Shown here: positions 1-28,879 of the stretch, piece after piece | Position numbering within the stretch: the stretch's first letter is position 1 | Layout: each line of letters opens with the position of its first letter | The notes under the pieces: generated by a model | What the model was told of the DNA's origin: nothing | Databases searched by the model: none | The model's input: only the letters and a program-made list of their open reading frames with translations | Origin: Escherichia phage Phi06_2987 S | Direction: 5' to 3' (one strand) | DNA: 28,879 nt | Sequence record: KM389287.1 | Program-made: the position numbers and the translations under genes

Positions 1-1
1 T

Positions 2-241
2 GTGACTAAATCAGAATTCCTCCAGAAGGTAGCGGTGCTGGCCGGTGAATGCCATAAGTTGGCCTGTGAGCTGGACATAGGCGATGAACGAATAGAGATG
101 TTCGAGATTTATGAAGTGCTTCGCCGAATCCAGCGGAGTGGTGCAGCCGGTGAAATGCTGGCTGCAACAAACCCTTTACTATCCCCTGGAATACCTGAGG
201 ACACTGAATGGGTAAATTTCCATAAAGAGGATCATGCCTGA
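2..241 (+). CDS. hypothetical phage early-region protein, possibly 5'-truncated by the window edge
   Basis: 79-aa ORF in the track, running from the window edge with GTG at position 2. Its TGA stop overlaps the ATG of the next small ORF (TGATG). No family recognised. Confidence 0.35.
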   Translation: MTKSEFLQKVAVLAGECHKLACELDIGDERIEMFEIYEVLRRIQRSGAAGEMLAATNPLLSPGIPEDTEWVNFHKEDHA

Positions 242-417
242 TGCCTAAGACAATCATCATAACCTTAGAAATTGATGTTCCGGAACACGCTACCGATAGC
301 GACATATCAGATTGGGTAGACGTCGAGTACGGGCAGTGTGGTGGACAAAAATTAGATAACCCCTGCCGTGGCGATGCCACCGAAGTAATAAACCATTCAT
401 GGAAATTTGAGAGCTAA
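241..417 (+). CDS. small hypothetical protein (58 aa)
   Basis: Hand-translated ORF not in the track (<60 aa): ATG 241 to TAA 415-417, MPKTIIITLEIDVPEHATDSD... It is stop/start coupled to the upstream ORF and ends 2 nt before the exonuclease ATG. Function unknown. Confidence 0.3.
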   Translation: MPKTIIITLEIDVPEHATDSDISDWVDVEYGQCGGQKLDNPCRGDATEVINHSWKFES

Positions 418-419
418 AG

Positions 420-992
420 ATGAACGACTTAATGATTGACCTCGAATCAATGGGGAAAAAGCCAAACGCGCCGATCGTCTCAGTTGGTGCTGTCTTTTTT
501 AACCCTCAAACAGGTGAACTAGGCCAAGAATTCTATACAGCCGTCTCGCTTGAAAGCTCAATGGATCAAGGCGCGGTACCGGATGGAGATACGATTCTTT
601 GGTGGCTAAAACAAAGCCCTGAAGCGCGCTCAGCTATCTGCGTTGATGATGCGATGCCTATCACTGATGCACTGTCGGAACTTAGCCATTTCATTCACCG
701 GCATGCATATAATCTCAAATACATGAAGGTCTGGGGTAACGGGGCCACCTTTGACAATGTGATTCTGCGCGGAGCTTACGAACGCGCCGGACGCATTTGC
801 CCGTGGGAATTTTGGAACGATCATGATGTACGCACGATTGTTACCCTCGGTCGCAGTGTTGGTTTCGATCCGAAGCGTGACATGCCATTCATTGGCGATG
901 TTCACAACGCCCTGGCTGATGCGCGCCATCAGGCAAAATATGTGTCAGCAATTTGGCAGAAAATTATCCCTGCCACCAGCACCAACGAGTAA
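420..992 (+). CDS. DnaQ-like 3'-5' exonuclease of the prophage-borne type
   Basis: 190-aa ORF. From memory it resembles the 3'-5' exonuclease domain proteins commonly found next to xis/int in enterobacterial prophages. It sits where lambdoid phages carry early recombination/nuclease genes. Family assignment is from recollection, not a search. Confidence 0.7.
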   Translation: MNDLMIDLESMGKKPNAPIVSVGAVFFNPQTGELGQEFYTAVSLESSMDQGAVPDGDTILWWLKQSPEARSAICVDDAMPITDALSELSHFIHRHAYNLKYMKVWGNGATFDNVILRGAYERAGRICPWEFWNDHDVRTIVTLGRSVGFDPKRDMPFIGDVHNALADARHQAKYVSAIWQKIIPATSTNE

Positions 993-1036
993 ACCACTCA
1001 GTCCGGGTGCAGCCGGGCTTTATGGAGAAGGAAACC

Positions 1037-1246
1037 ATGGCAAAGCTAATGAAAGCGAGTCTCTGGAGTAAGCGCGAATTTACCAAAGACTCCATTCCTG
1101 ACAACCGTACAATTAAACGTTGGGTCGAAAACGGATTACTCATGGGAAGGATTGTAGATGGTTCAGTTTTTGTCTATGAAACCGAAAAGTGGGGAGTTGA
1201 CTCAATTGTTAATCAGGCGGTACGTCAGTTAATAATTGAGGGTTGA
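1037..1246 (+). CDS. xis: excisionase (Xis-like)
   Basis: 69-aa product MAKLMKASLWSKREFTKDSIPDNRTIKRWVENGLL... lying immediately upstream of int. Start at 1037 chosen for the GGAGAAGGAA Shine-Dalgarno; the track's longer form from 953 overlaps the exonuclease. Size, position and basic N-terminus fit lambda-type excisionases. Confidence 0.7.
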   Translation: MAKLMKASLWSKREFTKDSIPDNRTIKRWVENGLLMGRIVDGSVFVYETEKWGVDSIVNQAVRQLIIEG

Positions 1247-1319
1247 CCATGGCAGCAAGGCCACGAAAAAAAGAATACCGCCACCTTCCTGATTATCTTT
1301 TTTTGATAAAGATCGTGGC

Positions 1320-2429
1320 GTGTATAAGTTCACGCTTATAACTGGGAAAAAGAAAACTCTCGGTTCGGATCGAGTAATGGCTATCGCCATCGCCCGAGAA
1401 TATAACCTGAGGATGCGCCCTGAAAATACACCATCGATAGATTCATTAATTCGGGAATCGGGAGGGCTGAATGGTGAAGCCCACCCGTTTTCTGAACATG
1501 TTGATCGCATTATGGAGAGAGCGATCAAAGATGAGCAGCCGTCTAAAAGCACACTTGACGATTGGAATAATGATGCCATCAGGGTTAAAGAATTTTTTAA
1601 TAACATACCCGCATGCGATATTGAGCTTGAGCACGTAAATGCCTACATACGAAATTACCATTCTGAATCGTCGGCCAATGTTCAGAACCGAAAAGTTAGC
1701 TTCCTGAAAAAGCTATTCTCTTATGCTGTTGATGAATCGCTAATGATGGATAACCCTGCAACACGGAAAAAAATGCGGCGTGTCGATAAAAAGGTCCGCC
1801 GGCGACTCACTTTGGAACAGTTCTTGGCCATACATGCAGCTGCTGAACCTTGGCTGAAGACTGCAATGGACCTTGCCATACAAACTACGCAAGCGCGCCT
1901 GGAAGTTTCCCGGATCCGGTACTCGATCAAGGAACCTCAAGAAGGGGTTTGCGGCTGTGTATGGTTCGATCAGGAGGAGGCTGGCATATTCGGAACGCTT
2001 TACATTCACCGGCAAAAAGTGCAGCACAAAGAGGCTTCACACGTCGCTATTCCGATCGGCAGGGCCCTGAAAGAGATCATCGACAACAGCAGAGACAATG
2101 TGGCCAGTCCTTATGTTGTTCACCGGCTTCTGGAAAAGAGAAGCAATCCGATAAGTAAGGAAGTTAACCACCCAACACAGGTGGCCCCTGATTATTTGAG
2201 CAGGGCATTTTCAGAGCTGCGGGACCGGATAGGTGTAGCGGCAGAATTACCTATCAAAGAAAGGCCAACTTTCCACGAAATTAGAGCGCTGGCGGCTCAT
2301 ATTTTCGAAAGACAAGGTATCGATCCGCAGGCAAGGATGGCCCATAGTGATGCAAAATCGACAAAAATTTATACCCAGAATCATGTTGAATGGGTTGAAG
2401 TACCACATGCAGAAATAAAAATGGCATAG
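1320..2429 (+). CDS. int: tyrosine integrase (lambda Int family); N-terminal arm-binding segment lies in another frame from ATG 1249
   Basis: 369-aa ORF from GTG 1320 with a tyrosine-recombinase C-terminal region. The ATG at 1249 encodes MAARPRKKEYRHLPDYLF, which matches the integrase N-terminal arm-binding consensus but hits a stop at 1339. The two frames join only if the T7 run at 1298-1304 were T8. Confidence 0.9.
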   Translation: MYKFTLITGKKKTLGSDRVMAIAIAREYNLRMRPENTPSIDSLIRESGGLNGEAHPFSEHVDRIMERAIKDEQPSKSTLDDWNNDAIRVKEFFNNIPACDIELEHVNAYIRNYHSESSANVQNRKVSFLKKLFSYAVDESLMMDNPATRKKMRRVDKKVRRRLTLEQFLAIHAAAEPWLKTAMDLAIQTTQARLEVSRIRYSIKEPQEGVCGCVWFDQEEAGIFGTLYIHRQKVQHKEASHVAIPIGRALKEIIDNSRDNVASPYVVHRLLEKRSNPISKEVNHPTQVAPDYLSRAFSELRDRIGVAAELPIKERPTFHEIRALAAHIFERQGIDPQARMAHSDAKSTKIYTQNHVEWVEVPHAEIKMA

Positions 2430-2430
2430 A

Positions 2431-2455
2431 AAAAGGCACCTGATGGTGCCTTGAA
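2431..2455 (+). terminator. hairpin just after the int stop (possible terminator)
   Basis: Perfect inverted repeat AAGGCACC-TGAT-GGTGCCTT straight after the int stop codon. There is no long T-run, so termination efficiency is uncertain. A related GGTGCC-containing motif recurs at about 2478-2495. Confidence 0.35.
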
Positions 2456-2551
2456 TAAAGTCTTGAATAAGACACCCGAAGGTGCCTTAAGTGGTTCTCT
2501 TAGCAACGAACTAAGAACGCCCACGCCTCATACCCATAATCATGAGCATCA

Positions 2552-2653
2552 AGGACTTTTGCGGATTTCCCACGTACCTTGCGGTAACGGCAGAAAACCC
2601 AACGGAACCCTTTTGGTGCCGCTTTCGAAGCGATAGATTTCAAACTCATTCAT
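2552..2653 (-). CDS. candidate small protein (33 aa) downstream of ImmA
   Basis: Hand-found ORF MNEFEIYRFESGTKRVPLGFLPLPQGTWEIRKSP preceded by a near-ideal Shine-Dalgarno (TAAGGAGGTG, 6 nt spacer, ATG). Too short for the track. Existence is unproven. Confidence 0.25.
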
Positions 2654-2807
2654 GTAACACCTCCTTACCAAGAGAGATTTTTCCCTTGAACATCTTCCCT
2701 GAAGGTGTTAGTTTCAGGCTGTCTATTGAAGCTGTTCACGGTGGTGACGCCTCTCGGATTCATCACCTTAAGACCCCTTGCATTGGTTGGCGCCAAGCAG
2801 GGGGTTT

Positions 2808-3329
2808 TTACATTTTGTCTAACTGATATCGTGCGGCCACTAATGATACTCCGCATGCCTCAGCTACATTTTCAGCACTCATACCTTTCAGAACATTGGC
2901 ATGAATAGCCGGTACTAATAGCTCACCACTGAAACATTTGGCTTGCCACTCACTACTCTCAAAAGGGCGGATTTTTACCCCTGGAGCAGAACGCGCGAAA
3001 GCAATGTTCCTGTGCATGAGAAGATGTCCCAGTTCATGTGCGGCAGTCATCCTGTCACGCCCTACCCCATTCAAAGCACCCTCGTAAATGTCTTCACGAA
3101 GAATCAATAAATGTTCCTGTGGGTAGGTGAGACCGTGCGTCTCCCCCATTTCCTTCATCCCACCGATATGGAGTTCAAAATCTGGGATCAACTGAGGCAA
3201 TGCGAACTCAATCACCTCCATAACAGGAAACATCAGACCTGTAATACCGAAGGTGCTCCGCAGAGATCTGACGATAGAACGTATTGATTCGCGGTTCTGC
3301 GGGGGTACACGATAATCTTGTCCGCTCAA
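2808..3329 (-). CDS. ImmA/IrrE-family zinc metallopeptidase
   Basis: 173-aa ORF with an HEXXH motif (AAHELGHLLMH). TTG start preceded by AGGAGG. It begins 8 nt after the XRE gene stop, so the pair is likely an operon. Confidence 0.8.
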   Translation of the reverse strand: MSGQDYRVPPQNRESIRSIVRSLRSTFGITGLMFPVMEVIEFALPQLIPDFELHIGGMKEMGETHGLTYPQEHLLILREDIYEGALNGVGRDRMTAAHELGHLLMHRNIAFARSAPGVKIRPFESSEWQAKCFSGELLVPAIHANVLKGMSAENVAEACGVSLVAARYQLDKM

Positions 3330-3337
3330 AATGCCTC

Positions 3338-3697
3338 CTACTGCTGTTTTCGATTCAAAATCTGTCGTAAATTCCGGAAGTCTTCTTCATTTAACTCATC
3401 AAAACTACGAGCGAACGCAATTGCGACTTCACGAGCATGGTCGTTCTTACCTGACAAGCTGATCTCTACTGATTGCTGAGAGTCACGAGCTGCACTGATA
3501 AGCTTTTCTTTTTGTTTTTCATCCGCATTCAGATAGCCAATGATGCTATCAAGCACGGGTTTAGTGACCGCCCTTTTACCAGTTTCGATTGCTGAAAGAT
3601 AAGACGAGGTCATACCCATAGCCTCAGCCATGCTTTTAAGCGTAAGCCCCAGGTCTATGCGCATTTTTCTTACTGTCTTACCAAACGGCGTTAACAT
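3338..3697 (-). CDS. XRE-family helix-turn-helix transcriptional regulator
   Basis: HTH signature LGLTLKSMAEAMGMTSSYLSAIETGKR. Start at 3697 (MLTPFGK...) chosen for a GGAG Shine-Dalgarno; the track ORF extends to 3745 without a ribosome-binding site. Confidence 0.8.
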   Translation of the reverse strand: MLTPFGKTVRKMRIDLGLTLKSMAEAMGMTSSYLSAIETGKRAVTKPVLDSIIGYLNADEKQKEKLISAARDSQQSVEISLSGKNDHAREVAIAFARSFDELNEEDFRNLRQILNRKQQ

Positions 3698-3769
3698 AGT
3701 TGTATCTCCAGTGTGTCCAAGACCCCCATTACTCTTGGGTCTCATTTTAAGTTAACACGCTCCCGACAG

Positions 3770-3819
3770 AAAATCAACAGAATTTTGTTGATTTCTTTCA
3801 TGTCGATTCGTTTACGAAT
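3770..3819. promoter_or_regulatory. palindromic operator candidates upstream of the XRE gene
   Basis: Perfect 7-2-7 palindrome GATTCGT-TT-ACGAATC at 3804-3819 and an imperfect inverted repeat AAATCAACAGAATTTTGTTGATTT at 3770-3793, both in the leader region of the XRE/ImmA operon. Confidence 0.3.
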
Positions 3820-3922
3820 CTTCAGTCTCGTGTTGATTGAAACGTAGGTTGTGTGAAGAAGTATGGGGAAAAACCAGCTGTAACCCATTGATGTGTATAG
3901 TGCGGATTTTGCAAAAAATGCA

Positions 3923-3938
3923 CTGTTTGCATATACAG
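3923..3938. promoter_or_regulatory. LexA (SOS) box candidate
   Basis: CTGTTTGCATATACAG fits CTGT-N8-ACAG with an AT-rich centre. It differs at one position from the box at 4731-4746. Confidence 0.5.
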
Positions 3939-3994
3939 TCAAATGTGTCGCAGCACCAGTATTTACAAGGGTTACAGCGGATTTATCGCAGTGA

Positions 3995-4040
3995 CATGGG
4001 GTGTCGGGGGTCGGAGGTTCAAATCCTCTCGTGCCGACCA
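3995..4040 (+). other. 3' portion (about 46 nt) of a tRNA-Pro gene; probable attP core
   Basis: CATGGGGTGTCGGGGGTCGGAGGTTCAAATCCTCTCGTGCCGACCA contains a T-arm (GGAGG-TTCAAAT-CCTCT), the acceptor 3' strand CGTGCCG, discriminator A and CCA. This matches my recollection of enterobacterial tRNA-Pro(UGG), including the Pro-specific G72 that implies a C1:G72 pair. No matching 5' acceptor strand or D-arm lies upstream, so it is a fragment. Confidence 0.7.
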
Positions 4041-4051
4041 AAAACACATTG

Positions 4052-4080
4052 AAAACCAGCCTCTTACGGCTGGTTTTTTT
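4052..4080 (+). terminator. rho-independent terminator following the tRNA fragment
   Basis: Stem CCAGCC / GGCTGG with loop TCTTAC, followed by T7. Confidence 0.7.
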
Positions 4081-4145
4081 ATGTTTGAAATTTGTACGGG
4101 GAATCATTGGGGAAAAATGGGGGAATAACTCCCGACATTTACACG

Positions 4146-4466
4146 CTACATTACAGGCGATTTATCGTCTTTAACTTGGTTAAGTGTATGTGTAAGAACG
4201 CCGTGTACCGTTACGTCATTCAAAGCTTCCCCTTCTATCGCTTCACCATCTTGAGTGATCAGCGCGTGGCCCATTAGCTTCACGAACTGGTTTCTCCCGT
4301 CCATGCTAACCAGCAACGTATCCCCTCCTTCTGGCTTAAGACTGACGTTTATAACGGCCCAGCCGCATGAAGTTTCAATAACCCGGCAGTTGTTATCTAC
4401 ACCGCAGATAACATCTATTGTCATGCGCTGCTCCTGGTAATCCATGGCTGGCGATGGAAACCCCAT
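4146..4466 (-). CDS. hypothetical protein (106 aa), second gene of a two-gene operon
   Basis: Track ORF whose start overlaps the stop of the upstream 79-aa ORF by 1 nt. No family recognised. Confidence 0.5.
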   Translation of the reverse strand: MGFPSPAMDYQEQRMTIDVICGVDNNCRVIETSCGWAVINVSLKPEGGDTLLVSMDGRNQFVKLMGHALITQDGEAIEGEALNDVTVHGVLTHTLNQVKDDKSPVM

Positions 4467-4705
4467 TAGAAAACCCTCCCCATGTTACGCAGGATCCAGT
4501 ATCGGTTCTCACTTCCGTTTGTCGTCTTATCGGCGAAGTCTGGCTGGTATCGTTCGATCCATGAATTTGCATCTGCCTGGCTGAAATGCCAGTGCCTCTC
4601 CTGCAGTTCAGCGATGAATCTGTCTGTATGCAGGCAGAGATAGCCCTTCGGGTTTTGCTGTATGGCCGCAATAAAAGCAGCACGAATATCCGGTTGACGA
4701 GGCAT
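4466..4705 (-). CDS. hypothetical protein (79 aa), first gene of a two-gene operon
   Basis: Track ORF with a GAGGG Shine-Dalgarno 7-8 nt upstream of the ATG. Its predicted promoter region overlaps the LexA box at 4729-4748. Confidence 0.5.
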   Translation of the reverse strand: MPRQPDIRAAFIAAIQQNPKGYLCLHTDRFIAELQERHWHFSQADANSWIERYQPDFADKTTNGSENRYWILRNMGRVF

Positions 4706-4726
4706 GAACGCACCCTCACTTGCTTA

Positions 4727-4756
4727 TTGACTGTATGCATATACAGTAGTATTTTT
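4727..4756 (+). promoter_or_regulatory. SOS-regulated promoter of the DinI-like gene (-35, LexA box, -10)
   Basis: TTGACT (-35, 4727-4732), 17-nt spacer, TATTTT (-10, 4750-4755). The LexA box gACTGTATGCATATACAGTa (4729-4748) overlaps the spacer. The gene 50 nt downstream is DinI-like, a classic LexA target. Confidence 0.6.
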
Positions 4757-4804
4757 ATGAAAACAGATCAAGCACAGGCAATTTTCACTTATGAGAGGAT
4801 CCGT

Positions 4805-5068
4805 ATGTTTGTTGAACTGGTTTATGACAAGCGAAATGTTGAGGGGCTCCAAGGGGCCAGAGAGATCATCCTGGCTGAACTAACGAAGCGGGTGCACCAG
4901 ATTTTTCCTGATGCCGAAGTGAAGGTAAAGCCGATGCAGGCGAACGGCTTAAATAGTGATGCCAGCAAAAGTGATCGGGAAAAGCTGAACCGTATGCTGG
5001 AGGAAATGTTTGATGAATCTGACATGTGGCTGACGTCTGAATTTCCAACTGTACGGCAGAATGGATAA
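4805..5068 (+). CDS. dinI: DinI-family (MsgA-like) DNA-damage-inducible protein
   Basis: 87-aa product MFVELVYDKRNVEGLQGAREIILAELTKRVHQIFPDAEVKV...DMWLTSE matches the DinI/MsgA pattern as I recall it. GAGAGGA ribosome-binding site upstream; the track ORF (from 4586) is over-extended at its 5' end. Confidence 0.85.
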   Translation: MFVELVYDKRNVEGLQGAREIILAELTKRVHQIFPDAEVKVKPMQANGLNSDASKSDREKLNRMLEEMFDESDMWLTSEFPTVRQNG

Positions 5069-5077
5069 TACTTTGAC

Positions 5078-5101
5078 GGGCAGCCCATCTAGCAGCTGCC
5101 C
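5078..5101. terminator. stem-loop between the convergent dinI-like and invertase genes
   Basis: GGGCAGC ... GCTGCCC inverted repeat with a 10-nt loop, located between the dinI-like stop and the invertase stop. Confidence 0.45.
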
Positions 5102-5110
5102 TTCAATCAT

Positions 5111-5665
5111 TTAAGCCTGTCCCACCGGAAATTTTTTATAAAGCGTGCATACAGCGACATCATAAATTATTGCCACTTGTTTTCTATCCACGCCGTTTAA
5201 TATTAATCTCCCAGCTTGTGCCCATTGCTCGGGAGTTAATTTTGGACGTCTGCCACCTATTCGCCCTTTTTCCCGCGCCGCCGCTAATCCAGCCCGGGTG
5301 CGTTCGACGATTAACTCTCTTTCCATTTCCGCCAGCGCTGACATGATGTGAAATATAAAACGCCCCATTGGACTTGATGTATCAATGCTGTCCGTGAGGC
5401 TCTTAAAGTGAATGCCCCGCTGTCGGAGTTCGTCCACCAGCAGCACTAAATTTCGCATGCTTCGCCCGAGGCGATCTAGTTTCCACACCACCAGTGTATC
5501 GCCCGCATTCAGAGTCCGCAGAAGCTTTTTGAGCGCTGGCCGGTTCGCTACCGTCCCGCTCATTTTTTCTTCAAAAACCTGTTCACATCCTGCGCGTTCG
5601 AGAGCTTGGCGCTGGAGATCTGTATTTTGGTCATTTGTTGACACTCTGACATAGCCAATTTGCAT
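5111..5665 (-). CDS. serine recombinase, DNA invertase (Gin/Pin/Hin/Cin/Min family)
   Basis: MQIGYVRVSTNDQNTDLQRQAL... is the canonical invertase N-terminus with the catalytic serine context; the C-terminal HTH region resembles Gin as I recall it. ATG at 5665 preferred over the upstream GTG at 5674. Confidence 0.9.
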   Translation of the reverse strand: MQIGYVRVSTNDQNTDLQRQALERAGCEQVFEEKMSGTVANRPALKKLLRTLNAGDTLVVWKLDRLGRSMRNLVLLVDELRQRGIHFKSLTDSIDTSSPMGRFIFHIMSALAEMERELIVERTRAGLAAAREKGRIGGRRPKLTPEQWAQAGRLILNGVDRKQVAIIYDVAVCTLYKKFPVGQA

Positions 5666-5699
5666 ATTTTTCACCCAATAAATTCTGCAAAAAAATCAG

Positions 5700-6533
5700 G
5701 TGAAGTTATCGGCCAGGCCGGCCCGTGGCAATCTATTAAACGTCGGTTTGGGAAGCAGCGCTACAAGGAACGCGTACAGCTCATCTGGCGATATACTTTC
5801 TGTAGGGGATTTGGGCTTGGGTGTTGTTGCCCCTGCCGAACAAAACCGTTACGAAAACGCGAGATTAAATGGCTTTTATAACATTGCCTCTGGTTCCGGC
5901 AACGGCCTGCCAACTAATGATGCGGGCTACGGTGTCTGGATGAACCGAAGCTCAAATTACGGCACCTTTGAGTGCTGGCTAAGTGGGCCTGTCGGGAGAA
6001 AAATGTTTAGCCAGGTTATAGGCGGAACAGCAGGTAAATGGTATGAATTTTACCATACAGCTAATACGACAAAAGCCAGTGACGGCACTATCAAAGCTGC
6101 CTCCCCCGTGGCACGAATTGTAACGAGCAAGGATGAGTGCCAGCGTGCTGATATAGCGGAGGATGGTTTTACCTGGTGCGGCTGCGGTGCGGCGAATGCC
6201 GAGGCTGAGGGCATTACTATTTCACGGCTTGATGTCGGCGTTTATGTTCTCACAGGTTCGGCAGGCCTGGCGTCTGAGGGATGGCAGTTACTTCCCCCAA
6301 TGGACCCTGGCGGCATGGGGGAACTGGGTGTAGTTGAGGCAGAGCAAACCGATAGCGGTGGGCTGACTATCCGTCTGTATAAACGCAAATACATCCTGAG
6401 CGATGAAGGTGAAATCATCAAAACCAAAGGTGAACCGATGGACGTACCGGCGAACAGCTGGATCGATGTTCGCTTGGATATGCCCGCAGATTCACTGTTT
6501 AACCAGCGGATGAGCCAGAAGCCGGAGATTTAG
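5700..6533 (+). CDS. alternative tail fiber C-terminal cassette C (likely start-less in this orientation)
   Basis: From site 1 the frame reads ...NVGLGSSATRNAY..., parallel to ...NLGLGSSATKDVG... at the crossover point in the expressed tail fiber. Its C-terminus (VPANSWIDVRLDMPADSLFNQ) and an internal block (TANTTKASDGTIKAASPV) are homologous to cassette A. The ATG at 5700 is probably fortuitous. Confidence 0.65.
   Translation: MKLSARPARGNLLNVGLGSSATRNAYSSSGDILSVGDLGLGVVAPAEQNRYENARLNGFYNIASGSGNGLPTNDAGYGVWMNRSSNYGTFECWLSGPVGRKMFSQVIGGTAGKWYEFYHTANTTKASDGTIKAASPVARIVTSKDECQRADIAEDGFTWCGCGAANAEAEGITISRLDVGVYVLTGSAGLASEGWQLLPPMDPGGMGELGVVEAEQTDSGGLTIRLYKRKYILSDEGEIIKTKGEPMDVPANSWIDVRLDMPADSLFNQRMSQKPEI
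5731..5756. other. invertase crossover site 1 (gix-like), inverted relative to sites 2 and 3
   Basis: ATCTATTAAACG-TC-GGTTTGGGAAGC. Its reverse complement shares cTTCC(c/t)AAACC-GA with sites 2 and 3. It lies 78 bp upstream of the invertase start, at the 5' end of cassette C. Confidence 0.65.
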
Positions 6534-7128
6534 CGTCGCCCTCTAATGCGCTGACGCGGATTGCCAGCTCTTTGATTGCCGCCAGCGCATCGAGCACCAG
6601 AGGATTGAGGTCTAGGGTCATTTTCCCCGACTCCTCAGCCGAGTGAACATATTGCGGATCTATCTTTTCCAGTTCCTGAGCAACAACACCTCGGCGTATC
6701 GTTTTCTCTTCATCAGCAAGGTAGTAGAAGGTCTTAAAATCCATTGCCACGATGTTGGCCAGAGACACTTCTAAATTAAGTTCTCCAGTAACCTTCTTGA
6801 AATTTATGTCCGATGTACCTGCAGACTGCAGCTGCGCCCACGGCACTGATGATTTTGGTGTTTGAGGGTCAGTGGTTGTTAGAAAACGGCTGAATACCGC
6901 ACTACCGTAAGTAATCCACAGCTGCGCAATTCGCTGCTCGGTGTAGGAACTCTGAAACCCACAGCCATTCGTAGGAGCCCACAGAGTATTGCCATCAGCA
7001 TCACTGATGAAGGATGAACTGGCATCTGTGGGCTTATTTTGGAGAACAGCACCAACCCCAAAAGCTCCCACCTGCATAACATTCCCTGCCGCAGTTCCGA
7101 CATCCTTTGTCGCACTACTTCCTAAACC
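6499..7128 (-). CDS. alternative tail fiber C-terminal cassette B with a peptidase S74-like intramolecular chaperone domain; no start codon of its own
   Basis: The frame is open from crossover site 2 (…KVGLGSSATKDVGTAAGNVMQVGAFGVGA…), with an in-frame TGA immediately upstream and no ATG before the shared motif. The C-terminal part (FKTFYYLADEEKTIRRGVVAQELEKIDPQYVH...LVLDALAAIKELAIRVSALEG) resembles the auto-cleaving chaperone domain of phage fibers and spikes. The track ORF is 6499..7077. Confidence 0.6.
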   Translation of the reverse strand, partial: GLGSSATKDVGTAAGNVMQVGAFGVGAVLQNKPTDASSSFISDADGNTLWAPTNGCGFQSSYTEQRIAQLWITYGSAVFSRFLTTTDPQTPKSSVPWAQLQSAGTSDINFKKVTGELNLEVSLANIVAMDFKTFYYLADEEKTIRRGVVAQELEKIDPQYVHSAEESGKMTLDLNPLVLDALAAIKELAIRVSALEGDAKSPASGSSAG

Positions 7129-7142
7129 GACCTTTATTCACC
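7119..7142. other. invertase crossover site 2 (gix-like)
   Basis: TTCCTAAACC-GA-CCTTTATTCACC. The conserved half-site and about 25 nt of adjacent coding sequence are nearly identical to site 3 (2 mismatches over about 37 nt). It sits 13 nt past the stop of the expressed tail fiber. Confidence 0.6.
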
Positions 7143-8489
7143 TTAATCGGCCGTCTCGGCCAGCTCTGCAGCTCTGAGTTTTTGGTTGTATAAAGAATCA
7201 ACAGGCATTTCGACACGGACGGACACAAACTGATCGGAGGGAATATCTACCGGATCGCCATCGTTGATACCCGGCAGCTCGTTCCTGGCGAATGCTGGTG
7301 CTTCAGGATGTGTGCGGTGATAGGTTTTAACCAGCACAGAGCCATCCGCGTTAACCTCATAATCCAACCAGACAAGCGCCTGCTTGTTGCGGTCGGTGGG
7401 GATGTCAAAACCGCCATCAATACCACCCCAGGCAGCGTCTGAATTTAGCCCCTCGCATCCTTCAACCAGATATTCACCAGTGCCCAGGCGGGTTACAGTG
7501 CAGCCCTCAGACTCATCGTTTGTGTGGCACTCGCCATTCATAAAAATTTTCACAACTGGTGATGCAGCTTTAAGCGTGCCATCACTGGCCCTGGTCGTAT
7601 TAGCTGTGCCGTAGAGTGTGTTAAATGTCGAGGTGCTACTTGATCCGGAGGTATTTCTCGCTAACACCCCAACAACGCCTGAATCATAGGCAACACTCAT
7701 AATCGCGTGTGTGTCTTCAGAAGCAAAATATAATGATGCTGAATATGCCCTTTGAGAGTTAACAGATTTGTTGTTGCGAAAGACTCGAGTACCTTTGTCT
7801 AAGAGGTTTGCCCATACATCAGCAACGGTATCTGCATTAAAGGATAGCCCTTTCCCCCCGAACCCAAACGCACCTACTTCCATGATGTTTCCGACGGATG
7901 TTCCGACGTCCTTTGTCGCGCTACTTCCTAAACCGAGGTTTGTGCGAGCGTCTGATGCAGTTTTCGAACCTGTTCCGCCCAGAGATACAGGCACTACACC
8001 ATCTGTAAACCCCAGGTTGCTTCTGGCGTCAGCGGCATTCGTTGCCCCGGTCCCGCCGTCCGAAACTCCAATCGCCCCATTGCTCCCTTTCTGGACCAGT
8101 TTGCCGATCGCCGGAATGGTTACACGAGCGCCGTTGATGGTGACGGTGATGTTCTGGTTTGCTGAGGTAGTGGCGAACGTCTCCCACGCGCCAATATTCT
8201 CGTCATATTCTTTGATGAGCTGCGACATTGCCTGGGCCAGTCCGTCGACGGAGATAATGTCTGACACCAGAATGGCGTATTTCTGGCCGCTCAGCGCCGG
8301 AGAAGCTGCAGGCGTAATCGTCATTGACGTGGCGCTGTTCACGGATGAAATCTGGAACAGCTGCACCGGGTTAGACATCACGATAATCGTCTGGCCAGCG
8401 CGAACCTGGCTGGCCGGTGCAGTCCAGTTTGTACCGGATCCGGTTGCGGTATTTCCGTTAATAGAGATAGTTCCTGTGTTATAAAGCAT
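7143..8489 (-). CDS. side tail fiber protein (constant N-terminal part plus currently fused C-terminal cassette A)
   Basis: Start at 8489 (MLYNTGTISINGNTATGSGTNW) with a GGAG ribosome-binding site. Contains phage tail fiber repeat-like motifs (…ARSNLGF…SLGGTGSKTASDARTNLGLGSSATKDVGT…). Crossover site 3 lies inside the gene. The track ORF extends to 8534. Confidence 0.85.
   Translation of the reverse strand: MLYNTGTISINGNTATGSGTNWTAPASQVRAGQTIIVMSNPVQLFQISSVNSATSMTITPAASPALSGQKYAILVSDIISVDGLAQAMSQLIKEYDENIGAWETFATTSANQNITVTINGARVTIPAIGKLVQKGSNGAIGVSDGGTGATNAADARSNLGFTDGVVPVSLGGTGSKTASDARTNLGLGSSATKDVGTSVGNIMEVGAFGFGGKGLSFNADTVADVWANLLDKGTRVFRNNKSVNSQRAYSASLYFASEDTHAIMSVAYDSGVVGVLARNTSGSSSTSTFNTLYGTANTTRASDGTLKAASPVVKIFMNGECHTNDESEGCTVTRLGTGEYLVEGCEGLNSDAAWGGIDGGFDIPTDRNKQALVWLDYEVNADGSVLVKTYHRTHPEAPAFARNELPGINDGDPVDIPSDQFVSVRVEMPVDSLYNQKLRAAELAETAD
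7925..7948. other. invertase crossover site 3 (gix-like), inside the tail fiber gene
   Basis: TTCCTAAACC-GA-GGTTTGTGCGAG. This resembles the Mu gix site (recalled as TTCCTGTAAACC-GA-GGTTTTGGATAA). The central dinucleotide falls in codon positions 2-3 of the Leu in ...TNLGLG.... Confidence 0.65.
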
Positions 8490-8500
8490 ATTTTCTCCAG

Positions 8501-8527
8501 GCAATAAAAAACCCCGCCGAGGCGAGG
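8501..8527 (-). terminator. rho-independent terminator between the lipoprotein gene and the tail fiber gene
   Basis: On the minus strand: CCTCGCC-TC-GGCGGGG followed by TTTTTT. Confidence 0.45.
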
Positions 8528-8547
8528 TTTGCATTGAAAGTCATGAG

Positions 8548-8781
8548 TTATTTACATGTCGTGCTTGTGAATGTGTTCGCACTTACCCAGCGCCAGTTAA
8601 AGGGATATCCGGCCCGGTATTGCGTCTGGTTGTTTTGCTTTCGAACGGCGTAAATCATAACGGTATTCTCATGGCCACCCATATATGCCGTGCCGCTGCA
8701 AATCGGTTCCTGTTTCTCAAGTACACCAGCGCAACCTGAAAGCATGGCAGCGCAAGCCATACCGATAAGAAGCTTAATCAT
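8548..8781 (-). CDS. small lipoprotein, possibly a Cor-like superinfection exclusion protein
   Basis: 77 aa. N-terminal signal peptide with lipobox LSGC (MIKLLIGMACAAMLSGCAG). Its size and position between J and the tail fiber fit Cor-type lipoproteins of lambdoid phages; the Cor assignment itself is inference. Confidence 0.55.
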   Translation of the reverse strand: MIKLLIGMACAAMLSGCAGVLEKQEPICSGTAYMGGHENTVMIYAVRKQNNQTQYRAGYPFNWRWVSANTFTSTTCK

Positions 8782-8892
8782 TTTGATGATATCCAGAGGT
8801 ATTCATGAACTTAGACAATACCAACATGAAAGAGGTGGGTATAATTGATTTGATAGATCAATTATCAGTTATTGATCGCCCAAAACGATCAA

Positions 8893-9567
8893 TCAGTCAT
8901 AGGCCGCTGTATTTATCGCGGTTAAGGAAATTCCAGTATTCGTTACCCCTCCCGGAGAGCCTGTGCCAGTGGAGGTCCCCCCTGCGTTTATCCTCGTATT
9001 GGCCCCGTCAAACCTGCACGCCGAATAAGCATTAATGGTGTAGATTGTCGGAGGCCGGGTTGAGTTATTCACAACGATGCTTTGGCCAAGCTGTGCAGGT
9101 GCAACAGCCCATGGCCCGCTAAGTGTCTGATCGATATTTATCCCTCCGTTTGCGCCAGGCGTTCCAATTGTCTGTAGGTCGGACAACACCCGGGACTCAT
9201 TAGTGAGCACCAGCTTTCCTGCCGCATCCCAGATGGCCATCCCCCATTTCGGTAACGTCTGGGGAAATATGGCAAATATATATGCGGTTAACGTGAAGCT
9301 CTTGTTATAGGGATTAACCCCCGCGACATATACATTTCCTCCGTTCCGGTAAGATATTACTGGCGTGGGCTGGGCGGTATTTGTGGTCCTGATAAATACC
9401 ATCACAGGGTAGTCAGCATTTAATGCAATATTCTGAGCAACCTGCTGCGAACTGCCATTAGCAGAGGAGTTGAAAGTGTACTTGCCGTAAAGACAAAAAG
9501 GCGTTGACTGGGGCGTTACAAATGGGTTCCCGTTGTCCATTAATATCATCGCGCCAAATTCGGCCAT
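8893..9567 (-). CDS. hypothetical phage protein (224 aa), coupled to J
   Basis: Track ORF whose start overlaps the stop of the upstream 100-aa ORF (ATGA). No signal peptide, so it is not Lom-like. Likely tail-tip associated. Confidence 0.55.
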   Translation of the reverse strand: MAEFGAMILMDNGNPFVTPQSTPFCLYGKYTFNSSANGSSQQVAQNIALNADYPVMVFIRTTNTAQPTPVISYRNGGNVYVAGVNPYNKSFTLTAYIFAIFPQTLPKWGMAIWDAAGKLVLTNESRVLSDLQTIGTPGANGGINIDQTLSGPWAVAPAQLGQSIVVNNSTRPPTIYTINAYSACRFDGANTRINAGGTSTGTGSPGGVTNTGISLTAINTAAYD

Positions 9568-9869
9568 TATGCTTTCTCCATGAAAACGACCACTTCACAC
9601 TTTGAGGCCGGATAATTACCCAGACCTACAGAAGATGCAGCGCTTACGGTTATTGTGCTCCCTGACGCGACAATGCGCCGCCCTACGCTGTTACCTCCTT
9701 CATCAAGTGAAAGAACAAAACCAACTTTCATTCCTGAGGGCACCGTAAAAGACCAGCTGCCGGAGGTTTGCCCGGCAGCCAGCTGTATTCGCCCAACGAC
9801 GGAAACGGGTTTGATGCCATAGTTGTTGGGTTTTCCTGAAGCATCCCAGGTCTGTATTCCATAAGCCAT
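9567..9869 (-). CDS. hypothetical phage protein (100 aa), coupled to J
   Basis: Track ORF starting 2 nt from the J stop. No family recognised. Confidence 0.55.
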   Translation of the reverse strand: MAYGIQTWDASGKPNNYGIKPVSVVGRIQLAAGQTSGSWSFTVPSGMKVGFVLSLDEGGNSVGRRIVASGSTITVSAASSVGLGNYPASKCEVVVFMEKA

Positions 9870-9870
9870 T

Positions 9871-12800
9871 TCAGAATACTCCCGTTAATCGGCCAACCTG
9901 CACCCTAAGAACATTACTGCCATCTTTGACGCTGATCGTCTGATTTGTCAGTTTCATGGCTCCCTCACCAGCAGTCGAACCGTAGTTCTCAAACGTCCCC
10001 CCTTTATCAAGCTTCCAGCCAGCAGAACCAGCAACATAATTGTTCGACTGGATAAAATTACCAATCTTTGCGTTGCTGATAGTGCCGTCCTGGATGAAAC
10101 TGGCCCGGATGAATGTCTGCCCGTTCTGGATCACGAACGGCAAAGCTACGCCGTTACCGGCAGCTGTCGTGACTGCGAAGCGGTCAGCCAGGAAGATGAC
10201 CTGTGACTGCATTCCGGACGGCGTATTCTCCACGCCGATCCCCATCCCTGCGGCGTAATACTGACCATTGCTGGAGACACCAACCTTGATGCTGTACATC
10301 GCCTTCAGATCACCGTTAACGTTCGCTATGGCCTGAGCGTTAGTGGTAATGGCTGATGTGTGTCCGTTGACGGTCGCTGTGATCCCGTTTATCTGCGTGG
10401 CCGTGGCCTGCTGGTAATCGGAGAACGTCTGGTTCAGGCTGTTGATAGATGCCTTGTTGCCGTTGACATCCGTCTGCAGGCTCAGCAGAGAGCGCGCCGT
10501 TGCCTCCTTCTCGTTAACGATTACCTCATCAATACGATCCAGCTGCGCACTGTTACCGGCGACCGTCGCGGAAAGCCTTTTGCGTGTGGCCACCTGCGCC
10601 AGCCCGTTCTGGATAATGGCAATGGCTGAGTTCTTAACCCCGCCCGTCATGCCGTCCATAGACACGCTGATGCTGTCGATTCGCTGGCCCAGCGCGGTAT
10701 CAGCCGTTGCGACGGTCTGCTCAAGATCTGATAGAGAGGAAGATACATCACCGACCGTGCTCGAAAGCTCATTAACACTGGTCTGAACCTGCCCAATGTC
10801 CTGCGCGTTTTTTGCGATTTCCTGCGCCTGGAGCTCAAGTTCATCGTTGGCCTGTTTGATGTCGTCAGCCATGCCAGCAATTTTTTCATTGCTGTCCACC
10901 GCGTTCTCGATCAGGTCTTTGAACGTATCGGAGTCTTTAATTTCCTCCAGAATCACATCTGTGATATCGGAAACATCGATGCTGGCCTGTCCTCGCACCC
11001 ATTCTGTGTACCCTGATTCGTTGCCGCTGCGGTCCACCAGCTGCGCGCGGTACCAGAAAATCTGCCCAGCCTTAAGGCCCATCTGCTGATATTTGCGCTG
11101 CGGGTAAGGCACATCGGCCAGCAGCATGGCATCGTCTTCAGTACCGGTCAGGCTGTACTGAATTTCCGTCTTCAGCGTGTCTTCGGTATTCGCCGGGAAT
11201 CCCCAGTTCAGCTCAATACCGAATACCACGTTTTCAGAAGCGATGAAGCCAACCGGCTTCGGTGGGTTTCCCACTTTACCCGTCAACGTTTTCTCTTCTG
11301 AATAGCCCCACCCAGATGAAATTTCGGCGGCATTGATGGCACGCACGCGAACCAGGTAGCGTCCTGCATAAATCCCCGGAACATCGAATGACGTGGTGGA
11401 GCTGCGCGGCACATTCACCCAGTTCCCGTCATTGCGACGCCACTGTGCCTCATACGCGATAGCATTTTTCGCCTGGTCCCAGCTGACGCGCATGGTCTCA
11501 ACGCTGATATTCTGCTGAACGACAGAAAACGAACTGATCGCGATATTAGCTGGCGGGGACTGATTACCGGGCGGAATTACACTTATTGGCCGCTGGTCGA
11601 CGATGGCGCCGGTATCGATACGGGCATACTTATCCGGATCGTGAAAAGCACCAGTAATAGAAAACGTGCCGTCGTTATTATCAGAGACGCTGATAACACA
11701 ATATTGCTGTGCATAAAGCTCGTCGGATTCGACAATCCATACCGATTCGACTGCCGGTGTTTCGCTGTATGCCGTGGTCACGGTGACAGCCCGGCCGTTT
11801 ACGCTCTGAATCGTCCTGCTCTGCGATGCGCCAGACGGCAGGTTAACCATAAGACGGCTTCCGGCAACGGCAGCGGAATCACGATCAAGCGTGATAACGC
11901 GACCATTAACCGCGCTGATACGCCCTCCCATCACCTTTCCGGATAACAGCTCATCGGCAACCGCGATAATATAACCAGGCTGTGGAATGTTGCCGTCCAG
12001 ACCAACATCAAACGATACGATGCGATCCTTGTTATTGGTCTGAATCCCCCAGCGCCCCTTACGGTTTGCCTCAGACTGCCGGGTACAGCCAATGGCTGTC
12101 ATCTCGAGCTGGTTTGTGCCAAAGCGAGCGACGAGCTCCTGTTCAAAAACCGGCTCCATCGCATCTGCGTAGGCATTACCCGGATCTGACCAGGAAACCA
12201 GCGCGGTGGTATAGCGGTTTTTAGTGGTGCTGCCAGAATAGGTAAAGCGGCCGTCAACCACGTTAGCGCGGGTGTAGCTGTAATCAACATCGCGGGGCAT
12301 ATCTGCCAGTGCAACGATTTGATTGCCGCCCCAGTACGTCATGCCACGGAATATCGCCGCAAAATCACGTAACACGGTATAGGCGTCATTCCTCTCCTGC
12401 ACGTACACGTTACAGGTATAGCGAGGCTCGGTGCCGCTACCGCCTTTACCATCAGGAACCAGCTGATCGCAATATTGTGCGACCTGGTAAAGCGTCCATT
12501 TATCAATATTTGCCGCCGTCAGGCGGTCGCCAAGTCCAAAACGGTCGCTCACCACCAGATCGTAAAAAATCCACGCCGGATTGTCCGTCCATGCCCACTT
12601 AAACGCCCCCGTCCAGGTACCGCTATAGGTCCGGGTTTCCGGATCGTAAGTATCCGGCACGCGGATAACGCGCCCGCGCGGTTCACAGGAAATTTGCGGG
12701 ATGGAGCCGTTAAACTGGCTTGAATCGAATTCAATGTACAGCAGCGCGGTGTTTGGATAGCGCAGTTTGGCATCGATTACCTCCGTGTAGCTCTGCAGCG

Positions 12801-13422
12801 TCATCGTGTCGCCAATTTTCGCACTGTTCGCATCTGCGGTGAGCTTACGAAGACGTACCGTCCAGGTACTTCCCGCCTGCGGTAAGTCGATACGGTGGCT
12901 GCGTTCGTAGCCTGACGTGGTTTTCCCGGTGACGCTGGTATTAAGCACGGTCTGCCAGGTACCGCCATCTGTCTGCAGATCGATAGCGTAATTAATCGAA
13001 TAGCCGACCAGATCGCCGTCGTCCTCCTGTTTAAACAGTGATGGCCATTTGAGGCGCAGACGAATGGCTGACAGCTGGGTGTTGGTAAAGGTATGCGTCC
13101 AGGCCGTAGCGCTTGAAACTTCGGTACCTACGCTGATTTCATTCTCGGTACCGGGGATGCCCTGAATATACTTTTGAGCCTGAGTCCCCGGGCGGAACTC
13201 CCATGCCACGCCGCTGAAGTTTTGCGATCCGTCTGCATTCTCCAGTGGCGTGCCGTCAAGATAGATATCTTTAGCCGTTAACTGCCCCGCAAATTCCCCT
13301 TCTCCCAGCGCAACAAGAATCTTGGCCTTCGCTACGGACTGGAGATCGTCTGGCTGTTCTGTAGGGGTACGGGAACTGGAACTGCCGCCCTTGCGGCCTC
13401 TAATCGGAGTGGAAGTAGCCAT
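9871..13422 (-). CDS. J: host specificity / central tail fiber protein J
   Basis: 1183 aa. The central region (YTEVIDAKLRYPNTAL...YCDQLVPDGKGGSGTEPRYTCNVY) aligns with lambda gpJ as I recall it. It sits at the end of the tail operon. Confidence 0.95.
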   Translation of the reverse strand: MATSTPIRGRKGGSSSSRTPTEQPDDLQSVAKAKILVALGEGEFAGQLTAKDIYLDGTPLENADGSQNFSGVAWEFRPGTQAQKYIQGIPGTENEISVGTEVSSATAWTHTFTNTQLSAIRLRLKWPSLFKQEDDGDLVGYSINYAIDLQTDGGTWQTVLNTSVTGKTTSGYERSHRIDLPQAGSTWTVRLRKLTADANSAKIGDTMTLQSYTEVIDAKLRYPNTALLYIEFDSSQFNGSIPQISCEPRGRVIRVPDTYDPETRTYSGTWTGAFKWAWTDNPAWIFYDLVVSDRFGLGDRLTAANIDKWTLYQVAQYCDQLVPDGKGGSGTEPRYTCNVYVQERNDAYTVLRDFAAIFRGMTYWGGNQIVALADMPRDVDYSYTRANVVDGRFTYSGSTTKNRYTTALVSWSDPGNAYADAMEPVFEQELVARFGTNQLEMTAIGCTRQSEANRKGRWGIQTNNKDRIVSFDVGLDGNIPQPGYIIAVADELLSGKVMGGRISAVNGRVITLDRDSAAVAGSRLMVNLPSGASQSRTIQSVNGRAVTVTTAYSETPAVESVWIVESDELYAQQYCVISVSDNNDGTFSITGAFHDPDKYARIDTGAIVDQRPISVIPPGNQSPPANIAISSFSVVQQNISVETMRVSWDQAKNAIAYEAQWRRNDGNWVNVPRSSTTSFDVPGIYAGRYLVRVRAINAAEISSGWGYSEEKTLTGKVGNPPKPVGFIASENVVFGIELNWGFPANTEDTLKTEIQYSLTGTEDDAMLLADVPYPQRKYQQMGLKAGQIFWYRAQLVDRSGNESGYTEWVRGQASIDVSDITDVILEEIKDSDTFKDLIENAVDSNEKIAGMADDIKQANDELELQAQEIAKNAQDIGQVQTSVNELSSTVGDVSSSLSDLEQTVATADTALGQRIDSISVSMDGMTGGVKNSAIAIIQNGLAQVATRKRLSATVAGNSAQLDRIDEVIVNEKEATARSLLSLQTDVNGNKASINSLNQTFSDYQQATATQINGITATVNGHTSAITTNAQAIANVNGDLKAMYSIKVGVSSNGQYYAAGMGIGVENTPSGMQSQVIFLADRFAVTTAAGNGVALPFVIQNGQTFIRASFIQDGTISNAKIGNFIQSNNYVAGSAGWKLDKGGTFENYGSTAGEGAMKLTNQTISVKDGSNVLRVQVGRLTGVF

Positions 13423-13433
13423 ATTGCGCCCAT

Positions 13434-13456
13434 AAAAAAAGCCACCCTGAGGTGGC
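13434..13456 (-). terminator. terminator-like hairpin plus T7 between I and J
   Basis: Minus strand: GCCACC-TCAG-GGTGGC followed by TTTTTTT, ending 11 nt before the J start codon. Confidence 0.35.
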
Positions 13457-13473
13457 CTGAAAGAAGGTTTTAT

Positions 13474-14064
13474 TTACTGCTGATCTTCGACATATATCCC
13501 GGCAGAAATAATCGCACCGCCGATTCGCCGGCGACCATAAAGAAGTGGTACCGGGTAGCCCTGCGCAGCGGTGTTTGTGACCCCGCCAAACGCGTAGGAG
13601 GCGCGGTTATCAGAGCTTTGTTTGCTGGCCAGACCTGCTGGTTGAGGGGAAAGCATCTGGACAACGCCGCCCAGCATGACTGCGGCACCAAGTTTGTAGA
13701 AGAATGGTGAAGCCGCAGCCCAGGGCGTGAAATTAAGAACCACACCGACAGCAACCAGAACCGCACCTAAAATAGTCTGTAGTACACCCGCTTTTTTACT
13801 CCCGATAATGACCGGGACAATGCGGATAACATCGCCGGTGACCGGGAAGCCAAGGTCATCAACACCAATATTCTTTTTCCCTTTGAATACGGAATAAGTG
13901 AGCCCACGGCGCTGGCTGGAGATCATAAACTGCTCAAATCCCGGAACCGTCTTTGCCAGCGCAACACTCGCCTCGTTAACGCGGGAAATCAGGCGGTGGT
14001 GAACTTTACCGAACGTTTTGCCGAGCACGCCGCCAAGCTCAATGCGGCTCATGACTTCCTGCAT
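13474..14064 (-). CDS. I: tail assembly protein I
   Basis: 196 aa. Position and sequence fit lambda gpI; the C-terminal hydrophobic/glycine-rich region is typical. Confidence 0.85.
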   Translation of the reverse strand: MQEVMSRIELGGVLGKTFGKVHHRLISRVNEASVALAKTVPGFEQFMISSQRRGLTYSVFKGKKNIGVDDLGFPVTGDVIRIVPVIIGSKKAGVLQTILGAVLVAVGVVLNFTPWAAASPFFYKLGAAVMLGGVVQMLSPQPAGLASKQSSDNRASYAFGGVTNTAAQGYPVPLLYGRRRIGGAIISAGIYVEDQQ

Positions 14065-14783
14065 GATTCATTCCCCCTTAAATCTTTATAGCGAACGATT
14101 TTCATCGTGCGCTCCTGCCAGTATCCGCCATAAGGAACACGCTGACTCAGATGCCCGTAAAGATGGTGCAGCAGCATGTTACCCTCCAGTAAAATCCCGG
14201 CATGATTCCACTTATCGGCCTGCACCTGCATGATGACCAGATCGCCTTCCTGAGGCGGGCCGTCAAACTCCCTGAATCCGCACTCGTACCAGCAGTCCTG
14301 ATAGAAGTTGTCCGGATAGCTGTTCTCCCACCAGGGATAATCGACGCGGTAATCATGGAGTTCGATGCCGTGGGTCTGCCGGAAATAGCTCATTACCAGC
14401 CCCCAGCAATCGAAGTGGCCAAGCACGAACGGGCGCTCCAGCAGCGGCAGTTCCCCGCGCGGCTGAATAGTGCGTAAATCCCCCTCCGGCCAGCTCACAA
14501 TATGCCAGGGCAGCAGCGTTGCATCACATTGCGCCTTATCAAGCTCGCTGGCCTGCGTCGTCGCGTCAGGGTGGCTGTGAACAATGGCTACCACCGTCCC
14601 CCAGTCTTCGGCAGCTGCGTAGTCTTCGGGAGAAAGGTGAAAATGTTCTGTCGGCTCTTCAGAAAGGTTGCGGCAGGGGAAATAACGCTCAACCCGGCTT
14701 TTCTGCGCCACCACGCCGCAGCACTCTCGCGGGTATTCCGCAGCGGCATGCGCCATGATGGCATCAATGGTTTTCTGACGCAT
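14049..14783 (-). CDS. K: tail assembly protein K (NlpC/P60 plus JAB/MPN-like)
   Basis: Start MRQKTIDAIMAHAAAEYPRECCG with an AGGAG ribosome-binding site, 1 nt after the L stop. Contains HSHP and Cys/His motifs typical of gpK. The track ORF is extended to 14846. Confidence 0.85.
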   Translation of the reverse strand: MRQKTIDAIMAHAAAEYPRECCGVVAQKSRVERYFPCRNLSEEPTEHFHLSPEDYAAAEDWGTVVAIVHSHPDATTQASELDKAQCDATLLPWHIVSWPEGDLRTIQPRGELPLLERPFVLGHFDCWGLVMSYFRQTHGIELHDYRVDYPWWENSYPDNFYQDCWYECGFREFDGPPQEGDLVIMQVQADKWNHAGILLEGNMLLHHLYGHLSQRVPYGGYWQERTMKIVRYKDLRGNESCRKS

Positions 14784-14784
14784 A

Positions 14785-15540
14785 TCAGCTCCTGATAAGG
14801 GATGTACCGGGGAAGCCGCCGAACGGCAGCTCGTTGCTGTCTCCATGCCGGAGTTTGCAGGCCGTCAGCGTACCGTTGCATTCATCCCGCGAAGGATCGT
14901 CAACCGGATTATTGTGTTTATCGAAATAGAGCGTTCCGGCATAGTCGCAGCCGTCGCCGGTGCGGTACTTGTTCCGGATGCACCAGGAACACAGCGAATG
15001 CAGCTGCCGCGTCGGTATCATCCGGCCCTGTAAATCCATCGGACTGGAAAGCGTAAATTCAACAGCTTCATCCGTCTCGGTACTTCTGGCGTCGATATAA
15101 AAGACCTTCAGCTTTTCCTGTGACGGGTCTGCGGTGGGGTTGCCCTGCGGAAAATTTCTGGCGTCCAGATACTTAGCCAGCGTGTCGTGGATACTGACTT
15201 TCGCCTGCAGCAGATCGTCATACGCAAGACAGAGCGCTGAGATCGAGCTGTCCAGGTTCGCCACCGTCAATTTTGGCTGTGGGCTGGTACCGTCTGTGGT
15301 CGCCTCAATACCCTCCACCTGACATGGCCAGGCTTTATATTCCTCCCCCTGCCACCATATGGACTTCGCCGGAAGTTTATTCTCATCCCCGCCTGCGGCT
15401 TCAATCTCTTCCGGGGTGTGTGCGATATTGTGTGCGTGGAAGCGGAGCACATCTGACATACCGAACGCTGTACCATCGACAGAAAAAAGCCGGACTTCAT
15501 TGCCCGGCTCAAGTTTTTGATAATCAGCATTAAGACTCAT
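14785..15540 (-). CDS. L: minor tail protein L
   Basis: 251 aa. The cysteine-containing C-terminus (…CSWCIRNKYRTGDGCDYAG…CNGTLTACKLRHG…FGGFPG) parallels lambda gpL. Its start overlaps the M stop (ATGA). Confidence 0.9.
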   Translation of the reverse strand: MSLNADYQKLEPGNEVRLFSVDGTAFGMSDVLRFHAHNIAHTPEEIEAAGGDENKLPAKSIWWQGEEYKAWPCQVEGIEATTDGTSPQPKLTVANLDSSISALCLAYDDLLQAKVSIHDTLAKYLDARNFPQGNPTADPSQEKLKVFYIDARSTETDEAVEFTLSSPMDLQGRMIPTRQLHSLCSWCIRNKYRTGDGCDYAGTLYFDKHNNPVDDPSRDECNGTLTACKLRHGDSNELPFGGFPGTSLIRS

Positions 15541-15884
15541 GGTGCAAATGCCTGTTCAAACGTTGCGGTTACGGTTATCACTTTTACGTTTTTAACCACC
15601 TTTTTGAGCGTGTCAGCCTCGACACGCCACAGCGCGGTATCGCCGAAAGGCGGAGTGAAAATAAACGACTTCACTTTATGCCGCCGAAGGAAGGCATGAA
15701 TTTCATTCGCTGTAGTCGGATCCCCTGAGAAGGAAAATTCATAGGTGCGAATTTCATCATTCAGACCTGAGCCGCTCACCTGTGCGTAACCGTCGCCGAA
15801 CTGGACCTTCCTGACGGTGTCTTTGCTTCCCTCTGTGGGCTGGCTGGAGACCTTAATACCCCAGGAGAATGTTTCTATCGTCAT
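15537..15884 (-). CDS. M: minor tail protein M
   Basis: 115 aa; RKVQFGDGYAQ... matches lambda gpM (RKVRFGDGYSQ...). Confidence 0.9.
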   Translation of the reverse strand: MTIETFSWGIKVSSQPTEGSKDTVRKVQFGDGYAQVSGSGLNDEIRTYEFSFSGDPTTANEIHAFLRRHKVKSFIFTPPFGDTALWRVEADTLKKVVKNVKVITVTATFEQAFAP

Positions 15885-15889
15885 AACTG

Positions 15890-18406
15890 TTACCTGCGAT
15901 TGTTCGCATTCCAGATAAGCCCACCGGGCTGGATTGCCCTGGCGATACCATCGTTGACAGATTTGTTAATCACCTGCTGATACGCCTTACCCAGCCTGTC
16001 TCCGTCATTTTGCTGCTGTGCGCCACCGGAGGCATTCTCGACGGTCACAGGCGCGTACACGCTCACCCCGAAAGGTGCTGCAGCGGGACCTGTGCCACTG
16101 CCCCCGACAAGCCCTCCTGTGGCGTACCCTTTCATCATCCGGTAAAGGTTGCCGACGCCGATCCGACTGGTAGCCTCTTTGGTGAAAACAAATTCGCCAC
16201 GGTGAACGACACCTGCGGGTTCATATTTCCCACCCGAACCGGTGAATCCCCCGCTGGCAAACCCCAGCGCCGTGGAGGCTGAATCTACCAGTCCGGTCAT
16301 TGCCTGCTTCAGCAGAATTTGTGTCAGCATGGAGAGCGTGGAGCGGGTAAAGTCAGCCCAGTCAGCCTTTCCGCGTGTCAGCATGTCTGCCATATTCTGC
16401 CCGATGCCATCAAACGTACTGGTGGCAACCGACTTCATCTGGCCATAAGCATCTGAAGCGGAATCAACATAATCTGCCCATGCGGATTTGGCCCCGGATT
16501 GCCAGTCGTCCCGCAGCTTATCCTGCTCGGCGTAATACGCCTGCAGCGCCTGCAGCTCATTCTGATAACCAGCGTCGTTCTCCGAACCGCCACCATTTTT
16601 CCAGCCCTGAAGAAGCTGGGCCTCCTCATTGCGGCGTTGTGCTGCACGACTGCTCATACCAGCACTTTCCGCAAGGGCTCGGGTTTTCTCGCCGATCTGC
16701 GTGACGTATTTTTGGGACGTATCCTGCAGGCGGTTAAGCCGCTCCTGCGCCACTATCTGATCGCCAAGCTTCGCGTTCAGCTCTGCACGGGAAAGCACCT
16801 CGCTTTTACTGGCCAGCAGGGATTTTTCCTCGGCAGAAAGCGTCCGGGTCTTCGCGGCTTCTTCCAGAACCGTAAACCGGGACTGTTGACGCCACAGCTC
16901 CTGACGCTGCTGGCTGATGGTGTCATTGATCCCCTTATGCTCCTGCAGGGTGCGCAGCTGTGCTTCCAGCTCCATCGTCTGGGCGCTGGCCGTATCGGTT
17001 GCACGGGTACCGGCAGGTGTCCTGACTGCAGGGGTTTTCTTCGGTTTTTTGAGGGTGTCTTCGTACTCTTTTTTCGCGGCGGCCAGGTTGATGTTGTAGT
17101 CAGCCTGGAGGATCCGCCCCTCTTTCAGAGCCTTATTGAGCTCGCTCTGCCTGGCCGTGTATTTCTCAAGGGCAGTTTGGGTTTTGGCATAGTTGGCCTG
17201 AGCCTGCGCGGCATATTTCTGACGATCGGACTCTGCGACCGCTTCACGGGAAGCATTCTCTTCGTTCGCTTTGGCAATACCAGCCTGCTGCTGCGCCATA
17301 TCCAGTGCCAGTCTGGCCGTTTCACGATCATTCCAGAACCGGGCGCGGGCCTCATCATTCACATAATGATCGCCTTTACGCAGATTCCAGATTTCATCAG
17401 CCTTTTTAAACGCGGCCTGGGCTTTTGCCACCATCTCCTGGGCGGTGTCAGGTCTGCCAATATCAAGTGCAGCATCCCACATCGACTTGAAGGCACGCTT
17501 CAGGGAATCCGCTGAAGACTCAATCGTCCCCATATTGTCGCGGATGGCCTTGGTCTGATCGTTGAATCCGGCAGTAGCAGCCTGATTAGCCGCCTGCAGT
17601 GCGCCAGCCTCATCACCGGCACGCTGCAGCTGTGCCACATGGGCAATCTGTTCGGCCGTAACGTTGTGGAACTGCTGAGCCATCGCGATCAGGCCTGATG
17701 TAGGGTCAGTAGTGAGCTTGCCGTATGCGGCTGCGACTTTTTCCACCGGCACGCCGGAGGCATCAGTAAATCGCGCCACCGCCTGGCTCATTTCATCAAA
17801 GCGCGAACTCGCGCCCACCCCCGCGTTGATAAGCTCGCTCAGGGCTTCGCTGGTCTGATTGAACGTCAGCCCCGCTGCCTGGCCGTTTCGTGCCAGCGCC
17901 AACATACGATCGGCAGTCAATCCGGCCGTGTTCCCCGACAGTACCAGCGTTTTGTTGAAGTCAGATAGTGTGGATGAGCCCTGGTACCAGGCATAGAACA
18001 GCGCACCCGTTGCGGCGGACAGCGCACCGATGCCGACCATCAACGGTGAGATCGTACCCAGTAAGGCCCTGAATGTTGGTATTATCCCGCCAAAGGAGTC
18101 CTTAACCTGACCGCCCTGCTGAAGCAGAATCAGCCATGGGTTCTGCCCGCCCGCTAGCTGCGTAGCTATATCGGTAAACTGCGCCGGAAGCATACGCATT
18201 GCTGCGTTATACTGGCCTATTGAAATACCCGCCTTGCGCGCGGCGTTCTCCTGGCGGCTAAAGGACTGCTGGATCCGTAGCGCTTCGTCGTTCGCCGCGC
18301 TGCCAGTCTGCTTTAATTCTTTTTTGACGTAGTTAAGCTGCTCGTTAAATTTCGTCGAGTTAACGTCAAGGTTAACGACCAGATCACCCACTGCCGTCTG
18401 GGCCAT
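15890..18406 (-). CDS. H: tail tape measure protein
   Basis: 838 aa, Ala/Gln-rich and predicted helical, located between G/T and M as in lambda gpH. Confidence 0.95.
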   Translation of the reverse strand: MAQTAVGDLVVNLDVNSTKFNEQLNYVKKELKQTGSAANDEALRIQQSFSRQENAARKAGISIGQYNAAMRMLPAQFTDIATQLAGGQNPWLILLQQGGQVKDSFGGIIPTFRALLGTISPLMVGIGALSAATGALFYAWYQGSSTLSDFNKTLVLSGNTAGLTADRMLALARNGQAAGLTFNQTSEALSELINAGVGASSRFDEMSQAVARFTDASGVPVEKVAAAYGKLTTDPTSGLIAMAQQFHNVTAEQIAHVAQLQRAGDEAGALQAANQAATAGFNDQTKAIRDNMGTIESSADSLKRAFKSMWDAALDIGRPDTAQEMVAKAQAAFKKADEIWNLRKGDHYVNDEARARFWNDRETARLALDMAQQQAGIAKANEENASREAVAESDRQKYAAQAQANYAKTQTALEKYTARQSELNKALKEGRILQADYNINLAAAKKEYEDTLKKPKKTPAVRTPAGTRATDTASAQTMELEAQLRTLQEHKGINDTISQQRQELWRQQSRFTVLEEAAKTRTLSAEEKSLLASKSEVLSRAELNAKLGDQIVAQERLNRLQDTSQKYVTQIGEKTRALAESAGMSSRAAQRRNEEAQLLQGWKNGGGSENDAGYQNELQALQAYYAEQDKLRDDWQSGAKSAWADYVDSASDAYGQMKSVATSTFDGIGQNMADMLTRGKADWADFTRSTLSMLTQILLKQAMTGLVDSASTALGFASGGFTGSGGKYEPAGVVHRGEFVFTKEATSRIGVGNLYRMMKGYATGGLVGGSGTGPAAAPFGVSVYAPVTVENASGGAQQQNDGDRLGKAYQQVINKSVNDGIARAIQPGGLIWNANNRR

Positions 18407-18704
18407 AGCGCACGCCTCCTGAAATACCTGCAGCCTTCGCCATCAGCGTATCGTCATCCGGCTCATCAACGTCGATGCTTTCCGATACAGGGGAAAGGAT
18501 GCTGAAACTGTCCGGTGTTAATTCCGGATCAGCAAAAAACAGGGTTGAGATGGTGTAGAGCAAACCGGAGAAATGAGCATCCAGCTGCGCATCATGAAAG
18601 TAATTGTCCTGGTAGAAGATTTTCCAGTCGCCGTATTCCGTTGAGGACATGCCAGCAAGCATGGCACGCCAGTCCGGGCGACCGAACTCACGCGCCAGTT
18701 TCAT
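18384..18704 (-). CDS. T: tail assembly chaperone, T portion (expressed as a G-T fusion by -1 frameshift)
   Basis: ORF in the -1 frame relative to G, overlapping the G 3' end and the H start. A GGAAAAG slippery-like heptamer lies at about 18731-18737 near the end of G. This is the conserved lambda G/GT arrangement. Confidence 0.7.
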   Translation of the reverse strand: MKLAREFGRPDWRAMLAGMSSTEYGDWKIFYQDNYFHDAQLDAHFSGLLYTISTLFFADPELTPDSFSILSPVSESIDVDEPDDDTLMAKAAGISGGVRYGPDGSG

Positions 18705-18712
18705 GGCAAACT

Positions 18713-19135
18713 TCAGCTCACTGGCGAGGGCTTTTCCGCAGTAACAGGTTCAGCGGGTTCATTACGTTCTTCACCGGGCTCAGCCTGGTCATCAGTGACC
18801 GGCGCAATCATCCCGGACAGGAGTTTCACCTTATATTCGGCTTCGGCAACAAGTTCGGTCGGCCATGTCTGCATGACCTCATCCTGAATCTGCTCCACTT
18901 CCGCCGCCGCGTTTTCTCCCTGCGATCCTTTAAGCGCGTGGCCATGCCAGAGTGACATTGCCACCAGATATGCTCCACTCTTCACGGTAAGGGTAATGGC
19001 AGCCTGAAAATCACCAGCTTCAACCGCCTCAAGTTGTTTCAGGTATTCGAGGTATTCAATACGCTGCAGCGCCGACAGCTGGAACAATGTGACGCTGCTG
19101 CCGTTACTTTCAAGCAGCTCGCTCTTTAGAAACAT
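18713..19135 (-). CDS. G: tail assembly chaperone G
   Basis: 140 aa with an acidic C-terminus, between V and T/H. Confidence 0.85.
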   Translation of the reverse strand: MFLKSELLESNGSSVTLFQLSALQRIEYLEYLKQLEAVEAGDFQAAITLTVKSGAYLVAMSLWHGHALKGSQGENAAAEVEQIQDEVMQTWPTELVAEAEYKVKLLSGMIAPVTDDQAEPGEERNEPAEPVTAEKPSPVS

Positions 19136-19171
19136 AATTACTCCGGGGGAACGGGGCTTTCGCCCCGGTTA

Positions 19172-19909
19172 TCAGGAAACAGTGACTTTGCAGATCGCCA
19201 CAAAGTTACCGTCATTGCTCATTACGATGATCTCGACGGTGCCTGCCGCCACGCCGGTAACAGTCAGGGTATTGCCGCTGACGGTGACCGTTGCTTTTGA
19301 CGGATCAGAACTGGCTACGCGGAAAGACTTATCTGAAGCACTTGCTGGCAGGACAGAAACAACCAGTTGCGTCGTGGCCGCGACAGCCACAGCCGCCGTG
19401 GATTTATCCAGGCTGATCCCCGTAACGGCAATCGGCGCGGTACCACTGTCTTCGGCCAGCGATGGTTTGCCATTGTTGGTGATTTTTGCCGTGCGGGTCA
19501 TGACCTCTTTAGACGAGATGGTCTTGCCGAGACTGCTCACCCAGCCCTTAAAGACATCGACAACACCATTCGGATATTTGATTTTATACCCCTTCACGGT
19601 GCCTTCATCGAACCAGTTCACCAGGTCCTGCTGACCGGAATCCTCCGGCATCCATGCGAGCGTCAGGTTTGTTTCACCGGCTGATTTCTGCCCCTGCATC
19701 GTTGATGTCCAGTCGGCATTCTCATCATCGATGTAGGTGTCATCTTCCGATTCAGCTGTCAGTTCTCCGGGCTGCAGGTCTTTAATCTTTGCCAGGCGCA
19801 GCCAGTCAACGTCTGAAAGCGGATTGGCGTATGGATCACCAGTTCCGGTGTAAACCCAGAGGGTGGTACCAGCACCTTTTGTTGGTGCCAGCGGGTTTGG
19901 TGTGGCCAT
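19172..19909 (-). CDS. V: major tail protein V (with C-terminal Ig-like domain)
   Basis: 245 aa. N-terminal region matches lambda gpV as recalled; the C-terminus has a Big_2-like Ig segment. Confidence 0.9.
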
Positions 19910-19916
19910 AGGGTCC

Positions 19917-20315
19917 TCACATGTCGTAAGTAATGGAATATTTCAGGTCGGCAGAACTCCACAGCGCCATATCGTCATCGCGCTGGTAGTCATAGCCCTG
20001 CTGAACCATTGTGGTGATAAGAGATTCAAGCCCCGGAACCTCTGCGAGAACCGGATACACTCTCGTCTCCATCCAGTCATCCAGATCAGAATCAGGTACC
20101 TGAGCCTCAAGAAAGACTTCGATATGCAGAATGGCCTGCCAGCTATCGGCGTCCAGTTCTTCCCCTGTGTATTCCGCATCTGTCAGGTAGACGGCAACAG
20201 CGGGAAAATCACCCTCTTCGAGCACTGCAGGTCTGCCGTCAAAATAAATGACATCAGTACCAATCGCGCTTTCCAGCGCGTCAATAATCACCTTGCGAAT
20301 ATCGCTGTGTTTCAT
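19917..20315 (-). CDS. U: tail terminator protein U
   Basis: 132 aa; [45 protein letters not shown] is near-identical to lambda gpU as recalled. Confidence 0.92.
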
Positions 20316-20866
20316 CGTGTCAGAATTAACCTGAGTTGGTTGGTAAGGGATGCTCGGAGCTCTTTGGGCATATCTGACTCCATGAGCTTCGGCAGTTCTT
20401 CTTTAAATGCCGTAGTTAATGGAGCTGCCAGCGGGATGCTGACCACTTCAATGGGGTAACGAGGTTTTGAAGTCCGCCTCATGACATGCCAGCGACCATT
20501 TTTAAGTTGCTGGATAAAGCCGCCCGGAAAACGAAATGGCCCTATGCGCAGAACGCTGTTGGCCCCTTTCTTGTCCCGTTTTCTGCGGGAAAGTCGCACG
20601 CTTGCGGTACCGAGTTTAATGGCCGGTAAATTTCCCCGGTTTACCCGGATAAGTGCACGAGGTCTATTGACCGTCGCACGCTTCACCCTGGCGCGTTGCT
20701 TTACCAGTTTTCGCGGTACGCGCGTATCTTTTGATACGACTGCCACGCTGCGGCTGACGGCCCGGTTTGCCACGCGGTTAACGGCCTGCGCCGATGCCCG
20801 CGGAACAGCCGTTTTGCTGATGCTGTTAAGGTTTTCTATGGCCTGTTCAAGGCCTTTTATGGACAT
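20312..20866 (-). CDS. Z: minor tail protein Z
   Basis: 184 aa; MSIKGLEQAIENL...FIQQLKNGRWHVM matches lambda gpZ. Confidence 0.9.
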   Translation of the reverse strand: MSIKGLEQAIENLNSISKTAVPRASAQAVNRVANRAVSRSVAVVSKDTRVPRKLVKQRARVKRATVNRPRALIRVNRGNLPAIKLGTASVRLSRRKRDKKGANSVLRIGPFRFPGGFIQQLKNGRWHVMRRTSKPRYPIEVVSIPLAAPLTTAFKEELPKLMESDMPKELRASLTNQLRLILTR

Positions 20867-20875
20867 ATGCGCTCC

Positions 20876-21229
20876 TTAACGGCGACGCGAAGATGCAGGT
20901 GGAGAGCCGTTACCCAGACAGATATGACAGGAGCCACAGTCATCCGGACCAATACGTTCAACCCAGAATTGCCGACCGTTAATCGTCAGCGTGTCCATAC
21001 GCTGCAGCTGCCTGACAGTGGCGGTTTCCACAAACAGGGTCGGGCTGGTTCCTTCAACACGAATCCCGGCACCGGCATATCCGATATTTTCTGGATCATC
21101 GAATACACCGACCAGGGTGGCACCTGACAAAGCGCCTGACATCACCTTTGCCTCTGTGCCCATCACACCACGGATAGCGCTATCAGCTCGCGACATGGCC
21201 TCGTCAAAGAGATTATCGAAATCAGCCAT
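20876..21229 (-). CDS. FII: head-tail joining protein FII
   Basis: 117 aa; MADFDNLFDEA...FDDPENIGYAG matches lambda FII. Confidence 0.92.
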   Translation of the reverse strand: MADFDNLFDEAMSRADSAIRGVMGTEAKVMSGALSGATLVGVFDDPENIGYAGAGIRVEGTSPTLFVETATVRQLQRMDTLTINGRQFWVERIGPDDCGSCHICLGNGSPPASSRRR

Positions 21230-21239
21230 GTGGCCCCCT

Positions 21240-21656
21240 TCAGACTTCGAAAGCCAGCCCCTTTGCGATCAAGTCGTCGGCATCCTGTTCAGATACGCGG
21301 ATAATCACACCAGGCTCTACGATAGATACCGGCTCGTTACGCGTGGCATGCAGAGCGTCAATATGCAGGGTGGCCAGCGTTTCTACTGATACCAGGTCAC
21401 CCGTTGTGGCCGATTCCGTTTTTACTTTTGCCACGTTAGCAACATTGTTGTCGGTGCTGTCGGTGCTGTCGGTGCTGTCGGAAGCATTCTGCACGCCGTT
21501 TTCACCGTCAACTGACCCGGCATTGCCATCCAGTTCCTCTTCAAGCTCAGCAATACGCATCGTCAGTTCCTGAATGGTGCCGCTGGTACTGACCTCGCGG
21601 TTAAGCTGGGTCCCAAGTTCATTCAGGCGGGCGACCAGCTTTTCTTTTTCTGTCAT
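21240..21656 (-). CDS. FI: DNA packaging protein FI
   Basis: Start at MTEKEKLVARLNELGTQLNREV, which aligns with the lambda FI N-terminus. The track ORF is extended to GTG 21692. Contains an in-frame 9-bp tandem repeat. Confidence 0.85.
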   Translation of the reverse strand: MTEKEKLVARLNELGTQLNREVSTSGTIQELTMRIAELEEELDGNAGSVDGENGVQNASDSTDSTDSTDNNVANVAKVKTESATTGDLVSVETLATLHIDALHATRNEPVSIVEPGVIIRVSEQDADDLIAKGLAFEV

Positions 21657-21701
21657 GGGAAATACTCCAGAAAGGTGGCCCGACAGGGCCACTGGGGGAA
21701 G

Positions 21702-22727
21702 TTATGCCAGTTTGACGGAGACGAATGCGTCAGGGTCTGGCAGCAGCATCAGCGGAGCTGACTGAATCATGGTGAATTCGCGCGCCGGATCCCCCGACTG
21801 CACCCAGTTTTTCGGGTAGCGTGTCGAGGCATTGATACCTTCGCGCTGGGCATCAGCATCAAGAATGCAGCCATAGGTACGCAGGCCACGAGCCTGGGTA
21901 TTCCCCAGCACCATTGTCAGGTCCGGCAGATAATTCTTTTTGACGTCGTTTTCGACGTACTGGCCGGAGTACACCACGATGGCCACATCGCCAAACATCC
22001 CCTTGTATGAAACAGCCATACCCAGGTCTTTCACGGCAGTTTCCAGCTCAGAGTTAGAACCACGACGCGTATCCAGCTTCTTCTCAACAGCCTTGAAGGA
22101 ACGGAACAGCGCCCAGCCTTTCGGATCGAACACAATGATGTTGACCACACCGCTGGCGTTGAGCGCGTAGGCTTCAATGTCATCGGTCGGGTCATACGTT
22201 TCTTTGTCGCGGGTTGACCATGCAGCCGCACCGGCCTGGACAATGTTGTTACCAGCGCTGCGGCCCATATCGACTTCAACAGGCTCGAACGCTTCCCCGG
22301 TCATGGTGTATTTACCGCTGAGCACCGCCGAAACAGCCTGTTTCTCTTCGACCTGAGCAATCGCCAGCTCTTCATCCTTCATGTTCTGAAGGATAATGCG
22401 GCGACGGCGATAGACCGGGTCAGCGAGATTCTGCGGATCCTCATCCGGCAGGCGGCGGAGAGTCATCAGTGGGTTAACTTCGTGTTTCGGCTTCACATAA
22501 CCCGGCGTGAATTCAGACGTGCTGCCGCCACGGGAGCGGATCACTTTGCCGGAGACAATCGGCGAGACGTAAAGCGCCATATTGACCAGGCCAGGAATTT
22601 GCGACAGGTAAACCTTCTCTGTACTGAAGGGATAGGTTTCGCGGAAAAAGATACGCAGGAAAAGCGGATCGAATTTGAATTTCTTCTCATTGACCGCCAG
22701 CAGTTGGGCAGTGGTGTAAACGGACAT
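21702..22727 (-). CDS. E: major capsid protein E
   Basis: 341 aa, near-identical over long stretches to lambda gpE as recalled (MSVYTTAQLLA...FKFDPLFLR...). Confidence 0.95.
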   Translation of the reverse strand: MSVYTTAQLLAVNEKKFKFDPLFLRIFFRETYPFSTEKVYLSQIPGLVNMALYVSPIVSGKVIRSRGGSTSEFTPGYVKPKHEVNPLMTLRRLPDEDPQNLADPVYRRRRIILQNMKDEELAIAQVEEKQAVSAVLSGKYTMTGEAFEPVEVDMGRSAGNNIVQAGAAAWSTRDKETYDPTDDIEAYALNASGVVNIIVFDPKGWALFRSFKAVEKKLDTRRGSNSELETAVKDLGMAVSYKGMFGDVAIVVYSGQYVENDVKKNYLPDLTMVLGNTQARGLRTYGCILDADAQREGINASTRYPKNWVQSGDPAREFTMIQSAPLMLLPDPDAFVSVKLA

Positions 22728-22740
22728 AGATTTTTCCCGT

Positions 22741-22762
22741 AAAAAAAGCCGCGCAAGCGGCT
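22741..22762 (-). terminator. hairpin plus T-run between D and E
   Basis: Minus strand: AGCCGC-TTGC-GCGGCT followed by T7, 13 nt before the E start codon. Confidence 0.35.
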
Positions 22763-22794
22763 TTTATGAATGATGATGGTTGTAGAAATGCGGA

Positions 22795-23127
22795 TTAAAC
22801 GATGCTGATTGCAGTACCGGCGAACGCGTTACGTTTAATGTTGTCGTCGGTGACGGCAGATGGCCAGAGGACATCTTCAATACGGAAAGAGCCAGATTTG
22901 TAATATGCCAGTTCCGCGCTGTTCTGGTCTGCGGTTACAGCCAGGATGCCCATTGCCGCGCCAGCATGAGCACCATCCCAGACGGTCAGCTTGCCAGAAG
23001 TGGCATCCAGCATGAGCGGCGTCATGGCTGGAGTGGAAGCCGTCAGTTCGCCAGGACCATACGCAGTGTGCGCCGGGTCGCTGTTACCGAGCGGCTGGTT
23101 ATGTGTGAAAACTTCAGTAATTGCCAT
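22795..23127 (-). CDS. D: head decoration protein D
   Basis: 110 aa; ...NSDPAHTA...PAMTPLMLD...FAGTAISIV matches lambda gpD. Confidence 0.92.
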
Positions 23128-23136
23128 GATAGCCTC

Positions 23137-24480
23137 TTAAACGGGGGTGTTTAACAAATCGTCAGCGGCATCAGAAGATGCGCTACCTGCTGGGAGTGCA
23201 CCGGGTGCTGTTTCCATCAAACGATCCAGCGCCGTATCGGTACGCGCCTGGGCACTTTGCGGTGCAGCAGCCAGAATGCGCTGTGCGCTCTCTACCGTCA
23301 TACCCGGCGTTTCGGCCAGTGCTCGCGCCTGTGACTCACGCCCTTTAGCCTCATCGCAGTTCAGGATGCCCATGATGCGGCTATTCTCTGCAGCTACTGC
23401 TGCAGTAACCTGCGCACTGACATCTACAGGGGCCGCTACGGAAGCAATGGTCGTGTCAACGGTAGTGACCTGTTCAGCTGAGGCAGTTGTCTGAGTTGCT
23501 GCCTGGTCAACTGGCTTAGTGGTCACAGCTGAAGCAGAAGGTGATGGCATAGTTCCTCCAAGGGTTGTTTTTTTGCGTCTGTCGAGTGCTTCGCGCATCA
23601 CGCCGAGCGCATCGGTATTGTTAACAAGTTCATCCGCCAGTCCGTTATCCAAAGACTCCTGGCCGGAGAATACTGCCGCTTCGGTGTCCAGCACGTCCTG
23701 AACAGACATGCCGGTATAAGCGGAAACCTTTTCGGCAAACATCTGACGAGTGGCATCGATACGCGTCTGGAAATCAGCACGCACATCTTTCGGAAGCTTT
23801 TCGTAAGGGTTGCCGTCGACCTTGCGATCGCCGCTGTAAATCAGCGTGACCTCAACGCCGTTAGTTTTGAGCGCAGCGCCATAGTTGCTGTGCGCCATCA
23901 TGACCCCAATGGAGCCGGTTCTGGCCGTTTGTGTGACCAGCCGTCGCGATGCCGAACTGGCTATAAGCTGCCCTGCACTGCAGTTCATGTCATTGGCCAG
24001 CGCCCAGATGGGTTTGATATCGCGCATACGGGCTATAATGTCGGCGCAGTCAAACGCCCCGGACACCATTCCACCCGGCGTATCCATATCCAGAAGAATG
24101 CCGTCAACGCCGGGGTCACTGATTGCCTGCTGCAGGCGAGCAATGATCCCGTTGTAACCCGTCATGCCGGAATAAGGCTGAAGCGCACGGGTTTTACTGA
24201 CCAGCGTGCCGGAAACCGGCAAGACCGCGATACCATTTGCCACCTGATAGCTGCGTGATGGACGGGGATCCATGTCATCATCCTCACCAAACAGCGCCAG
24301 CGGTTCGGCTATTTGTCCGGCATCAAGCGTGATGCCAGAGACGGTATCTGTCAGCCGGGTGATGCCCAACTGGCCAGCCAGCGCGCAAAAGAAAACCCGC
24401 GCATAGGCGGGTTCAAGCATCAGCGGCTCATTAAAGGCCATACTGGCAATATGCGGAAGATTACGCAGCTCGTGCGCCAT
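23137..24480 (-). CDS. C: prohead protease / scaffold (gpC-like, S49 family; Nu3-like scaffold presumably nested in the 3' part)
   Basis: 447 aa, located between B and D. ClpP/S49-like fold signature in the N-terminal two thirds; Ala/Gln-rich C-terminal third typical of a scaffold. Confidence 0.88.
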   Translation of the reverse strand: MAHELRNLPHIASMAFNEPLMLEPAYARVFFCALAGQLGITRLTDTVSGITLDAGQIAEPLALFGEDDDMDPRPSRSYQVANGIAVLPVSGTLVSKTRALQPYSGMTGYNGIIARLQQAISDPGVDGILLDMDTPGGMVSGAFDCADIIARMRDIKPIWALANDMNCSAGQLIASSASRRLVTQTARTGSIGVMMAHSNYGAALKTNGVEVTLIYSGDRKVDGNPYEKLPKDVRADFQTRIDATRQMFAEKVSAYTGMSVQDVLDTEAAVFSGQESLDNGLADELVNNTDALGVMREALDRRKKTTLGGTMPSPSASAVTTKPVDQAATQTTASAEQVTTVDTTIASVAAPVDVSAQVTAAVAAENSRIMGILNCDEAKGRESQARALAETPGMTVESAQRILAAAPQSAQARTDTALDRLMETAPGALPAGSASSDAADDLLNTPV

Positions 24481-26053
24481 CTTGCTCCTCCTCGTTTGAT
24501 TTTTTCACTCCGGCCTCAAAAGCTGCAGCGGCCCATGCCGGTGGTTTCAGACCCGCAGCACGACGCTCCATGGTTTCCCGGACCTGCTGGGCAAAAATCT
24601 CCTGATAATCATCACCGCGTTTGGCGCACTCTTTTTCATACGTGCTGAGACCTGCCTCAATGAGCATGACGGCCTCCTGTACCTCTTTCAGCCCGTCAAT
24701 TGCCATTCGACCAGAGCCAATCCAGTTGGCATTCCCCCAGGCTGTTCTCGCCTCCTGGAAACTGAACCGGGCTTTCGAAGGAAGCGTGACCACGCGGCGG
24801 ACAATCGCCTCTTCAAGCCAGCAAAGAAACATCTGACAGGCCTGTCGGGATGCCACAAACTTGCGACGCCCCATAAAGTACGCCCAGGACTCGTTAGCAC
24901 TTGCGCGTGCGGTCGAGTAGCTCATCTGCGAATAGTTTCGCGAAAGCTGCTCATACGACACACCAAGCCCAGCGGCAATATAACGCAGCAGGGACTGTTC
25001 AAAAGTCGAGTAGCCGTTATCGGTATCCTGCGCCGACTGAAGGTTGAGAGAATCACCCGGCAACAGGTGTGGAACCCTTGCCCCACCCAGGCGAACAGGC
25101 GCAGCTGAGTAATAGGACGCCATTTCACCGAGCCAGCCCGTAAGTTTGCTCTGCTGCTCTTTATTATCCGCGCCGAGAATAAAGTCCATCGCCGATTGGG
25201 TATCCAGTTCACTCTCGATGGTAGCGGCATACATAGCCTTCACTATCGCGCTCTGGAGCTGGGTATTTTGCAGGGTATCGAGCATTTTCATCTGCTCCAT
25301 CACGCTGTAAAACGCATTGGCCCCACGGGTCTGTCCATCCTCCATCGGTTCGAATACATGGATAAATGAAGGTCGACCGCCGGGTAGTTCGCGAGGAATG
25401 TAGGTCCAGTTCTGCGCCATCCAGCCGGGATAACCATCGTCGCTGACGTAATATCCCAGCGCAGCACCGCTATCATTTATTTTCACACCGGCGCGACAGT
25501 TCCGGGTATCACCGATATTATTCGGATTGCTGACGCGCTTCGGACTGACCATTTTGAACTGAGTACGGAAAAGACGCGTTGAATCGCTGTCCCAGGTCGC
25601 CTGCGTGCATAATTCACCGTTAAACGCGTGCATGGCCACACCTTCTCGGATCATCATCGTAAACGTTCGCTTACGCTCGGCATCAATCCCGCAAAAGTCG
25701 TCCTCGGCATACTCATTCCATGCAGCTTCCACATCCCGCGAGAATGCCCGTGAATCCTCCTCATTTATTCCCAGATAACGCCAGCTTGGTCGATAACTGA
25801 GTCTGAAAAATGACCCGACGATGTGGTCCTGGTGGAGCTGCACGGCGTTTGCCGCGTAGCCATTATTTCGCACCAGATCGTCAGCGCGGGCATTTCCGCG
25901 AGAATAGTTGGGTAGGAGTGCGGCATCTGCACTTTCACTCGGCGGATTCCAGCCTCGCAGCTGCCCACCAAACCCGCCTCCACCGCCATGATATCCTGCG
26001 TATTCCCGAAGGGATGTTTTCCCGTCAGGTCCCACCAAAGATGGTATTTTCAT
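24461..26053 (-). CDS. B: portal protein B
   Basis: 530 aa, highly similar to lambda gpB as recalled (…[26 protein letters not shown]…). Confidence 0.95.
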
Positions 26054-26256
26054 ACGTAAAACCCTGCTGGCCCCCGGCGTCGTGATGTGGTGCCAACCTG
26101 AGATTCAAGGTCAGCAATATATTTTTTGAGATCGCTGACTGAAGTGGCTGTAAATTCCACTCTTCGACCGTCTTTCTGTACCGTCGCCACGCGCTTTCCC
26201 ATCATCAGGTCATGTAACGCAGCGCGCGCGGCATCCAGTTCAGTCTGTGTTGCCAT
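26050..26256 (-). CDS. W: head-tail joining protein W
   Basis: 68 aa; …[39 protein letters not shown]… matches lambda gpW. Confidence 0.93.
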
Positions 26257-28178
26257 TATTCATCTCCAGATAATGCCCGCGCGTAATCCGCCAGGGTCTT
26301 GTTATTGTTACGGCTGCCTTCTTCCTCCAGCAGGCTGGCCAGAAGTGAATCAAGATTTAGCTGCCAGCGGGATATGCTTATACGCAGCGCCGCCAGTGCA
26401 TAAACAAAGCAATCGAGCGCCTCATTTCGTCGTTTTTTGCTGTCCCAGACGATCTTTTTCTTTCCGTCTACCCATTTTTCCACCTGCTCTTCAGCTGTTA
26501 GTTGTTGGGCCTCTGTTAGATCGTAGATTTCTGGGTTATTCGGGAAATGAACCGCTCCCGCCAGCGGCTCGTCTCTTTGCGCCACCAGCGTGAAACGGTT
26601 ATAAATCTGCTCTTTTGCGGTGTCTGTTCCTACCTCTGTGAGGTAAACACCATTCTTGTTACGCTTGCGTGGCATGTTCGCCACTGGCTTTCCATAAACC
26701 GACGCCCCCTTTATAGGGATCACACGAAACAGACCGTGTTTTTTTGAGCGGTTGTAGACGATGGTGGGATCAATGCCGCCAATATCCCAGCAAGTGCGGG
26801 ATATAACCATTTCGAGACCGTTCTGGCGCTTATACGTCCTGTTGATCGCTTCATCAACTCGAGCGAGAGTCGACTCATCATCATGACGACCCATAATGAT
26901 AATTTTGTCGATAAGCCAGCTTTCCTCTCCCGGCCCCCATCCCCAAACACGCATTTCGTAACGGTCAAGCTGGGAGTCAATACCCGCTGTCAGATATGCC
27001 ACTCGCTCCGGCACAGACGCTTCAAAGTGCTCTTTTCGTTCCGCTAAAACTTCAGCATCGGGTCGTTCACCTATTTTCGGTTCCCACGTTTCGCCCAGGG
27101 TCGTGTTAACGAAAGTTTTTCGCTTACCCGTATCACCTTTTGTTTTTATCCAGTCCTTGACGATCTGCACCCAGGTTGTGAACGGGCTATATGCGGTCCA
27201 GATGTGGAATGTAACGCTGTCAGGAGGTTCAATTTCGGTACCGGATGAAGAAAACCAGTTAAGGCCGTCTCGTGTCCAGATACCTGTTTCATCACAAATA
27301 TACCTGGCCTCCAGAAATTCCAGCTCCTGTTGTTTAATCACACAGGCATTGTGTTCACAGAGGTAGTAAACGCTGGCAGGTTCTCCCGGAGACCATTTGA
27401 AGCCAAATGGTGTCTCTTTATCACCGAATTTCAGATACTGCTCTTCCCCACAGTGTGGGCATGGAACATGGAACCGAAGAAAATGTTCAGACTCCTTAGC
27501 AGCTCTTTCTATCTGGCACGTACCTTTGACTTTCGGTGTAGATCCGCGAATGGATTTCGGCCATACAGAACCCTCAATACGCTTATCACCCAGAAAGGTG
27601 GGAGAACCTTCTTTCTCGATGTCATCATCGAAAGCGGCGAGCTCGTCGTAGCCAGCCACATCAACTGATTTTTCACGGTAGTTTTTTGCAGCCTTACCGC
27701 CCAGGCACCAGAAACCACGACCATTCGAGAAACGCTTCATGCTCAGCGTATTGTCCCGGTGTTTTTTACCGTACCAGGGAGCAAGCGCCAGCAACGTCGG
27801 AATATCACGAATGGTCGGTTCTACATGAGACTTCATGAAGTTTTCAGCATCACCGTCGGTTGGTAACCATATTAGGGAGTTACGCTGTTTATGTTGGATG
27901 AAATATGCGTAAACGCCGAGCAACATTTTTGAGTAGCCGACACGAGCCGATTTAACGACATTCACCTCGCGAATATAGTCATTACCCATCGCATTCATAA
28001 TTGCACGCTGAAATGGCAGTGTTTCCCAGCGCCCTTCCTGGTAGGCAGACTCTTTCGGGAGATAATAATTCTCATCTGCCCATTCAACTGCTGTTTGCGG
28101 TTGCGGCCGGTACAGCGAACGTAACCCCGCCCGCGCAGAGTGCTGCAGCCCCTTAACCTGACTGTTCGATATATTCAC
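26256..28178 (-). CDS. A: terminase large subunit A
   Basis: 640 aa, lambda gpA-like, in conserved position with a start/stop overlap with W. Confidence 0.95.
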
Positions 28179-28698
28179 TCAGCAACCCCGGTATCATTTC
28201 ATCCAGCGCAGCTGCCTTGTTCATGGCCTTAATGATGTCCTTCTTGAGGAAATCAATATGTCGGTTCTCCAGCTCCGGGAAGCGCCGCTGAACCGACAGA
28301 GGTATTCCATCGAGAATGCTGGCGATTTCTCCGGCTACCCGCGACAGCACGAACGTGCAGAATGCGGTCTCCACCACTTCAGCGGACTCTTTTGCATTTT
28401 TTAATTCCTGAGCGTCAGCCTGAGCTCGCGTAAGTCGGTGTCGCTCATATTCAATCGTGCCAGGTTGAAGATCGGACTCAGAAGCGATACGGAGATCTTC
28501 AACTTCCTTCCGCAACTTTTCATTTTCTATAGCTGCATCGCGCGCACTGTACCATTCGATTGCAGCAGCAGATTCAAAGAGAACCTCATTACCTTTGCCA
28601 CCACCGCGGACAACCGGCATACCTTGCTCCTGCCAGTTCTGAATCGTTCGGACGCTTACCCCGAAAATTTCGGATAAGCGTTTTTTGTTAACCTCCAT
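28153..28698 (-). CDS. nu1: terminase small subunit Nu1
   Basis: 181 aa, near-identical to lambda Nu1 as recalled (MEVNKK...IRTIQNWQEQGMPV.RGGGKGNEVL...). Confidence 0.95.
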   Translation of the reverse strand: MEVNKKRLSEIFGVSVRTIQNWQEQGMPVVRGGGKGNEVLFESAAAIEWYSARDAAIENEKLRKEVEDLRIASESDLQPGTIEYERHRLTRAQADAQELKNAKESAEVVETAFCTFVLSRVAGEIASILDGIPLSVQRRFPELENRHIDFLKKDIIKAMNKAAALDEMIPGLLSEYIEQSG

Positions 28699-28879
28699 GG
28701 CTTACTCCTGGCAAAAAACAGAGAAAGGAAACAATCAACGGTAAACTTCCGTTTTCCTTGCTCAGCATTTCCTTTCTGGAGAGAGGACGTTTTTAACAAA
28801 AACAATGAGTAAACAAGAAGAAGAACGGAAATGGCATAAACCAGAAAATTTTCATAAATAGCGAGAATCTGCGCGGACG
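28699..28879 (-). other. cos region (cosB-like terminase binding region; cosN at or just beyond the window end)
   Basis: The minus-strand sequence upstream of Nu1 (…TCGCTATTTATGAAAATTTTCTGGTTTATGCCATTTCCGTTCTTCTTC…) is closely similar to the lambda cosN-proximal/cosB region as I recall it. By lambda spacing, cosN would sit at the last few bases of the window or just past it. Confidence 0.6.

Follow-up and report, generated by a model that had tools for sequence, protein, structure and literature searches.

A one-base contraction of a T tract disrupts the lambda-type integrase gene in the record of an Escherichia phage

Introduction

The integrase (Int) of phage lambda is built of three parts: an arm DNA-binding domain (PF09003), a SAM-like core-binding domain and a tyrosine recombinase catalytic domain. 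Lambda Int that lacks its arm-binding part binds core sites and cleaves DNA, but cannot assemble the attP intasome. In the lambda genome the genes are arranged in the order exo, a small ORF, int and attP, and the attB site lies between gal and bio.

Productive transcriptional slippage usually needs homopolymer runs of about 9 or more. At sites of −1 frameshifting such as dnaX (A_AAA_AAG), IS911/IS3 and lambda G-T, a heptamer of the form X_XXY_YYZ lies in the upstream frame and the downstream ORF is in the −1 frame. All heptamers have been tested in E. coli by Sharma et al. (2014; PMC4066793). Among the U-rich motifs the efficient ones have U or C as their last base, and U_UUG gives only 1.8-3.6 times background even in the presence of a pseudoknot; when no stimulator is present, the ceiling is about 10 times a background of 0.055% (PMC4066793). 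Leaky homopolymer alleles termed 'savior indels' are also known, for example in the G7 run of herpesvirus thymidine kinase (PMC5009743).

We have analyzed the integrase gene in a stretch of 28,879 nucleotides from Escherichia phage Phi06_2987 S (KM389287.1), the whole of which is termed the window. The phage resembles lambda in the order exo, small ORF, int and attP, in its lambda-like cos site and in a lambda/N15-like structural module, and its Int has the same three parts. However, the protein is only distantly related to lambda Int in sequence, the phage uses the proL tRNA-Pro gene as its integration site, and int and attP are separated by an ImmA/XRE gene pair. Moreover, the first 18 codons of int are out of frame with the remainder.

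Results and Discussion

The int gene is written in two reading frames

Direct reading and translation of the window place the start of int at an ATG at 1249-1251 on the plus strand. The ORF beginning here is 30 codons in length (ATG GCA GCA AGG CCA CGA AAA AAA GAA TAC CGC CAC CTT CCT GAT TAT CTT TTT TTG ATA AAG ... TTA TAA), occupying 1249-1341 with a TAA stop at 1339-1341. Its translation is MAARPRKKEYRHLPDYLFLIKIVACISSRL, followed by the stop. Alignment with homologues divides it into codons 1-18 of authentic Int, encoding MAARPRKKEYRHLPDYLF, and 12 out-of-frame codons that lead to the TAA. The frames part at a run of seven T's at 1298-1304. The −1 frame is open from 1293, after a TGA at 1290-1292, and reads through FFDKDRGVYKFTLITGKKK to a stop at 2427-2429. 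Translation, Pfam matches and alignment with lambda Int place the remainder of int, codons 20-393 and the stop, in this frame at 1305-2429 on the plus strand; encoded here are what is left of the arm-binding domain, the SAM-like core-binding domain and the catalytic domain of the tyrosine recombinase. The earliest start codon in the −1 frame is GTG 1320 (codon 25), which gives a 369-aa ORF, and a further candidate internal start is ATG 1377 (codon 44). Thus the window as written does not encode the arm domain joined to the rest of Int in one frame. The addition of one T yields exactly the sequence present in every relative found.

These coordinates for the ATG, the T7 run, the TAA and the GTG are those given in the original prediction, and all were borne out by re-reading and translation. 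It had also been proposed that the arm-binding N-terminus of Int is out of frame at T7, and indeed the upstream 18 residues are identical to residues 1-18 of the Int of the E. coli ECONIH4 prophage.

A second homopolymer, an A7 run at 1266-1272 (CGA AAA AAA GAA, codons 6-9), precedes the T run by 26 bases and falls inside the first 10 codons of int. This run is also A7 in four aligned relatives.

Immediately upstream of int, at 1037-1246 on the plus strand, a 69-aa ORF occupies the xis position, with its TGA stop 2 nt before the int ATG. It has no match in Pfam and is labelled 'hypothetical protein' in relatives; it is its position that suggests a putative role as excisionase.

Identity of the integrase and its translation start

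The protein obtained on restoring the missing T aligns with the structures of lambda integrase (1Z1B, 1Z1G and 5J0N) from residue 4 to residue 373-382, with E = 2e-14. PF09003, the lambda arm DNA-binding domain, matches the T8 version of the protein (ECONIH4) at residues 1-59 with 28.1 bits (cut-off 22). In the 369-aa ORF of the window Pfam gives no match to PF09003, so that the arm domain is detected only in the repaired protein, and gives matches to PF13102 (SAM-like core-binding; 23.9 bits, cut-off 22.3) and PF00589 (Phage_integrase, catalytic; 27.3 bits, cut-off 27.1). Candidates for the catalytic residues (R, K, H-x-x-R, H and Y) are present in the motifs TTQARLE (R217), HRQK (K257), HEIR (H343 and R346), AHSD (H366) and KIY (Y375), which are invariant in 15 homologues. 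The ORF can be aligned with the catalytic domain of lambda Int; HEIR aligns with lambda HELR, and the register of the HMMER alignment is off by one at the tyrosine. The gene is a member of the lambda-type integrases by descent, disrupted in this record.

A search of 5.8 billion proteins gave 559 relatives at E <= 1e-20. The best 120 of the 559 are all 391-396 aa in length, covering 99-100% of the full-length query, and none of these 120 starts at the internal GTG. The conservation of the N-terminus was examined in an alignment of 15 homologues extending down to 76% identity, in which residues M1, A2, A3, R4, P5, R6, E9, R11, H12, L13, P14, L17, F19 and D20 are invariant; these include 12 of the first 18. 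Residue 18 varies between F, I, V, L and Y, and therefore the T run is not conserved in the family. It exists only because this lineage writes L17-F18-F19 as CTT TTT TTT. Taken together, the lengths of the homologues and their invariant N-terminal residues indicate that int truly begins with the upstream 18 codons, whose resemblance to the Int N-terminus is not due to chance.

It had been envisaged that functional homologues might begin at the internal GTG, making the upstream ORF irrelevant, and the long ORF does have GTG 1320 as its first start codon. The homologues do not behave in this way, as their lengths and coverage demonstrate. Residues 1-24 are among the most conserved of the protein, the PF09003 match is lost in the 369-aa form and lambda Int aligns from residue 4. 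There is also no Shine-Dalgarno (SD) sequence before GTG 1320 on reading 900-2700, whereas GAGGG precedes ATG 1249. A natural start at the GTG is thus extremely unlikely, and is effectively refuted by the homologue lengths, the N-terminal conservation and the match to the arm domain.

All relatives have eight T's

The xis-int region was found by megablast in 12 of 5,426 complete E. coli genomes, with 97.5-99.9% identity. Over the aligned stretch all 12 exceed the window by one base. For eight of them this difference in length is what was observed; for the other four, direct alignment shows it to be T8 in the genome against T7 in the window. The region is also present in the phages Flotzy (PP925827) and Eeyore (PP925821), with T8 and an intact gene. 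The records of the E. coli relatives and of both phages annotate one integrase of 393-395 aa that begins at the same ATG. The intact orthologues of the ECONIH4 prophage (WP_001515619.1), Flotzy and Eeyore share the flanking genes of the window int and 97.5-99.9% of its DNA sequence over xis-int, but have T8 where the window has T7, and hence one uninterrupted protein of 393-395 aa.

Pattern scans of IMG/VR, JGI metagenomes and GTDB genomes, in which T6-T10 were allowed, found T8 only, in 30 IMG/VR, 10 metagenome and one GTDB contigs; as they required exact flanks of 19 and 18 nt, the scans cover close relatives. There was no other carrier of T7 among these 41 contigs. Over E. coli prophages, Flotzy, Eeyore and the viral and metagenome contigs, the tract is T8 in 48 of the 48 related loci counted, not all of them independent since some contigs are duplicates (e.g., L011 and L037), and forms codons 17-19 (CTT TTT TTT, encoding L F F). 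T7 is found in the window alone. Metagenome contig L043 shows no substitution relative to window positions 1-1800, the one-T gap being the sole difference. The ECONIH4 prophage, compared with window 1-4044, differs at the T-run base and at one C/T at 2947.

The comparison with intact homologues that was called for at the outset has returned T8 and an uninterrupted int in all relatives found, and the expectation that one extra T would create a continuous full-length Int is matched by an intact gene from the same ATG in each of the 48 loci. The T7 of the window is a one-base contraction of the T8 of its lineage. Since every related sequence found has eight T's, this is an ordinary lesion or a sequencing miscall, and requires no new mechanism.

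A look-up of the exact truncated 369-aa product found no database record. A 350-aa product is on record solely in two contigs in which int is disrupted by an insertion sequence (IS). In L048 (an ENA metagenome scaffold, about 300-2970) the gene is cut by an ISL3-family element at the equivalent of window 1345-1352, and in L049 (a Logan contig, 1-31) it is cut by an IS end at the equivalent of about 1329. These are independent natural inactivations of the same integrase near its 5′ end.

The window is in the excised arrangement

An att site is present adjacent to int. Its core, the 3′ part of the tRNA-Pro gene (proL), lies at 4000-4044 on the plus strand, as defined by identity with the two prophage junctions of lysogens, its left boundary being approximate. 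Identity with the int-side junction ends at 4044 and that with the tRNA-side junction begins at about 4000, and from 4000 onward the window matches the opposite end of the prophage, starting inside tRNA-Pro beside yejM. With ARAGORN no complete tRNA gene is detected here; the att site has the 3′ fragment alone, as expected for attP. The order int, ImmA, XRE, attP, DinI, invertase and tail fibres in the window is that of the excised phage. Lysogens carry the two halves separated by about 45 kb, with yejM-proL on one side and yejO on the other.

At its right end the window breaks off within a lambda-type cos site, after 6 of the 12 bases of the cohesive end. At this position (window 28830-28879) a related prophage reads GGGCGGCGACCT followed by CGCAGATTCTCGC. 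Of the six terminal bases of the window (CGTCCG on the minus strand), two do not match CGACCT, which suggests that the source contig ends at the physical end of the virion DNA with an imperfect terminal consensus. Given the attP arrangement and the right end inside cos, the window is excised or packaged phage DNA.

Origin of the missing T

In the account that we propose, int is an ordinary gene, encoding a lambda-type tyrosine recombinase of a lambdoid E. coli phage that integrates into proL, and translated from ATG 1249 directly after the small upstream ORF. In its lineage codons 17-19 form the T8 of CTT TTT TTT, and the T7 of the window splits the first 18 codons from the remaining gene. As to how the T was lost, we infer with a slight lean, and with confidence that is about even, a consensus miscall in the source record, i.e., an under-called homopolymer. 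In that case the real phage would carry a normal Int. With eight T's this tract would be the one homopolymer of the 28.9-kb window to exceed 7 bases, and it is for this reason the likeliest place for such a miscall. T7 is a singleton among relatives that can otherwise be identical over 1,800 bases (L043) or differ at only one other position in 4,044 (ECONIH4), and the mismatches of the last 6 bases to the canonical cohesive end may reflect a consensus of imperfect quality. Excised, packaged DNA would also be harder to obtain from a phage with a dead Int, but this argument from attP and cos is weak because a phage that is propagated lytically does not need Int. Set against a miscall, comparison of about 22 kb with relatives of 99.6-99.9% identity shows no further frameshifting indel, the other eight 7-base runs checked agree with the relatives, and all structural genes are intact.

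The alternative is a genuine, very recent deletion from T8 to T7 by replication slippage, which is a serious possibility, although somewhat short of an even one. The longest homopolymer of the region is also the most mutable, the remaining window shows no homopolymer errors, and Int is dispensable for lytic growth. The IS insertions in L048 and L049, which destroyed the same int independently, show that its loss occurs in nature. However, a deletion would be a singleton among about 50 relatives, with no accompanying decay visible and in a window of excised, packaged configuration. Furthermore, no contig on record has the exact 369-aa product, the 350-aa product being confined to the IS-disrupted contigs.

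Slippage at the T tract

The deletion creates a heptamer T_TTT_TTG, seen by direct reading at 1299-1305 on the plus strand, that has the X_XXY_YYZ form in the 0 frame set by ATG 1249 and places the rest of int in the −1 frame. It is therefore formally like dnaX, IS911/IS3 and lambda G-T. Full-length Int might then be made only by a −1 frameshift at the heptamer or by transcriptional slippage, throttling the level of Int, or the tract might act as a phase-variable switch. As a stimulator one would expect either a structure about 5-9 nt downstream or an SD-like sequence upstream. None was found at T_TTT_TTG: there is no SD-like sequence upstream, and solely a 6-bp hairpin downstream, which starts 11 nt after the heptamer and whose stability (−8.4 kcal/mol) is not distinguishable from that of shuffled sequence (z = −1.5). 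The motif is of a low-efficiency type in E. coli, with a poor A-site codon, UUG (PMC4066793).

Unlike the known sites, moreover, the heptamer is not conserved. The two-frame arrangement occurs in 0 of the 48 related loci, the best 120 of the 559 proteins are all single-frame and of full length, and the variation of residue 18 marks the run as a by-product of codon choice rather than a conserved element. For slippage by RNA polymerase the run is of 7 bases; it is 8 in the relatives, where it is in frame, and is lost where residue 18 is I, V, L or Y. No polymorphism of tract length of the kind shown by phase-variable homopolymers was seen among close relatives, which are monomorphic for T8 (48 against the one T7). 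Programmed −1 frameshifting is ruled out by the absent stimulator, the lack of conservation and the poor motif in E. coli, and regulated slippage in any form is very improbable. The contraction is non-programmed, and not a designed recoding site. Of the three explanations originally offered, slippage-dependent expression is thus disfavored as a designed feature, on the grounds of stimulator, conservation and motif, while sequencing error and genuine mutation both stand.

A different matter is whether a real T7 allele might be leaky. It is like the 'savior indel' alleles (the G7 run of herpesvirus thymidine kinase, and transcriptional slippage on long A/T runs) in having an indel in a run of 7-8 bases near the start of the gene, where slippage of polymerase or ribosome could give a trace of full-length product (PMC5009743). 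A −1 slip of the ribosome at T_TTT_TTG would rejoin the int frame to give LFLDK instead of LFFDK, changing the invariant F19, whereas insertion of one U by RNA polymerase (U8) gives the wild-type protein. Yet the window allele shows no sign of selection or rescue, and efficient slippage in E. coli would call for a longer run. The T7 allele is expected to yield full-length Int in trace amounts at most. We give only a slender chance to an attenuated int of this kind, in which rare U8 transcripts or −1 slips on U_UUU_UUG provide occasional integration and excision. If true, lysogeny and excision would be strongly damped in such a phage variant, which could return to T8 in one step.

Consequences for the phage and its annotation

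If T7 is real, translation from ATG 1249 would yield a peptide of 30 residues. An Int made by reinitiation would be without residues 1-24 (from GTG 1320) or 1-43 (from ATG 1377) of the 59-residue arm domain and, going by lambda Int, could still bind core sites and cleave DNA but could not build the attP intasome. Such a phage would be predicted to be int-defective, with failure of integration and excision apart from traces due to slippage, and should be unable to lysogenise stably or to excise. This would be relevant to users of the phage as a temperate one, or to those who want a non-lysogenising derivative. In annotation, the ORFs at 1249-1341 and 1320-2429 are best treated as one frameshifted int gene, whether through pseudogene formation or through a sequencing error; they should not be listed as a short peptide and a novel integrase with a short N-terminus. 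The kind of gene and the kind of lesion are already known, and the T7 finding touches no open question on recombination or recoding.

Other loci in the window

Between int and attP, at 2808-3745 on the minus strand, lies a pair of genes whose products are an ImmA/IrrE metallopeptidase of 173 aa and an XRE-type HTH protein of 135 aa. Among the relatives, ECONIH4 and SZQ1 carry this pair and ECONIH5, MSB1_9D, Flotzy and Eeyore lack it; in these last four, similarity to the window ends at about 2416. At the site corresponding to window 2947, ECONIH4 carries a premature stop.

A DNA invertase gene (5111-5674, minus strand) adjoins tail-fibre ORFs of opposite orientation in the region 5111-8534, where imperfect inverted repeats of 70 nt, 74% complementary, are found at 6057-6126 and 7538-7607. 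The region is probably an invertible tail-fibre host-range segment of the Gin/Cin/Pin kind.

The tail assembly chaperone pair G/T is located at 18384-19135 on the minus strand. The G/T junction of this phage lacks GGGAAAG, the heptamer of lambda G-T. The G gene ends GCG GAA AAG CCC TCG CCA GTG AGC TGA, and because it reads GCG GAA AAG the expected site of the −1 shift would be G_GAA_AAG, with an A_AAG tetramer, and not the G_GGA_AAG of lambda. In a relative, PGAP marks T as 'partial'.

Follow-up and report, generated by a model that had tools for sequence, protein, structure and literature searches.

A mobile phage cassette joins an XRE repressor and a GAF-less ImmA-type peptidase to a structured RNA leader and a conserved small basic protein

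The window analysed here is a stretch of 28,879 nucleotides from Escherichia phage Phi06_2987 S (KM389287.1). Positions 2430-3860 carry a cassette of approximately 1.4 kb made of an XRE repressor gene, an ImmA metallopeptidase gene, a structured RNA leader and a gene for a 49-residue protein, in that order. The XRE and ImmA genes are both on the minus strand. The initial annotation had described an HTH-XRE gene followed 8 nt later by an HEXXH metallopeptidase, located between int and attP. Both points were borne out: the XRE stop codon (TAG, 3338-3340) is separated from the ImmA start by 8 nt (3330-3337), the two products matched Pfam HTH_3/HTH_31 and PF06114, and the pair lies between int (1320-2429, plus strand, convergent with the cassette) and the attP core (around 3986-4036). 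Two GC-rich hairpins, terminator-like and bidirectional in appearance, are found between int and the small gene (2433-2452 and 2469-2488); judging by their sequence, they look like terminators closing both the int and the cassette transcription units. On its upstream side the pair has only the attP arm as a neighbour, and no gene diverges from the XRE promoter.

The XRE-family repressor (3338-3697, minus strand) is 119 residues long and matched HTH_3 and HTH_31 with E values of about 1e-10. Its HTH spans residues 5-62 and precedes a C-terminal domain resembling that of CapH, in which the motif F95-A96-R97 is conserved. The PADLOC capH profile aligned to the protein over positions 3-97 of 103 (E 4.2e-10), and the protein was assigned on these matches to the CapH-type repressors, which combine an HTH with a C-terminal oligomerisation domain. 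CapH is cut at F82|R83, and the F95-A96-R97 motif is a candidate site for a cut by ImmA in XRE. A longer XRE reading frame starting at ATG 3745 was rejected as the gene because an indel breaks the frame in L003, an 89.5%-identical copy of the cassette.

The second gene (2808-3329, minus strand, TTG start at 3329) encodes an ImmA/IrrE (M78) zinc metallopeptidase of 173 residues, which matched the Peptidase_M78 family (PF06114) with an E value of 3.6e-9 and a score of 36.9 bits (curated cutoff 22). The HELGH zinc motif lies at 3024-3038 and E127 is the third zinc ligand; H98, E99, H102 and E127 did not vary among 26 homologues. Decay of the peptidase gene into a pseudogene had been raised as a possibility and was ruled out by the finding that ImmA is intact and conserved. 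CapP was the closest relative in several comparisons, including the PADLOC capP profile (E 1e-10) and a profile comparison with the CapP structure 7t5t (E 7.8e-14), in which the alignment stops at residue 179 of 291. An AF2 model of ImmA (pLDDT 92.6) had CapP 7t5t (E 2.6e-5) and IrrE 3dti (E 1e-3) as its best PDB matches, and the modelled fold is a peptidase with an HTH-like subdomain, as in solved M78 members. CapP and IrrE sense ssDNA through their GAF domain, which forms the binding groove together with the peptidase domain. At 173 residues, the ImmA described here has neither a GAF domain nor the three-domain architecture of CapP, and no cysteine is present from the HExxH motif to E127. 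Homology to ImmR/ImmA, DdrO/IrrE and CapH/CapP supports the earlier suggestion that the pair belongs to the class of protease-controlled derepression switches.

Downstream of ImmA, the minus strand encodes a basic protein of 49 residues (2500-2649, ATG at 2649; MSLKSIASKAAPKGFRWVFCRYRKVRGKSAKVLDAHDYGYEAWAFLVRC). Compared with L003, this frame contained 13 synonymous and 2 non-synonymous codon changes. The protein matched phrog_33859 (E 1.5e-26), a PHROG of unknown function and its sole match; nothing was found in Pfam, NCBIfam, PADLOC or PDB, and its model (pLDDT 90) had no structural match. A likeness to RppH was discarded, being confined to the N-terminal strands and non-significant (PDB profile E 0.1). 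None of 41 family members matched DUF2188, DUF3892 or any other Pfam family significantly, and an exhaustive profile search found no domain fusions. The predicted pI is 10.1, and the 49 residues include 11 lysines and arginines and 8 aromatic residues. The initial annotation had instead pointed to a 33-codon ORF with strong ribosome binding. The GGAGG stood, but the reading frame did not: the conserved gene starts 4 nt later than the out-of-frame ATG at 2651-2653, from which the ORF runs for 34 codons in this phage and ends at 2552. The 34-residue frame had no match in Pfam, NCBIfam or PADLOC, and was ruled out as a gene by its substitution pattern and its variable length in relatives. An ATG at -4 or -7 is nevertheless retained in about 40 of 52 gamma-type leaders, where it opens ORFs of 4-34 codons.

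The three genes keep their order in distant loci. When 26,528 six-frame segments taken from 84 loci were searched with an iterated profile, the small protein was matched 43 times, always on the same strand and just downstream of ImmA, and tblastn detected an XRE homologue in 60 of the 84 loci, nearly always ending directly upstream of the ImmA match. With viral contigs included, 114 of 131 small-protein matches adjoin ImmA, and the family comprises more than 100 representative clusters. The viral relatives were found by an alignment-based scan of viral contigs; tblastn of the 49-residue protein against the phage collection gave no match, probably as a result of the short query. Across several phyla, the small gene lies 3' of ImmA homologues in most related loci; the loci of Yersinia, Aeromonas and V. 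cholerae contain it as well, though gene calling has often passed it over there. Its conservation far exceeds that of its neighbours (66-83% identity versus 29-44% for ImmA). Identities to the window for XRE, ImmA and the small protein were 37%, 29% and 78% in Vibrio, 34%, 44% and 83% in Lysobacter, and 35%, 37% and 68% in Acinetobacter. Between the mEp237-like lambdoid phage of this window, Yersinia, a P2-like prophage of V. cholerae with an S24 repressor and the nin region of an Aeromonas lambdoid prophage, the small protein is 70-96% identical. A 58-residue variant occurs without XRE and ImmA in about 15 viral loci, indicating that the small protein is workable under other control and that the three genes are not obligately linked. 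At locus L151, the variant has a KilA-N protein and a repressor of CI(S24) type as neighbours. The alpha-type small ORF has the sequence PPGYRYVFRPWR...

The interval between ImmA and the small gene is occupied by a structured RNA leader of about 160 nt (2650-2807, minus strand). Helices H1 (2804-2797 with 2781-2774), H2 (2767-2761 with 2749-2743) and H3 (2718-2713 with 2703-2698) covary. Helix H4 (2691-2687 with 2652-2648) covers the start codons, and in H5 (2678-2673 with 2664-2659) an anti-SD pairs with the SD GGAGGT, so that the SD and the start codon are both base-paired in the consensus fold. Across the helix alignment, 94.6% of cells were paired. Double-sided changes, counted on an alignment fitted to the model, amounted to 152 cells against 40.9 ± 5.3 in shuffled alignments (0 of 500 as high) and at most 36 in slid controls. 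The SD region was also paired in the single-sequence minimum-free-energy fold (z -2.45), with other partners. Rfam covariance models returned nothing at E ≤ 1 in positions 2400-4800.

Upstream of XRE, a putative operon promoter was placed at 3749-3777 on the minus strand, with the -35 TTGATT at 3777-3772, a spacer of 17 nt and a TGn-TAACTT extended -10 at 3757-3749; the start of transcription, as read from the sequence, would lie near 3742. Since a sigma-70 consensus scan called no promoter in 2400-4150, we infer both this promoter and the absence of one specific to the small gene. The operon promoter is weak against the consensus. Both hexamers are kept in L003, where the sequence around them is 79-83% identical. 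The 5' UTR begins with a hairpin (AGACCC...GGGTCT, 3720-3742, minus strand) that reads AGACCT...AGGTCT in L003, with compensatory changes on both sides of the stem. The palindromes that the initial annotation had noted upstream of the module were confirmed. Operator-like palindrome O1 (3773-3792, minus strand) is a perfect ATCAACA-N6-TGTTGAT and overlaps the putative -35; O2 (3818-3837, minus strand; ATCTTCAG..TGTTGAT) lies 45 bp from O1 and has 2 mismatches to the O1 consensus. The O1 half-sites are mostly retained in L003, with diverged flanks. O1 and O2 were the only 20-22 bp palindromes of this type and quality in the 28.9-kb window, which is part of the phage and leaves room for XRE targets beyond it. 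Operators were thus found only at the cassette's own promoter, and the sole conserved candidate output in these 28.9 kb therefore lies within the operon.

The LexA-like box mentioned alongside the palindromes also exists, as a perfect box at 3923-3938 (CTGTTTGCATATACAG), 226 nt upstream of the XRE start and about 170 nt upstream of the putative -10, but it did not hold up as a part of the module. It is located outside the cassette, in the attP arm, and is present in the module-free CX21 prophage; regulation of the module by this box was rejected. The only LexA boxes found were this one and another at 4731-4746, and none is in the operon promoter. The attP core (3986-4036, plus strand) consists of the last 48 nt of the tRNA-Pro gene proL followed by AAA and is likewise outside the cassette. 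Its P-O-P' form in the window is that of an excised phage. ARAGORN found no tRNA, and what resembles one is just the att core, which corresponds to the 3' half of proL.

Comparison with relatives indicated that the cassette is mobile and dispensable. In CX21, an otherwise similar prophage, and in HK225, the cassette is absent and int is directly beside att; both are complete phages that excise and integrate without the module. Conversely, IPCEC31, a different prophage, carries the unit at 2466-3871 with 89.5% identity. Its neighbours vary between Klebsiella, Yersinia, Vibrio and Aeromonas, and in 47 of 80 viral contigs the cassette lies within 3 kb of the contig end. A near-identical prophage, ST536, has a LexA-type CI and Cro about 7 kb away. 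The earlier remark that this is not the usual immunity arrangement was thereby upheld, and a role as the main immunity region was excluded by the CI/Cro of ST536 and the module-free CX21 and HK225. The proposed link to adjacent defence cargo was not: no known defence gene adjoins the module in this window. The cassette is an autonomous accessory unit that occupies the int-attP interval of a temperate phage of the lambdoid, mEp237/HK225-like type, and it is probably transcribed as one operon.

Several characterised systems resemble parts of this arrangement. In the ImmR/ImmA systems of ICEBs1 and Bacillus phage phi105, an XRE gene likewise precedes a short (about 170 residues), GAF-less M78 protease in the same operon with int nearby, and the repressor is presumably autoregulated, as here. 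In ICEBs1, a single operon of immR, immA and int runs divergently from xis, with the switch governing excision and transfer. Here, by contrast, int is convergent, nothing is divergent, downstream of the protease come a structured leader and a conserved small gene, and the cassette is dispensable for the phage; no divergent xis/int or transfer promoter under XRE control, of the ICEBs1 kind, was found. In Deinococcus, the M78 protease IrrE (PprI), the second-best structural match of ImmA here, cuts the C-terminal dimerisation domain of the XRE protein DdrO after DNA damage. That pair differs in controlling a chromosomal global regulon, in the HTH and GAF domains of IrrE and in that its two genes do not sit together in an operon with a small output gene. 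In both sequence and structure, the best matches were to CapH/CapP, which regulate CBASS and further defence operons (Lau et al. 2022; Calloji et al. 2026). CapH shares with the XRE protein an HTH, a C-terminal helical oligomerisation domain and a Phe/Arg motif (here F95-A96-R97). CapP, however, has 288 residues, a GAF domain in its ssDNA groove and often a cysteine switch, whereas the 173-residue ImmA has none of these, and CapH/CapP lie upstream of their target operon on the opposite strand whereas the candidate target here is downstream on the same strand. From its sequence relationships, we infer that the switch is a variant of the ImmR/ImmA and CapH/CapP kind.

Other XRE-containing modules already involve small or toxic partners. 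HTH/M78 pairs have been tied to small DUF2188/DUF3892 proteins with a suspected role in defence (Burroughs & Aravind 2020, as cited in Lau et al. 2022); those operons differ from the present one in orientation and with respect to the RNA leader. RosmerTA (RmrT/RmrA) and PD-lambda-2 combine an XRE and M78 module with a toxic partner and give phage defence. In these systems XRE and M78 are fused (about 370-400 residues) and a larger toxin, HigB-like in PD-lambda-2, lies upstream, unlike the separate proteins, the downstream 49-residue protein and the lack of an upstream toxin gene here. In the TF-smORF modules of linear plasmid-like and some further temperate phages (Silpe et al. 2023), an XRE-type factor controls a small protein within a prophage accessory module. 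That factor is an activator acting with no protease, and its smORF is divergent, phage-specific, without homologues and directed at cI; the small protein described here, by contrast, is shared by several phyla and encoded co-directionally.

Collectively, the small protein is probably what the switch controls. Because neither a structural match nor a functionally characterised homologue was found for it, its role as an effector is deduced solely from genomic context. We propose an autorepressed XRE/ImmA switch with a leader-gated small output, a scheme that as a whole we regard as being as probable as its negation. The promoter under the two palindromic operators would drive XRE, XRE would repress its own promoter, and in the lysogen this autorepression would hold the operon low. 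The small protein would be held lower still, because the leader sequesters its SD and start codon in base pairs and the out-of-frame ATG sits at the best SD distance. Stress, for instance from DNA damage or superinfection by a phage, may then activate ImmA, which would cut XRE in its C-terminal oligomerisation domain, possibly at the Phe-Ala-Arg motif. Once XRE is cut, the operon would be derepressed and the small protein would build up, assuming that co-transcription reads through hairpin H1. The small protein may act on a highly conserved cell target, most plausibly nucleic acid or a core machine, and the outcome could be growth arrest or interference with the incoming phage, from which the prophage or the host would gain.

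Two alternatives assign the small protein another partner. It could be an antirepressor, with ImmA removing XRE and the small protein inactivating the phage CI so that the prophage is induced. Small prophage proteins under XRE-type control that inactivate cI without proteolysis are known (PMC10432266), the cassette is carried by temperate phages, and the L151 variant adjoins a CI-type repressor. We nevertheless consider this unlikely: the known smORF antirepressors are phage-specific and without homologues (PMC10432266), whereas this protein is 70-96% identical in dissimilar prophages, whose repressors cannot all be one target; moreover, the gene order is co-directional rather than divergent, and the cassette-free relatives are complete phages. 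The small protein might also be a partner of ImmA, either a sensor or activator (for example a binder of single-stranded nucleic acid replacing the GAF domain) or an inhibitor, with the targets of XRE located elsewhere. In keeping with such a role, this ImmA ends before the GAF domain that CapP and IrrE use for their ssDNA groove, the small protein is tightly linked to GAF-less ImmA proteins, and it has the basic, aromatic-rich composition often seen in proteins that bind nucleic acids. A partner would, however, be expected to co-vary with ImmA, while the small protein is near-invariant and ImmA diverges; it occurs also without ImmA, no further operator sites are present in the window, heavy translational silencing would not be expected for an activation sensor, and movement between unrelated contexts favours a self-contained output. 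A partner role for the small protein therefore appears improbable to us.

Two further readings leave the small gene and its leader aside. The pair could be an ordinary two-gene regulator of the ImmR/ImmA or CapH/CapP type acting on int/xis or nearby cargo, the small ORF and leader being incidental. The pair does adjoin int, and ImmR/ImmA and CapH/CapP govern ICEBs1 excision and adjacent defence operons, respectively. Yet int is convergent and beyond the two terminator-like hairpins, nothing but attP lies divergent from the XRE promoter although CapH/CapP-controlled operons are always divergent, and neighbours vary among loci while the small gene and the leader keep substitutions of the coding and covariation type. 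We rate such a regulator as decidedly unlikely. The other reading, which we hold to be highly improbable, is an Xre-COG2856 type II toxin-antitoxin system, with the protease as toxin and XRE as antitoxin stabilising the prophage. Makarova et al. 2009 list Xre-COG2856 as TA-like and predict a three-component system, whose third part was not identified there; the Brucella BAB1_0270 pair, with proteins of the same sizes (118 and 182 residues), is treated as a TA system; and ImmA has weak matches to RmrA of RosmerTA. Against this, the characterised ImmA, IrrE and CapP proteins are specific repressor-cleaving proteases, not toxins, the RmrA profile matches cover only about 50 residues around the HExxH of a fused protein, and the conserved small gene and leader are left unexplained.

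The proposed leader-gated switch could extend well beyond this phage. An XRE repressor, a GAF-less ImmA, a leader RNA and a small basic protein may form a widespread, unrecognised tripartite system in which a repressor-cleaving protease releases a tiny effector of a new class, with at least two families (phrog_33859-like and phrog_21154-like), a reading to which we give slightly less than even confidence. We put forward equally tentatively that a new cis-regulatory RNA motif gates this effector and that the effector is the third component of Makarova et al. 2009. Loci of the set, for the most part prophage-borne, come from Proteobacteria, Clostridia, Chloroflexia and Spirochaetes. Few gene pairs occur more often in prophages and mobile elements than XRE/ImmA, and such pairs are usually annotated and then ignored, or filed as two-gene TA systems such as the virulence-linked ZnMP/Xre pair of Brucella. 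If the small gene is the output, many such pairs have been read with the effector left out, its gene being one that gene callers often overlook; the extreme conservation of this small-protein family would point to a core cellular or nucleic-acid target; bacterial cis-regulators would gain a new structured leader RNA; and the third-component prediction of 2009 would be directly testable in a 1.4-kb E. coli cassette. The cassette also shows cleanly how the int-att junction can house an accessory ("moron") locus.

We are highly confident of the anatomy of the cassette: three genes and a structured leader, forming an accessory and mobile unit. The XRE gene (3338-3697, minus strand) encodes 119 aa, the same length as in RefSeq, and matched HTH_3 and HTH_31 in Pfam (E about 1e-10). 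Its stop codon overlaps a GGAGG, and 8 nt further on lies the TTG start (3329) of an ImmA-type protease gene (2808-3329, minus strand; 173 aa), assigned to Peptidase_M78/IrrE by PF06114 (36.9 bits, cutoff 22). The HELGH motif is encoded at 3024-3038 (minus strand), and residues H98, E99, H102 and E127 were invariant when 26 homologues, the most distant with 41% identity, were aligned. The N-terminus MSGQDYRVPP was kept in the same alignment, confirming the TTG start. Thauera CapP was the best solved relative in the profile search (E 7.8e-14), followed by IrrE, and both were the best structural matches of an AlphaFold model (pLDDT 92.6). The coordinates and Pfam matches bear out the initial annotation, which described an XRE gene followed 8 nt later by an HEXXH protease of the ImmA/IrrE type; the profile searches it had suggested returned HTH_3/HTH_31 and capH for XRE, and PF06114, CapP and IrrE for the protease. 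A longer ORF starting at ATG 3745 was rejected as the XRE gene because an indel breaks its frame in the E. coli IPCEC31 copy of the unit (L003; 89.5% identity).

Comparison with CapH/CapP revealed both likeness and difference. XRE matched the PADLOC capH profile end to end. The protease alignment ends at CapP residue 179 of 291, so that the GAF domain is absent here; CapP and IrrE bind ssDNA in the groove that separates their peptidase domain from the GAF domain. Many CapP proteins carry a cysteine-switch loop gating the active site, whereas no cysteine was found between HExxH and E127. The protease architecture is therefore of the ImmA type. CapH is cut at F82|R83 and the R83A substitution blocks cleavage. 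The best-conserved XRE motif outside the HTH was F95-A96-R97 (81%, 93% and 95% across 107 distinct family members), which we propose as a candidate cleavage site for the protease. Between the window and L003, XRE is 96.7% identical, ImmA 88.5% and the small gene 89.3%; the higher value for XRE suggests recombination within the cassette or tighter constraint on XRE.

The small gene (2500-2649, minus strand) has 49 codons starting at ATG 2649. The small ORF reported earlier downstream of ImmA was in the wrong frame: it starts at ATG 2653, 6 nt past GGAGGTG, and has 34 codons in the window, ATG 2649 lying 4 nt downstream. Of the 15 codons that differ from L003 in the 49-aa frame, 13 have synonymous and 2 have non-synonymous substitutions; read in the other frame, the same substitutions affect roughly half of residues 1-13. 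The 88 distinct leaders frequently had an out-of-frame ATG 4 or 7 nt 5' of the true start, and it was kept in about 40 of the 52 gamma-proteobacterial ones. Since the length of its open frame varies from 4 to 34 codons, this ORF is no conserved protein; the substitution pattern and the variable frame length rule it out, and the start codon alone is conserved. This ATG may be a decoy start, or just part of H4, the helix over the start codons.

The 49-aa protein is basic (pI 10.1, 11 Lys+Arg), contains 8 aromatic residues and has no hydrophobic segment. An AlphaFold2 model built with 25 homologues (pLDDT 90) predicted a small beta-sheet (strands 15-24, 32-34 and 43-48) and one short helix. The protein matched phrog_33859 (function unknown) over its full length (E 1.5e-26), and RefSeq annotates it in L003. 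The protein and 40 relatives had no match in Pfam, NCBIfam or PADLOC. When 1.84 billion representative proteins were searched exhaustively with a profile, 110 clusters were retrieved, all small stand-alone proteins and none an informative fusion; source names were all "hypothetical protein". The degree to which the 49-aa protein is conserved, its charge and its aromatic residues suggest that it acts on a conserved nucleic acid or core machinery.

The three genes are linked in most loci. A genome-wide scan with the ImmA alignment gave 80 loci; of the 84 loci searched for XRE, 60 had an XRE homologue, nearly always ending directly 5' of the ImmA match. Searching with the 49-aa protein (tblastn) identified 19 loci, always on the same strand and 130-250 nt downstream of ImmA. 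An iterated profile search of 26,528 six-frame segments from ImmA loci found 43 small-protein matches, all on the same strand just 3' of ImmA and none elsewhere. When the earlier loci were pooled with 80 viral contigs that the small protein had retrieved, ImmA adjoined 114 of 131 small-protein genes. The small-protein matches come from Enterobacterales, Vibrio, Acinetobacter, Pseudomonas, Lysobacter, many alpha-proteobacteria, Clostridia, a Chloroflexia MAG, a spirochaete MAG and E. coli phage LLS. XRE and ImmA are far less conserved than the small protein: identities to the window for XRE, ImmA and the small protein were 70%, 64% and 96% in Escherichia sp. ESNIH1, 37%, 29% and 78% in Vibrio, 34%, 44% and 83% in Lysobacter, and 35%, 37% and 68% in Acinetobacter.

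The post-ImmA position was occupied in 11 loci by small basic ORFs of another family, phrog_21154, which has no known function and carries the motif VxVRxYxRxRxGxWExVxxHxRS (L020, L025, L039, L051, L064, L071, L015, L054, L144, L146 and L147), in 5 of them in tandem after a first-family ORF. About 15 viral loci (among L149-L165) carried a 58-aa first-family variant without XRE/ImmA, preceded at 156 nt by a 188-aa phrog_2602 protein (function unknown), as in L151 (5278-6177). Neighbours of this variant include a CI(S24)-type repressor and a KilA-N protein, and the leader model R1 had no match at these loci.

The distance between the ImmA stop and the small-gene start has a median of 157 nt. In the window this spacer is 93.6% identical to that of L003, compared with 88.5% for ImmA and 77-83% for the cassette flanks. 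Alignments revealed three hairpins with compensatory changes in the stems and constant loops: H1, directly 3' of the ImmA stop codon; H2, with the loop CCNAGAGG; and H3, with the loop UAACACC and the stem CCUGAA/UUCAGG in the window, CCCGAA/UUCGGG in Klebsiella and AUGUAG/CUACAU in Vibrio. RNAalifold added two helices, one pairing the Shine-Dalgarno sequence GGAGGU with AUCUCU, the other pairing GUUCA with UGAAU across both start codons. A single-sequence fold recovered H1-H3 and again paired the Shine-Dalgarno region, with other partners (z = -2.45). H1 has no U-tract and was not called by the terminator scan, so read-through is assumed.

With a covariance model derived from seven sequences, leaders were detected in 31 cases among 93 loci, and the window had a single site (2647-2809); Rfam had no match to the leader. 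In the resulting alignment 94.6% of cells were paired, a percentage inflated by fitting the alignment to the model. Cells changed on both sides numbered 152, against 40.9 +/- 5.3 in shuffles (0 of 500 reached 152) and at most 36 in slid-partner controls. Because the slid controls stay low, we argue that the covariation signal is real despite the model-fitted alignment. All pairs of H1 and H2 and 5 of 6 in H3 covary; the anti-Shine-Dalgarno helix is invariant and therefore uninformative in this respect. Alpha-proteobacterial, clostridial and Chloroflexia leaders (L019, L022, L024, L028-L044 and L065) keep a [T/G]CAAG about 25-30 nt 5' of the small-gene start, with otherwise no detectable sequence in common with the E. 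coli leader.

The palindromes noted upstream of XRE proved to be two copies of an operator-like ATCAACA-N6-TGTTGAT, one perfect (3773-3792) and one with two mismatches (3818-3837). The sole further match in the window has three mismatches, which is chance level. The perfect copy overlaps the TTGATT (3777-3772) of a putative promoter, separated by 17 nt from TGn-TAACTT (3757-3749). A consensus promoter scan did not call this promoter; both hexamers are kept in L003, in a region about 80% identical overall. The transcript is predicted to begin at a hairpin (3720-3742) that has a compensatory change in L003. The leader contains no operator copy, and there is therefore no evident XRE-controlled promoter for the small gene alone. 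On the other side, the integrase gene (1320-2429, plus strand) converges with the XRE/ImmA pair, and GC-rich hairpins (2433-2452 and 2469-2488) lie between it and the cassette.

No tRNA was called in the window. Alignment with E. coli K-12 identified about 3986-4036 as the last 48 nt of the tRNA-Pro gene proL plus AAA. The ST536 prophage, which sits at proL, tracks the window up to this core and then continues into yejO, while the window runs into phage genes; the window is thus the P-O-P' form, and the attP proposed by the initial annotation is upheld. The LexA-like box reported upstream of the module exists as a perfect box, CTGTTTGCATATACAG (3923-3938), one of two in the window (0.26 expected by chance). 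It was rejected as a module part, because it lies in the att arm and is kept in CX21, a prophage without XRE/ImmA.

Several minor features were observed nearby. A weak promoter-like TTGCAA-N17-TATACA (plus strand, region 3909-4085) overlaps this box in the P arm and points into the tRNA-Pro 3' fragment, followed by a strong terminator (4051-4078); an SOS-controlled transcript of about 140 nt could cross the att core. In ST536, a RefSeq "hypothetical protein" (WP_487320636.1; L001 13313-13750) covers the att arm and the antisense tRNA fragment; its window counterpart, a 121-aa ORF (3742-4107, minus strand) through the tRNA-like core, looks like an annotation artefact. The second perfect LexA box (4731-4746) lies between divergent units (4146-5068): dinI (4805-5068, plus strand), and an operon of a phrog_3893 gene (4466-4705, minus strand) and a gene for a UmuD-like 106-aa protein (phrog_3469; 4146-4466, minus strand). 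The latter matches HumD/UmuD over the first 22-44 residues only, and is therefore truncated or highly diverged.

The cassette was present in 12 of 5,426 complete E. coli genomes. CX21 shares the exonuclease, int and att arm of the window with int directly next to the att arm, and in phage HK225 attP lies beside int. The unit (2466-3871) recurs, 89.5% identical, in the degraded IPCEC31 prophage next to a dinI pseudogene. The module was also found in Yersinia between prophage int and att, where the far side is either chromosome or a distinct island that has its own integrase and SIR2-HerA or AAA_15/21 genes; in V. cholerae at the edge of a P2-like element; in Aeromonas in a lambdoid nin-type region; and in Klebsiella with the end of a phage on one side and a P4-like element on the other. 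Every one of these loci carries the small ORF, often uncalled. No more than 3 kb separated the module from a contig end in 47 of the 80 viral contigs. In two Yersinia loci (L173 and L174), SIR2+HerA or AAA_15/AAA_21 islands stand in tandem, adjoining the XRE side of the module, which makes the att site a place where defence cargo stacks up. The view that the module is not the usual lambda-like immunity held: LexA-type CI, Cro and YmfL, the main immunity genes, lie about 7 kb from the cassette in ST536, and CX21 and HK225 have no module. Overall, what had been observed from the sequence was confirmed in part, and its interpretation gained partial support.

Whatever the host, prophage type or insertion site, nothing except the leader and the small gene was conserved together with the XRE/ImmA pair, and within the window operators occur only at the cassette's own promoter. 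We propose that the small gene would be silenced in layers, by autorepression, by pairing of its Shine-Dalgarno sequence and start codon, and by a competing out-of-frame start; on the simplest reading, the small protein would be the output of a self-contained, stress-triggered cassette. We judge this chain, taken as a whole, to be evenly poised between right and wrong. Four rivals were ranked against it. The foremost is that the small protein is an antirepressor; TF-smORF modules, by comparison, combine an activator with a divergent, phage-specific antirepressor. Next comes a role of the small protein as a protease cofactor or sensor. Lau et al. mention HTH/peptidase pairs associated with small DUF2188 or DUF3892 proteins, neither of which was matched by our family.

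Ranked third is the possibility that the XRE/ImmA pair is a plain regulator. CapH/CapP pairs are always divergent from the regulated operon (Lau et al.), unlike the arrangement here. The least favoured rival is a two-gene toxin-antitoxin system; RosmerTA and PD-lambda-2 have a fused XRE-peptidase with a larger toxin, whereas XRE and the protease are separate proteins here. The ZnMP/Xre pair of Brucella, whose two proteins have the same sizes as those here, continues to be regarded as a system of two genes, and Makarova et al. (2009) predicted Xre-COG2856 pairs in three-component systems with an unknown third part. The literature searched contained no description of the small protein or the leader RNA; the two are new with respect to the searched libraries and papers, and add to a known kind of switch.

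Beyond these features, the window consists of a lambdoid structural module that shares 92-95% identity with phages mEp237 and HK225. In the region 5111-7077, a serine invertase of the Hin/Gin type (5111-5674, minus strand) adjoins tail-fibre genes in opposite orientations, as in LLS and HK225; this is probably an invertible host-range switch.

Follow-up and report, generated by a model that had tools for sequence, protein, structure and literature searches.

A phage attachment site matching the tRNA-Pro gene proL of Escherichia coli

Within the window, the 28,879-nucleotide stretch of Escherichia phage Phi06_2987 S DNA analyzed here in full (record KM389287.1), the 3' part of a tRNA-Pro gene stands between an integrase gene and the tail genes. 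Does this fragment mark the site through which the phage integrates, and if so, into which host gene and by what route? The general principle of integration into tRNA genes (tDNAs), and the classes of subsite within them that are used, have been described (PMC4383910, PMC10865867). We conclude, with little remaining doubt, that positions 3858 to about 4130 are the attP of a lambdoid temperate phage, at which a lambda-type tyrosine integrase recombines with an attB lying inside E. coli proL. The features of the region are collected in Table 1.

Table 1. Features of the integration region, in window coordinates
Feature	Position	Strand	Basis or remark
69-aa ORF directly upstream of int	1037..1246	+	"hypothetical protein" in SZQ1, CX21, Flotzy, Eeyore
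int, lambda-type tyrosine integrase, frameshifted	1249..2429	+	domains of intact orthologue; frame from ATG 1249 meets stops
T7 homopolymer, cause of the frameshift	1298..1304	+	nine of nine related copies have T8
1,441-bp cargo insertion between int and P arm	2417..3857	.	homology breakpoints against relatives
ImmA/IrrE (Peptidase_M78) metalloprotease, CapP-like	2808..3329	-	PF06114 3.6e-9; PADLOC capP 1.1e-10
XRE-family HTH regulator, CapH-like; PGAP start at 3697	3338..3745	-	HTH_31, HTH_3 ~1e-10; PADLOC capH 4.2e-10; annotated in SZQ1
24-bp palindrome upstream of XRE, putative cargo operator	3771..3794	.	unique in window; function inferred
P arm of attP, 137 bp	3858..3994	+	kept by int in Flotzy, Eeyore, CX21 attR, L011, L013; at attR in SZQ1
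GGGGAAA, candidate arm-type Int site in P arm	3865..3871	+	in all four aligned relatives
attP common core	3995..4044	+	50 bp identical to E. coli attB
tRNA-Pro(GGG) proL, 3' 46 nt	3995..4040	+	host match, alignment, ARAGORN anticodon
Anticodon loop ATGGGGT, anticodon GGG at 3998-4000	3996..4002	+	most likely strand-exchange overlap
P' arm of attP	4045..4145	+	joined to intact proL at SZQ1 attL; kept in Flotzy, Eeyore
Intrinsic terminator given by phage to rebuilt proL	4051..4080	+	fold, homology; present at SZQ1 attL
Three GGGGAAW, 11-bp spacing (4098, 4109, 4120), candidate P'1-P'3	4098..4126	+	clustering; Flotzy, Eeyore
UmuD-like protein gene (PHROG 3469), first on P' side	4146..4466	-	PHROG 1e-47; annotated likewise in Flotzy, Eeyore

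The tRNA fragment, its host counterpart and its terminator

Positions 3995-4040 read CATGGGGTGTCGGGGGTCGGAGGTTCAAATCCTCTCGTGCCGACCA, and all 46 of these nucleotides match the 3' part of an E. coli tRNA-Pro gene, from the last base of the 5' strand of the anticodon stem to the CCA of tRNA-Pro(GGG), proL. When window 3850-4250 was compared by megablast with the 5,426 complete E. coli genomes, every genome matched, each time under an annotated tRNA-Pro, and the left end of every match fell exactly at window position 3995. E. coli matches confined to the core are 100% identical (E = 1e-14). The median number of matching places per genome is one, and the fragment therefore maps uniquely; in the whole window, too, the core is present in a single copy. 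The host target lies between yejM and yejO, and the anticodon assigned to it by ARAGORN, GGG, makes it proL. The sequence-only reading, which had predicted a tRNA-Pro(UGG) in the host, was thus right about the amino acid and the match but wrong about the anticodon. Prophages or islands have already been reported at this gene in Shigella flexneri 1c (PMC4924310) and in E. coli O121:H19 (PMC8767318).

The 5' half of the gene is missing from the phage. ARAGORN called 0 tRNA genes over the window, and an Rfam search of positions 3500-4600 in a permissive E-value mode (E <= 1) returned no tRNA match; two sub-threshold chance matches from the same run (STnc50, rnk leader) fall on the terminator hairpin. 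The 31-nt 5' half of proL was found nowhere in the window with up to 3 mismatches allowed. The earlier description of the locus as roughly the last 46 nt of a tRNA-Pro gene lacking its 5' half is therefore accurate, and the tRNA gene detection that it proposed as a check gave no complete tRNA with either program.

The fragment is followed by a hairpin with an 11-bp stem (4051-4078) and a T-run extending to 4080. Its predicted folding energy is -18.9 kcal/mol (z = -6.0), and 0 of 200 shuffled sequences were as stable. The block of identity with E. coli ends before this terminator, which has diverged from its host homologue, the proL terminator, and differs from it by a compensatory change of A-U to G-C in the stem. 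The phage-type stem, CCAGCC/GGCTGG, is found in the host flanks of attR sites in other Enterobacteriaceae (L011-L014), and in one of these, L013, the first 22 bases after the tRNA are the same as those of the phage save at one position. On these comparisons, the tRNA 3' part and terminator together look like a copy of a proL locus from an enterobacterium other than E. coli, and in hosts of that kind with the phage-type stem the block of identity would reach into the terminator. The sequence-only reading had called the hairpin the rho-independent terminator of the tRNA itself. A terminator of this type does follow the fragment and is homologous to that of proL, but it is closer to the terminators of non-E. 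coli Enterobacteriaceae than to that of E. coli. We also considered whether the terminator could act as a retroregulator resembling lambda sib and specific to the attP state. This was rejected: a homologous host terminator follows int in the prophage, and the attP and prophage states are therefore alike for int.

Lysogen junctions and the configuration of the window

The status of the site as attP is established by lysogen junctions, for which the tRNA fragment alone would be insufficient. In E. coli SZQ1 the two flanks that meet in the window are 46.9 kb apart, at opposite ends of a prophage. The tail-side flank (window 3995-4250) runs on from an intact tRNA-Pro beside yejM with 99.2% identity, and the int-side flank (window 3400-4044) is 100% identical to a locus that runs into yejO, so that the gene context in the lysogen is yejM, proL, prophage, yejO. 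A four-way alignment of the window, an empty site (strain 9FA) and both SZQ1 junctions gives the classic pattern: attL consists of the left of attB and the right of attP, attR of the left of attP and the right of attB, and a 50-bp block, 3995-4044, is common to all four. This block, which is the extent of identity between attP and attB, is made up of the 46 nt of tRNA and AAAA.

At SZQ1 attL, the host 5' half is followed by the core and then by window sequence from 4045 onward, and ARAGORN recognizes an intact 77-nt tRNA-Pro(GGG). At attR, window sequence up to 3994 is followed by the core, the host terminator and yejO, and ARAGORN calls no tRNA. In essence, lysogens have a proL in which the host promoter and 31 nt of 5' sequence lead into the phage's 46 nt and terminator, and the displaced host 3' fragment, with the host terminator, follows int, cargo and P arm. 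Compared over its whole length, the SZQ1 prophage proves to be circularly permuted relative to the window, positions 1-4044 of which correspond to the int end and positions 3995-5230 to the proL end, with the structural genes next. Since the SZQ1 junctions are the predicted recombinants of the window's attP, the proposal that the phage integrates into a tRNA-Pro gene and restores its 3' end is borne out. An identical int-side arm with the XRE/ImmA genes is present in five complete E. coli genomes, and the P' arm in 15, at 93-99.5% identity. Over positions 5230-10855, the window is mosaic relative to the SZQ1 prophage.

That a fragment of this kind is no proof of an active attP is illustrated by strain FDAARGOS_1304 (NZ_CP069990.1; L010 ~3985-4140), where a proL 3' fragment with 1 mismatch lies inside a prophage by ssrA with no adjoining integrase. 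It is accompanied by a homologous terminator, a P'-like arm and GGGGAA-like motifs, its left flank is unrelated, and its neighbors are a LEM-3-like GIY-YIG gene on one side and a dinI pseudogene on the other. Similarity to proL reaches about 17 nt further 5' than in the window. This fragment may be a fossil or a variant att half.

The contiguous attP-type junction was found in none of the 5,426 complete E. coli genomes, in which no place covers at least 80% of window 3850-4250. Outside the window the contiguous arrangement is recorded only in two isolated phages, Flotzy (PP925827) and Eeyore (PP925821), in whose genomes an unbroken stretch runs from int through P arm, core, terminator and P' arm to the UmuD-like gene. 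Their int-attP stretch is 96-97% identical to the window at the DNA level, and Flotzy Int shows 99% amino acid identity. This contiguous order, together with the position of the flanks at opposite ends of the SZQ1 prophage, upholds the earlier view that the window has the attP form and is not a prophage end. The window is an attP-type junction, a form in which virion DNA, an excised circle and a tandem-lysogen junction are all alike from the window alone. The remaining genes of the window are of lambdoid type, with 92-94% identity to mEp237 and N15 in the tail and head genes and matches to HK225 and phi80 that are weaker and only partial.

The attP is unannotated in the Flotzy and Eeyore records, where short "hypothetical protein" coding sequences are placed over the P arm and core (L006 3688-3912 and L007 3688-3918, respectively); these are almost certainly spurious gene calls. 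Open reading frames across the att site of the window (3742-4107 on the minus strand; 3837-4052 and 3943-4128 on the plus strand) were likewise rejected as genes. Three viral contigs that matched a pattern of P-arm end, core and phage-type terminator stem were at first taken for attP; on inspection they proved to be attR in hosts other than E. coli, the pattern having caught them because the proL terminators of those hosts also have the CCAGCC/GGCTGG stem. The only matches in a scan of genome contigs were an attR of Enterobacter wuhouensis and a contig of 44.6 kb from a Geobacteraceae bin. This contig (L015; DAINBV010000046.1, 44,556 nt, from a metagenome-assembled genome with that label) is 99% identical to window 418-4049, XRE/ImmA genes included, and stops 9 nt past the tRNA CCA. 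It is probably an enterobacterial prophage contig that was broken at the att repeat and mis-binned.

Farther along the tail side, a DNA invertase gene of the Hin/Gin type (5111-5674, minus strand) adjoins genes for tail fibers and tail-fiber assembly (region 5111-7607), and a 70-nt imperfect inverted repeat (6057-6126 and 7538-7607) lies in opposed tail-fiber ORFs. The arrangement probably represents an invertible host-range segment of the Mu G or P1 C kind.

Recombination, the integrase gene and the cargo beside it

The recombination that these junctions record can be outlined as follows. Crossover within the 50-bp core rebuilds proL from the phage's 46 nt and terminator and pushes the host 3' fragment to attR, as the sequences show. 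The anticodon loop, a 7-nt stretch at the core's left edge, is the proposed place of strand exchange. Identity begins 1 nt 5' of this loop, and anticodon-centered crossovers form the larger class of tDNA att sites (PMC4383910); for both reasons the loop is the most likely 7-bp overlap, with the proviso that the sequence alone allows any point in the 50 identical bp. The rest of the core and the terminator would then be kept by selection for a working proL and not for recombination.

The proposed targets of the N-terminal domain of Int are GGGGAAW repeats, of which the P arm holds a single copy and P' three copies at helical spacing. This motif matches 16 places in the window, 4 of them on the plus strand within about 270 bp around the core, a clustering with a local Poisson P of ~2e-5, or ~0.004 when corrected for scanning of the window. 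All four core-flanking copies are kept in Flotzy and Eeyore. On this evidence they are candidate arm-type sites, with a layout like that of lambda P'1-P'3. A 17-nt direct repeat also flanks the core with a spacing of about 180 bp (3972-3988, TTACAGCGGATTTATCG; 4151-4167, TTACAGGCGATTTATCG); its P'-side copy is conserved in relatives and its P-side copy is variable, and the pair is an alternative candidate for a protein-binding site. A scan with the IHF consensus gave one match with 1 mismatch at 3881-3893. The window-wide count was below chance expectation, and this IHF-like site, being no better than chance, was dropped as evidence.

The integrase itself is best judged from the intact orthologue of SZQ1, a protein of 393 aa in which Arm-DNA-bind_1, Phage_int_SAM_5 and Phage_integrase all score above the Pfam cut-offs and which matches the integrase family PHROG 1 at 1.4e-31. 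Its residues 4-373 align to the lambda Int structure 1z1b (E = 3.8e-14); the HxxR and H motifs fall within this alignment, and a Tyr comes just beyond it, at 375. In the window the gene is frameshifted. We compared nine int copies from eight distinct elements, namely SZQ1 (two overlapping loci), CX21, Flotzy, Eeyore, L011, L012, L013 and L015: the homopolymer is T8 in 9/9 of them and T7 in the window only, a 1-nt deletion. The resulting -1 frameshift costs the window's Int about 24 N-terminal residues of its arm-binding domain. It is the sole indel relative to SZQ1 across window 1-4044, and the large structural genes of the window are intact. The difference may be a real inactivation or a lone homopolymer error, either being possible, and unless it is a sequencing error this copy of int may be unable to use its own attP.

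Two smaller elements border the gene. The 69-aa ORF upstream has no Pfam or PHROG match; its position, in a gene order like that of lambda, makes it a possible excisionase. A hairpin (2430-2460; AAGGCACC-TGAT-GGTGCCTT) lies right behind the stop codon of int, on the left border of the cargo, and could be a transcription stop or processing site for int.

The distance from the int stop codon at 2429 to the core at 3995 is 1,565 bp, as the earlier figure of 1.6 kb had it, and this unusual separation is due to the insertion of a self-contained XRE/ImmA module just outside the P arm. Homology to Flotzy, Eeyore and CX21 ends at 2416 and restarts at 3858. The 1,441 bp between these points replace some 17 bp of the relatives, which vindicates the description of the two genes as cargo separating int from the site, and int abuts the P arm, with no XRE/ImmA, in Flotzy, Eeyore, CX21, L011 and L013. 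The insertion alters the C-terminal end of Int, …EIKMA as against …EIVFKAG. Its breakpoint at 3858 is 7 bp outside the first GGGGAAW motif, a position that fits insertion just beyond the functional attP.

The slot between int and the P arm is used repeatedly. The XRE/ImmA pair occupies it in the window, SZQ1 and L015, and nothing does in Flotzy, Eeyore and CX21. In an IMG/VR contig (L012, 2259-3405) and in Enterobacter wuhouensis (L014), it holds a different two-gene module, encoding proteins of 257 aa (with a faint TPR match) and 128 aa; that of L012 gave no significant match to Pfam, PHROGs or PADLOC. The same XRE/ImmA pair adjoins dinI and GIY-YIG remnants in another, unrelated prophage (L005). 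CapH/CapP-regulated defense modules are defined by a pair that adjoins a regulated effector operon; the pair described here, whose best matches among the defense profiles of PADLOC are CapH and CapP, has no effector gene with it in the stretch from int to the P arm, and it does not constitute such a module. One could imagine that in this recurrent slot the pair would serve as a DNA-damage sensor acting on the adjoining integration module, as a second, SOS-linked control of integration or excision, and that the T8 tract of int, conserved and prone to slippage, would be a further on/off control. The integration module would be the putative target since int is convergent to the pair and the promoter region of the pair faces the att site. 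This is a highly speculative suggestion to which we give very little credence.

Alternative readings and relation to known systems

Phages often carry tRNA genes, and the fragment could in principle be a complete phage-encoded tRNA-Pro or a decayed pseudogene unrelated to integration. The failure of ARAGORN and Rfam to find a tRNA and the absence of the 5' half speak against this, the 60 nt upstream are conserved P arm and not tRNA, and the left boundary of the fragment is the exact junction of recombination in the lysogen, leaving such a reading with a negligible chance of being correct. No greater weight is due to the view that the fragment is the end of an integrated prophage, attL or attR, with host DNA on one side. 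Several "viral" contigs of IMG/VR with the same P arm and core are indeed attR, with host DNA on the right, but the right flank in the window is phage DNA (UmuD-like, DinI, invertase, tail-fiber and tail genes), the left flank carries int and the two lie at opposite ends of the SZQ1 prophage; the att alignment and the prophage comparison refute this reading. A junction between tandem prophages in a polylysogen, or a circle excised in a lysogen culture, would fit the window taken by itself as well as free phage DNA does, and tandem islands at tDNAs are known, Islander listing 125 tandem arrays (PMC4383910). Such a source is nonetheless improbable, given that 0 of the 5,426 complete E. coli genomes hold an attP-type junction and that the contiguous arrangement is recorded only in isolated phages.

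A more substantial alternative concerns the state of the phage and not the identity of the site. The attP sequence could be correct but orphaned: a real frameshift in int would bar integration and excision by the phage's own Int, and the DNA would for that reason have been recovered in the attP form. The restriction of T7 to the window among all copies compared argues for this, as does its being the only indel in 4 kb relative to SZQ1, and the intact large structural genes reveal no spread of homopolymer errors. On the other hand, a 1-nt homopolymer difference is the commonest kind of sequencing or assembly error, the rest of int is 99% identical to functional-looking orthologues, and any assembly derived from virions shows the attP form whatever the status of int. 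An orphaned site is thus possible, and we consider it the less probable case.

The preferred reading, a standard tDNA-targeting attP with a textbook mechanism, is well supported. It leaves the understanding of tRNA-targeted integration unchanged, and its main value is in annotation. A literature search found no paper on this particular att site. The exact attP, attB, attL and attR are now fixed for a lineage of lambda-type integrases that targets proL in E. coli and Enterobacter, and the bounds of a mobile XRE/ImmA module are defined to the base. The mapped trio of Int, attP and attB, whose 50-bp core belongs to a tRNA gene that is both conserved and dispensable, could serve as an integration tool.

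Comparison with lambda emphasizes what is shared as well as what is not. The Int proteins align over nearly their full length, the N-terminal arm-binding domain included. In both phages a small ORF, int and attP stand in this order, int is transcribed toward attP and the tail-fiber genes lie beyond, and the attP described here, some 270 bp in all, has candidate arm sites to the left and right of the core, including a tandem set of three in P'. However, the lambda core is 15 bp and its attB is intergenic, whereas here a core of 50 bp is embedded in a tRNA gene, with a terminator behind it; the candidate arm-site motif is unlike that of lambda, and a 1.44-kb module separates int from the P arm.

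The elements of the anticodon-centered ("A") subsite class in Islander (Hudson, Lau and Williams 2015, PMC4383910) share with this phage a 3' tDNA fragment in attP, a tyrosine integrase, a regenerated tDNA at one junction with the displaced fragment at the other, and an edge of identity at the anticodon loop. There is no difference in principle, other than that int is here located at the junction with the displaced fragment, far from the regenerated tRNA, and not right behind it. P4-like satellites and islands also use the tRNA-Pro between yejM and yejO (E. coli O91:H21 FWSEC0008; the gtrIC region of Shigella flexneri SFL1613, PMC4924310). Their integrase is of the P4/CP4-57 type, and its gene, some 210-220 bp downstream, points away from the intact tRNA, in contrast to the lambda-type Int of the phage, which lies at the opposite end of the prophage and is transcribed toward the core. 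Flotzy and Eeyore agree with the window from int through P arm, core, terminator and P' arm to the UmuD-like neighbor, all in the attP configuration, and differ in that their int is intact and the XRE/ImmA insertion is absent.

What the first reader, a model, noticed from the sequence alone, without database searches (positions are those of the whole stretch)
4146..4705. Cryptic two-gene operon divergent from dinI and sharing the SOS box
A 79-aa and a 106-aa ORF overlap by 1 nt (stop/start coupling). Their predicted promoter (TTGCCT -35, ATAAAA -10 on the minus strand) places the same LexA box just downstream of the -10. I do not recognise either protein. Size, tight coupling and probable SOS control are compatible with a toxin-antitoxin or stress-induced effector pair, but that is only inference.
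Basis: inference. Interest (0 to 1): 0.55.

Follow-up and report, generated by a model that had tools for sequence, protein, structure and literature searches.

The report
SOS-controlled phage UmuD'-like gene pair
The two small genes are real and are switched on by DNA damage, but they are not a toxin-antitoxin pair: one is a shortened, non-catalytic phage copy of UmuD' (the helper subunit of the error-prone DNA polymerase V), and the other is a small winged-helix protein of unknown role that almost always sits directly in front of it.

Summary
Two minus-strand ORFs (79 aa, 4466-4705; 106 aa, 4146-4466) overlap by 1 nt and face a DinI-family gene across a perfect LexA box (4731-4746).

**106-aa protein.** It is a UmuD'/HumD homologue (PHROG 3469, "UmuD-like"). 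It begins exactly at the post-cleavage Gly of UmuD. Profile and AlphaFold2/Foldseek searches hit UmuD' and the LexA C-domain. The catalytic-Ser loop is deleted.

**79-aa protein.** It belongs to a small uncharacterised family (PHROG 3893) with a confident winged-helix fold.

**Conservation across 105 related loci.**
- The 79-aa gene is followed by a UmuD'-like gene in 79 of 84 informative cases, 78 of them with the 1-nt overlap.
- A LexA box lies 26-41 nt upstream in 94 of 105, including loci without dinI.
- A conserved TTGATC-17-TACTGT promoter puts the box on the -10.
- No locus with the 79-aa gene has umuC. Sister mini-UmuD' genes without it are followed by umuC in 66 of 70 cases.

**Reading.** This is most likely a phage SOS module supplying a pre-activated UmuD' analogue for translesion synthesis. 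The winged-helix partner's role is inferred only. A toxin-antitoxin reading is not supported. I rate it a new variant of a known kind, of moderate interest.

The parts
4146..4466 (-). Gene for a 106-aa 'mini-UmuD'' protein: a non-catalytic S24/LexA-C-domain-fold protein that starts at the residue equivalent to UmuD Gly25
   Evidence: PHROG 3469 'UmuD-like protein', E 1e-47, full length. Residues 1-22 match NCBIfam HumD and PDB UmuD'. The family profile matches UmuD 8gmt at E 1.6e-6 over residues 2-97 against 25-137. AlphaFold2 pLDDT is 80, and the top Foldseek hits are LexA C-domain and UmuD' (1ay9, TM 0.65).
4466..4705 (-). Gene for a 79-aa winged-helix protein ('wH79'), translationally coupled to the downstream gene
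4729..4748 (.). LexA operator (20-mer GACTGTATGCATATACAGTA; core 4731-4746) shared by the two divergent promoters
   Evidence: A box at this position is present in 94 of 105 related loci, and in 22 of 31 that lack dinI.
4743..4771 (-). Conserved promoter of the operon: -35 TTGATC (4771->4766), 17-nt spacer, -10 TACTGT (4748->4743, the left arm of the LexA box)
   Evidence: TTGATC and the box are invariant in the alignment of 10 divergent loci and are present in remote loci L206 and L207. Its function as a promoter is inferred.
4713..4717 (-). Shine-Dalgarno GAGGG, 7 nt before the ATG of the 79-aa gene
   Evidence: Read from the sequence.
4475..4480 (-). Shine-Dalgarno GGGAGG of the 106-aa gene, embedded in the codons for the invariant C-terminal Met-Gly-Arg of the 79-aa protein
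   Evidence: Read from the sequence. Conservation of NMGR is shown.
4121..4133 (-). Terminator-like hairpin plus T-run just after the 106-aa stop codon
   Evidence: consensus scan only.
4727..4755 (+). dinI promoter TTGACT-17-TATTTT with the LexA box in its spacer
4805..5068 (+). DinI-family gene (87 aa), divergent neighbour
   Evidence: Pfam DinI E 4.4e-22. It is divergent and within 200 nt in 74 of 105 related loci.

Best explanation
This is an SOS-induced accessory ('moron') operon of a lambdoid temperate phage, placed between the tail-fibre genes and attP.

In a lysogen, LexA sits on one operator that covers the -10 of the operon promoter and the spacer of the divergent dinI promoter. DNA damage cleaves LexA, and all three genes come on together.

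The 106-aa product is a shortened UmuD'-type protein made directly in the 'already cleaved' form. It has lost the catalytic Ser loop, which it no longer needs. It most likely dimerises and acts as a polymerase-V-type accessory subunit with the host's own, also LexA-derepressed, UmuC. That would give the phage or lysogen translesion synthesis without waiting for the slow RecA-mediated UmuD cleavage. The DinI paralogue would meanwhile modulate RecA filaments.

The 79-aa winged-helix protein is made in fixed proportion by stop/start coupling. It most likely works as a partner of the orphan UmuD'-like protein (stabiliser, adaptor or co-regulator).

Shown: the gene pair, its conservation, the LexA box, and the homology and fold assignments. 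Inferred: use of host UmuC, physical association of the two proteins, and the role of the 79-aa protein.
For: **UmuD' identity.**

**Precedent.** P1 humD is annotated as functionally complementing E. coli UmuD'. It has a LexA site shared with the divergent gene lxr.

**Same family next to umuC.** CobraSix-type mini-UmuD' genes are followed immediately by a complete UmuC homologue (IMS + IMS_C + DUF4113) in 66 of 70 loci, with a LexA box upstream in 73 of 79.

**Pair conservation.** The 79-aa gene is followed by a UmuD'-like gene in 79 of 84 informative loci, 78 of them with the 1-nt overlap. This holds down to homologues of about 30% identity.

**SOS control.** A perfect LexA box lies at a fixed distance in 94 of 105 loci, including loci without dinI, and the TTGATC-17-TACTGT promoter is conserved.

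**Charge complementarity.** The 79-aa family is basic (mean pI 8.6) and the 106-aa family is acidic (mean pI 4.4).

**Prophage end position.** In E. coli SZQ1 the module lies directly next to tRNA-Pro.
Against: - No experiment exists, and no literature on this pair was found.
- The 106-aa protein falls below the curated cut-offs of Pfam Peptidase_S24 and NCBIfam HumD. It also lacks a stretch of the UmuD' core, so it might not support polymerase V activity.
- Orphan HumD-type genes in P1 and HK639 have no 79-aa partner (neither phage appears among the hits). The partner is therefore not generally required for an orphan UmuD'.
- An identical 79-aa protein sits in front of two UmuD' types that share little beyond the first ~13 residues (about 30% identity or less overall). 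A remote homologue sits in front of a partner that lacks the GFPSPA arm. No conserved contact surface is therefore evident.
Confidence: 0.5

Rival explanations
1. Brake rather than supplier. The orphan mini-UmuD', with its partner, binds host UmuD/UmuD', UmuC or the RecA filament non-productively. It would damp polymerase V mutagenesis or SOS signalling, acting in concert with DinI, which is known to inhibit UmuD cleavage.
For: The core is truncated and the catalytic loop is lost. The module is always found without umuC when the 79-aa gene is present. A DinI paralogue is co-regulated. UmuD binds the RecA filament groove through residues (Y52, F94, D91, E93) that are only partly matched in the profile alignment.
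Against: The same truncated type is operonic with a complete umuC in other phages, which argues that it is a competent polymerase V subunit. P1 HumD is annotated as complementing UmuD'.
Confidence: 0.2
2. Split LexA-like regulator. The winged-helix protein supplies DNA binding and the S24-like protein supplies dimerisation. Together they would form a non-cleavable regulator or co-regulator made during SOS. This would be analogous to UmuDAb assisted by the small DdrR protein, or to phage GIL01 gp7 acting on LexA.
Confidence: 0.15
3. LexA-controlled antirepressor that triggers prophage induction by binding the S24 domain of the phage repressor.
For: An S24-like domain could heterodimerise with a CI-type repressor. 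LexA-controlled antirepressors next to dinI genes are known in Gifsy prophages (from my own knowledge, not checked here).
Against: The near-identical phage Eeyore has a classical HTH + Peptidase_S24 CI repressor, which can self-cleave. The module also occurs in many unrelated phage backbones.
Confidence: 0.05
4. Type II toxin-antitoxin pair: the 79-aa DNA-binding protein is the antitoxin and the 106-aa protein is the toxin.
For: Small size, 1-nt overlap, an upstream winged-helix protein and a conserved pairing.
Against: The downstream protein is a UmuD' homologue and not any known toxin fold. There are no hits in Pfam, NCBIfam or PADLOC to toxin-antitoxin or defence families. The partner is swapped between UmuD' types behind an identical upstream protein. 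The same downstream family is operonic with umuC elsewhere. The only conserved operator is the LexA box.
Confidence: 0.03

Closest known systems
Phage P1 HumD (and the HumD-type genes of N15, phiKO2, HK140 and HK639)
   Same: A phage-encoded UmuD homologue made directly in the cleaved (UmuD') form, starting MGFPSPAxDY. It has a LexA box shared with a divergent gene and no umuC in cis.
   Different: HumD is 129 aa and passes Pfam Peptidase_S24. The window's protein is 106 aa, has lost the Ser loop and falls below the curated cut-offs. P1 has no 79-aa upstream gene, and its divergent neighbour Lxr is unrelated to either DinI or the 79-aa protein.
E. coli UmuD' / polymerase V (UmuD'2C)
   Same: The fold, the N-terminal arm, LexA control and 1-nt stop/start coupling to a partner gene. 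Sister phage genes are followed by umuC.
   Different: Here the coupled partner lies upstream and is a 79-aa winged-helix protein, not UmuC. No self-cleavage step is needed, and the catalytic Ser is absent.
impCAB-type plasmid operons (ImpC is DinI-like; from my own knowledge, with the operon cited in PMC11541004)
   Same: Co-regulated association of a DinI-family gene with a UmuD-family gene on a mobile element.
   Different: impCAB is a single operon that includes the polymerase gene impB. Here dinI is divergent, there is no polymerase gene, and there is an extra winged-helix gene.
Small partners of S24-family proteins: Acinetobacter DdrR with UmuDAb, and phage GIL01 gp7 with LexA
   Same: A small protein encoded beside, or acting on, a UmuD/LexA-family protein within the DNA-damage response.
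   Different: No sequence relationship was tested or expected. UmuDAb has its own DNA-binding domain and is cleavable. An interaction between the window's two proteins is not shown.
Stand-alone small winged-helix proteins such as PefI, a PapI-type co-regulator (the co-regulator description is from my own knowledge)
   Different: Only 11% identity, and many unrelated winged-helix domains score equally well. There is no family relationship.

Membership tests
UmuD'/HumD (S24 LexA-like, polymerase V accessory subunit) | LexA C-domain / UmuD' beta fold | tested here: met
   AlphaFold2 pLDDT 80. The top 9 Foldseek PDB hits are LexA C-domain, UmuD' or UmuD, and the top 34 are all LexA-family (S24) domains including lambda repressor (TM 0.65 to 1ay9). 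The family profile matches UmuD at E 1.6e-6 over nearly the full length.
UmuD'/HumD (S24 LexA-like, polymerase V accessory subunit) | N-terminal arm GFPSPAxDYxEQR beginning at the post-cleavage Gly | tested here: met
   Residues 2-22 align to UmuD 25-45, to UmuD' 1-21 and to HumD model positions 1-22.
UmuD'/HumD (S24 LexA-like, polymerase V accessory subunit) | Ser-Lys catalytic dyad | tested here: not met
   The loop carrying GDSM (Ser60) falls in an alignment gap, and the family consensus there is G-W/Y-A-V-I. In the HMM alignment the conserved Lys aligns with K98 rather than K97. The dyad is not needed once the protein is already in the cleaved form.
UmuD'/HumD (S24 LexA-like, polymerase V accessory subunit) | Passes the curated family thresholds (Pfam PF00717, NCBIfam HumD NF051876) | tested here: not met
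   No Peptidase_S24 hit at E <= 1. HumD scores 33.6 bits against a cut-off of 120, over the N-terminal 22 residues only.
UmuD'/HumD (S24 LexA-like, polymerase V accessory subunit) | Adjacent umuC-type polymerase gene | tested here: not met
   No UmuC-like gene lies within 2.5 kb in any of 119 loci that hold the 79-aa gene. This feature is met in sister loci without the 79-aa gene, 66 of 70. P1 HumD is likewise an orphan.
UmuD'/HumD (S24 LexA-like, polymerase V accessory subunit) | Supports umuC-dependent SOS mutagenesis | not testable with these tools
   Needs genetic complementation.
PHROG 3469 (UmuD-like protein) and PHROG 3893 (unknown function) | Full-length profile match | tested here: met
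   E 1e-47 over 1-106 of 106, and E 8.4e-42 over 1-78 of 79.
LexA (SOS) regulon | CTGT-N8-ACAG operator overlapping the promoter, conserved in orthologous loci | tested here: met
   LexA binding itself was not tested.
Type II toxin-antitoxin | One product belongs to a known toxin fold or family | tested here: not met
   No toxin, antitoxin or defence hit in Pfam, PHROGs, NCBIfam or PADLOC. The folds are UmuD'-like and winged-helix.
Type II toxin-antitoxin | Toxicity of one product, neutralised by the other | not testable with these tools
   Needs expression experiments.
Winged-helix DNA-binding proteins | H1-S1-H2-H3-S2-wing-S3 topology | tested here: met
Winged-helix DNA-binding proteins | Sequence-specific nucleic-acid binding | not testable with these tools
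   The family is only mildly basic, mean pI 8.6. No conserved operator other than the LexA box is seen.

The most novel reading that the evidence does not exclude
The 79-aa winged-helix protein is a previously unrecognised, dedicated partner of orphan phage UmuD'-type proteins that takes the place of UmuC. The two-protein complex would then be either a non-cleavable, LexA-like DNA-binding regulator made during SOS, or a new adaptor that redirects host translesion or replication machinery. Either way it would be a new function for the UmuD' scaffold on mobile elements.
Probability: 0.15. Interest if true: 0.65.

Novelty: new variant of a known kind. Interest (0 to 1): 0.38.

Why it matters
Phage- and plasmid-borne UmuD/UmuC genes influence damage tolerance and mutation supply in Enterobacteriaceae, including clinical Enterobacter, Klebsiella and E. 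coli lysogens.

This analysis defines three things:
- a minimal, catalytically dead UmuD' form;
- a conserved SOS promoter layout;
- an uncharacterised winged-helix partner whose presence is mutually exclusive with umuC.

The third point gives a concrete, testable question: what does an orphan UmuD' do, and why does it carry this partner?

The work also corrects recurrent annotation errors. In several public phage records the 79-aa gene is missing or is replaced by opposite-strand ORFs, and in one record (Eeyore) the dinI start is misplaced and the UmuD-like gene is truncated. If the pair merely supplies UmuD' activity, it is an ordinary moron of a known type.

Tried and rejected
**Toxin-antitoxin or defence system.** There are no hits for either protein in Pfam, NCBIfam, PHROGs function classes or PADLOC, and the context contradicts it.

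**Relationships of the 79-aa family that were tested and not found.**
- P1 Lxr.
- The ORFs upstream of UmuD'-like genes in phages SaltyDalty and BUCT554.
- LexA.
- UmuC.
- The 16-residue PARP1 WGR-like match (NRYWILRNMGRV, E 0.22) is treated as chance, because the predicted fold is winged-helix.
- Weak Pfam hits DUF7669 and WVELL are below their cut-offs.

**Natural fusions of the two proteins.** The longer database proteins P0252, P0343 and P0363 look like frameshift read-throughs, not real fusions.

**Structure searches for the 79-aa protein.** BFVD found only its own family. The afdb50 library was unavailable.

**Antirepressor idea.** Weakened by the classical cleavable CI repressor in the sister phage Eeyore.

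- Inter-protein covariation was judged underpowered, with about 60 unique and phylogenetically linked pairs, and was not run.
- The McLenigan 1999 HumD paper is not held in the library.

Full report
**Observation**

The minus strand carries a 79-aa ORF (4466-4705) and a 106-aa ORF (4146-4466). They share base 4466 (TAATG). A DinI-family gene (4805-5068, +; Pfam DinI E 4.4e-22) lies divergently.

Between them is a perfect LexA core, CTGTATGCATATACAG (4731-4746). Only two such cores occur in the window, against 0.26 expected by chance.

Both ORFs are real genes.
- The 79-aa family (158 database proteins) keeps a constant length of about 79 aa, and the 106-aa family (189 proteins) about 105-106 aa.
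- Across related loci, substitutions fall mainly on third codon positions: 667/541/1939 for the 79-aa gene and 791/528/2012 for the 106-aa gene.

**Setting**

The window is phage DNA in attP configuration. In order it holds:
- exonuclease and integrase genes (integrase 1320-2429);
- a 1.44-kb insertion;
- the 3' 46 nt of tRNA-Pro (3995-4040);
- the operon and dinI;
- a DNA invertase;
- tail-fibre, tail and head genes.

The module is 95-97% identical to E. coli phages Eeyore and Flotzy, and is also found in mEp390 and HK140. In E. coli SZQ1 it is 99.9% identical and sits at the prophage end, directly beside tRNA-Pro. PGAP calls both genes 'hypothetical protein' there. It occurs in 32 of 5426 complete E. 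coli genomes.

**The 106-aa protein**

- It matches PHROG 3469 'UmuD-like protein' over its full length (E 1e-47).
- Residues 2-22 (GFPSPAMDYQEQRMTIDV...) align with UmuD from Gly25, which is exactly the first residue of UmuD'. They also align with positions 1-22 of the HumD model.
- A single sequence does not reach Pfam Peptidase_S24. A profile of 50 family members does match UmuD/UmuD' over residues 2-97 (E 1.6e-6).
- The AlphaFold2 model (pLDDT 80) retrieves LexA C-domains and UmuD' as its best PDB matches (TM 0.65).
- The alignment shows a deletion across the GDSM loop that carries the nucleophile Ser60. The conserved Lys aligns with K98 rather than K97.

It is therefore a shortened, catalytically dead UmuD' analogue. 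It is strongly acidic (mean pI 4.4).

**The 79-aa protein**

- It matches PHROG 3893, of unknown function.
- There is no curated family hit and no PDB sequence match.
- An exhaustive profile search of 1.84 billion representatives finds only 164 clusters, almost all stand-alone proteins of about 79 aa.
- AlphaFold2 gives a confident model (pLDDT 90.7) with canonical winged-helix topology.
- The family is mildly basic (mean pI 8.6).
- It shows no relationship to P1 Lxr, LexA or UmuC.

**Pair conservation and regulation**

I examined 114 loci from IMG/VR and GTDB genomes. Of these, 105 hold an intact 79-aa gene.

- Among the 84 with enough downstream sequence, 79 are followed by a UmuD'-like gene: 67 of the mini type and 12 of the 129-aa HumD type. 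In 78 of them the 1-nt overlap is kept.
- The exceptions are deletions or prophage ends.
- Two remote homologues from the exhaustive search also precede mini-UmuD' genes.
- A perfect LexA core lies 26-41 nt upstream of the start codon in 94 of 105 loci. This includes 22 of the 31 loci with no divergent dinI, so the box belongs to this operon and not only to dinI.

Aligning ten divergent promoter regions shows only two conserved elements, an invariant TTGATC and the LexA box. They are arranged as TTGATC-17-TACTGT (seen again).

In the window this corresponds to 4771->4766 and 4748->4743, so LexA would cover the -10. The dinI promoter TTGACT-17-TATTTT holds the same box in its spacer.

**Architecture logic**

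- An identical 79-aa protein is found in front of either a HumD-129 or a mini-106 partner. Sequence identity breaks down within the first ~40 nt of the partner gene.
- One remote homologue precedes a partner without the GFPSPA arm.
- No locus containing the 79-aa gene has a umuC-like gene.
- The CobraSix-type mini-UmuD' genes lack the 79-aa gene. They are followed directly by a complete UmuC homologue in 66 of 70 loci, again behind a LexA box. The five loci in that set that do have the 79-aa gene lack umuC.

There are thus two mutually exclusive layouts:
- LexA box, then the winged-helix gene, then the UmuD'-like gene;
- LexA box, then the UmuD'-like gene, then umuC.

**Interpretation**

The best-supported reading is an SOS-induced phage module that supplies a pre-activated UmuD' analogue for polymerase-V-type translesion synthesis using host UmuC.

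- P1 humD is the precedent. It is annotated as complementing UmuD', and it shares a LexA site with a divergent gene.
- The sister operons with umuC show that the truncated type is a bona fide polymerase V partner.

The winged-helix protein's role as partner, stabiliser, adaptor or co-regulator is inference. It rests on coupling, conservation, charge complementarity and the exclusivity with umuC. It is weakened by the free exchange of partner types and by orphan HumD genes that lack it.

Rivals are:
- a dominant-negative brake on polymerase V or RecA;
- a split LexA-like regulator, by analogy with DdrR/UmuDAb and gp7/LexA;
- an antirepressor, made unlikely by the sister phage's classical cleavable CI;
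- a toxin-antitoxin pair, for which there is no supporting homology and the context argues against it.

**Verdict**

This is a new variant of a known kind, of moderate interest. No literature on the pair was found.

Noticed in passing
window 3923-3938 (with 3908-3950): A second perfect LexA core, CTGTTTGCATATACAG. On the minus strand it sits in TTGACT-17-ATTTTT, the same layout as the dinI promoter, so it would drive leftward transcription. The box is also present in phage Eeyore just after int, where its target is unclear (possibly antisense to int).
   Followed up: partly
window 2417-3857 (ORFs 2542-2826 +, 2808-3329 -, 3338-3745 -): A 1.44-kb insertion relative to phages Eeyore and Flotzy, between int and attP. 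It carries an XRE HTH gene and an M78/ImmA-type peptidase gene that hit PADLOC capH (4e-10) and capP (1e-10). These are DNA-damage-responsive regulator types. Here they lie downstream of the second LexA box and have no obvious effector gene.
   Followed up: partly
window 3995-4040: The 3' 46 nt of tRNA-Pro, which is the attP core. ARAGORN finds no complete tRNA, so the window is in the phage (attP) configuration. In E. coli SZQ1 the same module is integrated beside an intact tRNA-Pro downstream of yejM.
   Followed up: yes
window 5111-7077: A Gin/Pin-type DNA invertase (Resolvase + HTH_7, E 6e-50) next to oppositely oriented tail-fibre and tail-fibre-assembly ORFs. This is probably an invertible host-range switch.
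   Followed up: no
L001 (Eeyore), L002 (mEp390), L005 (Midgardsormr38): Annotation errors in public records. In Eeyore and mEp390 the 79-aa gene is not annotated and short opposite-strand ORFs are called instead. Eeyore's DinI is called as 160 aa running across the LexA box, and its UmuD-like gene starts at internal Met15. The Erwinia phage names the 79-aa homologue 'DNA polymerase V'.
   Followed up: yes
window 4464-4483: The ribosome-binding site of the 106-aa gene (GGGAGG) lies inside the codons for the invariant C-terminal Met-Gly-Arg of the 79-aa protein (ATG GGG AGG GTT TTC TAATG). Part of that tail's conservation may therefore be an RNA-level constraint rather than a protein-level one.
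   Followed up: partly
L010 vs L018; L003 (HK225): Cassette exchange of UmuD' types occurs exactly at the gene junction: 100% identity through dinI, the promoter and the 79-aa gene, decaying within about 40 nt of the partner gene. In HK225 the UmuD'-like gene is deleted and the 79-aa ORF is extended to 99 aa.
   Followed up: yes

Follow-up and report, generated by a model that had tools for sequence, protein, structure and literature searches.

A single LexA-type box lies between two divergent transcription units in Escherichia phage Phi06_2987, and the question that it raises is which of them it controls. In a preliminary description of the locus the box was assigned to the gene on its right, which encodes a DinI-family protein; to its left, on the other strand, lie orf79 and a gene for a UmuD'-like protein (together orf79-humD'), the latter of which had gone unnoticed. 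Our analysis of the window, that is the whole 28,879-nt stretch (features in Table 1), suggests that one predicted LexA site very probably represses two back-to-back, overlapping promoters, in which case DNA damage would turn on dinI, orf79 and the UmuD'-like gene.

Table 1. Features of the dinI/orf79 region and of the adjoining attP region (coordinates of the window).
Feature	Position	Strand	Remarks	Evidence
Predicted LexA (SOS) box, 20-mer GACTGTATGCATATACAGTA	4729-4748		core CTGT-N8-ACAG CTGTATGCATATACAG at 4731-4746	
-35 hexamer TTGACT, predicted dinI promoter	4727-4732	+	overlaps left box arm; 98% conserved	promoter scan
-10 hexamer TATTTT, predicted dinI promoter	4750-4755	+	99% conserved; inferred start near 4762	promoter scan
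-35 hexamer TTGATC, proposed orf79-humD' promoter	4766-4771	-	holds GATC	comparative
-10 hexamer TACTGT, proposed orf79-humD' promoter	4743-4748	-	equals one LexA box arm; inferred start near 4736	
dinI-family gene, 87 aa	4805-5068	+	monocistronic	Pfam DinI, phrog_189, 1GHH
GC-rich hairpin	5073-5106		between convergent dinI and invertase genes; likely bidirectional terminator	folding
orf79, 79 aa, candidate winged-helix-like protein	4466-4705	-	first gene of operon	
UmuD'/HumD-like gene, 106 aa	4146-4466	-		phrog_3469, hhalign, Foldseek
Bidirectional terminator-like hairpin	4051-4078		between attP/tRNA-Pro fragment and end of humD'-like gene	scan
Second LexA-type box CACTGTTTGCATATACAGTC	3921-3940		arm of attP; apart from dinI unit	

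The LexA operator of gammaproteobacteria is a 16-bp palindrome, CTGT-N8-ACAG, with an AT-rich centre (consensus TACTGTATATATATACAGTA), and the core between dinI and orf79 has exact arms around such a centre. The motif had been pointed out before, with the suggestion that it be scored against a LexA matrix; it is one of only two matches in the 28.9-kb window, where 0.26 would be expected, a count that is independent of any matrix. The matrix that we used holds 30 published E. coli operators, and its index values are approximate. The 20-mer reaches a heterology index of 5.1, which falls within the 1.4-10.2 spanned by these training sites, and the next-best site in the window apart from the two boxes has an index of 12.8. 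When the window was dinucleotide-shuffled 1000 times, a site as good turned up in only 0.2% of the shuffles. Judged by these scores, the site appears to be a high-quality LexA-type operator, and a chance origin is unlikely. Its conservation was followed in a sister set of 72 IMG/VR loci, which over the extended region reduce to 62 distinct sequences; all have divergent dinI and orf79 and a spacer of 85-100 nt. In the 62 sequences the CTGT arm is 99.6% and the ACAG arm 100% conserved, and the centre is variable. The palindrome could in principle be something other than a LexA site, such as the operator of a phage repressor, a target of recombination or of insertion sequences, or a chance AT-rich palindrome, and the second copy of the motif does sit in an arm of attP, where palindromes can serve recombination proteins. 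This is extremely improbable, given the score within the range of real operators, the exact arms that stay invariant while an AT-rich centre varies, and the recurrence of the motif ahead of these genes in phages from five further genera. Since the three relatives examined also have differently annotated repressors, of 218-257 aa, the shared motif points to a host factor and not to a phage-specific one.

On the plus strand, the stretch from 4727 to 4755 reads TTGACTGTATGCATATACAGTAGTATTTT. The promoter scan places TTGACT and TATTTT 17 nt apart, with 9 of 12 consensus matches, and the box fills the spacer, just as in the preliminary description. The dinI ATG follows 50 nt past the -10 hexamer, behind a GAGAGGA Shine-Dalgarno sequence, and the same scan found no alternative promoter in the dinI 5' region. 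The assignment of this gene to the DinI family also held: its product matches Pfam DinI (PF06183) over profile positions 2-63 of 63, with 78.6 bits (cutoff 24.2) and E 4.4e-22. A match to the E. coli DinI structure 1GHH (E 2e-6) takes in the acidic C-terminal helix, where EILQETWESADDWFVSE is paired with RMLEEMFDESDMWLTSE; in DinI, this helix mimics DNA when contacting RecA (Voloshin et al. 2001, cited in PMC3121763). The NCBIfam equivalog model NF007893 gives 37.9 bits, below its cutoff of 111, and by these profile scores the protein is a member of the DinI family, not a DinI equivalog. The hairpin beyond its stop codon has a fold energy of -16.6 kcal/mol on the plus strand (z -4.7) and -19.8 kcal/mol on the minus strand (z -3.4), with a poor U-tract.

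On the minus strand the geometry is tighter. Between the start codons of dinI and orf79 there are 99 nt, and 25 nt separate the orf79 ATG from the near end of the box. A promoter for orf79 must therefore either share sequence with the box or be placed upstream, where LexA on its site could stand in the way of transcription. We propose that TTGATC, 17 nt from TACTGT, is the promoter of orf79-humD', with the box covering its -10 hexamer and start region. By consensus this would be a weak promoter (TTGATC 4/6, TACTGT 3/6), and the generic scan did not report it because it falls below the threshold of 9 of 12. The proposal draws instead on comparison. The conserved islands in the 62 sister sequences are TTGACT, CTGT, ACAG, TATTTT and CAGATCAAG, set between flanking leaders that are only 75-82% conserved; the last of these islands, which holds TTGATC, is 99% conserved, against 75-79% for its neighbours. 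TTGATC stands 17-18 nt from TACTGT in eight of ten contexts, including phages of Klebsiella, Cronobacter, Pantoea and Enterobacter that have no dinI, and the 17-nt spacing is missing in an Erwinia phage and an IncX-type plasmid. The island CAGATCAAG could alternatively be a feature of the 5' end of the dinI mRNA, or a Dam site, instead of a -35 block. A search of Rfam (E<=1) with region 3300-5800 gave no match, and the intergenic region thus contains no known sRNA or leader.

The relatives also bear on which unit the box belongs to. The dinI gene is absent in eight contexts (loci L060, L061 and L063, Klebsiella RCIP0114, Erwinia Midgardsormr38, Cronobacter phiES15, Pantoea AH07 and Enterobacter LAU1), and in all of them orf79-humD' has retained a strong LexA box, placed about 10-25 nt ahead of the orf79 Shine-Dalgarno sequence; its heterology index in the five named phages is 1.7-3.5 with the approximate matrix. 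All but the Erwinia phage also keep TTGATC 17-18 nt from TACTGT. The box flanks in these relatives read TACTGT...ACAGTA, and the TTGACT and TATTTT hexamers are missing. Conversely, SaltyDalty, CharmingMan and LMessi are homologous to the window from the dinI ATG onward, and dinI there lies behind one or more LexA boxes of its own (index 3.5-5.1, same approximate matrix) in a TTGACA-type promoter. In every context sampled, in phages as well as on an E. coli plasmid, the pair of orf79 and a UmuD'-like gene stands behind a strong LexA box. Because the box accompanies orf79-humD' even where dinI is missing, and phage dinI genes have boxes of their own, we see here what appear to be two independently SOS-controlled units that have come to share one operator.

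This changes the reading of the box as the operator of dinI. That part of the preliminary description stands insofar as the box overlaps a conserved, sigma-70-like dinI promoter and other phage dinI genes also have LexA boxes; it does not stand as a private operator, since the box also overlaps the proposed orf79-humD' promoter and accompanies those genes without dinI. Were the box private to dinI, the minus-strand genes would have to use another promoter or lack SOS control. It is true that the plus-strand promoter is the only one found by the consensus scan, that the box fits neatly into its spacer and that dinI carries its own boxes elsewhere, but orf79-humD' has a strong box in eight or more contexts where dinI is absent, and in seven of these TTGATC also lies 17-18 nt upstream. 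Together with the 99-nt gap, which puts any orf79 promoter over the box or upstream of it, this makes a private operator quite improbable. The opposite arrangement, in which the box would regulate orf79-humD' only and dinI, inserted alongside, would be read constitutively or from another promoter, agrees with the older and wider association of orf79-humD' with the box. It is nevertheless very improbable, since TTGACT and TATTTT stand at ideal spacing and are conserved, at 98-99%, only in the dinI-bearing lineage, and since the dinI 5' region offers the scan no other promoter. A shared operator accounts for both strands.

The two minus-strand genes appear to form a single unit. A GAGGG Shine-Dalgarno sequence lies 7 nt upstream of the orf79 ATG, and the orf79 stop codon overlaps the start of the UmuD'-like gene (TAATG), which suggests that the two are translationally coupled. 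The operon more credibly ends at the hairpin at 4051-4078; a small hairpin at 4121-4133, also listed by the scan, was rejected as its terminator because folding (z -0.27) does not support it. Orf79 has no PHROG, Pfam or NCBIfam annotation; it is a candidate for the winged-helix domains, whose topology is alpha1-beta1-alpha2-alpha3-beta2-beta3, and our best guess is that it is a partner or regulator of the UmuD'-like protein. PADLOC assigned none of the three proteins (DinI, orf79 and the UmuD'-like one) to a defence system.

Hhalign aligns the UmuD'-like protein with E. coli UmuD over 96 columns, with 97% probability and E 1.2e-10. Its structural model, of moderate confidence (pLDDT 68), has only the C-terminal domains of LexA, UmuD' and lambda CI as top Foldseek matches, with a TM score of 0.60-0.61 to UmuD', and on this model the protein is of the S24 (LexA/UmuD C-terminal domain) fold. 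UmuD is cleaved between Cys24 and Gly25, and the processed product is UmuD'. The alignment begins precisely at UmuD Gly25: M-GFPSPAMDYQEQR aligns with residues 25-37, the N-terminal arm GFPSPA-DY-EQR, so that the phage protein starts as the cleavage product does, and in 40 family members M1, G2, F3, S5, P6, A7 and D9 are invariant, with P4 and Y10 nearly so. The alignment has a 12-residue gap at the Ser60 loop. This gap removes the SGDSM loop, and of the Ser60/Lys97 dyad only a Lys near Lys97 is matched; without the nucleophile loop, the protein could not cleave itself. As the dyad is needed for self-cleavage and superfluous in a protein that is already truncated, its loss argues against a protease and not against a UmuD'-like role. 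The curated models match weakly and in part (HumD NF051876, 33.6 bits, below its cutoff of 120, residues 1-22 only; UmuD NF007621, 21.9 bits, below its cutoff of 110, residues 2-44 only), and Pfam Peptidase_S24 does not match the 106-aa protein. By these profiles the protein belongs to a separate, divergent family, phrog_3469.

A different function for orf79 has to be weighed here, namely that of a LexA-controlled antirepressor like GfoA/GftA of the Gifsy phages, Tum of 186 or AntC of N15, which would make the locus an induction switch with dinI as its usual neighbour. Orf79 is small, lies under a LexA box beside a dinI homologue and outside the immunity region, which is the signature of the Gifsy antirepressors (PMC3121763), and its candidate winged-helix-like fold would be compatible with a regulator that binds protein or DNA. 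However, a tblastn search with orf79 against 50,697 phage records (E<=1) matched 48 records, none of them Gifsy, 186, Fels-2 or N15. Orf79 is tightly and apparently translationally coupled to the UmuD'-like gene across genera, and on an E. coli plasmid, where there is no prophage to be induced, a homologue lies ahead of a HumD-family gene. Relatives that bear the module have long repressors of the CI type, which suggests the classical self-cleavage route. This comparison rests on those relatives (a 218-aa 'LexA family' protein in mEp390, a 231-aa CI-like protein in Eeyore and a 257-aa CI in HK225), the immunity region of the phage itself lying outside the window; judged by length, none of the three has the short, non-cleavable repressor expected for antirepressor phages. 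We therefore hold an antirepressor role to be distinctly unlikely, and keep to orf79 as a candidate companion of the UmuD'-like protein.

In the mechanism that we favour, one dimer of host LexA at 4729-4748 would repress two overlapping divergent promoters: the rightward one, TTGACT-17-TATTTT, with the box filling its spacer, would serve the monocistronic DinI-family gene, and the leftward one, TTGATC-17-TACTGT, with the box over the -10 hexamer and the start, would serve orf79 and the translationally coupled UmuD'-like protein, which would begin exactly where RecA-processed UmuD' begins and lack the nucleophile loop. DNA damage, through LexA cleavage, would then lead to production of all three proteins independently of the phage's own repressor. 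The whole would be an SOS-wired cassette between the tail-fibre genes and attP, joined from two units that are each LexA-controlled in other phages. We infer LexA binding and damage-inducibility for dinI, orf79 and the UmuD'-like gene alike; the phage DinI would modulate RecA filaments, and the UmuD'-like protein would act on the Pol V/translesion pathway with no need of RecA-mediated activation. The preliminary description suggested that the DinI-family gene could influence the kinetics of prophage induction or host mutagenesis; any link to mutagenesis would be carried by the UmuD'-like gene at least as much as by dinI. DinI blocks RecA-mediated processing of host UmuD. A bolder version, which we consider rather unlikely, is that the three genes form one SOS-takeover cassette, in which DinI is co-induced with an uncleavable, ready-processed UmuD' surrogate and its dedicated partner orf79. 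If so, the phage and not RecA would decide whether and when translesion synthesis of the Pol V type or the UmuD checkpoint operates, and orf79, which precedes UmuD'-like genes on a plasmid as well as in lambdoid phages from at least six genera of enterobacteria, would be a new conserved accessory factor of HumD-type proteins. In the Gifsy phages, induction was not significantly altered by non-polar deletions of dinI (PMC3121763), so that any physiological consequence may be subtle.

LexA-controlled prophage dinI genes are already known, and two SOS-controlled units on one operator likewise have precedents, in P1 and in uvrA/ssb. E. coli umuDC resembles the leftward unit: it too is LexA-repressed (as is predicted here), and UmuD' shares the S24-like beta fold and the N-terminal arm GFPSPAxDYxEQR, but in the phage no umuC follows, the product is already 'processed' and would not cleave itself, and a candidate winged-helix gene lies upstream. 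P1 HumD can reportedly replace UmuD' functionally, according to the title of a 1999 paper by McLenigan et al. (cited in PMC4713147), and the note in the P1 record agrees. That record (NC_005856) places a single LexA site 'in the regulatory region of lxr and humD', two genes that are transcribed divergently, so that P1 also has a single LexA operator between divergent genes, one of which encodes a pre-truncated UmuD' homologue. The differences are that P1 HumD, of 129 aa, matches the curated HumD model, to which the 106-aa protein corresponds over 22 residues and without the Ser60 loop, that the divergent partner is lxr and not dinI, and that no orf79 precedes humD. The uvrA/ssb pair of E. coli and Salmonella likewise has a single LexA box common to two divergently transcribed SOS genes (PMC8072944), although these are chromosomal core SOS genes with unrelated promoters and spacing.

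Closest to the dinI side are the dinI-antirepressor-irsA operons of Gifsy-1, -2 and -3 in Salmonella (Lemire, Figueroa-Bossi & Bossi 2011, PMC3121763), where a LexA box also overlaps the promoter just before a prophage dinI and the unit, again outside the immunity region, is under the host SOS response and not under the phage repressor. LexA control of the Gifsy dinI homologues and operons has been shown experimentally (PMC3121763, PMC8072944), and the heterology indices of their LexA sites are tabulated (PMC8072944). In Gifsy, however, dinI is the first gene of an operon that runs into gfoA/gftA and irsA, downstream of the replication genes, whereas here it is monocistronic and ends at a hairpin facing the invertase gene, between the tail fibres and attP, and the genes that accompany it lie on the opposite strand and show no sequence relationship to gfoA/gftA. 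Coliphage 186 Tum, of which Fels-2 and PSP3 have split versions (PMC3121763), is also a LexA-controlled phage unit that joins DinI-like sequence to a second small function. In Tum an antirepressor is joined to the DinI-like part by fusion or by co-transcription; in the present locus the two parts are on opposite strands and the partner is a candidate winged-helix protein with a UmuD'-like protein.

In a lambda-like phage such a locus is an ordinary kind of accessory module, of which the orf79-humD' half is uncharacterised. As predicted, it would be a clean example of temperate phage accessory genes tied straight to the host SOS circuit, with the phage's own repressor bypassed, and it would indicate that two SOS-wired accessory units can merge onto one operator. 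In practical terms it points to a widespread, uncharacterised pair, the candidate winged-helix protein orf79 and an apparently catalytically dead, pre-trimmed UmuD' look-alike, as a candidate modulator of the mutagenesis that DNA damage induces in enterobacteria. The pair may be relevant to SOS mutagenesis induced by antibiotics, because LexA cleavage and prophage induction are both caused by quinolones.

The second box of the window has a heterology index of 7.0 with the approximate matrix, and 0.3% of shuffles contained a site as good. It shows the same layout on the minus strand, TTGACT-16-CATTTT, facing an XRE/ImmA (CapH/CapP-like) gene pair, and is conserved in Eeyore and in loci L035 and L081 along with the whole attP region. 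A tRNA scan of the window found no complete tRNA; the tRNA-Pro-like stretch at about 3995-4040 was rejected as a tRNA gene, only its 3' part being present, as the attP core.

A separate observation concerns the insertion sequence ISKox3, which in four sampled sister loci sits exactly at the centre of the dinI/orf79 box, with four different target duplications and in both orientations. Copies of ISKox3 sampled elsewhere lie nearly all inside LexA boxes, including those of tisB and sbmC, and as its other targets are LexA boxes this is an orthogonal hint that the dinI/orf79 box is a LexA site. If it is confirmed and has not been reported before, homing of ISKox3/ISEc53 into LexA boxes would be of greater importance than the dinI/orf79 locus: an insertion sequence would specifically rewire SOS genes (tisB, sbmC, plasmid humD, phage dinI), and ISKox3/ISEc53 could serve as a natural marker of LexA operators.

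The locus is, judged by its sequence, an SOS-wired accessory cassette in which a dinI-family gene and a divergent gene pair share one operator, with LexA binding and inducibility predicted. A preliminary description had placed a LexA box in the spacer of a TTGACT/TATTTT promoter, 50 nt ahead of a DinI-family gene, and we confirm that arrangement (TTGACTGTATGCATATACAGTAGTATTTT, window 4727-4755): the promoter scan finds a 17-nt spacer and 9 of 12 consensus matches, and the ORF starts fifty nt past the -10 hexamer. Two CTGT-N8-ACAG sites are present in the window, against 0.26 expected. Candidate operators were scored with an approximate LexA matrix of 30 published E. coli sites. It gives the 20-mer at 4729-4748 a heterology index (lower is better; 1.4-10.2 for the training operators) of 5.1, squarely in the range of real operators, all window sites other than the two palindromes score 12.8 or worse, and a site matching the first box is found in 0.2% of 1000 dinucleotide-preserving shuffles. 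The accompanying proposal, that the box controls dinI, is partly supported: operator quality and spacer position stand, but the operator is common to the minus-strand genes orf79 and humD' too.

Features of the module and of its surroundings in the window (heterology index from the approximate matrix)
Feature	Position	Strand	Remarks
Early-left genes, then integrase	1320-2429		
XRE-type HTH protein (135 aa), then ImmA/IrrE-type metallopeptidase (173 aa)	2808-3745	-	Between integrase and attP
Second LexA-type box, CACTGTTTGCATATACAGTC	3921-3940		In attP arm; heterology index 7.0
attP core, 3' part of tRNA-Pro gene	about 3995-4040		
Bidirectional terminator hairpin	4051-4078		After tRNA-Pro part
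UmuD'/HumD-like ORF, 106 codons	4466 down to 4146	-	Overlaps orf79 stop codon (TAATG)
orf79, 79 codons	4705 down to 4466	-	Ribosome-binding site GAGGG; start 25 nt from box
-35-like TTGACT	4727-4732	+	Sequence, promoter scan
Exact CTGT-N8-ACAG palindrome	4731-4746		Sequence
-10-like TATTTT	4750-4755	+	Sequence, promoter scan
dinI-family ORF, 87 codons	4805-5068	+	Ribosome-binding site GAGAGGA upstream
DNA invertase, Hin/Pin-type, 187 aa	5111-5674		Then tail fibres, tail and head genes
Tail-fibre C-terminal cassettes beside invertase	5700-6533, 7143-8534	+, -	Oppositely oriented

The box lies inside a 99-nt divergent intergenic region which, read on the minus strand, gives CTTGATC-N17-TACTGTATATGCATACAGTCAAT, with a -35-like TTGATC 17 nt from TACTGT, itself one arm of the LexA box. 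The TAATG overlap suggests that orf79 and the 106-codon ORF are translationally coupled. In an alignment of 62 distinct IMG/VR sister sequences, conservation is concentrated in TTGACT (98%), CTGT and ACAG (about 100%), TATTTT (99%) and CAGATCAAG, which contains the complement of TTGATC (99%), and only 75-82% conservation is seen in both mRNA leaders and the stretch from TATTTT to GATCAA. A palindrome that served some purpose other than LexA binding is unlikely, given its invariant arms and variable centre and the presence of the motif ahead of these genes in phages from five further genera. The orf79 -35 (window 4766-4771) reads TTGATC in the window and in seven other contexts (compared loci L060, L061, L084 and L086-L089), the eight together spanning five genera, the window's own lineage included; because TTGATC is present in all eight, each of these -35 hexamers includes a Dam site (GATC), a hint that orf79 expression may be methylation-sensitive.

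That the operator belongs to dinI alone is contradicted by relatives in which dinI is absent and the pair of orf79 and a UmuD'-like gene is present: three IMG/VR loci (L060, L061 and L063) and the phages Klebsiella RCIP0114, Erwinia Midgardsormr38, Cronobacter phiES15, Pantoea AH07 and Enterobacter LAU1. In these loci a co-directional tail-fibre gene or else an acyltransferase lies upstream, and a very strong LexA box precedes the pair (index 1.7-3.5 for the five phages listed), with TTGATC 17-18 nt before TACTGT in every locus except Erwinia. For SaltyDalty, CharmingMan and LMessi, DNA homology with the window starts at the dinI ATG, and the unrelated sequence upstream of dinI in each contains one or two separate LexA boxes (index 3.5-5.1) within TTGACA-type promoters; on the plus strand, TTGACT and TATTTT are confined to the dinI-bearing lineage. 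Because each unit has a LexA box where the other is absent, both would be SOS-controlled in their own right, and the comparison indicates that the window lineage has joined them back to back on one operator. The module is rare in E. coli, with any match to it in 32 of 5426 complete genomes and matches to at least 80% of it in 14.

Under such an arrangement, one LexA dimer at 4729-4748 would block both promoters, occupying the dinI promoter spacer and lying over the -10 and start site of orf79. Upon DNA damage, LexA self-cleavage would then release DinI, the orf79 product and the UmuD'-like protein together and independently of the phage repressor. In the Gifsy phages, LexA is known to control the prophage dinI (PMC3121763; PMC8072944, Table 1), uvrA and ssb are divergent genes with a common LexA box (PMC8072944), and P1 has one LexA site annotated for divergent genes, lxr and humD (P1 record). 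At this locus known parts are combined in a new way, dinI standing opposite orf79-humD', and an uncharacterised partner protein is included.

By its matches to Pfam DinI (E 4.4e-22) and to phrog_189 ('RecA filament binding protein DinI'), and by its alignment with the DinI structure of E. coli, 1GHH (E 2e-6), acidic C-terminal helix included, the product of the 87-codon ORF belongs to the DinI family; it is not an orthologue of the chromosomal protein, since it scores under the NCBIfam cutoff for that equivalog. DinI attaches to RecA filaments and is a selective inhibitor of UmuD processing. When dinI was deleted in the Gifsy phages, induction did not measurably change (PMC3121763).

A Pfam search of the 106-aa protein gave no match. 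At 97% probability (E 1e-10), the profile of its family can be aligned to E. coli UmuD from Gly25, the residue at which RecA-processed UmuD' begins, to residue 137, with a 12-residue gap that removes the SGDSM loop and its Ser60 nucleophile. Across 40 relatives there is little or no variation in the N-terminal arm, MGFPSPA-DY, and this arm alone is matched by the curated HumD and UmuD models, far under their cutoffs. An AlphaFold2 model (pLDDT 68) retrieved solely the C-terminal domains of LexA, UmuD' and lambda CI in a structure search; the full-length TM to UmuD' is about 0.6. Profile and model thus describe a UmuD'/HumD-like protein, resembling a pre-processed, non-cleavable UmuD' and lying outside the curated HumD equivalog. 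P1 HumD substitutes for UmuD' (P1 record note; paper title). By analogy, and speculatively, co-induction of DinI with a ready-made UmuD' surrogate could manipulate the Pol V/UmuD checkpoint.

The putatively winged-helix-like orf79 product as an antirepressor, on the model of the LexA-controlled proteins of Gifsy, 186 and N15, is attractive by analogy, but a tblastn search of 50,697 phage records (E<=1) gave no sequence similarity to those proteins, relatives have long CI/LexA-family repressors (218-257 aa), and coupling to UmuD'-like genes persists even on a plasmid. In that 51-kb E. coli plasmid (NZ_PV023096; L168), an orf79 homologue (about 2851-3090; 38% identity, E 1e-16) immediately precedes a gene named by PGAP 'HumD family translesion DNA polymerase', and the pairing is therefore not phage-specific; the LexA box of the plasmid pair is occupied by the insertion sequence ISKox3.

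The window represents a lambdoid siphovirus, of mEp390/HK140/HK225/Eeyore type, in vegetative order. Phage DNA flanks attP on both sides, so the order is unintegrated (vegetative or circular), and homology with E. coli genomes begins at 3995, where a full tRNA-Pro is annotated. Since gene order places the module between attP and the invertase and tail fibres, its slot is the 'b-region'. The best defence-database matches of the XRE and ImmA proteins are CapH and CapP (PADLOC E 4e-10 and 1e-10), a pair of regulators that respond to DNA damage in CBASS and further defence systems, and no obvious regulated effector adjoins the pair in the window. The second box, its score matched in 0.3% of 1000 dinucleotide-preserving shuffles, has the layout of the first (minus-strand TTGACT-16-CATTTT) and is directed at the XRE/ImmA pair. 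Together with the entire attP region it is kept in Eeyore and in the compared loci L035 and L081; in L081 it faces a 255-aa TPR-like ORF, and in Eeyore no cargo lies ahead of the integrase gene. It may mark an SOS-inducible cargo slot, or reflect a role of LexA at attP. Both tail-fibre cassettes share a 70-nt inverted repeat (74% complementary), and window 5111-8534 is probably an invertible host-range segment, as in Mu, P1 and e14.

ISKox3, a 1316-bp ISL3-family element, splits the module's LexA box in four compared loci (L003, L044, L058 and L065), at the centre of the box (equivalent to window 4735-4742), its 8-bp target duplication coinciding exactly with the N8 that separates CTGT from ACAG; each of the four loci has a different duplication, and both orientations occur. 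Further comparison loci were L095-L165 and L166-L169. CTG stands 12-10 nt from the element's end in 30 of 30 IMG/VR contigs with that end (CTGT in 29), which represent 19 distinct flanks, and the rebuilt empty sites are strong LexA boxes (index 1.4-6.3, approximate matrix). Among species-representative genomes, a CTG(T)+8 nt flank accompanies 27 of 37 copies, the exceptions coming mostly from one IS-expanded symbiont, and sampled E. coli copies occupy the tisB/istR box, the sbmC box and a plasmid orf79-humD box. From these flanks ISKox3 appears to home into SOS boxes; no paper in the literature searched combines 'ISKox3' and 'LexA', and the pattern merits separate follow-up. Its relative ISEc53 lies in the sbmC LexA box of Nissle 1917 (L169, about 1501-3385), a 1885-bp copy carrying within its ends a passenger gene of the ClbS/DfsB family, which is of the colibactin self-protection type. 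In SaltyDalty (L090), the CDS at 1797-2129 annotated 'UmuD-like protein' is a chimera, the first ~40 residues being the N-terminus of the ISKox3 transposase and the rest the C-terminal two-thirds of the UmuD'-like protein, and it looks like the scar of an IS insertion and deletion.

Follow-up and report, generated by a model that had tools for sequence, protein, structure and literature searches.

A probable serine-invertase-driven multiple-inversion switch of the side tail fibre in a lambda-like Escherichia coli prophage

Multiple-inversion switches of tail fibre genes are already known from p15B (Min), from a P2-like prophage of EPEC, and from phage FRφ, and the locus described here is a new example of them. 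The Min system has six mix sites, hundreds of isomers, and segments carrying tail-fibre-assembly genes; the R64 shufflon works with a tyrosine recombinase, Rci, at sfx sites. In the P2-like prophage of EPEC E2348/69, reported in 2014, three partly homologous inverted repeats give two overlapping inversions, and four coexisting variants with three tail fibre C-termini were confirmed by PCR (PMC4272514). For the tail fibre "shufflon" of FRφ, a phage of Enterobacter sp. BIDMC93 (preprint 2025; Nat Microbiol 2026), long reads gave isoforms at 50:25:25, deletion of gin locked the state, and only one isoform infected the tested host, via FhuA; both the responsibility of the invertase and the change in host range were demonstrated experimentally, and relatives of FRφ have up to six paralogues (PMC13418256).

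The window analysed here (the whole 28,879-bp stretch of DNA) belongs to a lambda-like (HK97/mEp-like) E. coli prophage with a complete-looking head and tail region. Its side tail fibre gene lies within the late operon, 3' of J and cor, and the sole tyrosine recombinase gene of the window (1320–2429) is part of another island, beyond a tRNA-Pro fragment. The end of the fibre is very probably exchanged by a serine-invertase-driven multiple-inversion switch, and comparison with public assemblies indicates a genuine switch that has undergone inversion in nature.

Three gix-like crossover sites with a common core, the first of them inverted relative to the other two, had been predicted around 5743, 7129, and 7935. 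Indeed, the pattern TCGGTTTRGGAAGYAGYGC has exactly three matches in the window, one on the plus and two on the minus strand (Table 1), a number that is unchanged when two mismatches are permitted, whereas each of 100 dinucleotide-preserving shuffles gave none. The string TC-GGTTTRGGAAGYAGYGC is common to all three sites and absent elsewhere in the window. Site 3 encodes the peptide NLGLGSS, and in the alignment with known sites that the original prediction had called for, its inner 13 bp (AAACCTCGGTTTA) proved identical to Mu gixL in the coding orientation, while the e14 pix sites showed the same pattern as the window sites, with imperfect 12-bp halves and a 2-bp core. The outer halves of site 1 (ATCTATTAAACG) and site 2 (GGTGAATAAAGG) fit the gix/hix half-site consensus poorly, and recombination rates may therefore differ; degenerate as these halves are (AAACG and AAAGG), both sites are nevertheless observed exchange points. 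A repeat search also returned an inverted repeat of 30 nt (83% complementary; 5737–5766 and 7107–7136) and a direct repeat of 84 nt (76% identical; 7052–7135 and 7858–7941).

Table 1. Features of the putative tail fibre switch, with coordinates in the window
Feature	Position	Strand	Basis or sequence
Serine DNA invertase, Gin/Pin/Cin/Hin type	5111..5665	-	Pfam Resolvase and HTH_7; Gin structure alignment
Candidate recombinational enhancer (Fis-binding region), 5' end of invertase gene	5558..5653	-	Synonymous-site conservation
Crossover site 1, adjoining invertase	5731..5756	+	ATCTATTAAACG TC GGTTTGGGAAGC
Pattern match, site 1	5743-5761	+	Centre 5743-5744
Cassette C, silent in window, 262 aa	5745..6533	+	C-terminal Phage_tail_C_2
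Cassette B, silent in window, behind the stop of A, 209 aa	6499..7128	-	Peptidase_S74 intramolecular chaperone domain
Pattern match, site 2	7112-7130	-	Centre 7129-7130
Crossover site 2, internal, immediately past the stop of cassette A	7117..7142	-	GGTGAATAAAGG TC GGTTTAGGAAGT
Cassette A, fused to constant part in window, 263 aa	7143..7934	-	Phage_tail_C_2
Pattern match, site 3	7918-7936	-	Centre 7935-7936
Crossover site 3, end of constant part	7923..7948	-	CTCGCACAAACC TC GGTTTAGGAAGT
Constant N-terminal part of side tail fibre, 184-185 aa	7936..8489	-	phrog_1591 and phrog_1980 matches

The coordinates and strands predicted for cassettes A, B, and C are borne out by their ORFs and translations, and a search of the cassettes for domains, also proposed at that stage, returned Pfam Phage_tail_C_2 in A and in C (E = 8e-32 for C) and Peptidase_S74 in B (E = 4e-9). 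The constant part matches phrog_1591 (positions 2–199) as well as phrog_1980 (positions 4–162); cassette C matches positions 201–459 of the former and cassette B positions 212–431 of the latter, phrog_1591 being covered by the constant part with A or C and phrog_1980 by the constant part with B. Cassettes A and C are 28% identical. The half-site at the start of the three cassettes, TC GGTTTRGGAAG, is common to them and encodes (L)GLGSS. The frame that follows the TC reads GLGSSAT in A, B, and C, and, in agreement with the predicted in-frame joining of any cassette, the simulated fusions are open (448 aa with A, 447 aa with C, and 394 aa with B); naturally fused homologues exist. No tfa ORF was found within 5745–7934, where the cassettes are single partial ORFs, unlike those of Mu, P1, e14, and p15B, which bring a tfa/U gene of their own. 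The further claim that B and C have no start codon of their own holds at the cassette boundary, but not beyond it: a GTG at 5700 opens an ORF of 277 aa that reads via site 1 into C, and an ATG at 7077 within B opens one of 192 aa. Both are annotated by gene callers, and the identical 192-aa product occurs on 14 contigs; a simple scan for expression signals of the silent cassette ORFs found none.

The invertase gene, expected just outside site 1, lies 78 bp from it, and its ORF (5111–5674, minus strand) matches Pfam Resolvase (E = 6e-50) and HTH_7 (E = 1e-11). Translation likely starts at ATG 5665, giving 184 aa; an alternative in-frame GTG upstream, at 5674, would give 187 aa. The protein shares 74% identity with Mu Gin and 78% with e14 PinE. 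It aligns over residues 1–182 with the Gin structure 3uj3 (E = 1e-86), and likewise, gap-free, with 4m6f, the stretches YVRVSTNDQ and DRLGRS being conserved; with an E value of 1e-29 against gamma-delta resolvase, it is nearer to characterised invertases than to resolvases. The original prediction had named loss of the active site, in combination with a lack of reads for any alternative orientation, as evidence against a switch, but the catalytic Ser9 is kept, together with R7, D64, R65, R68, and M114, and the sequence indicates an intact enzyme of the Gin/Pin family. An identical protein is present in 544 blocks of a public collection, and family members like it are linked to gix-like sites in dozens of loci. 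A simple scan for a sigma-70 promoter of this gene gave no hit.

Synonymous conservation, computed over 47 thinned invertase homologues, revealed two constrained patches in the coding sequence (nt ∼13–48 and ∼73–108), in which the fraction of identical codons at amino-acid-identical positions was 0.70–0.74, as against 0.26–0.45 in the rest of the gene. Given the known positions of the Gin and Hin enhancers, we read these patches as a candidate enhancer. Residue M114 of the window invertase is wild type, and the substitution M114V makes Gin Fis-independent (PMC3575834). Fis, acting at an enhancer inside the invertase gene, probably assists inversion, and both Fis and the enhancer are presumably required.

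The constant 5' part of the fibre gene (185 codons) ends in a crossover site of 26 bp that has relatives in gix and pix. In the mechanism that we propose, the window invertase, as the presumed catalyst, would bind inverted site pairs, cut at the central TC/GA, and swap the half-sites. Since the orientation of site 1 is opposite to that of sites 2 and 3, there are two overlapping flippable segments, 5743–7130 and 5743–7936. Simulated inversions of these segments gave a cycle of four isomers, in which cassette A would be expressed in two states (isomer I, C> <B <A, the window state; and isomer III, B> <C <A), cassette C in one (isomer II, A> B> <C), and cassette B in one (isomer IV, A> C> <B). 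The route to B that had been foreseen (sites 1×3 first, then site 2 with the junction site) holds good, and a second route (1×2, then 1×3) leads to the same isomer. The 50:25:25 isoforms of FRφ are what four equally populated isomers would be expected to give. From such a cycle it follows that a lysogen population and a phage burst would carry fibres with three tips, two with divergent Phage_tail_C_2 domains and one with an S74 self-cleaving chaperone domain. Three receptor specificities are a likely consequence, and host range would be predicted to change with the cassette.

Besides the window state, isomer I, isomers II and III of the window element were observed in public assemblies. The full 5743–7936 flip, with C fused to the constant part, occurs in four separate sample accessions (L016, L017, L021, and L022), where flanks 99.8% identical to the window enclose the inverted 2204 nt of 5738–7941 (99.86–99.91% identical); in L016, the constant part fused to C is 99.5% identical to that of the window. 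The junctions of these 1×3 isomers consist of (i) the invertase-side left half with the right half of A and (ii) the constant-side left half with the right half of C. In the 1×2 isomers, L015 and L020, only 5737–7136 is inverted (99.86% identity), and the junctions join the invertase-side left half to B and the internal left half to C. In every isomer, the left half of site 1 remains by the invertase and the right half moves with the cassette; the exchange is limited to the 7 nt TCGGTTT, bounded by diagnostic differences on both sides, and the junctions are in every case reciprocal recombinants at the central TC. Natural isomers (99.7–99.9% identity) with such reciprocal junctions, in this and a second, independent element, indicate that segment inversion occurs naturally. 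The proposal of a Min-type multiple-inversion switch is in keeping with the three sites, the four simulated isomers, and the 1×3 and 1×2 products in assemblies. Public data yielded no isomer IV, in which the exact window constant part would be joined to B. We also observed remnants beside napA (L013/L015 and L020), from which the constant part has been lost, whereas an intact invertase, a pair of sites, and intact cassettes of full length are still there.

Cassette B is found in fused form in two-cassette relatives with related constant parts: L014 has it at the constant-side half-site (99.0% identical), and L108–L111 have it joined to constant parts (99.5% over the C-B module). Moreover, full-length fibres consisting of constant part and B are present in the protein database (89% identical, 100% coverage), which indicates that B is expressible. 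A possible, though unlikely, event is the conversion of three-cassette into two-cassette elements by resolution between sites 2 and 3, which are direct repeats; the 99.5% identical C-B module occurs in direct fusion to other constant parts. A second element with three cassettes, found in E. coli chromosomes, occurs in the three states of the window element as well: the whole segment is flipped between L001 and L006 (99.7% identity), and the inner one between L001 and L012. Across Enterobacteriaceae, the left half-sites form three classes, which are recombined with many right halves, and the internal half-site GGTGAATAAAGG is conserved and paired with various cassettes in many loci. Some cassettes (e.g., in L005 and L023) are mosaic and resemble products of homologous exchange. 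In the FRφ-like prophage L058, which bears fliC as well as a TnpB-like gene, the fibre, cassette, and invertase are homologous to those of the window, the invertases being 92% identical over residues 1–157.

Were only sites 1 and 3 functional, with site 2 and cassette B as a decayed relic, the element would have just two states. While the outer half of site 2 is the worst match to a gix/hix half-site, and isomer IV of the exact element is missing from public data, this reading is very improbable, because L015 and L020 are exact site 1 × site 2 recombinants, B is an intact ORF with an identical product on 14 contigs, B is fused and expressed in relatives, half-site GGTGAATAAAGG is conserved beside different cassettes at many loci, and the second element has undergone the inner flip in L012. 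No less improbable is RecA-dependent homologous recombination between the 5' coding repeats of the cassettes, to which the neighbouring invertase would be incidental. The cassettes do have up to 84 nt at 76% identity in common, and the mosaics in L005 and L023 look like homologous exchange products; however, RecA could not act efficiently on a stretch as short as the one common to sites 1 and 3 (∼19 nt, two of them mismatched), and every observed junction lies inside TCGGTTT, in the middle of a gix-like site. Invertases of the same family are, furthermore, tied to such sites in dozens of loci, and gin deletion in FRφ abolishes recombination (PMC13418256).

A role chiefly in the lysogen, in which chimeric fibre fragments block receptors against other phages, is slightly less remote, though still highly unlikely. 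It has a precedent in PinQ-driven e14 inversion, which yields StfE2, a blocker of T2 adsorption (PMC12529663), and it would suit both the napA-side remnants, with their module kept in the absence of a constant part, and the ORFs that run from beyond site 1 into the cassette that happens to adjoin it. Against it stand the complete-looking tail and head region of the window prophage, the place of the fibre gene behind J and cor in the late operon, the match of the fusions to full-length fibre families, the silent ORFs without detected expression signals, and the single state in which both napA remnants are found. We favour the multiple-inversion switch of a phage fibre. That the unit of invertase and cassettes is a portable module outliving its phage is unlikely as well, if less so; should switching and expression of chimeric ORFs persist in the remnants, the module may have been adopted by the host as a phase-variable receptor-masking defence, which would make it a PinQ/StfE2-like system and not a host-range device.

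The multiple-inversion switch of the window resembles FRφ in that both belong to lambda-like temperate phages with a constant N-terminal fibre part, three C-terminal cassettes (C1–C3 in FRφ), and a gin-type serine recombinase gene directly downstream (PMC13418256); this likeness is one of described architecture, the sequence homology being indirect, via L058. The window phage differs in its tRNA-Pro site in E. coli and its lack of fliC-tldR cargo, and the FhuA-binding cassette of FRφ is C2. As described, the EPEC switch is identical to ours in logic (PMC4272514), but it belongs to a P2-like myovirus prophage, whereas the window has a lambda-like siphovirus side fibre. With p15B Min (Sandmeier et al. 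1990, cited in PMC5903667), the window shares one Din-family invertase, more than two crossover sites, overlapping segments, and alternative fibre 3' ends joined to a constant 5' part; compared by description, it differs from Min in having three sites, four isomers, and no separate tfa gene. The Mu G segment and the e14 P segment likewise have an invertase gene just outside the segment, reading away from it, and a crossover site on a conserved NLGL peptide with the core AAACC-NN-GGTTT, the central dinucleotide being TC in the window, as in gix, and TT in e14. In contrast to their two sites, two states, and tfa/U chaperone gene in each segment half, the window has three sites, and its cassettes do without a chaperone gene of their own. 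Finally, the exchange of a surface adhesin's C-terminus by several invertible segments is a feature shared with the R64 shufflon, but the adjacent recombinase of the window is a serine invertase instead of Rci, so that "shufflon" is only a loose label for the present system.

The orientation of the tail fibre module was examined by comparing public assemblies, the decisive test for inversion, and one with no need for reads. Several public copies are of this very prophage, located at the tRNA-Pro/yejM locus as in the window. In four accessions (loci L016, L017, L021, and L022), the sequence on either side (window 3995-5769 and 7909-8736) is colinear at 99.3-99.8% identity, and the 2204-nt stretch 5738-7941 is inverted at 99.86-99.91% identity. 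Their junctions join (i) ATCTATTAAACG TC to cassette A, which is the cassette fused to the fibre in the window, and (ii) CTCGCACAAACC TC to cassette C, one of two silent cassettes, with site 2 unchanged; by its sequence, this arrangement is the exact reciprocal product of an exchange between sites 1 and 3. Two further loci, L015 (on the same scaffold as locus L013) and L020, have only 5737-7136 inverted, with ATCTATTAAACG TC joined to the other silent cassette, B, and GGTGAATAAAGG TC joined to C, junctions that identify the product of a site 1 x site 2 exchange. Every exchange is limited to TCGGTTT by diagnostic bases on both sides. Three rival readings were considered and rejected: exchange mediated by RecA, a switch of only two states in which site 2 is dead, and a duplication of coding sequence and nothing more.

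A second three-cassette element, present in complete E. coli chromosomes, is also found in alternative states: the whole 2307-nt segment lies in opposite orientations in L001 and L006 (99.7% identity), and L012 carries an inversion of the inner segment. The original prediction had proposed a Min-type, three-site, three-cassette tail fibre switch, an interpretation borne out by the alternative orientations in public assemblies, which demonstrate that the switch has been at work in nature. The one part of that prediction that we judged to be wrong is its remark that B and C lack start codons of their own. Our protein search gave no record identical to the window's 448-aa fibre, and thus isomer I, the state of the window, is documented by the window only. 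Locus L024 was rejected as evidence of state, since it spans C-B-site 2-A without flanks and fits isomers I and II indistinguishably, and also as evidence of a mixed population, for which its contig end at site 3 was too weak.

The pattern TCGGTTTRGGAAGYAGYGC, with up to two mismatches allowed, matched three times in the 28.9-kb window and not once in 100 shuffles, and its matches sit at exactly the positions predicted for the crossover sites. Sites 2 and 3 are direct repeats in isomer I, and site 1 lies in inverted orientation to both. Mu gixL and site 3 have AAACCTCGGTTTA in common, the e14 pix sites (CTCTCGAAAACC TT GGTTTGGGAGAA and TTTTCATAAACG TT GGTTTGGGAGAA) are built alike, and the site codes for the peptide NLGL in Mu, e14, and the window module. 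Relaxed scoring was used for sites across loci, as the strict regular expression TCGGTTTNGG missed variants such as GGTTTGGTAGAT and GCTTTGGGAAGT. The left half-sites in Enterobacteriaceae form three classes (constant-side, invertase-side, and internal) and are joined to many different cassette halves, and the loci examined in this family carry two to four cassettes each.

Simulated inversion at the TC dinucleotides yielded four isomers in the cycle I-II-IV-III-I, with fibres of 448 aa (cassette A, isomers I and III), 447 aa (C, isomer II), and 394 aa (B, isomer IV), so that equal occupancy of the four isomers would give A:B:C = 2:1:1. A search with the hypothetical fusion of B to the constant part (the fibre N-terminus) found no exact isomer IV for this element; full-length constant+B fibres are common at 89% identity to the simulated fusion, and an identical B ORF occurs on 14 contigs of the public collection. 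Moreover, B directly follows the constant-side half-site in locus L014 (99.0% identity) and in loci L108-L111, where the whole C-B module is 99.5% identical to window 5475-7130; L018 and L019 carry this module the other way round, so that C is the fused cassette. Judged by the fusions in L014 and L108-L111 and by the common constant+B fibres, B is a live cassette. L108-L111 have no cassette A: their C-B module is fused straight to another constant part (87-88% identical), a structure that would be the outcome of deletion between the directly repeated sites 2 and 3, or an ancestor that preceded the gain of A. Enhancer-dependent invertases tend not to delete the DNA between direct repeats, a bias that, for sites 2 and 3, would protect cassette A.

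The region belongs to a lambda-like prophage and lies at its tail end, with the layout tabulated below. Cassettes A and C are only 28% identical; the constant part with either of them covers PHROG 1591 end to end, with the join near profile position 200, and the constant part with B covers PHROG 1980. The hairpin terminator is strong and of the intrinsic type. Given its position between cor and the fibre start codon, the fibre and the cassettes depend on read-through, presumably via late antitermination. ARAGORN and Rfam found no RNA genes within the window. A DinI-family gene and two small ORFs, situated between the invertase and the attachment site, are kept next to this invertase in many loci.

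Features of the tail fibre module and its surroundings (sites are 26 bp, in the coding direction, positioned by their central TC)
Feature	Position	Strand	Remarks
Host-specificity protein J	9871-13422	-	First in minus-strand order
Two small tail ORFs	Between J and cor	-	
cor	8548-8781	-	PHROG Cor exclusion protein
Hairpin terminator	8530-8509	-	Between cor and fibre start codon
Side tail fibre gene	8489-7143	-	448 aa
Cassette A end	Part of 8489-7143	-	Phage_tail_C_2 (Pfam)
Cassette B	7128-6499	-, as fibre	Fibre 3' fragment past fibre stop codon; Peptidase_S74 intramolecular chaperone (Pfam)
Cassette C	5745-6533	+, opposite to fibre	Fibre 3' fragment past fibre stop codon; Phage_tail_C_2 at end (Pfam)
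Serine recombinase gene	5665-5111	-	Reads away from cassettes; Resolvase + HTH_7 (Pfam)
Site 1	5743-5744		ATCTATTAAACG TC GGTTTGGGAAGC
Site 2	7129-7130		GGTGAATAAAGG TC GGTTTAGGAAGT
Site 3	7935-7936		CTCGCACAAACC TC GGTTTAGGAAGT
DinI-family gene	4805-5068	+	
Small ORF	4466-4705	-	
Small ORF	4146-4466	-	
tRNA-Pro-like gene, 3' fragment	3995-4041		Marks prophage end
Integrated island	1-3990		Left of tRNA-Pro fragment
Island 3'-5' exonuclease	420-992		
Island tyrosine integrase	1320-2429		
Island ImmA/IrrE + HTH pair	2808-3745		

The alignment of the 184-aa invertase to the Gin crystal structure 3uj3 is free of gaps (E 1e-86); the protein shares 74% identity with Gin and 78% with PinE, and keeps Ser9, R7, D64, R65, R68, and the GGR minor-groove motif. 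Its M114 is wild type; substitution of this residue by valine makes Gin Fis-independent (PMC3575834). This exact protein sequence recurs in the public collection, in 544 blocks. Across a thinned set of 47 homologues, CDS nt 13-48 and 73-108 show a synonymous codon identity of 0.70-0.74, as against 0.26-0.45 in the rest of the gene; these two patches correspond to window ~5558-5653. The Fis-bound enhancers of Gin and Hin lie in the same part of the invertase gene, and the patches are probably a Fis enhancer embedded in the gene, a candidate suggested by this codon conservation. A degenerate Fis consensus gave several candidates: one, centred at CDS nt 78, is conserved between Mu and the window, and the others are 15-mers centred at CDS nt 29 and 101; a promoter scan found no promoter for the invertase. 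Invertases from Enterobacter species are 95-98% identical to that of the window. Loci L036, L042, and L066, with invertases 69-95% identical, lie on short contigs binned as Chitinophaga or Mobilitalea MAGs or in a Moraxella osloensis assembly, and most probably represent enterobacterial DNA that was mis-binned or entered as contamination.

Among the related loci, L010 (GCA_000534195.1, 2390-5922) has four cassettes and a duplicated, inverted copy of the constant-side half-site CTCGCACAAACC inside the segment, and its silent ORFs of 293 aa contain a portion of the constant region. L007 and L039, the latter from Pseudocitrobacter vendiensis, have four cassettes and four crossover sites. A napA-side prophage remnant in L013/L015 (ERZ28635978) and L020 (ERZ17292935) lacks the constant part, site 3, and A's first ~35 codons, but retains an intact invertase, sites 1 and 2, and both other cassettes, B and C. 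In the window, homology to the other prophage copies begins exactly at the tRNA-Pro fragment, to the left of which lies a different integrated island. Several E. coli chromosomes carry this island at 100% identity without the prophage beside it, which indicates that island and prophage integrated in tandem and that the host is E. coli.

A multi-state host-range switch was thus recognisable from raw sequence alone, and its alternative states were already present in public assemblies, so that a prophage of this kind has its tail fibre misreported by a single reference assembly; annotation pipelines list the silent cassettes as 'tail fiber domain-containing' genes in their own right. As a natural scaffold, the module swaps structurally unrelated receptor-binding tips at one defined junction, the peptide NLGLGSS, without separate chaperone genes. 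This is of interest to phage biology and phage therapy, and makes the scaffold useful in host-range engineering.

The switch logic is the same as that of Min of p15B (cited in PMC5903667), and the design, with three repeats, four variants, and three C-termini, is that established by PCR in 2014 for an EPEC P2-like prophage (PMC4272514). The most relevant known system is FRφ, a lambda-like Enterobacter phage (2025 preprint; Nature Microbiology 2026; PMC13418256), in which long reads revealed three C-terminal isoforms at ~50:25:25, deletion of gin abolished switching, isoform C2 alone infected the tested host, through FhuA, and related loci had up to six paralogues (PMC13418256). Our four-isomer model predicts 50:25:25, the ratio reported for FRφ. 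Locus L058 (Pseudocitrobacter faecalis, 4872-12139) is FRφ-like, with a homologous fibre and a silent cassette, an invertase ORF shortened to 146 aa, and, downstream of the module, a 677-aa flagellin followed by a 312-aa TnpB-like (OrfB_IS605) gene; the Enterobacter locus of P0016 proved to be a two-cassette element without fliC-tldR. In contrast to those of Mu, P1, e14, and p15B, the window cassettes lack tfa genes and mix unrelated tip folds, and R64 shufflons employ a different recombinase class. While the principle is already established by Mu, P1, p15B, the EPEC P2-like prophage, and FRφ, what is new here is a well-documented further example, together with a picture of its spread through Enterobacteriaceae.

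Follow-up and report, generated by a model that had tools for sequence, protein, structure and literature searches.

Switching of tail fibre tips by a DNA invertase is textbook phage biology. The best known cases are the G segment of Mu, the C segment of P1 and the P segment of e14, in which a small serine invertase (Gin, Cin and Pin, respectively) acts on two sites to offer two alternatives, and each invertible half brings its own Tfa or U gene. The crossover site of Mu G lies within the fibre ORF, so that different C-terminal parts can follow one constant N-terminal part. To our knowledge, every tip in the classical switches comes with an assembly chaperone encoded by a gene of its own. Another such system is Min from p15B, associated with work by Sandmeier, Iida and Arber in 1992, where a single Din-family invertase serves several fibre 3' segments; it reportedly acts on a P1-type fibre that has Tfa-type partners, and offers many isomers through six sites.

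Nearer relatives of the locus described here are found in the lambdoid phages LLS (PQ299149) and mEpX1, which show the same neighbourhood (J, small genes, the side tail fibre, an opposed fibre segment and an invertase) and whose crossover has the repeat sequence seen here. The LLS paper proposes Mu/P1-like tip switching and makes no mention of the S74 chaperone carried by the silent LLS cassette (Genome Res 2025, PMC12315714). In LLS, it is a tip with the PF25670 domain that is expressed and the S74 tip that is silent, and at the DNA level its invertase region shares about 84% identity with the one studied here.

The third point of reference is a folding mechanism rather than a switch. The L-shaped fibre of T5, pb1, and the endosialidase of K1F both carry an S74 chaperone at the C-terminus of a fixed gene. 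In pb1 the scissile bond is Thr1263|Ser1264, the serine is activated by Lys1269, and the 133-residue domain that is released keeps the receptor site covered up to the moment of cleavage (PMC4690869).

The locus analysed here lies in the sequence record KM389287.1 of Escherichia phage Phi06_2987 S, of which the whole stretch of 28,879 nucleotides is referred to as the window. It brings the two mechanisms together: with a probability of roughly 85%, a lambdoid side tail fibre gene here has three 3' ends switched by the invertase, and the segment termed cassette B is the one that ends in an S74 chaperone. The mechanism is that of Mu G, P1 C and e14 P, and the layout resembles p15B Min. The locus differs from the former in having three sites, three single-ORF cassettes with no Tfa found, a cis-acting S74 chaperone on one cassette, and, in place of a myovirus fibre, a side tail fibre of the lambdoid type encoded downstream of cor. 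It differs from Min in its number of sites, its exactly four isomers and its S74-bearing cassette, from LLS and mEpX1 in that these are two-cassette, two-site versions, and from T5 pb1 and K1F in that the chaperone is part of a cassette that is stored and can be inverted, and alternates with ends that lack one. In short, the locus departs from the known switches in its lambdoid side tail fibre, in its single-ORF cassettes without Tfa and in mixing an S74-chaperoned tip with chaperone-less tips, and the finding as a whole is well supported. Literature searches combining invertases or inversion with intramolecular chaperones or S74 turned up no paper that places an S74 domain on a fibre cassette subject to inversion, and a systematic survey of inversions lists tail fibre genes without mentioning chaperones (PMC9881135).

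The fibre gene is read from the minus strand, with cor and a J-type tip gene upstream of it on the same strand. Between cor and the fibre gene, a sequence scan revealed a terminator-like hairpin (8509-8530, minus strand), the equivalent of which is labelled 'terminator' in the records of HK and mEp phages. The N-terminal part of the fibre, which is constant (7932-8489, 186 aa), is followed by cassette A (7143-7931, 262 aa and a stop codon), the tip expressed in the window. The expressed gene is best read as 7143-8489, encoding 448 aa from the start MLYNTG, since this start has a ribosome-binding site, follows the hairpin, and corresponds to the RefSeq start in relatives. Cassette B (6499-7137, minus strand, 212 codons and a stop codon) lies co-oriented right behind; the stop of A is at 7143 and B begins at 7137, so that the two cassettes abut. 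It comprises a region of junction homology, a knob-like tip and the S74 intramolecular chaperone. Cassette C (5748-6533, plus strand, 261 aa and a stop codon) is a silent fibre fragment inverted with respect to the gene, and the converging tails of B and C overlap at 6499-6533. Beyond C lies the gene for a Gin-like serine DNA invertase of 184 aa (5111-5665, minus strand) with the Pfam domains Resolvase and HTH_7, which starts at ATG 5665; GTG 5674 is merely the start of the mechanically called ORF. Elsewhere, ARAGORN found no tRNA in the window, and an Rfam search of 3850-4150 at a permissive threshold gave nothing meaningful. An att fragment was recognised by comparison with the intact tRNA-Pro in another copy of the phage (L012, see below).

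The invertase is an end-to-end homologue of Gin, with residues 1-182 aligning to residues 1-182 of the Mu protein (3uj3/4m6f, E 1e-86), and it is 100% identical to that of a prophage in E. coli ABWA45. Like its relatives, it may depend on Fis and an enhancer, which would be expected in the 5' part of the invertase gene. Its crossover sites are s1, inside the fibre ORF (7923-7948, plus-strand ACTTCCTAAACC-GA-GGTTTGTGCGAG), s2, a direct repeat of s1 just past cassette A (7117-7142, plus-strand ACTTCCTAAACC-GA-CCTTTATTCACC), and s3, inverted relative to the other two and located beside the invertase gene (5731-5756, core at 5738-5749, plus-strand ATCTATTAAACG-TC-GGTTTGGGAAGC). All three have a core of the AAACC-GA-GGTTT type with the same central dinucleotide GA, and share the cassette-side half-site (A/G)CTTCC(T/C)AAACC-GA; the core is, we assume, the same as that in Mu gix. 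The homology between s1 and s2 spans 84 bp at 76% identity, and the inverted repeat measures 35 bp. A scan of the 28.9-kb window for the core, allowing two mismatches, returned the three sites of the locus and, well away from it, one unrelated match at 28743. Within the constant part, the first GGTG...ARSNLG unit was weighed as a fourth site and dismissed, as AACCTGGGGTTT lacks the spacing of the core and the scan gave three sites. As s1 is located within the ORF, the constant 5' part joins in frame to alternative 3' parts, and all three cassettes carry on the frame ...RTNLG|LGSSAT....

The locus can be modelled as the constant part followed by s1, A, s2, B, the inverted C and the inverted s3, with inversion occurring only between oppositely oriented sites. 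Enumeration by reasoning shows that three such sites give exactly four isomers. State 0, the arrangement in the window, expresses A and holds B co-oriented behind it; state 1 expresses C; state 2 expresses A with C co-oriented behind it; and state 3 expresses B. Since s1 and s2 point the same way, two inversions are needed to reach B, either s1 with s3 and then s1 with s2, or s2 with s3 and then s1 with s3, and the passage from state 0 to state 3 would always lead through state 1 or state 2. As in p15B Min, the presence of more than two sites means that some ends need successive inversions. The end product of the switch to B would be a fibre of 394 aa, consisting of the constant part and B.

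Each of the four predicted isomers turns up in public assemblies, and two of these are arrangements of the same phage at 99.5-99.9% identity. Three sequences (L012, L013 and L018) represent the phage of the window at 99.5-99.9% identity, with the 2204 bp from 5738 to 7941 inverted; this is state 1, in which the constant part is joined to C in a fibre of 447 aa, as seen in L012 and L013. In another three (L011, L014 and L017), which are degraded prophage remnants that have retained the cassettes, the 1400 bp from 5737 to 7136, holding B and C, are inverted, which corresponds to state 2. The borders of the inverted segment fall on s1 and s3 in the first set and on s2 and s3 in L011, and the exchange boundaries lie on the central GA/TC. 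For state 3, the prophages of E. coli H5 and VREC0761, which are related to the phage and share their chromosomal position, differ by precisely the rearrangement in two steps that is predicted to fuse B; in VREC0761, the product of the constant part and B is annotated as a 360-aa fibre with PF13884. Similarly, ABWA45 and three contigs (L008-L010) of one phage, whose invertase is 100% and whose B is 99% identical to those of the window, are separated by a single inversion of 1400 bp (99.93% identity), through which B becomes fused.

With the predicted fusion as query, over 90 full-length fibres were recovered in which a B-type end with PF13884 follows the constant part. They come from Huaxiibacter as well as from E. 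coli, Enterobacter and Lelliottia, where such fusions are annotated as fibres of 360-368 aa. The best hits are 368 aa long, and their B part is 99% identical to that of the window. The fusion was thus found in close relatives and not in a copy of the same phage. The constant part is kept in all fusion forms. Versions with two cassettes, one with an S74 tip and one with a PF25670 tip, occur in Enterobacter cloacae (L007), in L015 and L016, and in phage LLS. Together, the inversion isomers and the in-frame fusions in relatives support the proposal of the initial annotation, in that one fibre gene does alternate between S74-bearing and S74-less ends.

The identity of the B end was likewise anticipated from the sequence and agrees with the profile search. 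PF13884 (Peptidase_S74) matches residues 109-164 of B over positions 1-57 of its 58 (E 4.3e-9), scoring 37 bits against a curated Pfam cut-off of 22 bits. Among PDB sequences, residues 105-200 align with the C-terminal chaperone of the L-shaped tail fibre chain 8hqz_d (E 9e-7), and AGTSDINFKK of B lines up with QGTSGIEYKK of that chain. At the start of the domain lie the catalytic Ser109 and, five residues on in SDINFK, Lys114, the codons of both having been verified. In an alignment of B with 30 homologues, with identities down to about 40%, Ser109, Asp110, Lys114 and Arg148-Arg149-Gly150 are invariant in the 31 sequences, as is the Thr|Ser...Lys motif. This is the Thr|Ser-x4-Lys motif of T5 pb1, where GT|SDINFKK of B corresponds to Thr1263|Ser1264...Lys1269. 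On the basis of the profile and the invariant residues, the chaperone part extends from Ser109 to Gly212 (6502-6813, minus strand), that is, to the end of the cassette, and forms the C-terminal end of the fused 360-368 aa fibres of relatives. The predicted scissile bond is Thr108|Ser109, with the serine codon at 6811-6813 and the Lys114 codon at 6796-6798.

Structure prediction is consistent with this assignment. The AF2 monomer model of B (mean pLDDT 72) is beta-rich at residues 31-105 and continues with a helix, strands and a long C-terminal helix, so that B would share with T5 pb1 and K1F a helix/strand body followed by a long C-terminal helix. The best Foldseek matches in the PDB are the MyRF ICA domain (7dc3), the endoNF chaperone (3gw6), the GA-1 chaperone (3gud) and pyocin tips. 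These matches are weak, those to the chaperone domains having E 7e-3 or worse and TM 0.22-0.39; a single-chain model of a trimer with swapped domains can be expected to score in this way, and the matches do not constitute proof of the fold. The variable part in front of the chaperone, from about residue 30 to 108 (6814-7051, minus strand), is modelled with a pLDDT of 70-89, and its matches to the R1 and R2 pyocin fibre tips 6cl5 and 6cl6 (probability 0.98 and 0.85) point to a knob-like receptor-binding part. This tip would be a small knob of about 80 residues, unlike the 'bullet' of T5 or the sialidase of K1F. The module of knob and chaperone is about 50% identical to the C-terminal fibre ends of many isolated phages, including coliphages. 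PHROG 1980 is matched by B only in its C-terminal half (profile positions 210-431 of 449), which is what a 3' cassette should show, and a search of NCBIfam assigned none of the three cassettes to a family.

If it works like those of T5 pb1 and the K1F endosialidase, the chaperone of B would drive folding of the fibre into a trimer, and then cut itself off between Thr108 and Ser109, with Lys114 activating Ser109, thereby exposing the knob-like tip. A switch to B would be expected to change the host range.

Cassettes A and C end differently. Both match PF25670 (Phage_tail_C_2) above the Pfam threshold at their C-terminus, A with E 2e-58 and C with E 1e-31, and their ends read ...MPVDSLYNQ... and ...MPADSLFNQ..., in line with the MP(V/A)DSL(Y/F)NQ end that they had been noted to share. 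Relatives with PF25670 stop at ...MP(A/V)DSL followed by 0-25 variable residues, so that no chaperone module comes after it. A is homologous to residues 457-784 of SU10 gp12 (7z47_D, E 3e-87). This entry was rejected as a structure for the A end, as only residues 1-90 are built and its authors call gp12 a proximal fibre protein, and the AF2 model of A was set aside for fold searches on account of its mean pLDDT of 49.7. The initial annotation had also seen no separate tail fibre assembly gene, and indeed neither Pfam nor PHROGs detected a Tfa-type family in the ORFs tested between J and int, nor Caudo_TAP or any chaperone family other than S74 in those ORFs or in the cassettes. A and C may thus fold without a helper, the label 'chaperone-independent' being derived solely from the lack of a chaperone module and of a Tfa gene. 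Each cassette being a single, self-contained piece of ORF, no Tfa gene would be needed in the invertible DNA.

The frame of B raises the question of whether it could also be a gene in its own right. On the minus strand, it is open from 7137 to the stop codon at 6499-6501 and reads IKVGLGSSATKDVGTAAGNVMQVGAFG...AGTSDINFKKVTGEL...AIKELAIRVSALEGDAKSPASGSSAG. It is preceded by a TGA at 7138-7140, two bases past the TAA of the fibre gene (7143-7145), and has no start codon at its 5' edge. The earlier description of B as lacking a start codon therefore holds for the cassette boundary and fails for the frame as a whole, as an in-frame ATG, the first one, is found 20 codons in, at 7077, behind a weak purine-rich stretch. 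Gene callers use it for an ORF of 192 aa, which is annotated as a CDS in several genomes. This ORF could be translated from the fibre transcript as a free protein of knob and chaperone, for which a role as a trans-acting folding helper of A and C fibres, or as a receptor-blocking factor, can be imagined. B has the same orientation as the fibre gene and no terminator-like site was found between them, and A and C have no recognisable chaperone. B in this orientation is probably co-transcribed with the fibre gene, to judge from the sequence, and some free product is possible. As an explanation of the cassette, a standalone gene is nevertheless improbable. The Met encoded by ATG 7077 is one that expressed fibres conserve internally (B has NVMQVGAFG where A has NIMEVGAFG), the homology to full-length fibres extends through the 20 codons upstream of it to the crossover site, and a promoter scan revealed no promoter-like site upstream of B on its strand. 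Moreover, in two of the four isomers B faces away and would be left without a transcript, and fused full-length forms are abundant. S74 chaperones are also described as acting on the chain to which they belong, in PMC4690869 and in Schulz 2010 as represented in a paper citing it. Being promoterless, without a start at its boundary and fused to the constant part in relatives, B is better regarded as a silent cassette, as first suggested. Neither of the outcomes that the initial annotation named as refuting its reading was observed, given the significant match to the chaperone profile and the lack of a promoter-like site ahead of B.

The missing start at the 5' edge and the position behind a stop codon would also suit the remnant of a former fibre gene in decay, a disused pseudogene fragment, and the degraded prophage remnants described above show that cassettes can be found in such a context. 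This is even harder to reconcile with the data: the frame is intact over 212 codons, the sequence is 99% identical to the B part of expressed 368-aa fibres, and its catalytic and structural residues are invariant. Furthermore, an identical 192-aa ORF occurs on 14 public contigs in several arrangements, and s2 shares its core and central dinucleotide with s1 and marks real inversion end points. Least credible of all is that the arrangements arose from homologous recombination or assembly errors across the repeats of about 35-80 bp, which could indeed confuse short-read assemblers or support rare RecA events, as the isomers are found in complete, long chromosomes and independent samples, the exchange boundaries lie at the central GA/TC of the gix-like core, a Gin homologue is always adjacent, and the observed arrangements are all permitted by inversion between oppositely oriented sites.

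Returning to B as a switched fibre end, a bolder extension can be formulated, to which we give little credence. The cis-acting chaperone would be what permits single-ORF alternatives of 0.6-0.8 kb without Tfa in these lambdoid phages and, in the two isomers in which a silent cassette lies co-oriented behind the expressed fibre, as B does in the window, that cassette might also be translated from its conserved internal ATG (7077), giving a free trimer of knob and chaperone. If true, this trimer would have a role of its own, for example in the trans folding of A- and C-type fibres or in receptor masking.

The switch of B, A and C represents a leaner design of tip switching in prophages of E. coli, Enterobacter and Lelliottia, in which each cassette consists of one piece of ORF, with or without a chaperone predicted to remove itself. 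It offers a natural side-by-side system for the folding of tips with and without a built-in chaperone on one and the same shaft, and a source of compact, portable tip modules for engineering the host range of phages or tailocins. It also indicates that fragments annotated as 'tail fiber domain-containing protein' beside prophage recombinases can be flagged as stored alternatives and not as separate genes.

In the window, the stretch at 3984-4040 is equal to the 3' end (57 nt) of a tRNA-Pro(GGG) gene. The lysogen contig L012 holds a complete copy of this gene (3363-3439), beside a neighbor that we take to be yejM. This correspondence identifies the tRNA-Pro(GGG) gene, proL, as the integration site of the phage. 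The configuration of the window is that of attP, the excised or virion form. At lower coordinates than this site are encoded the integrase (1320-2429, plus strand) and an M78 peptidase/XRE-HTH pair (2808-3745, minus strand). The integrase side of the att site also holds an ORF (420-992) that matches the Rv2179c-like 3'-5' exoribonuclease domain over its full length (E 7e-72). A cluster of SOS-related accessory genes (4146-5068) separates the att site from the invertase; it consists of a UmuD-like gene (4146-4466, minus strand), an uncharacterized 79-aa gene (4466-4705, minus strand), and DinI (within 4586-5068, plus strand).

A prophage remnant is found at the same tRNA-Pro site in three public contigs (L011, at 4351-8035, L014, and L017). 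Its gene content is limited to the UmuD-like gene, the 79-aa gene, DinI, the invertase, the fiber cassettes B and C, and a 5'-truncated cassette A; both the crossover site s1 and the constant part of the fiber gene are absent, and a 615-aa NapA fragment directly adjoins the remnant. The segment carrying B and C is inverted with respect to the window. This combination of an invertase and cassettes, without a fiber gene to join, is reminiscent of the Pin systems of cryptic prophages, which have recently been linked to phage defense (PMC12529663).

In the window, the constant part holds, at 7932-8100, a GGTG...AR.NLG unit that occurs twice in succession. Relatives of 368 aa hold it only once and are thereby 26 aa shorter. 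The crossover site s1 is the end of the second unit, and the site core is absent from the first unit.

Cassettes B and C are read convergently, and their frames share a 35-bp overlap (6499-6533) that is confined to short variable tails beyond the ends of the conserved domains. Together they form a single traveling module of 1.4 kb, with 99.8% identity in phages that have different constant parts (L015 and L016).

Phage LLS (PQ299149; L006, 4629-7068) expresses a PF25670 tip and holds a silent, S74-bearing one (Pfam E 1e-9). LLS is a published plaque-forming phage, whose paper mentions the invertase and the opposed fiber genes and leaves the chaperone unmentioned (PMC12315714). In related three-cassette loci, S74 domains are found in two of the three tips (L003, 1720-2583; L005, 2258-2905), and one of these domains is joined to a segment resembling T4 gp36. 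The proportion of tips with and without a chaperone therefore differs from phage to phage.
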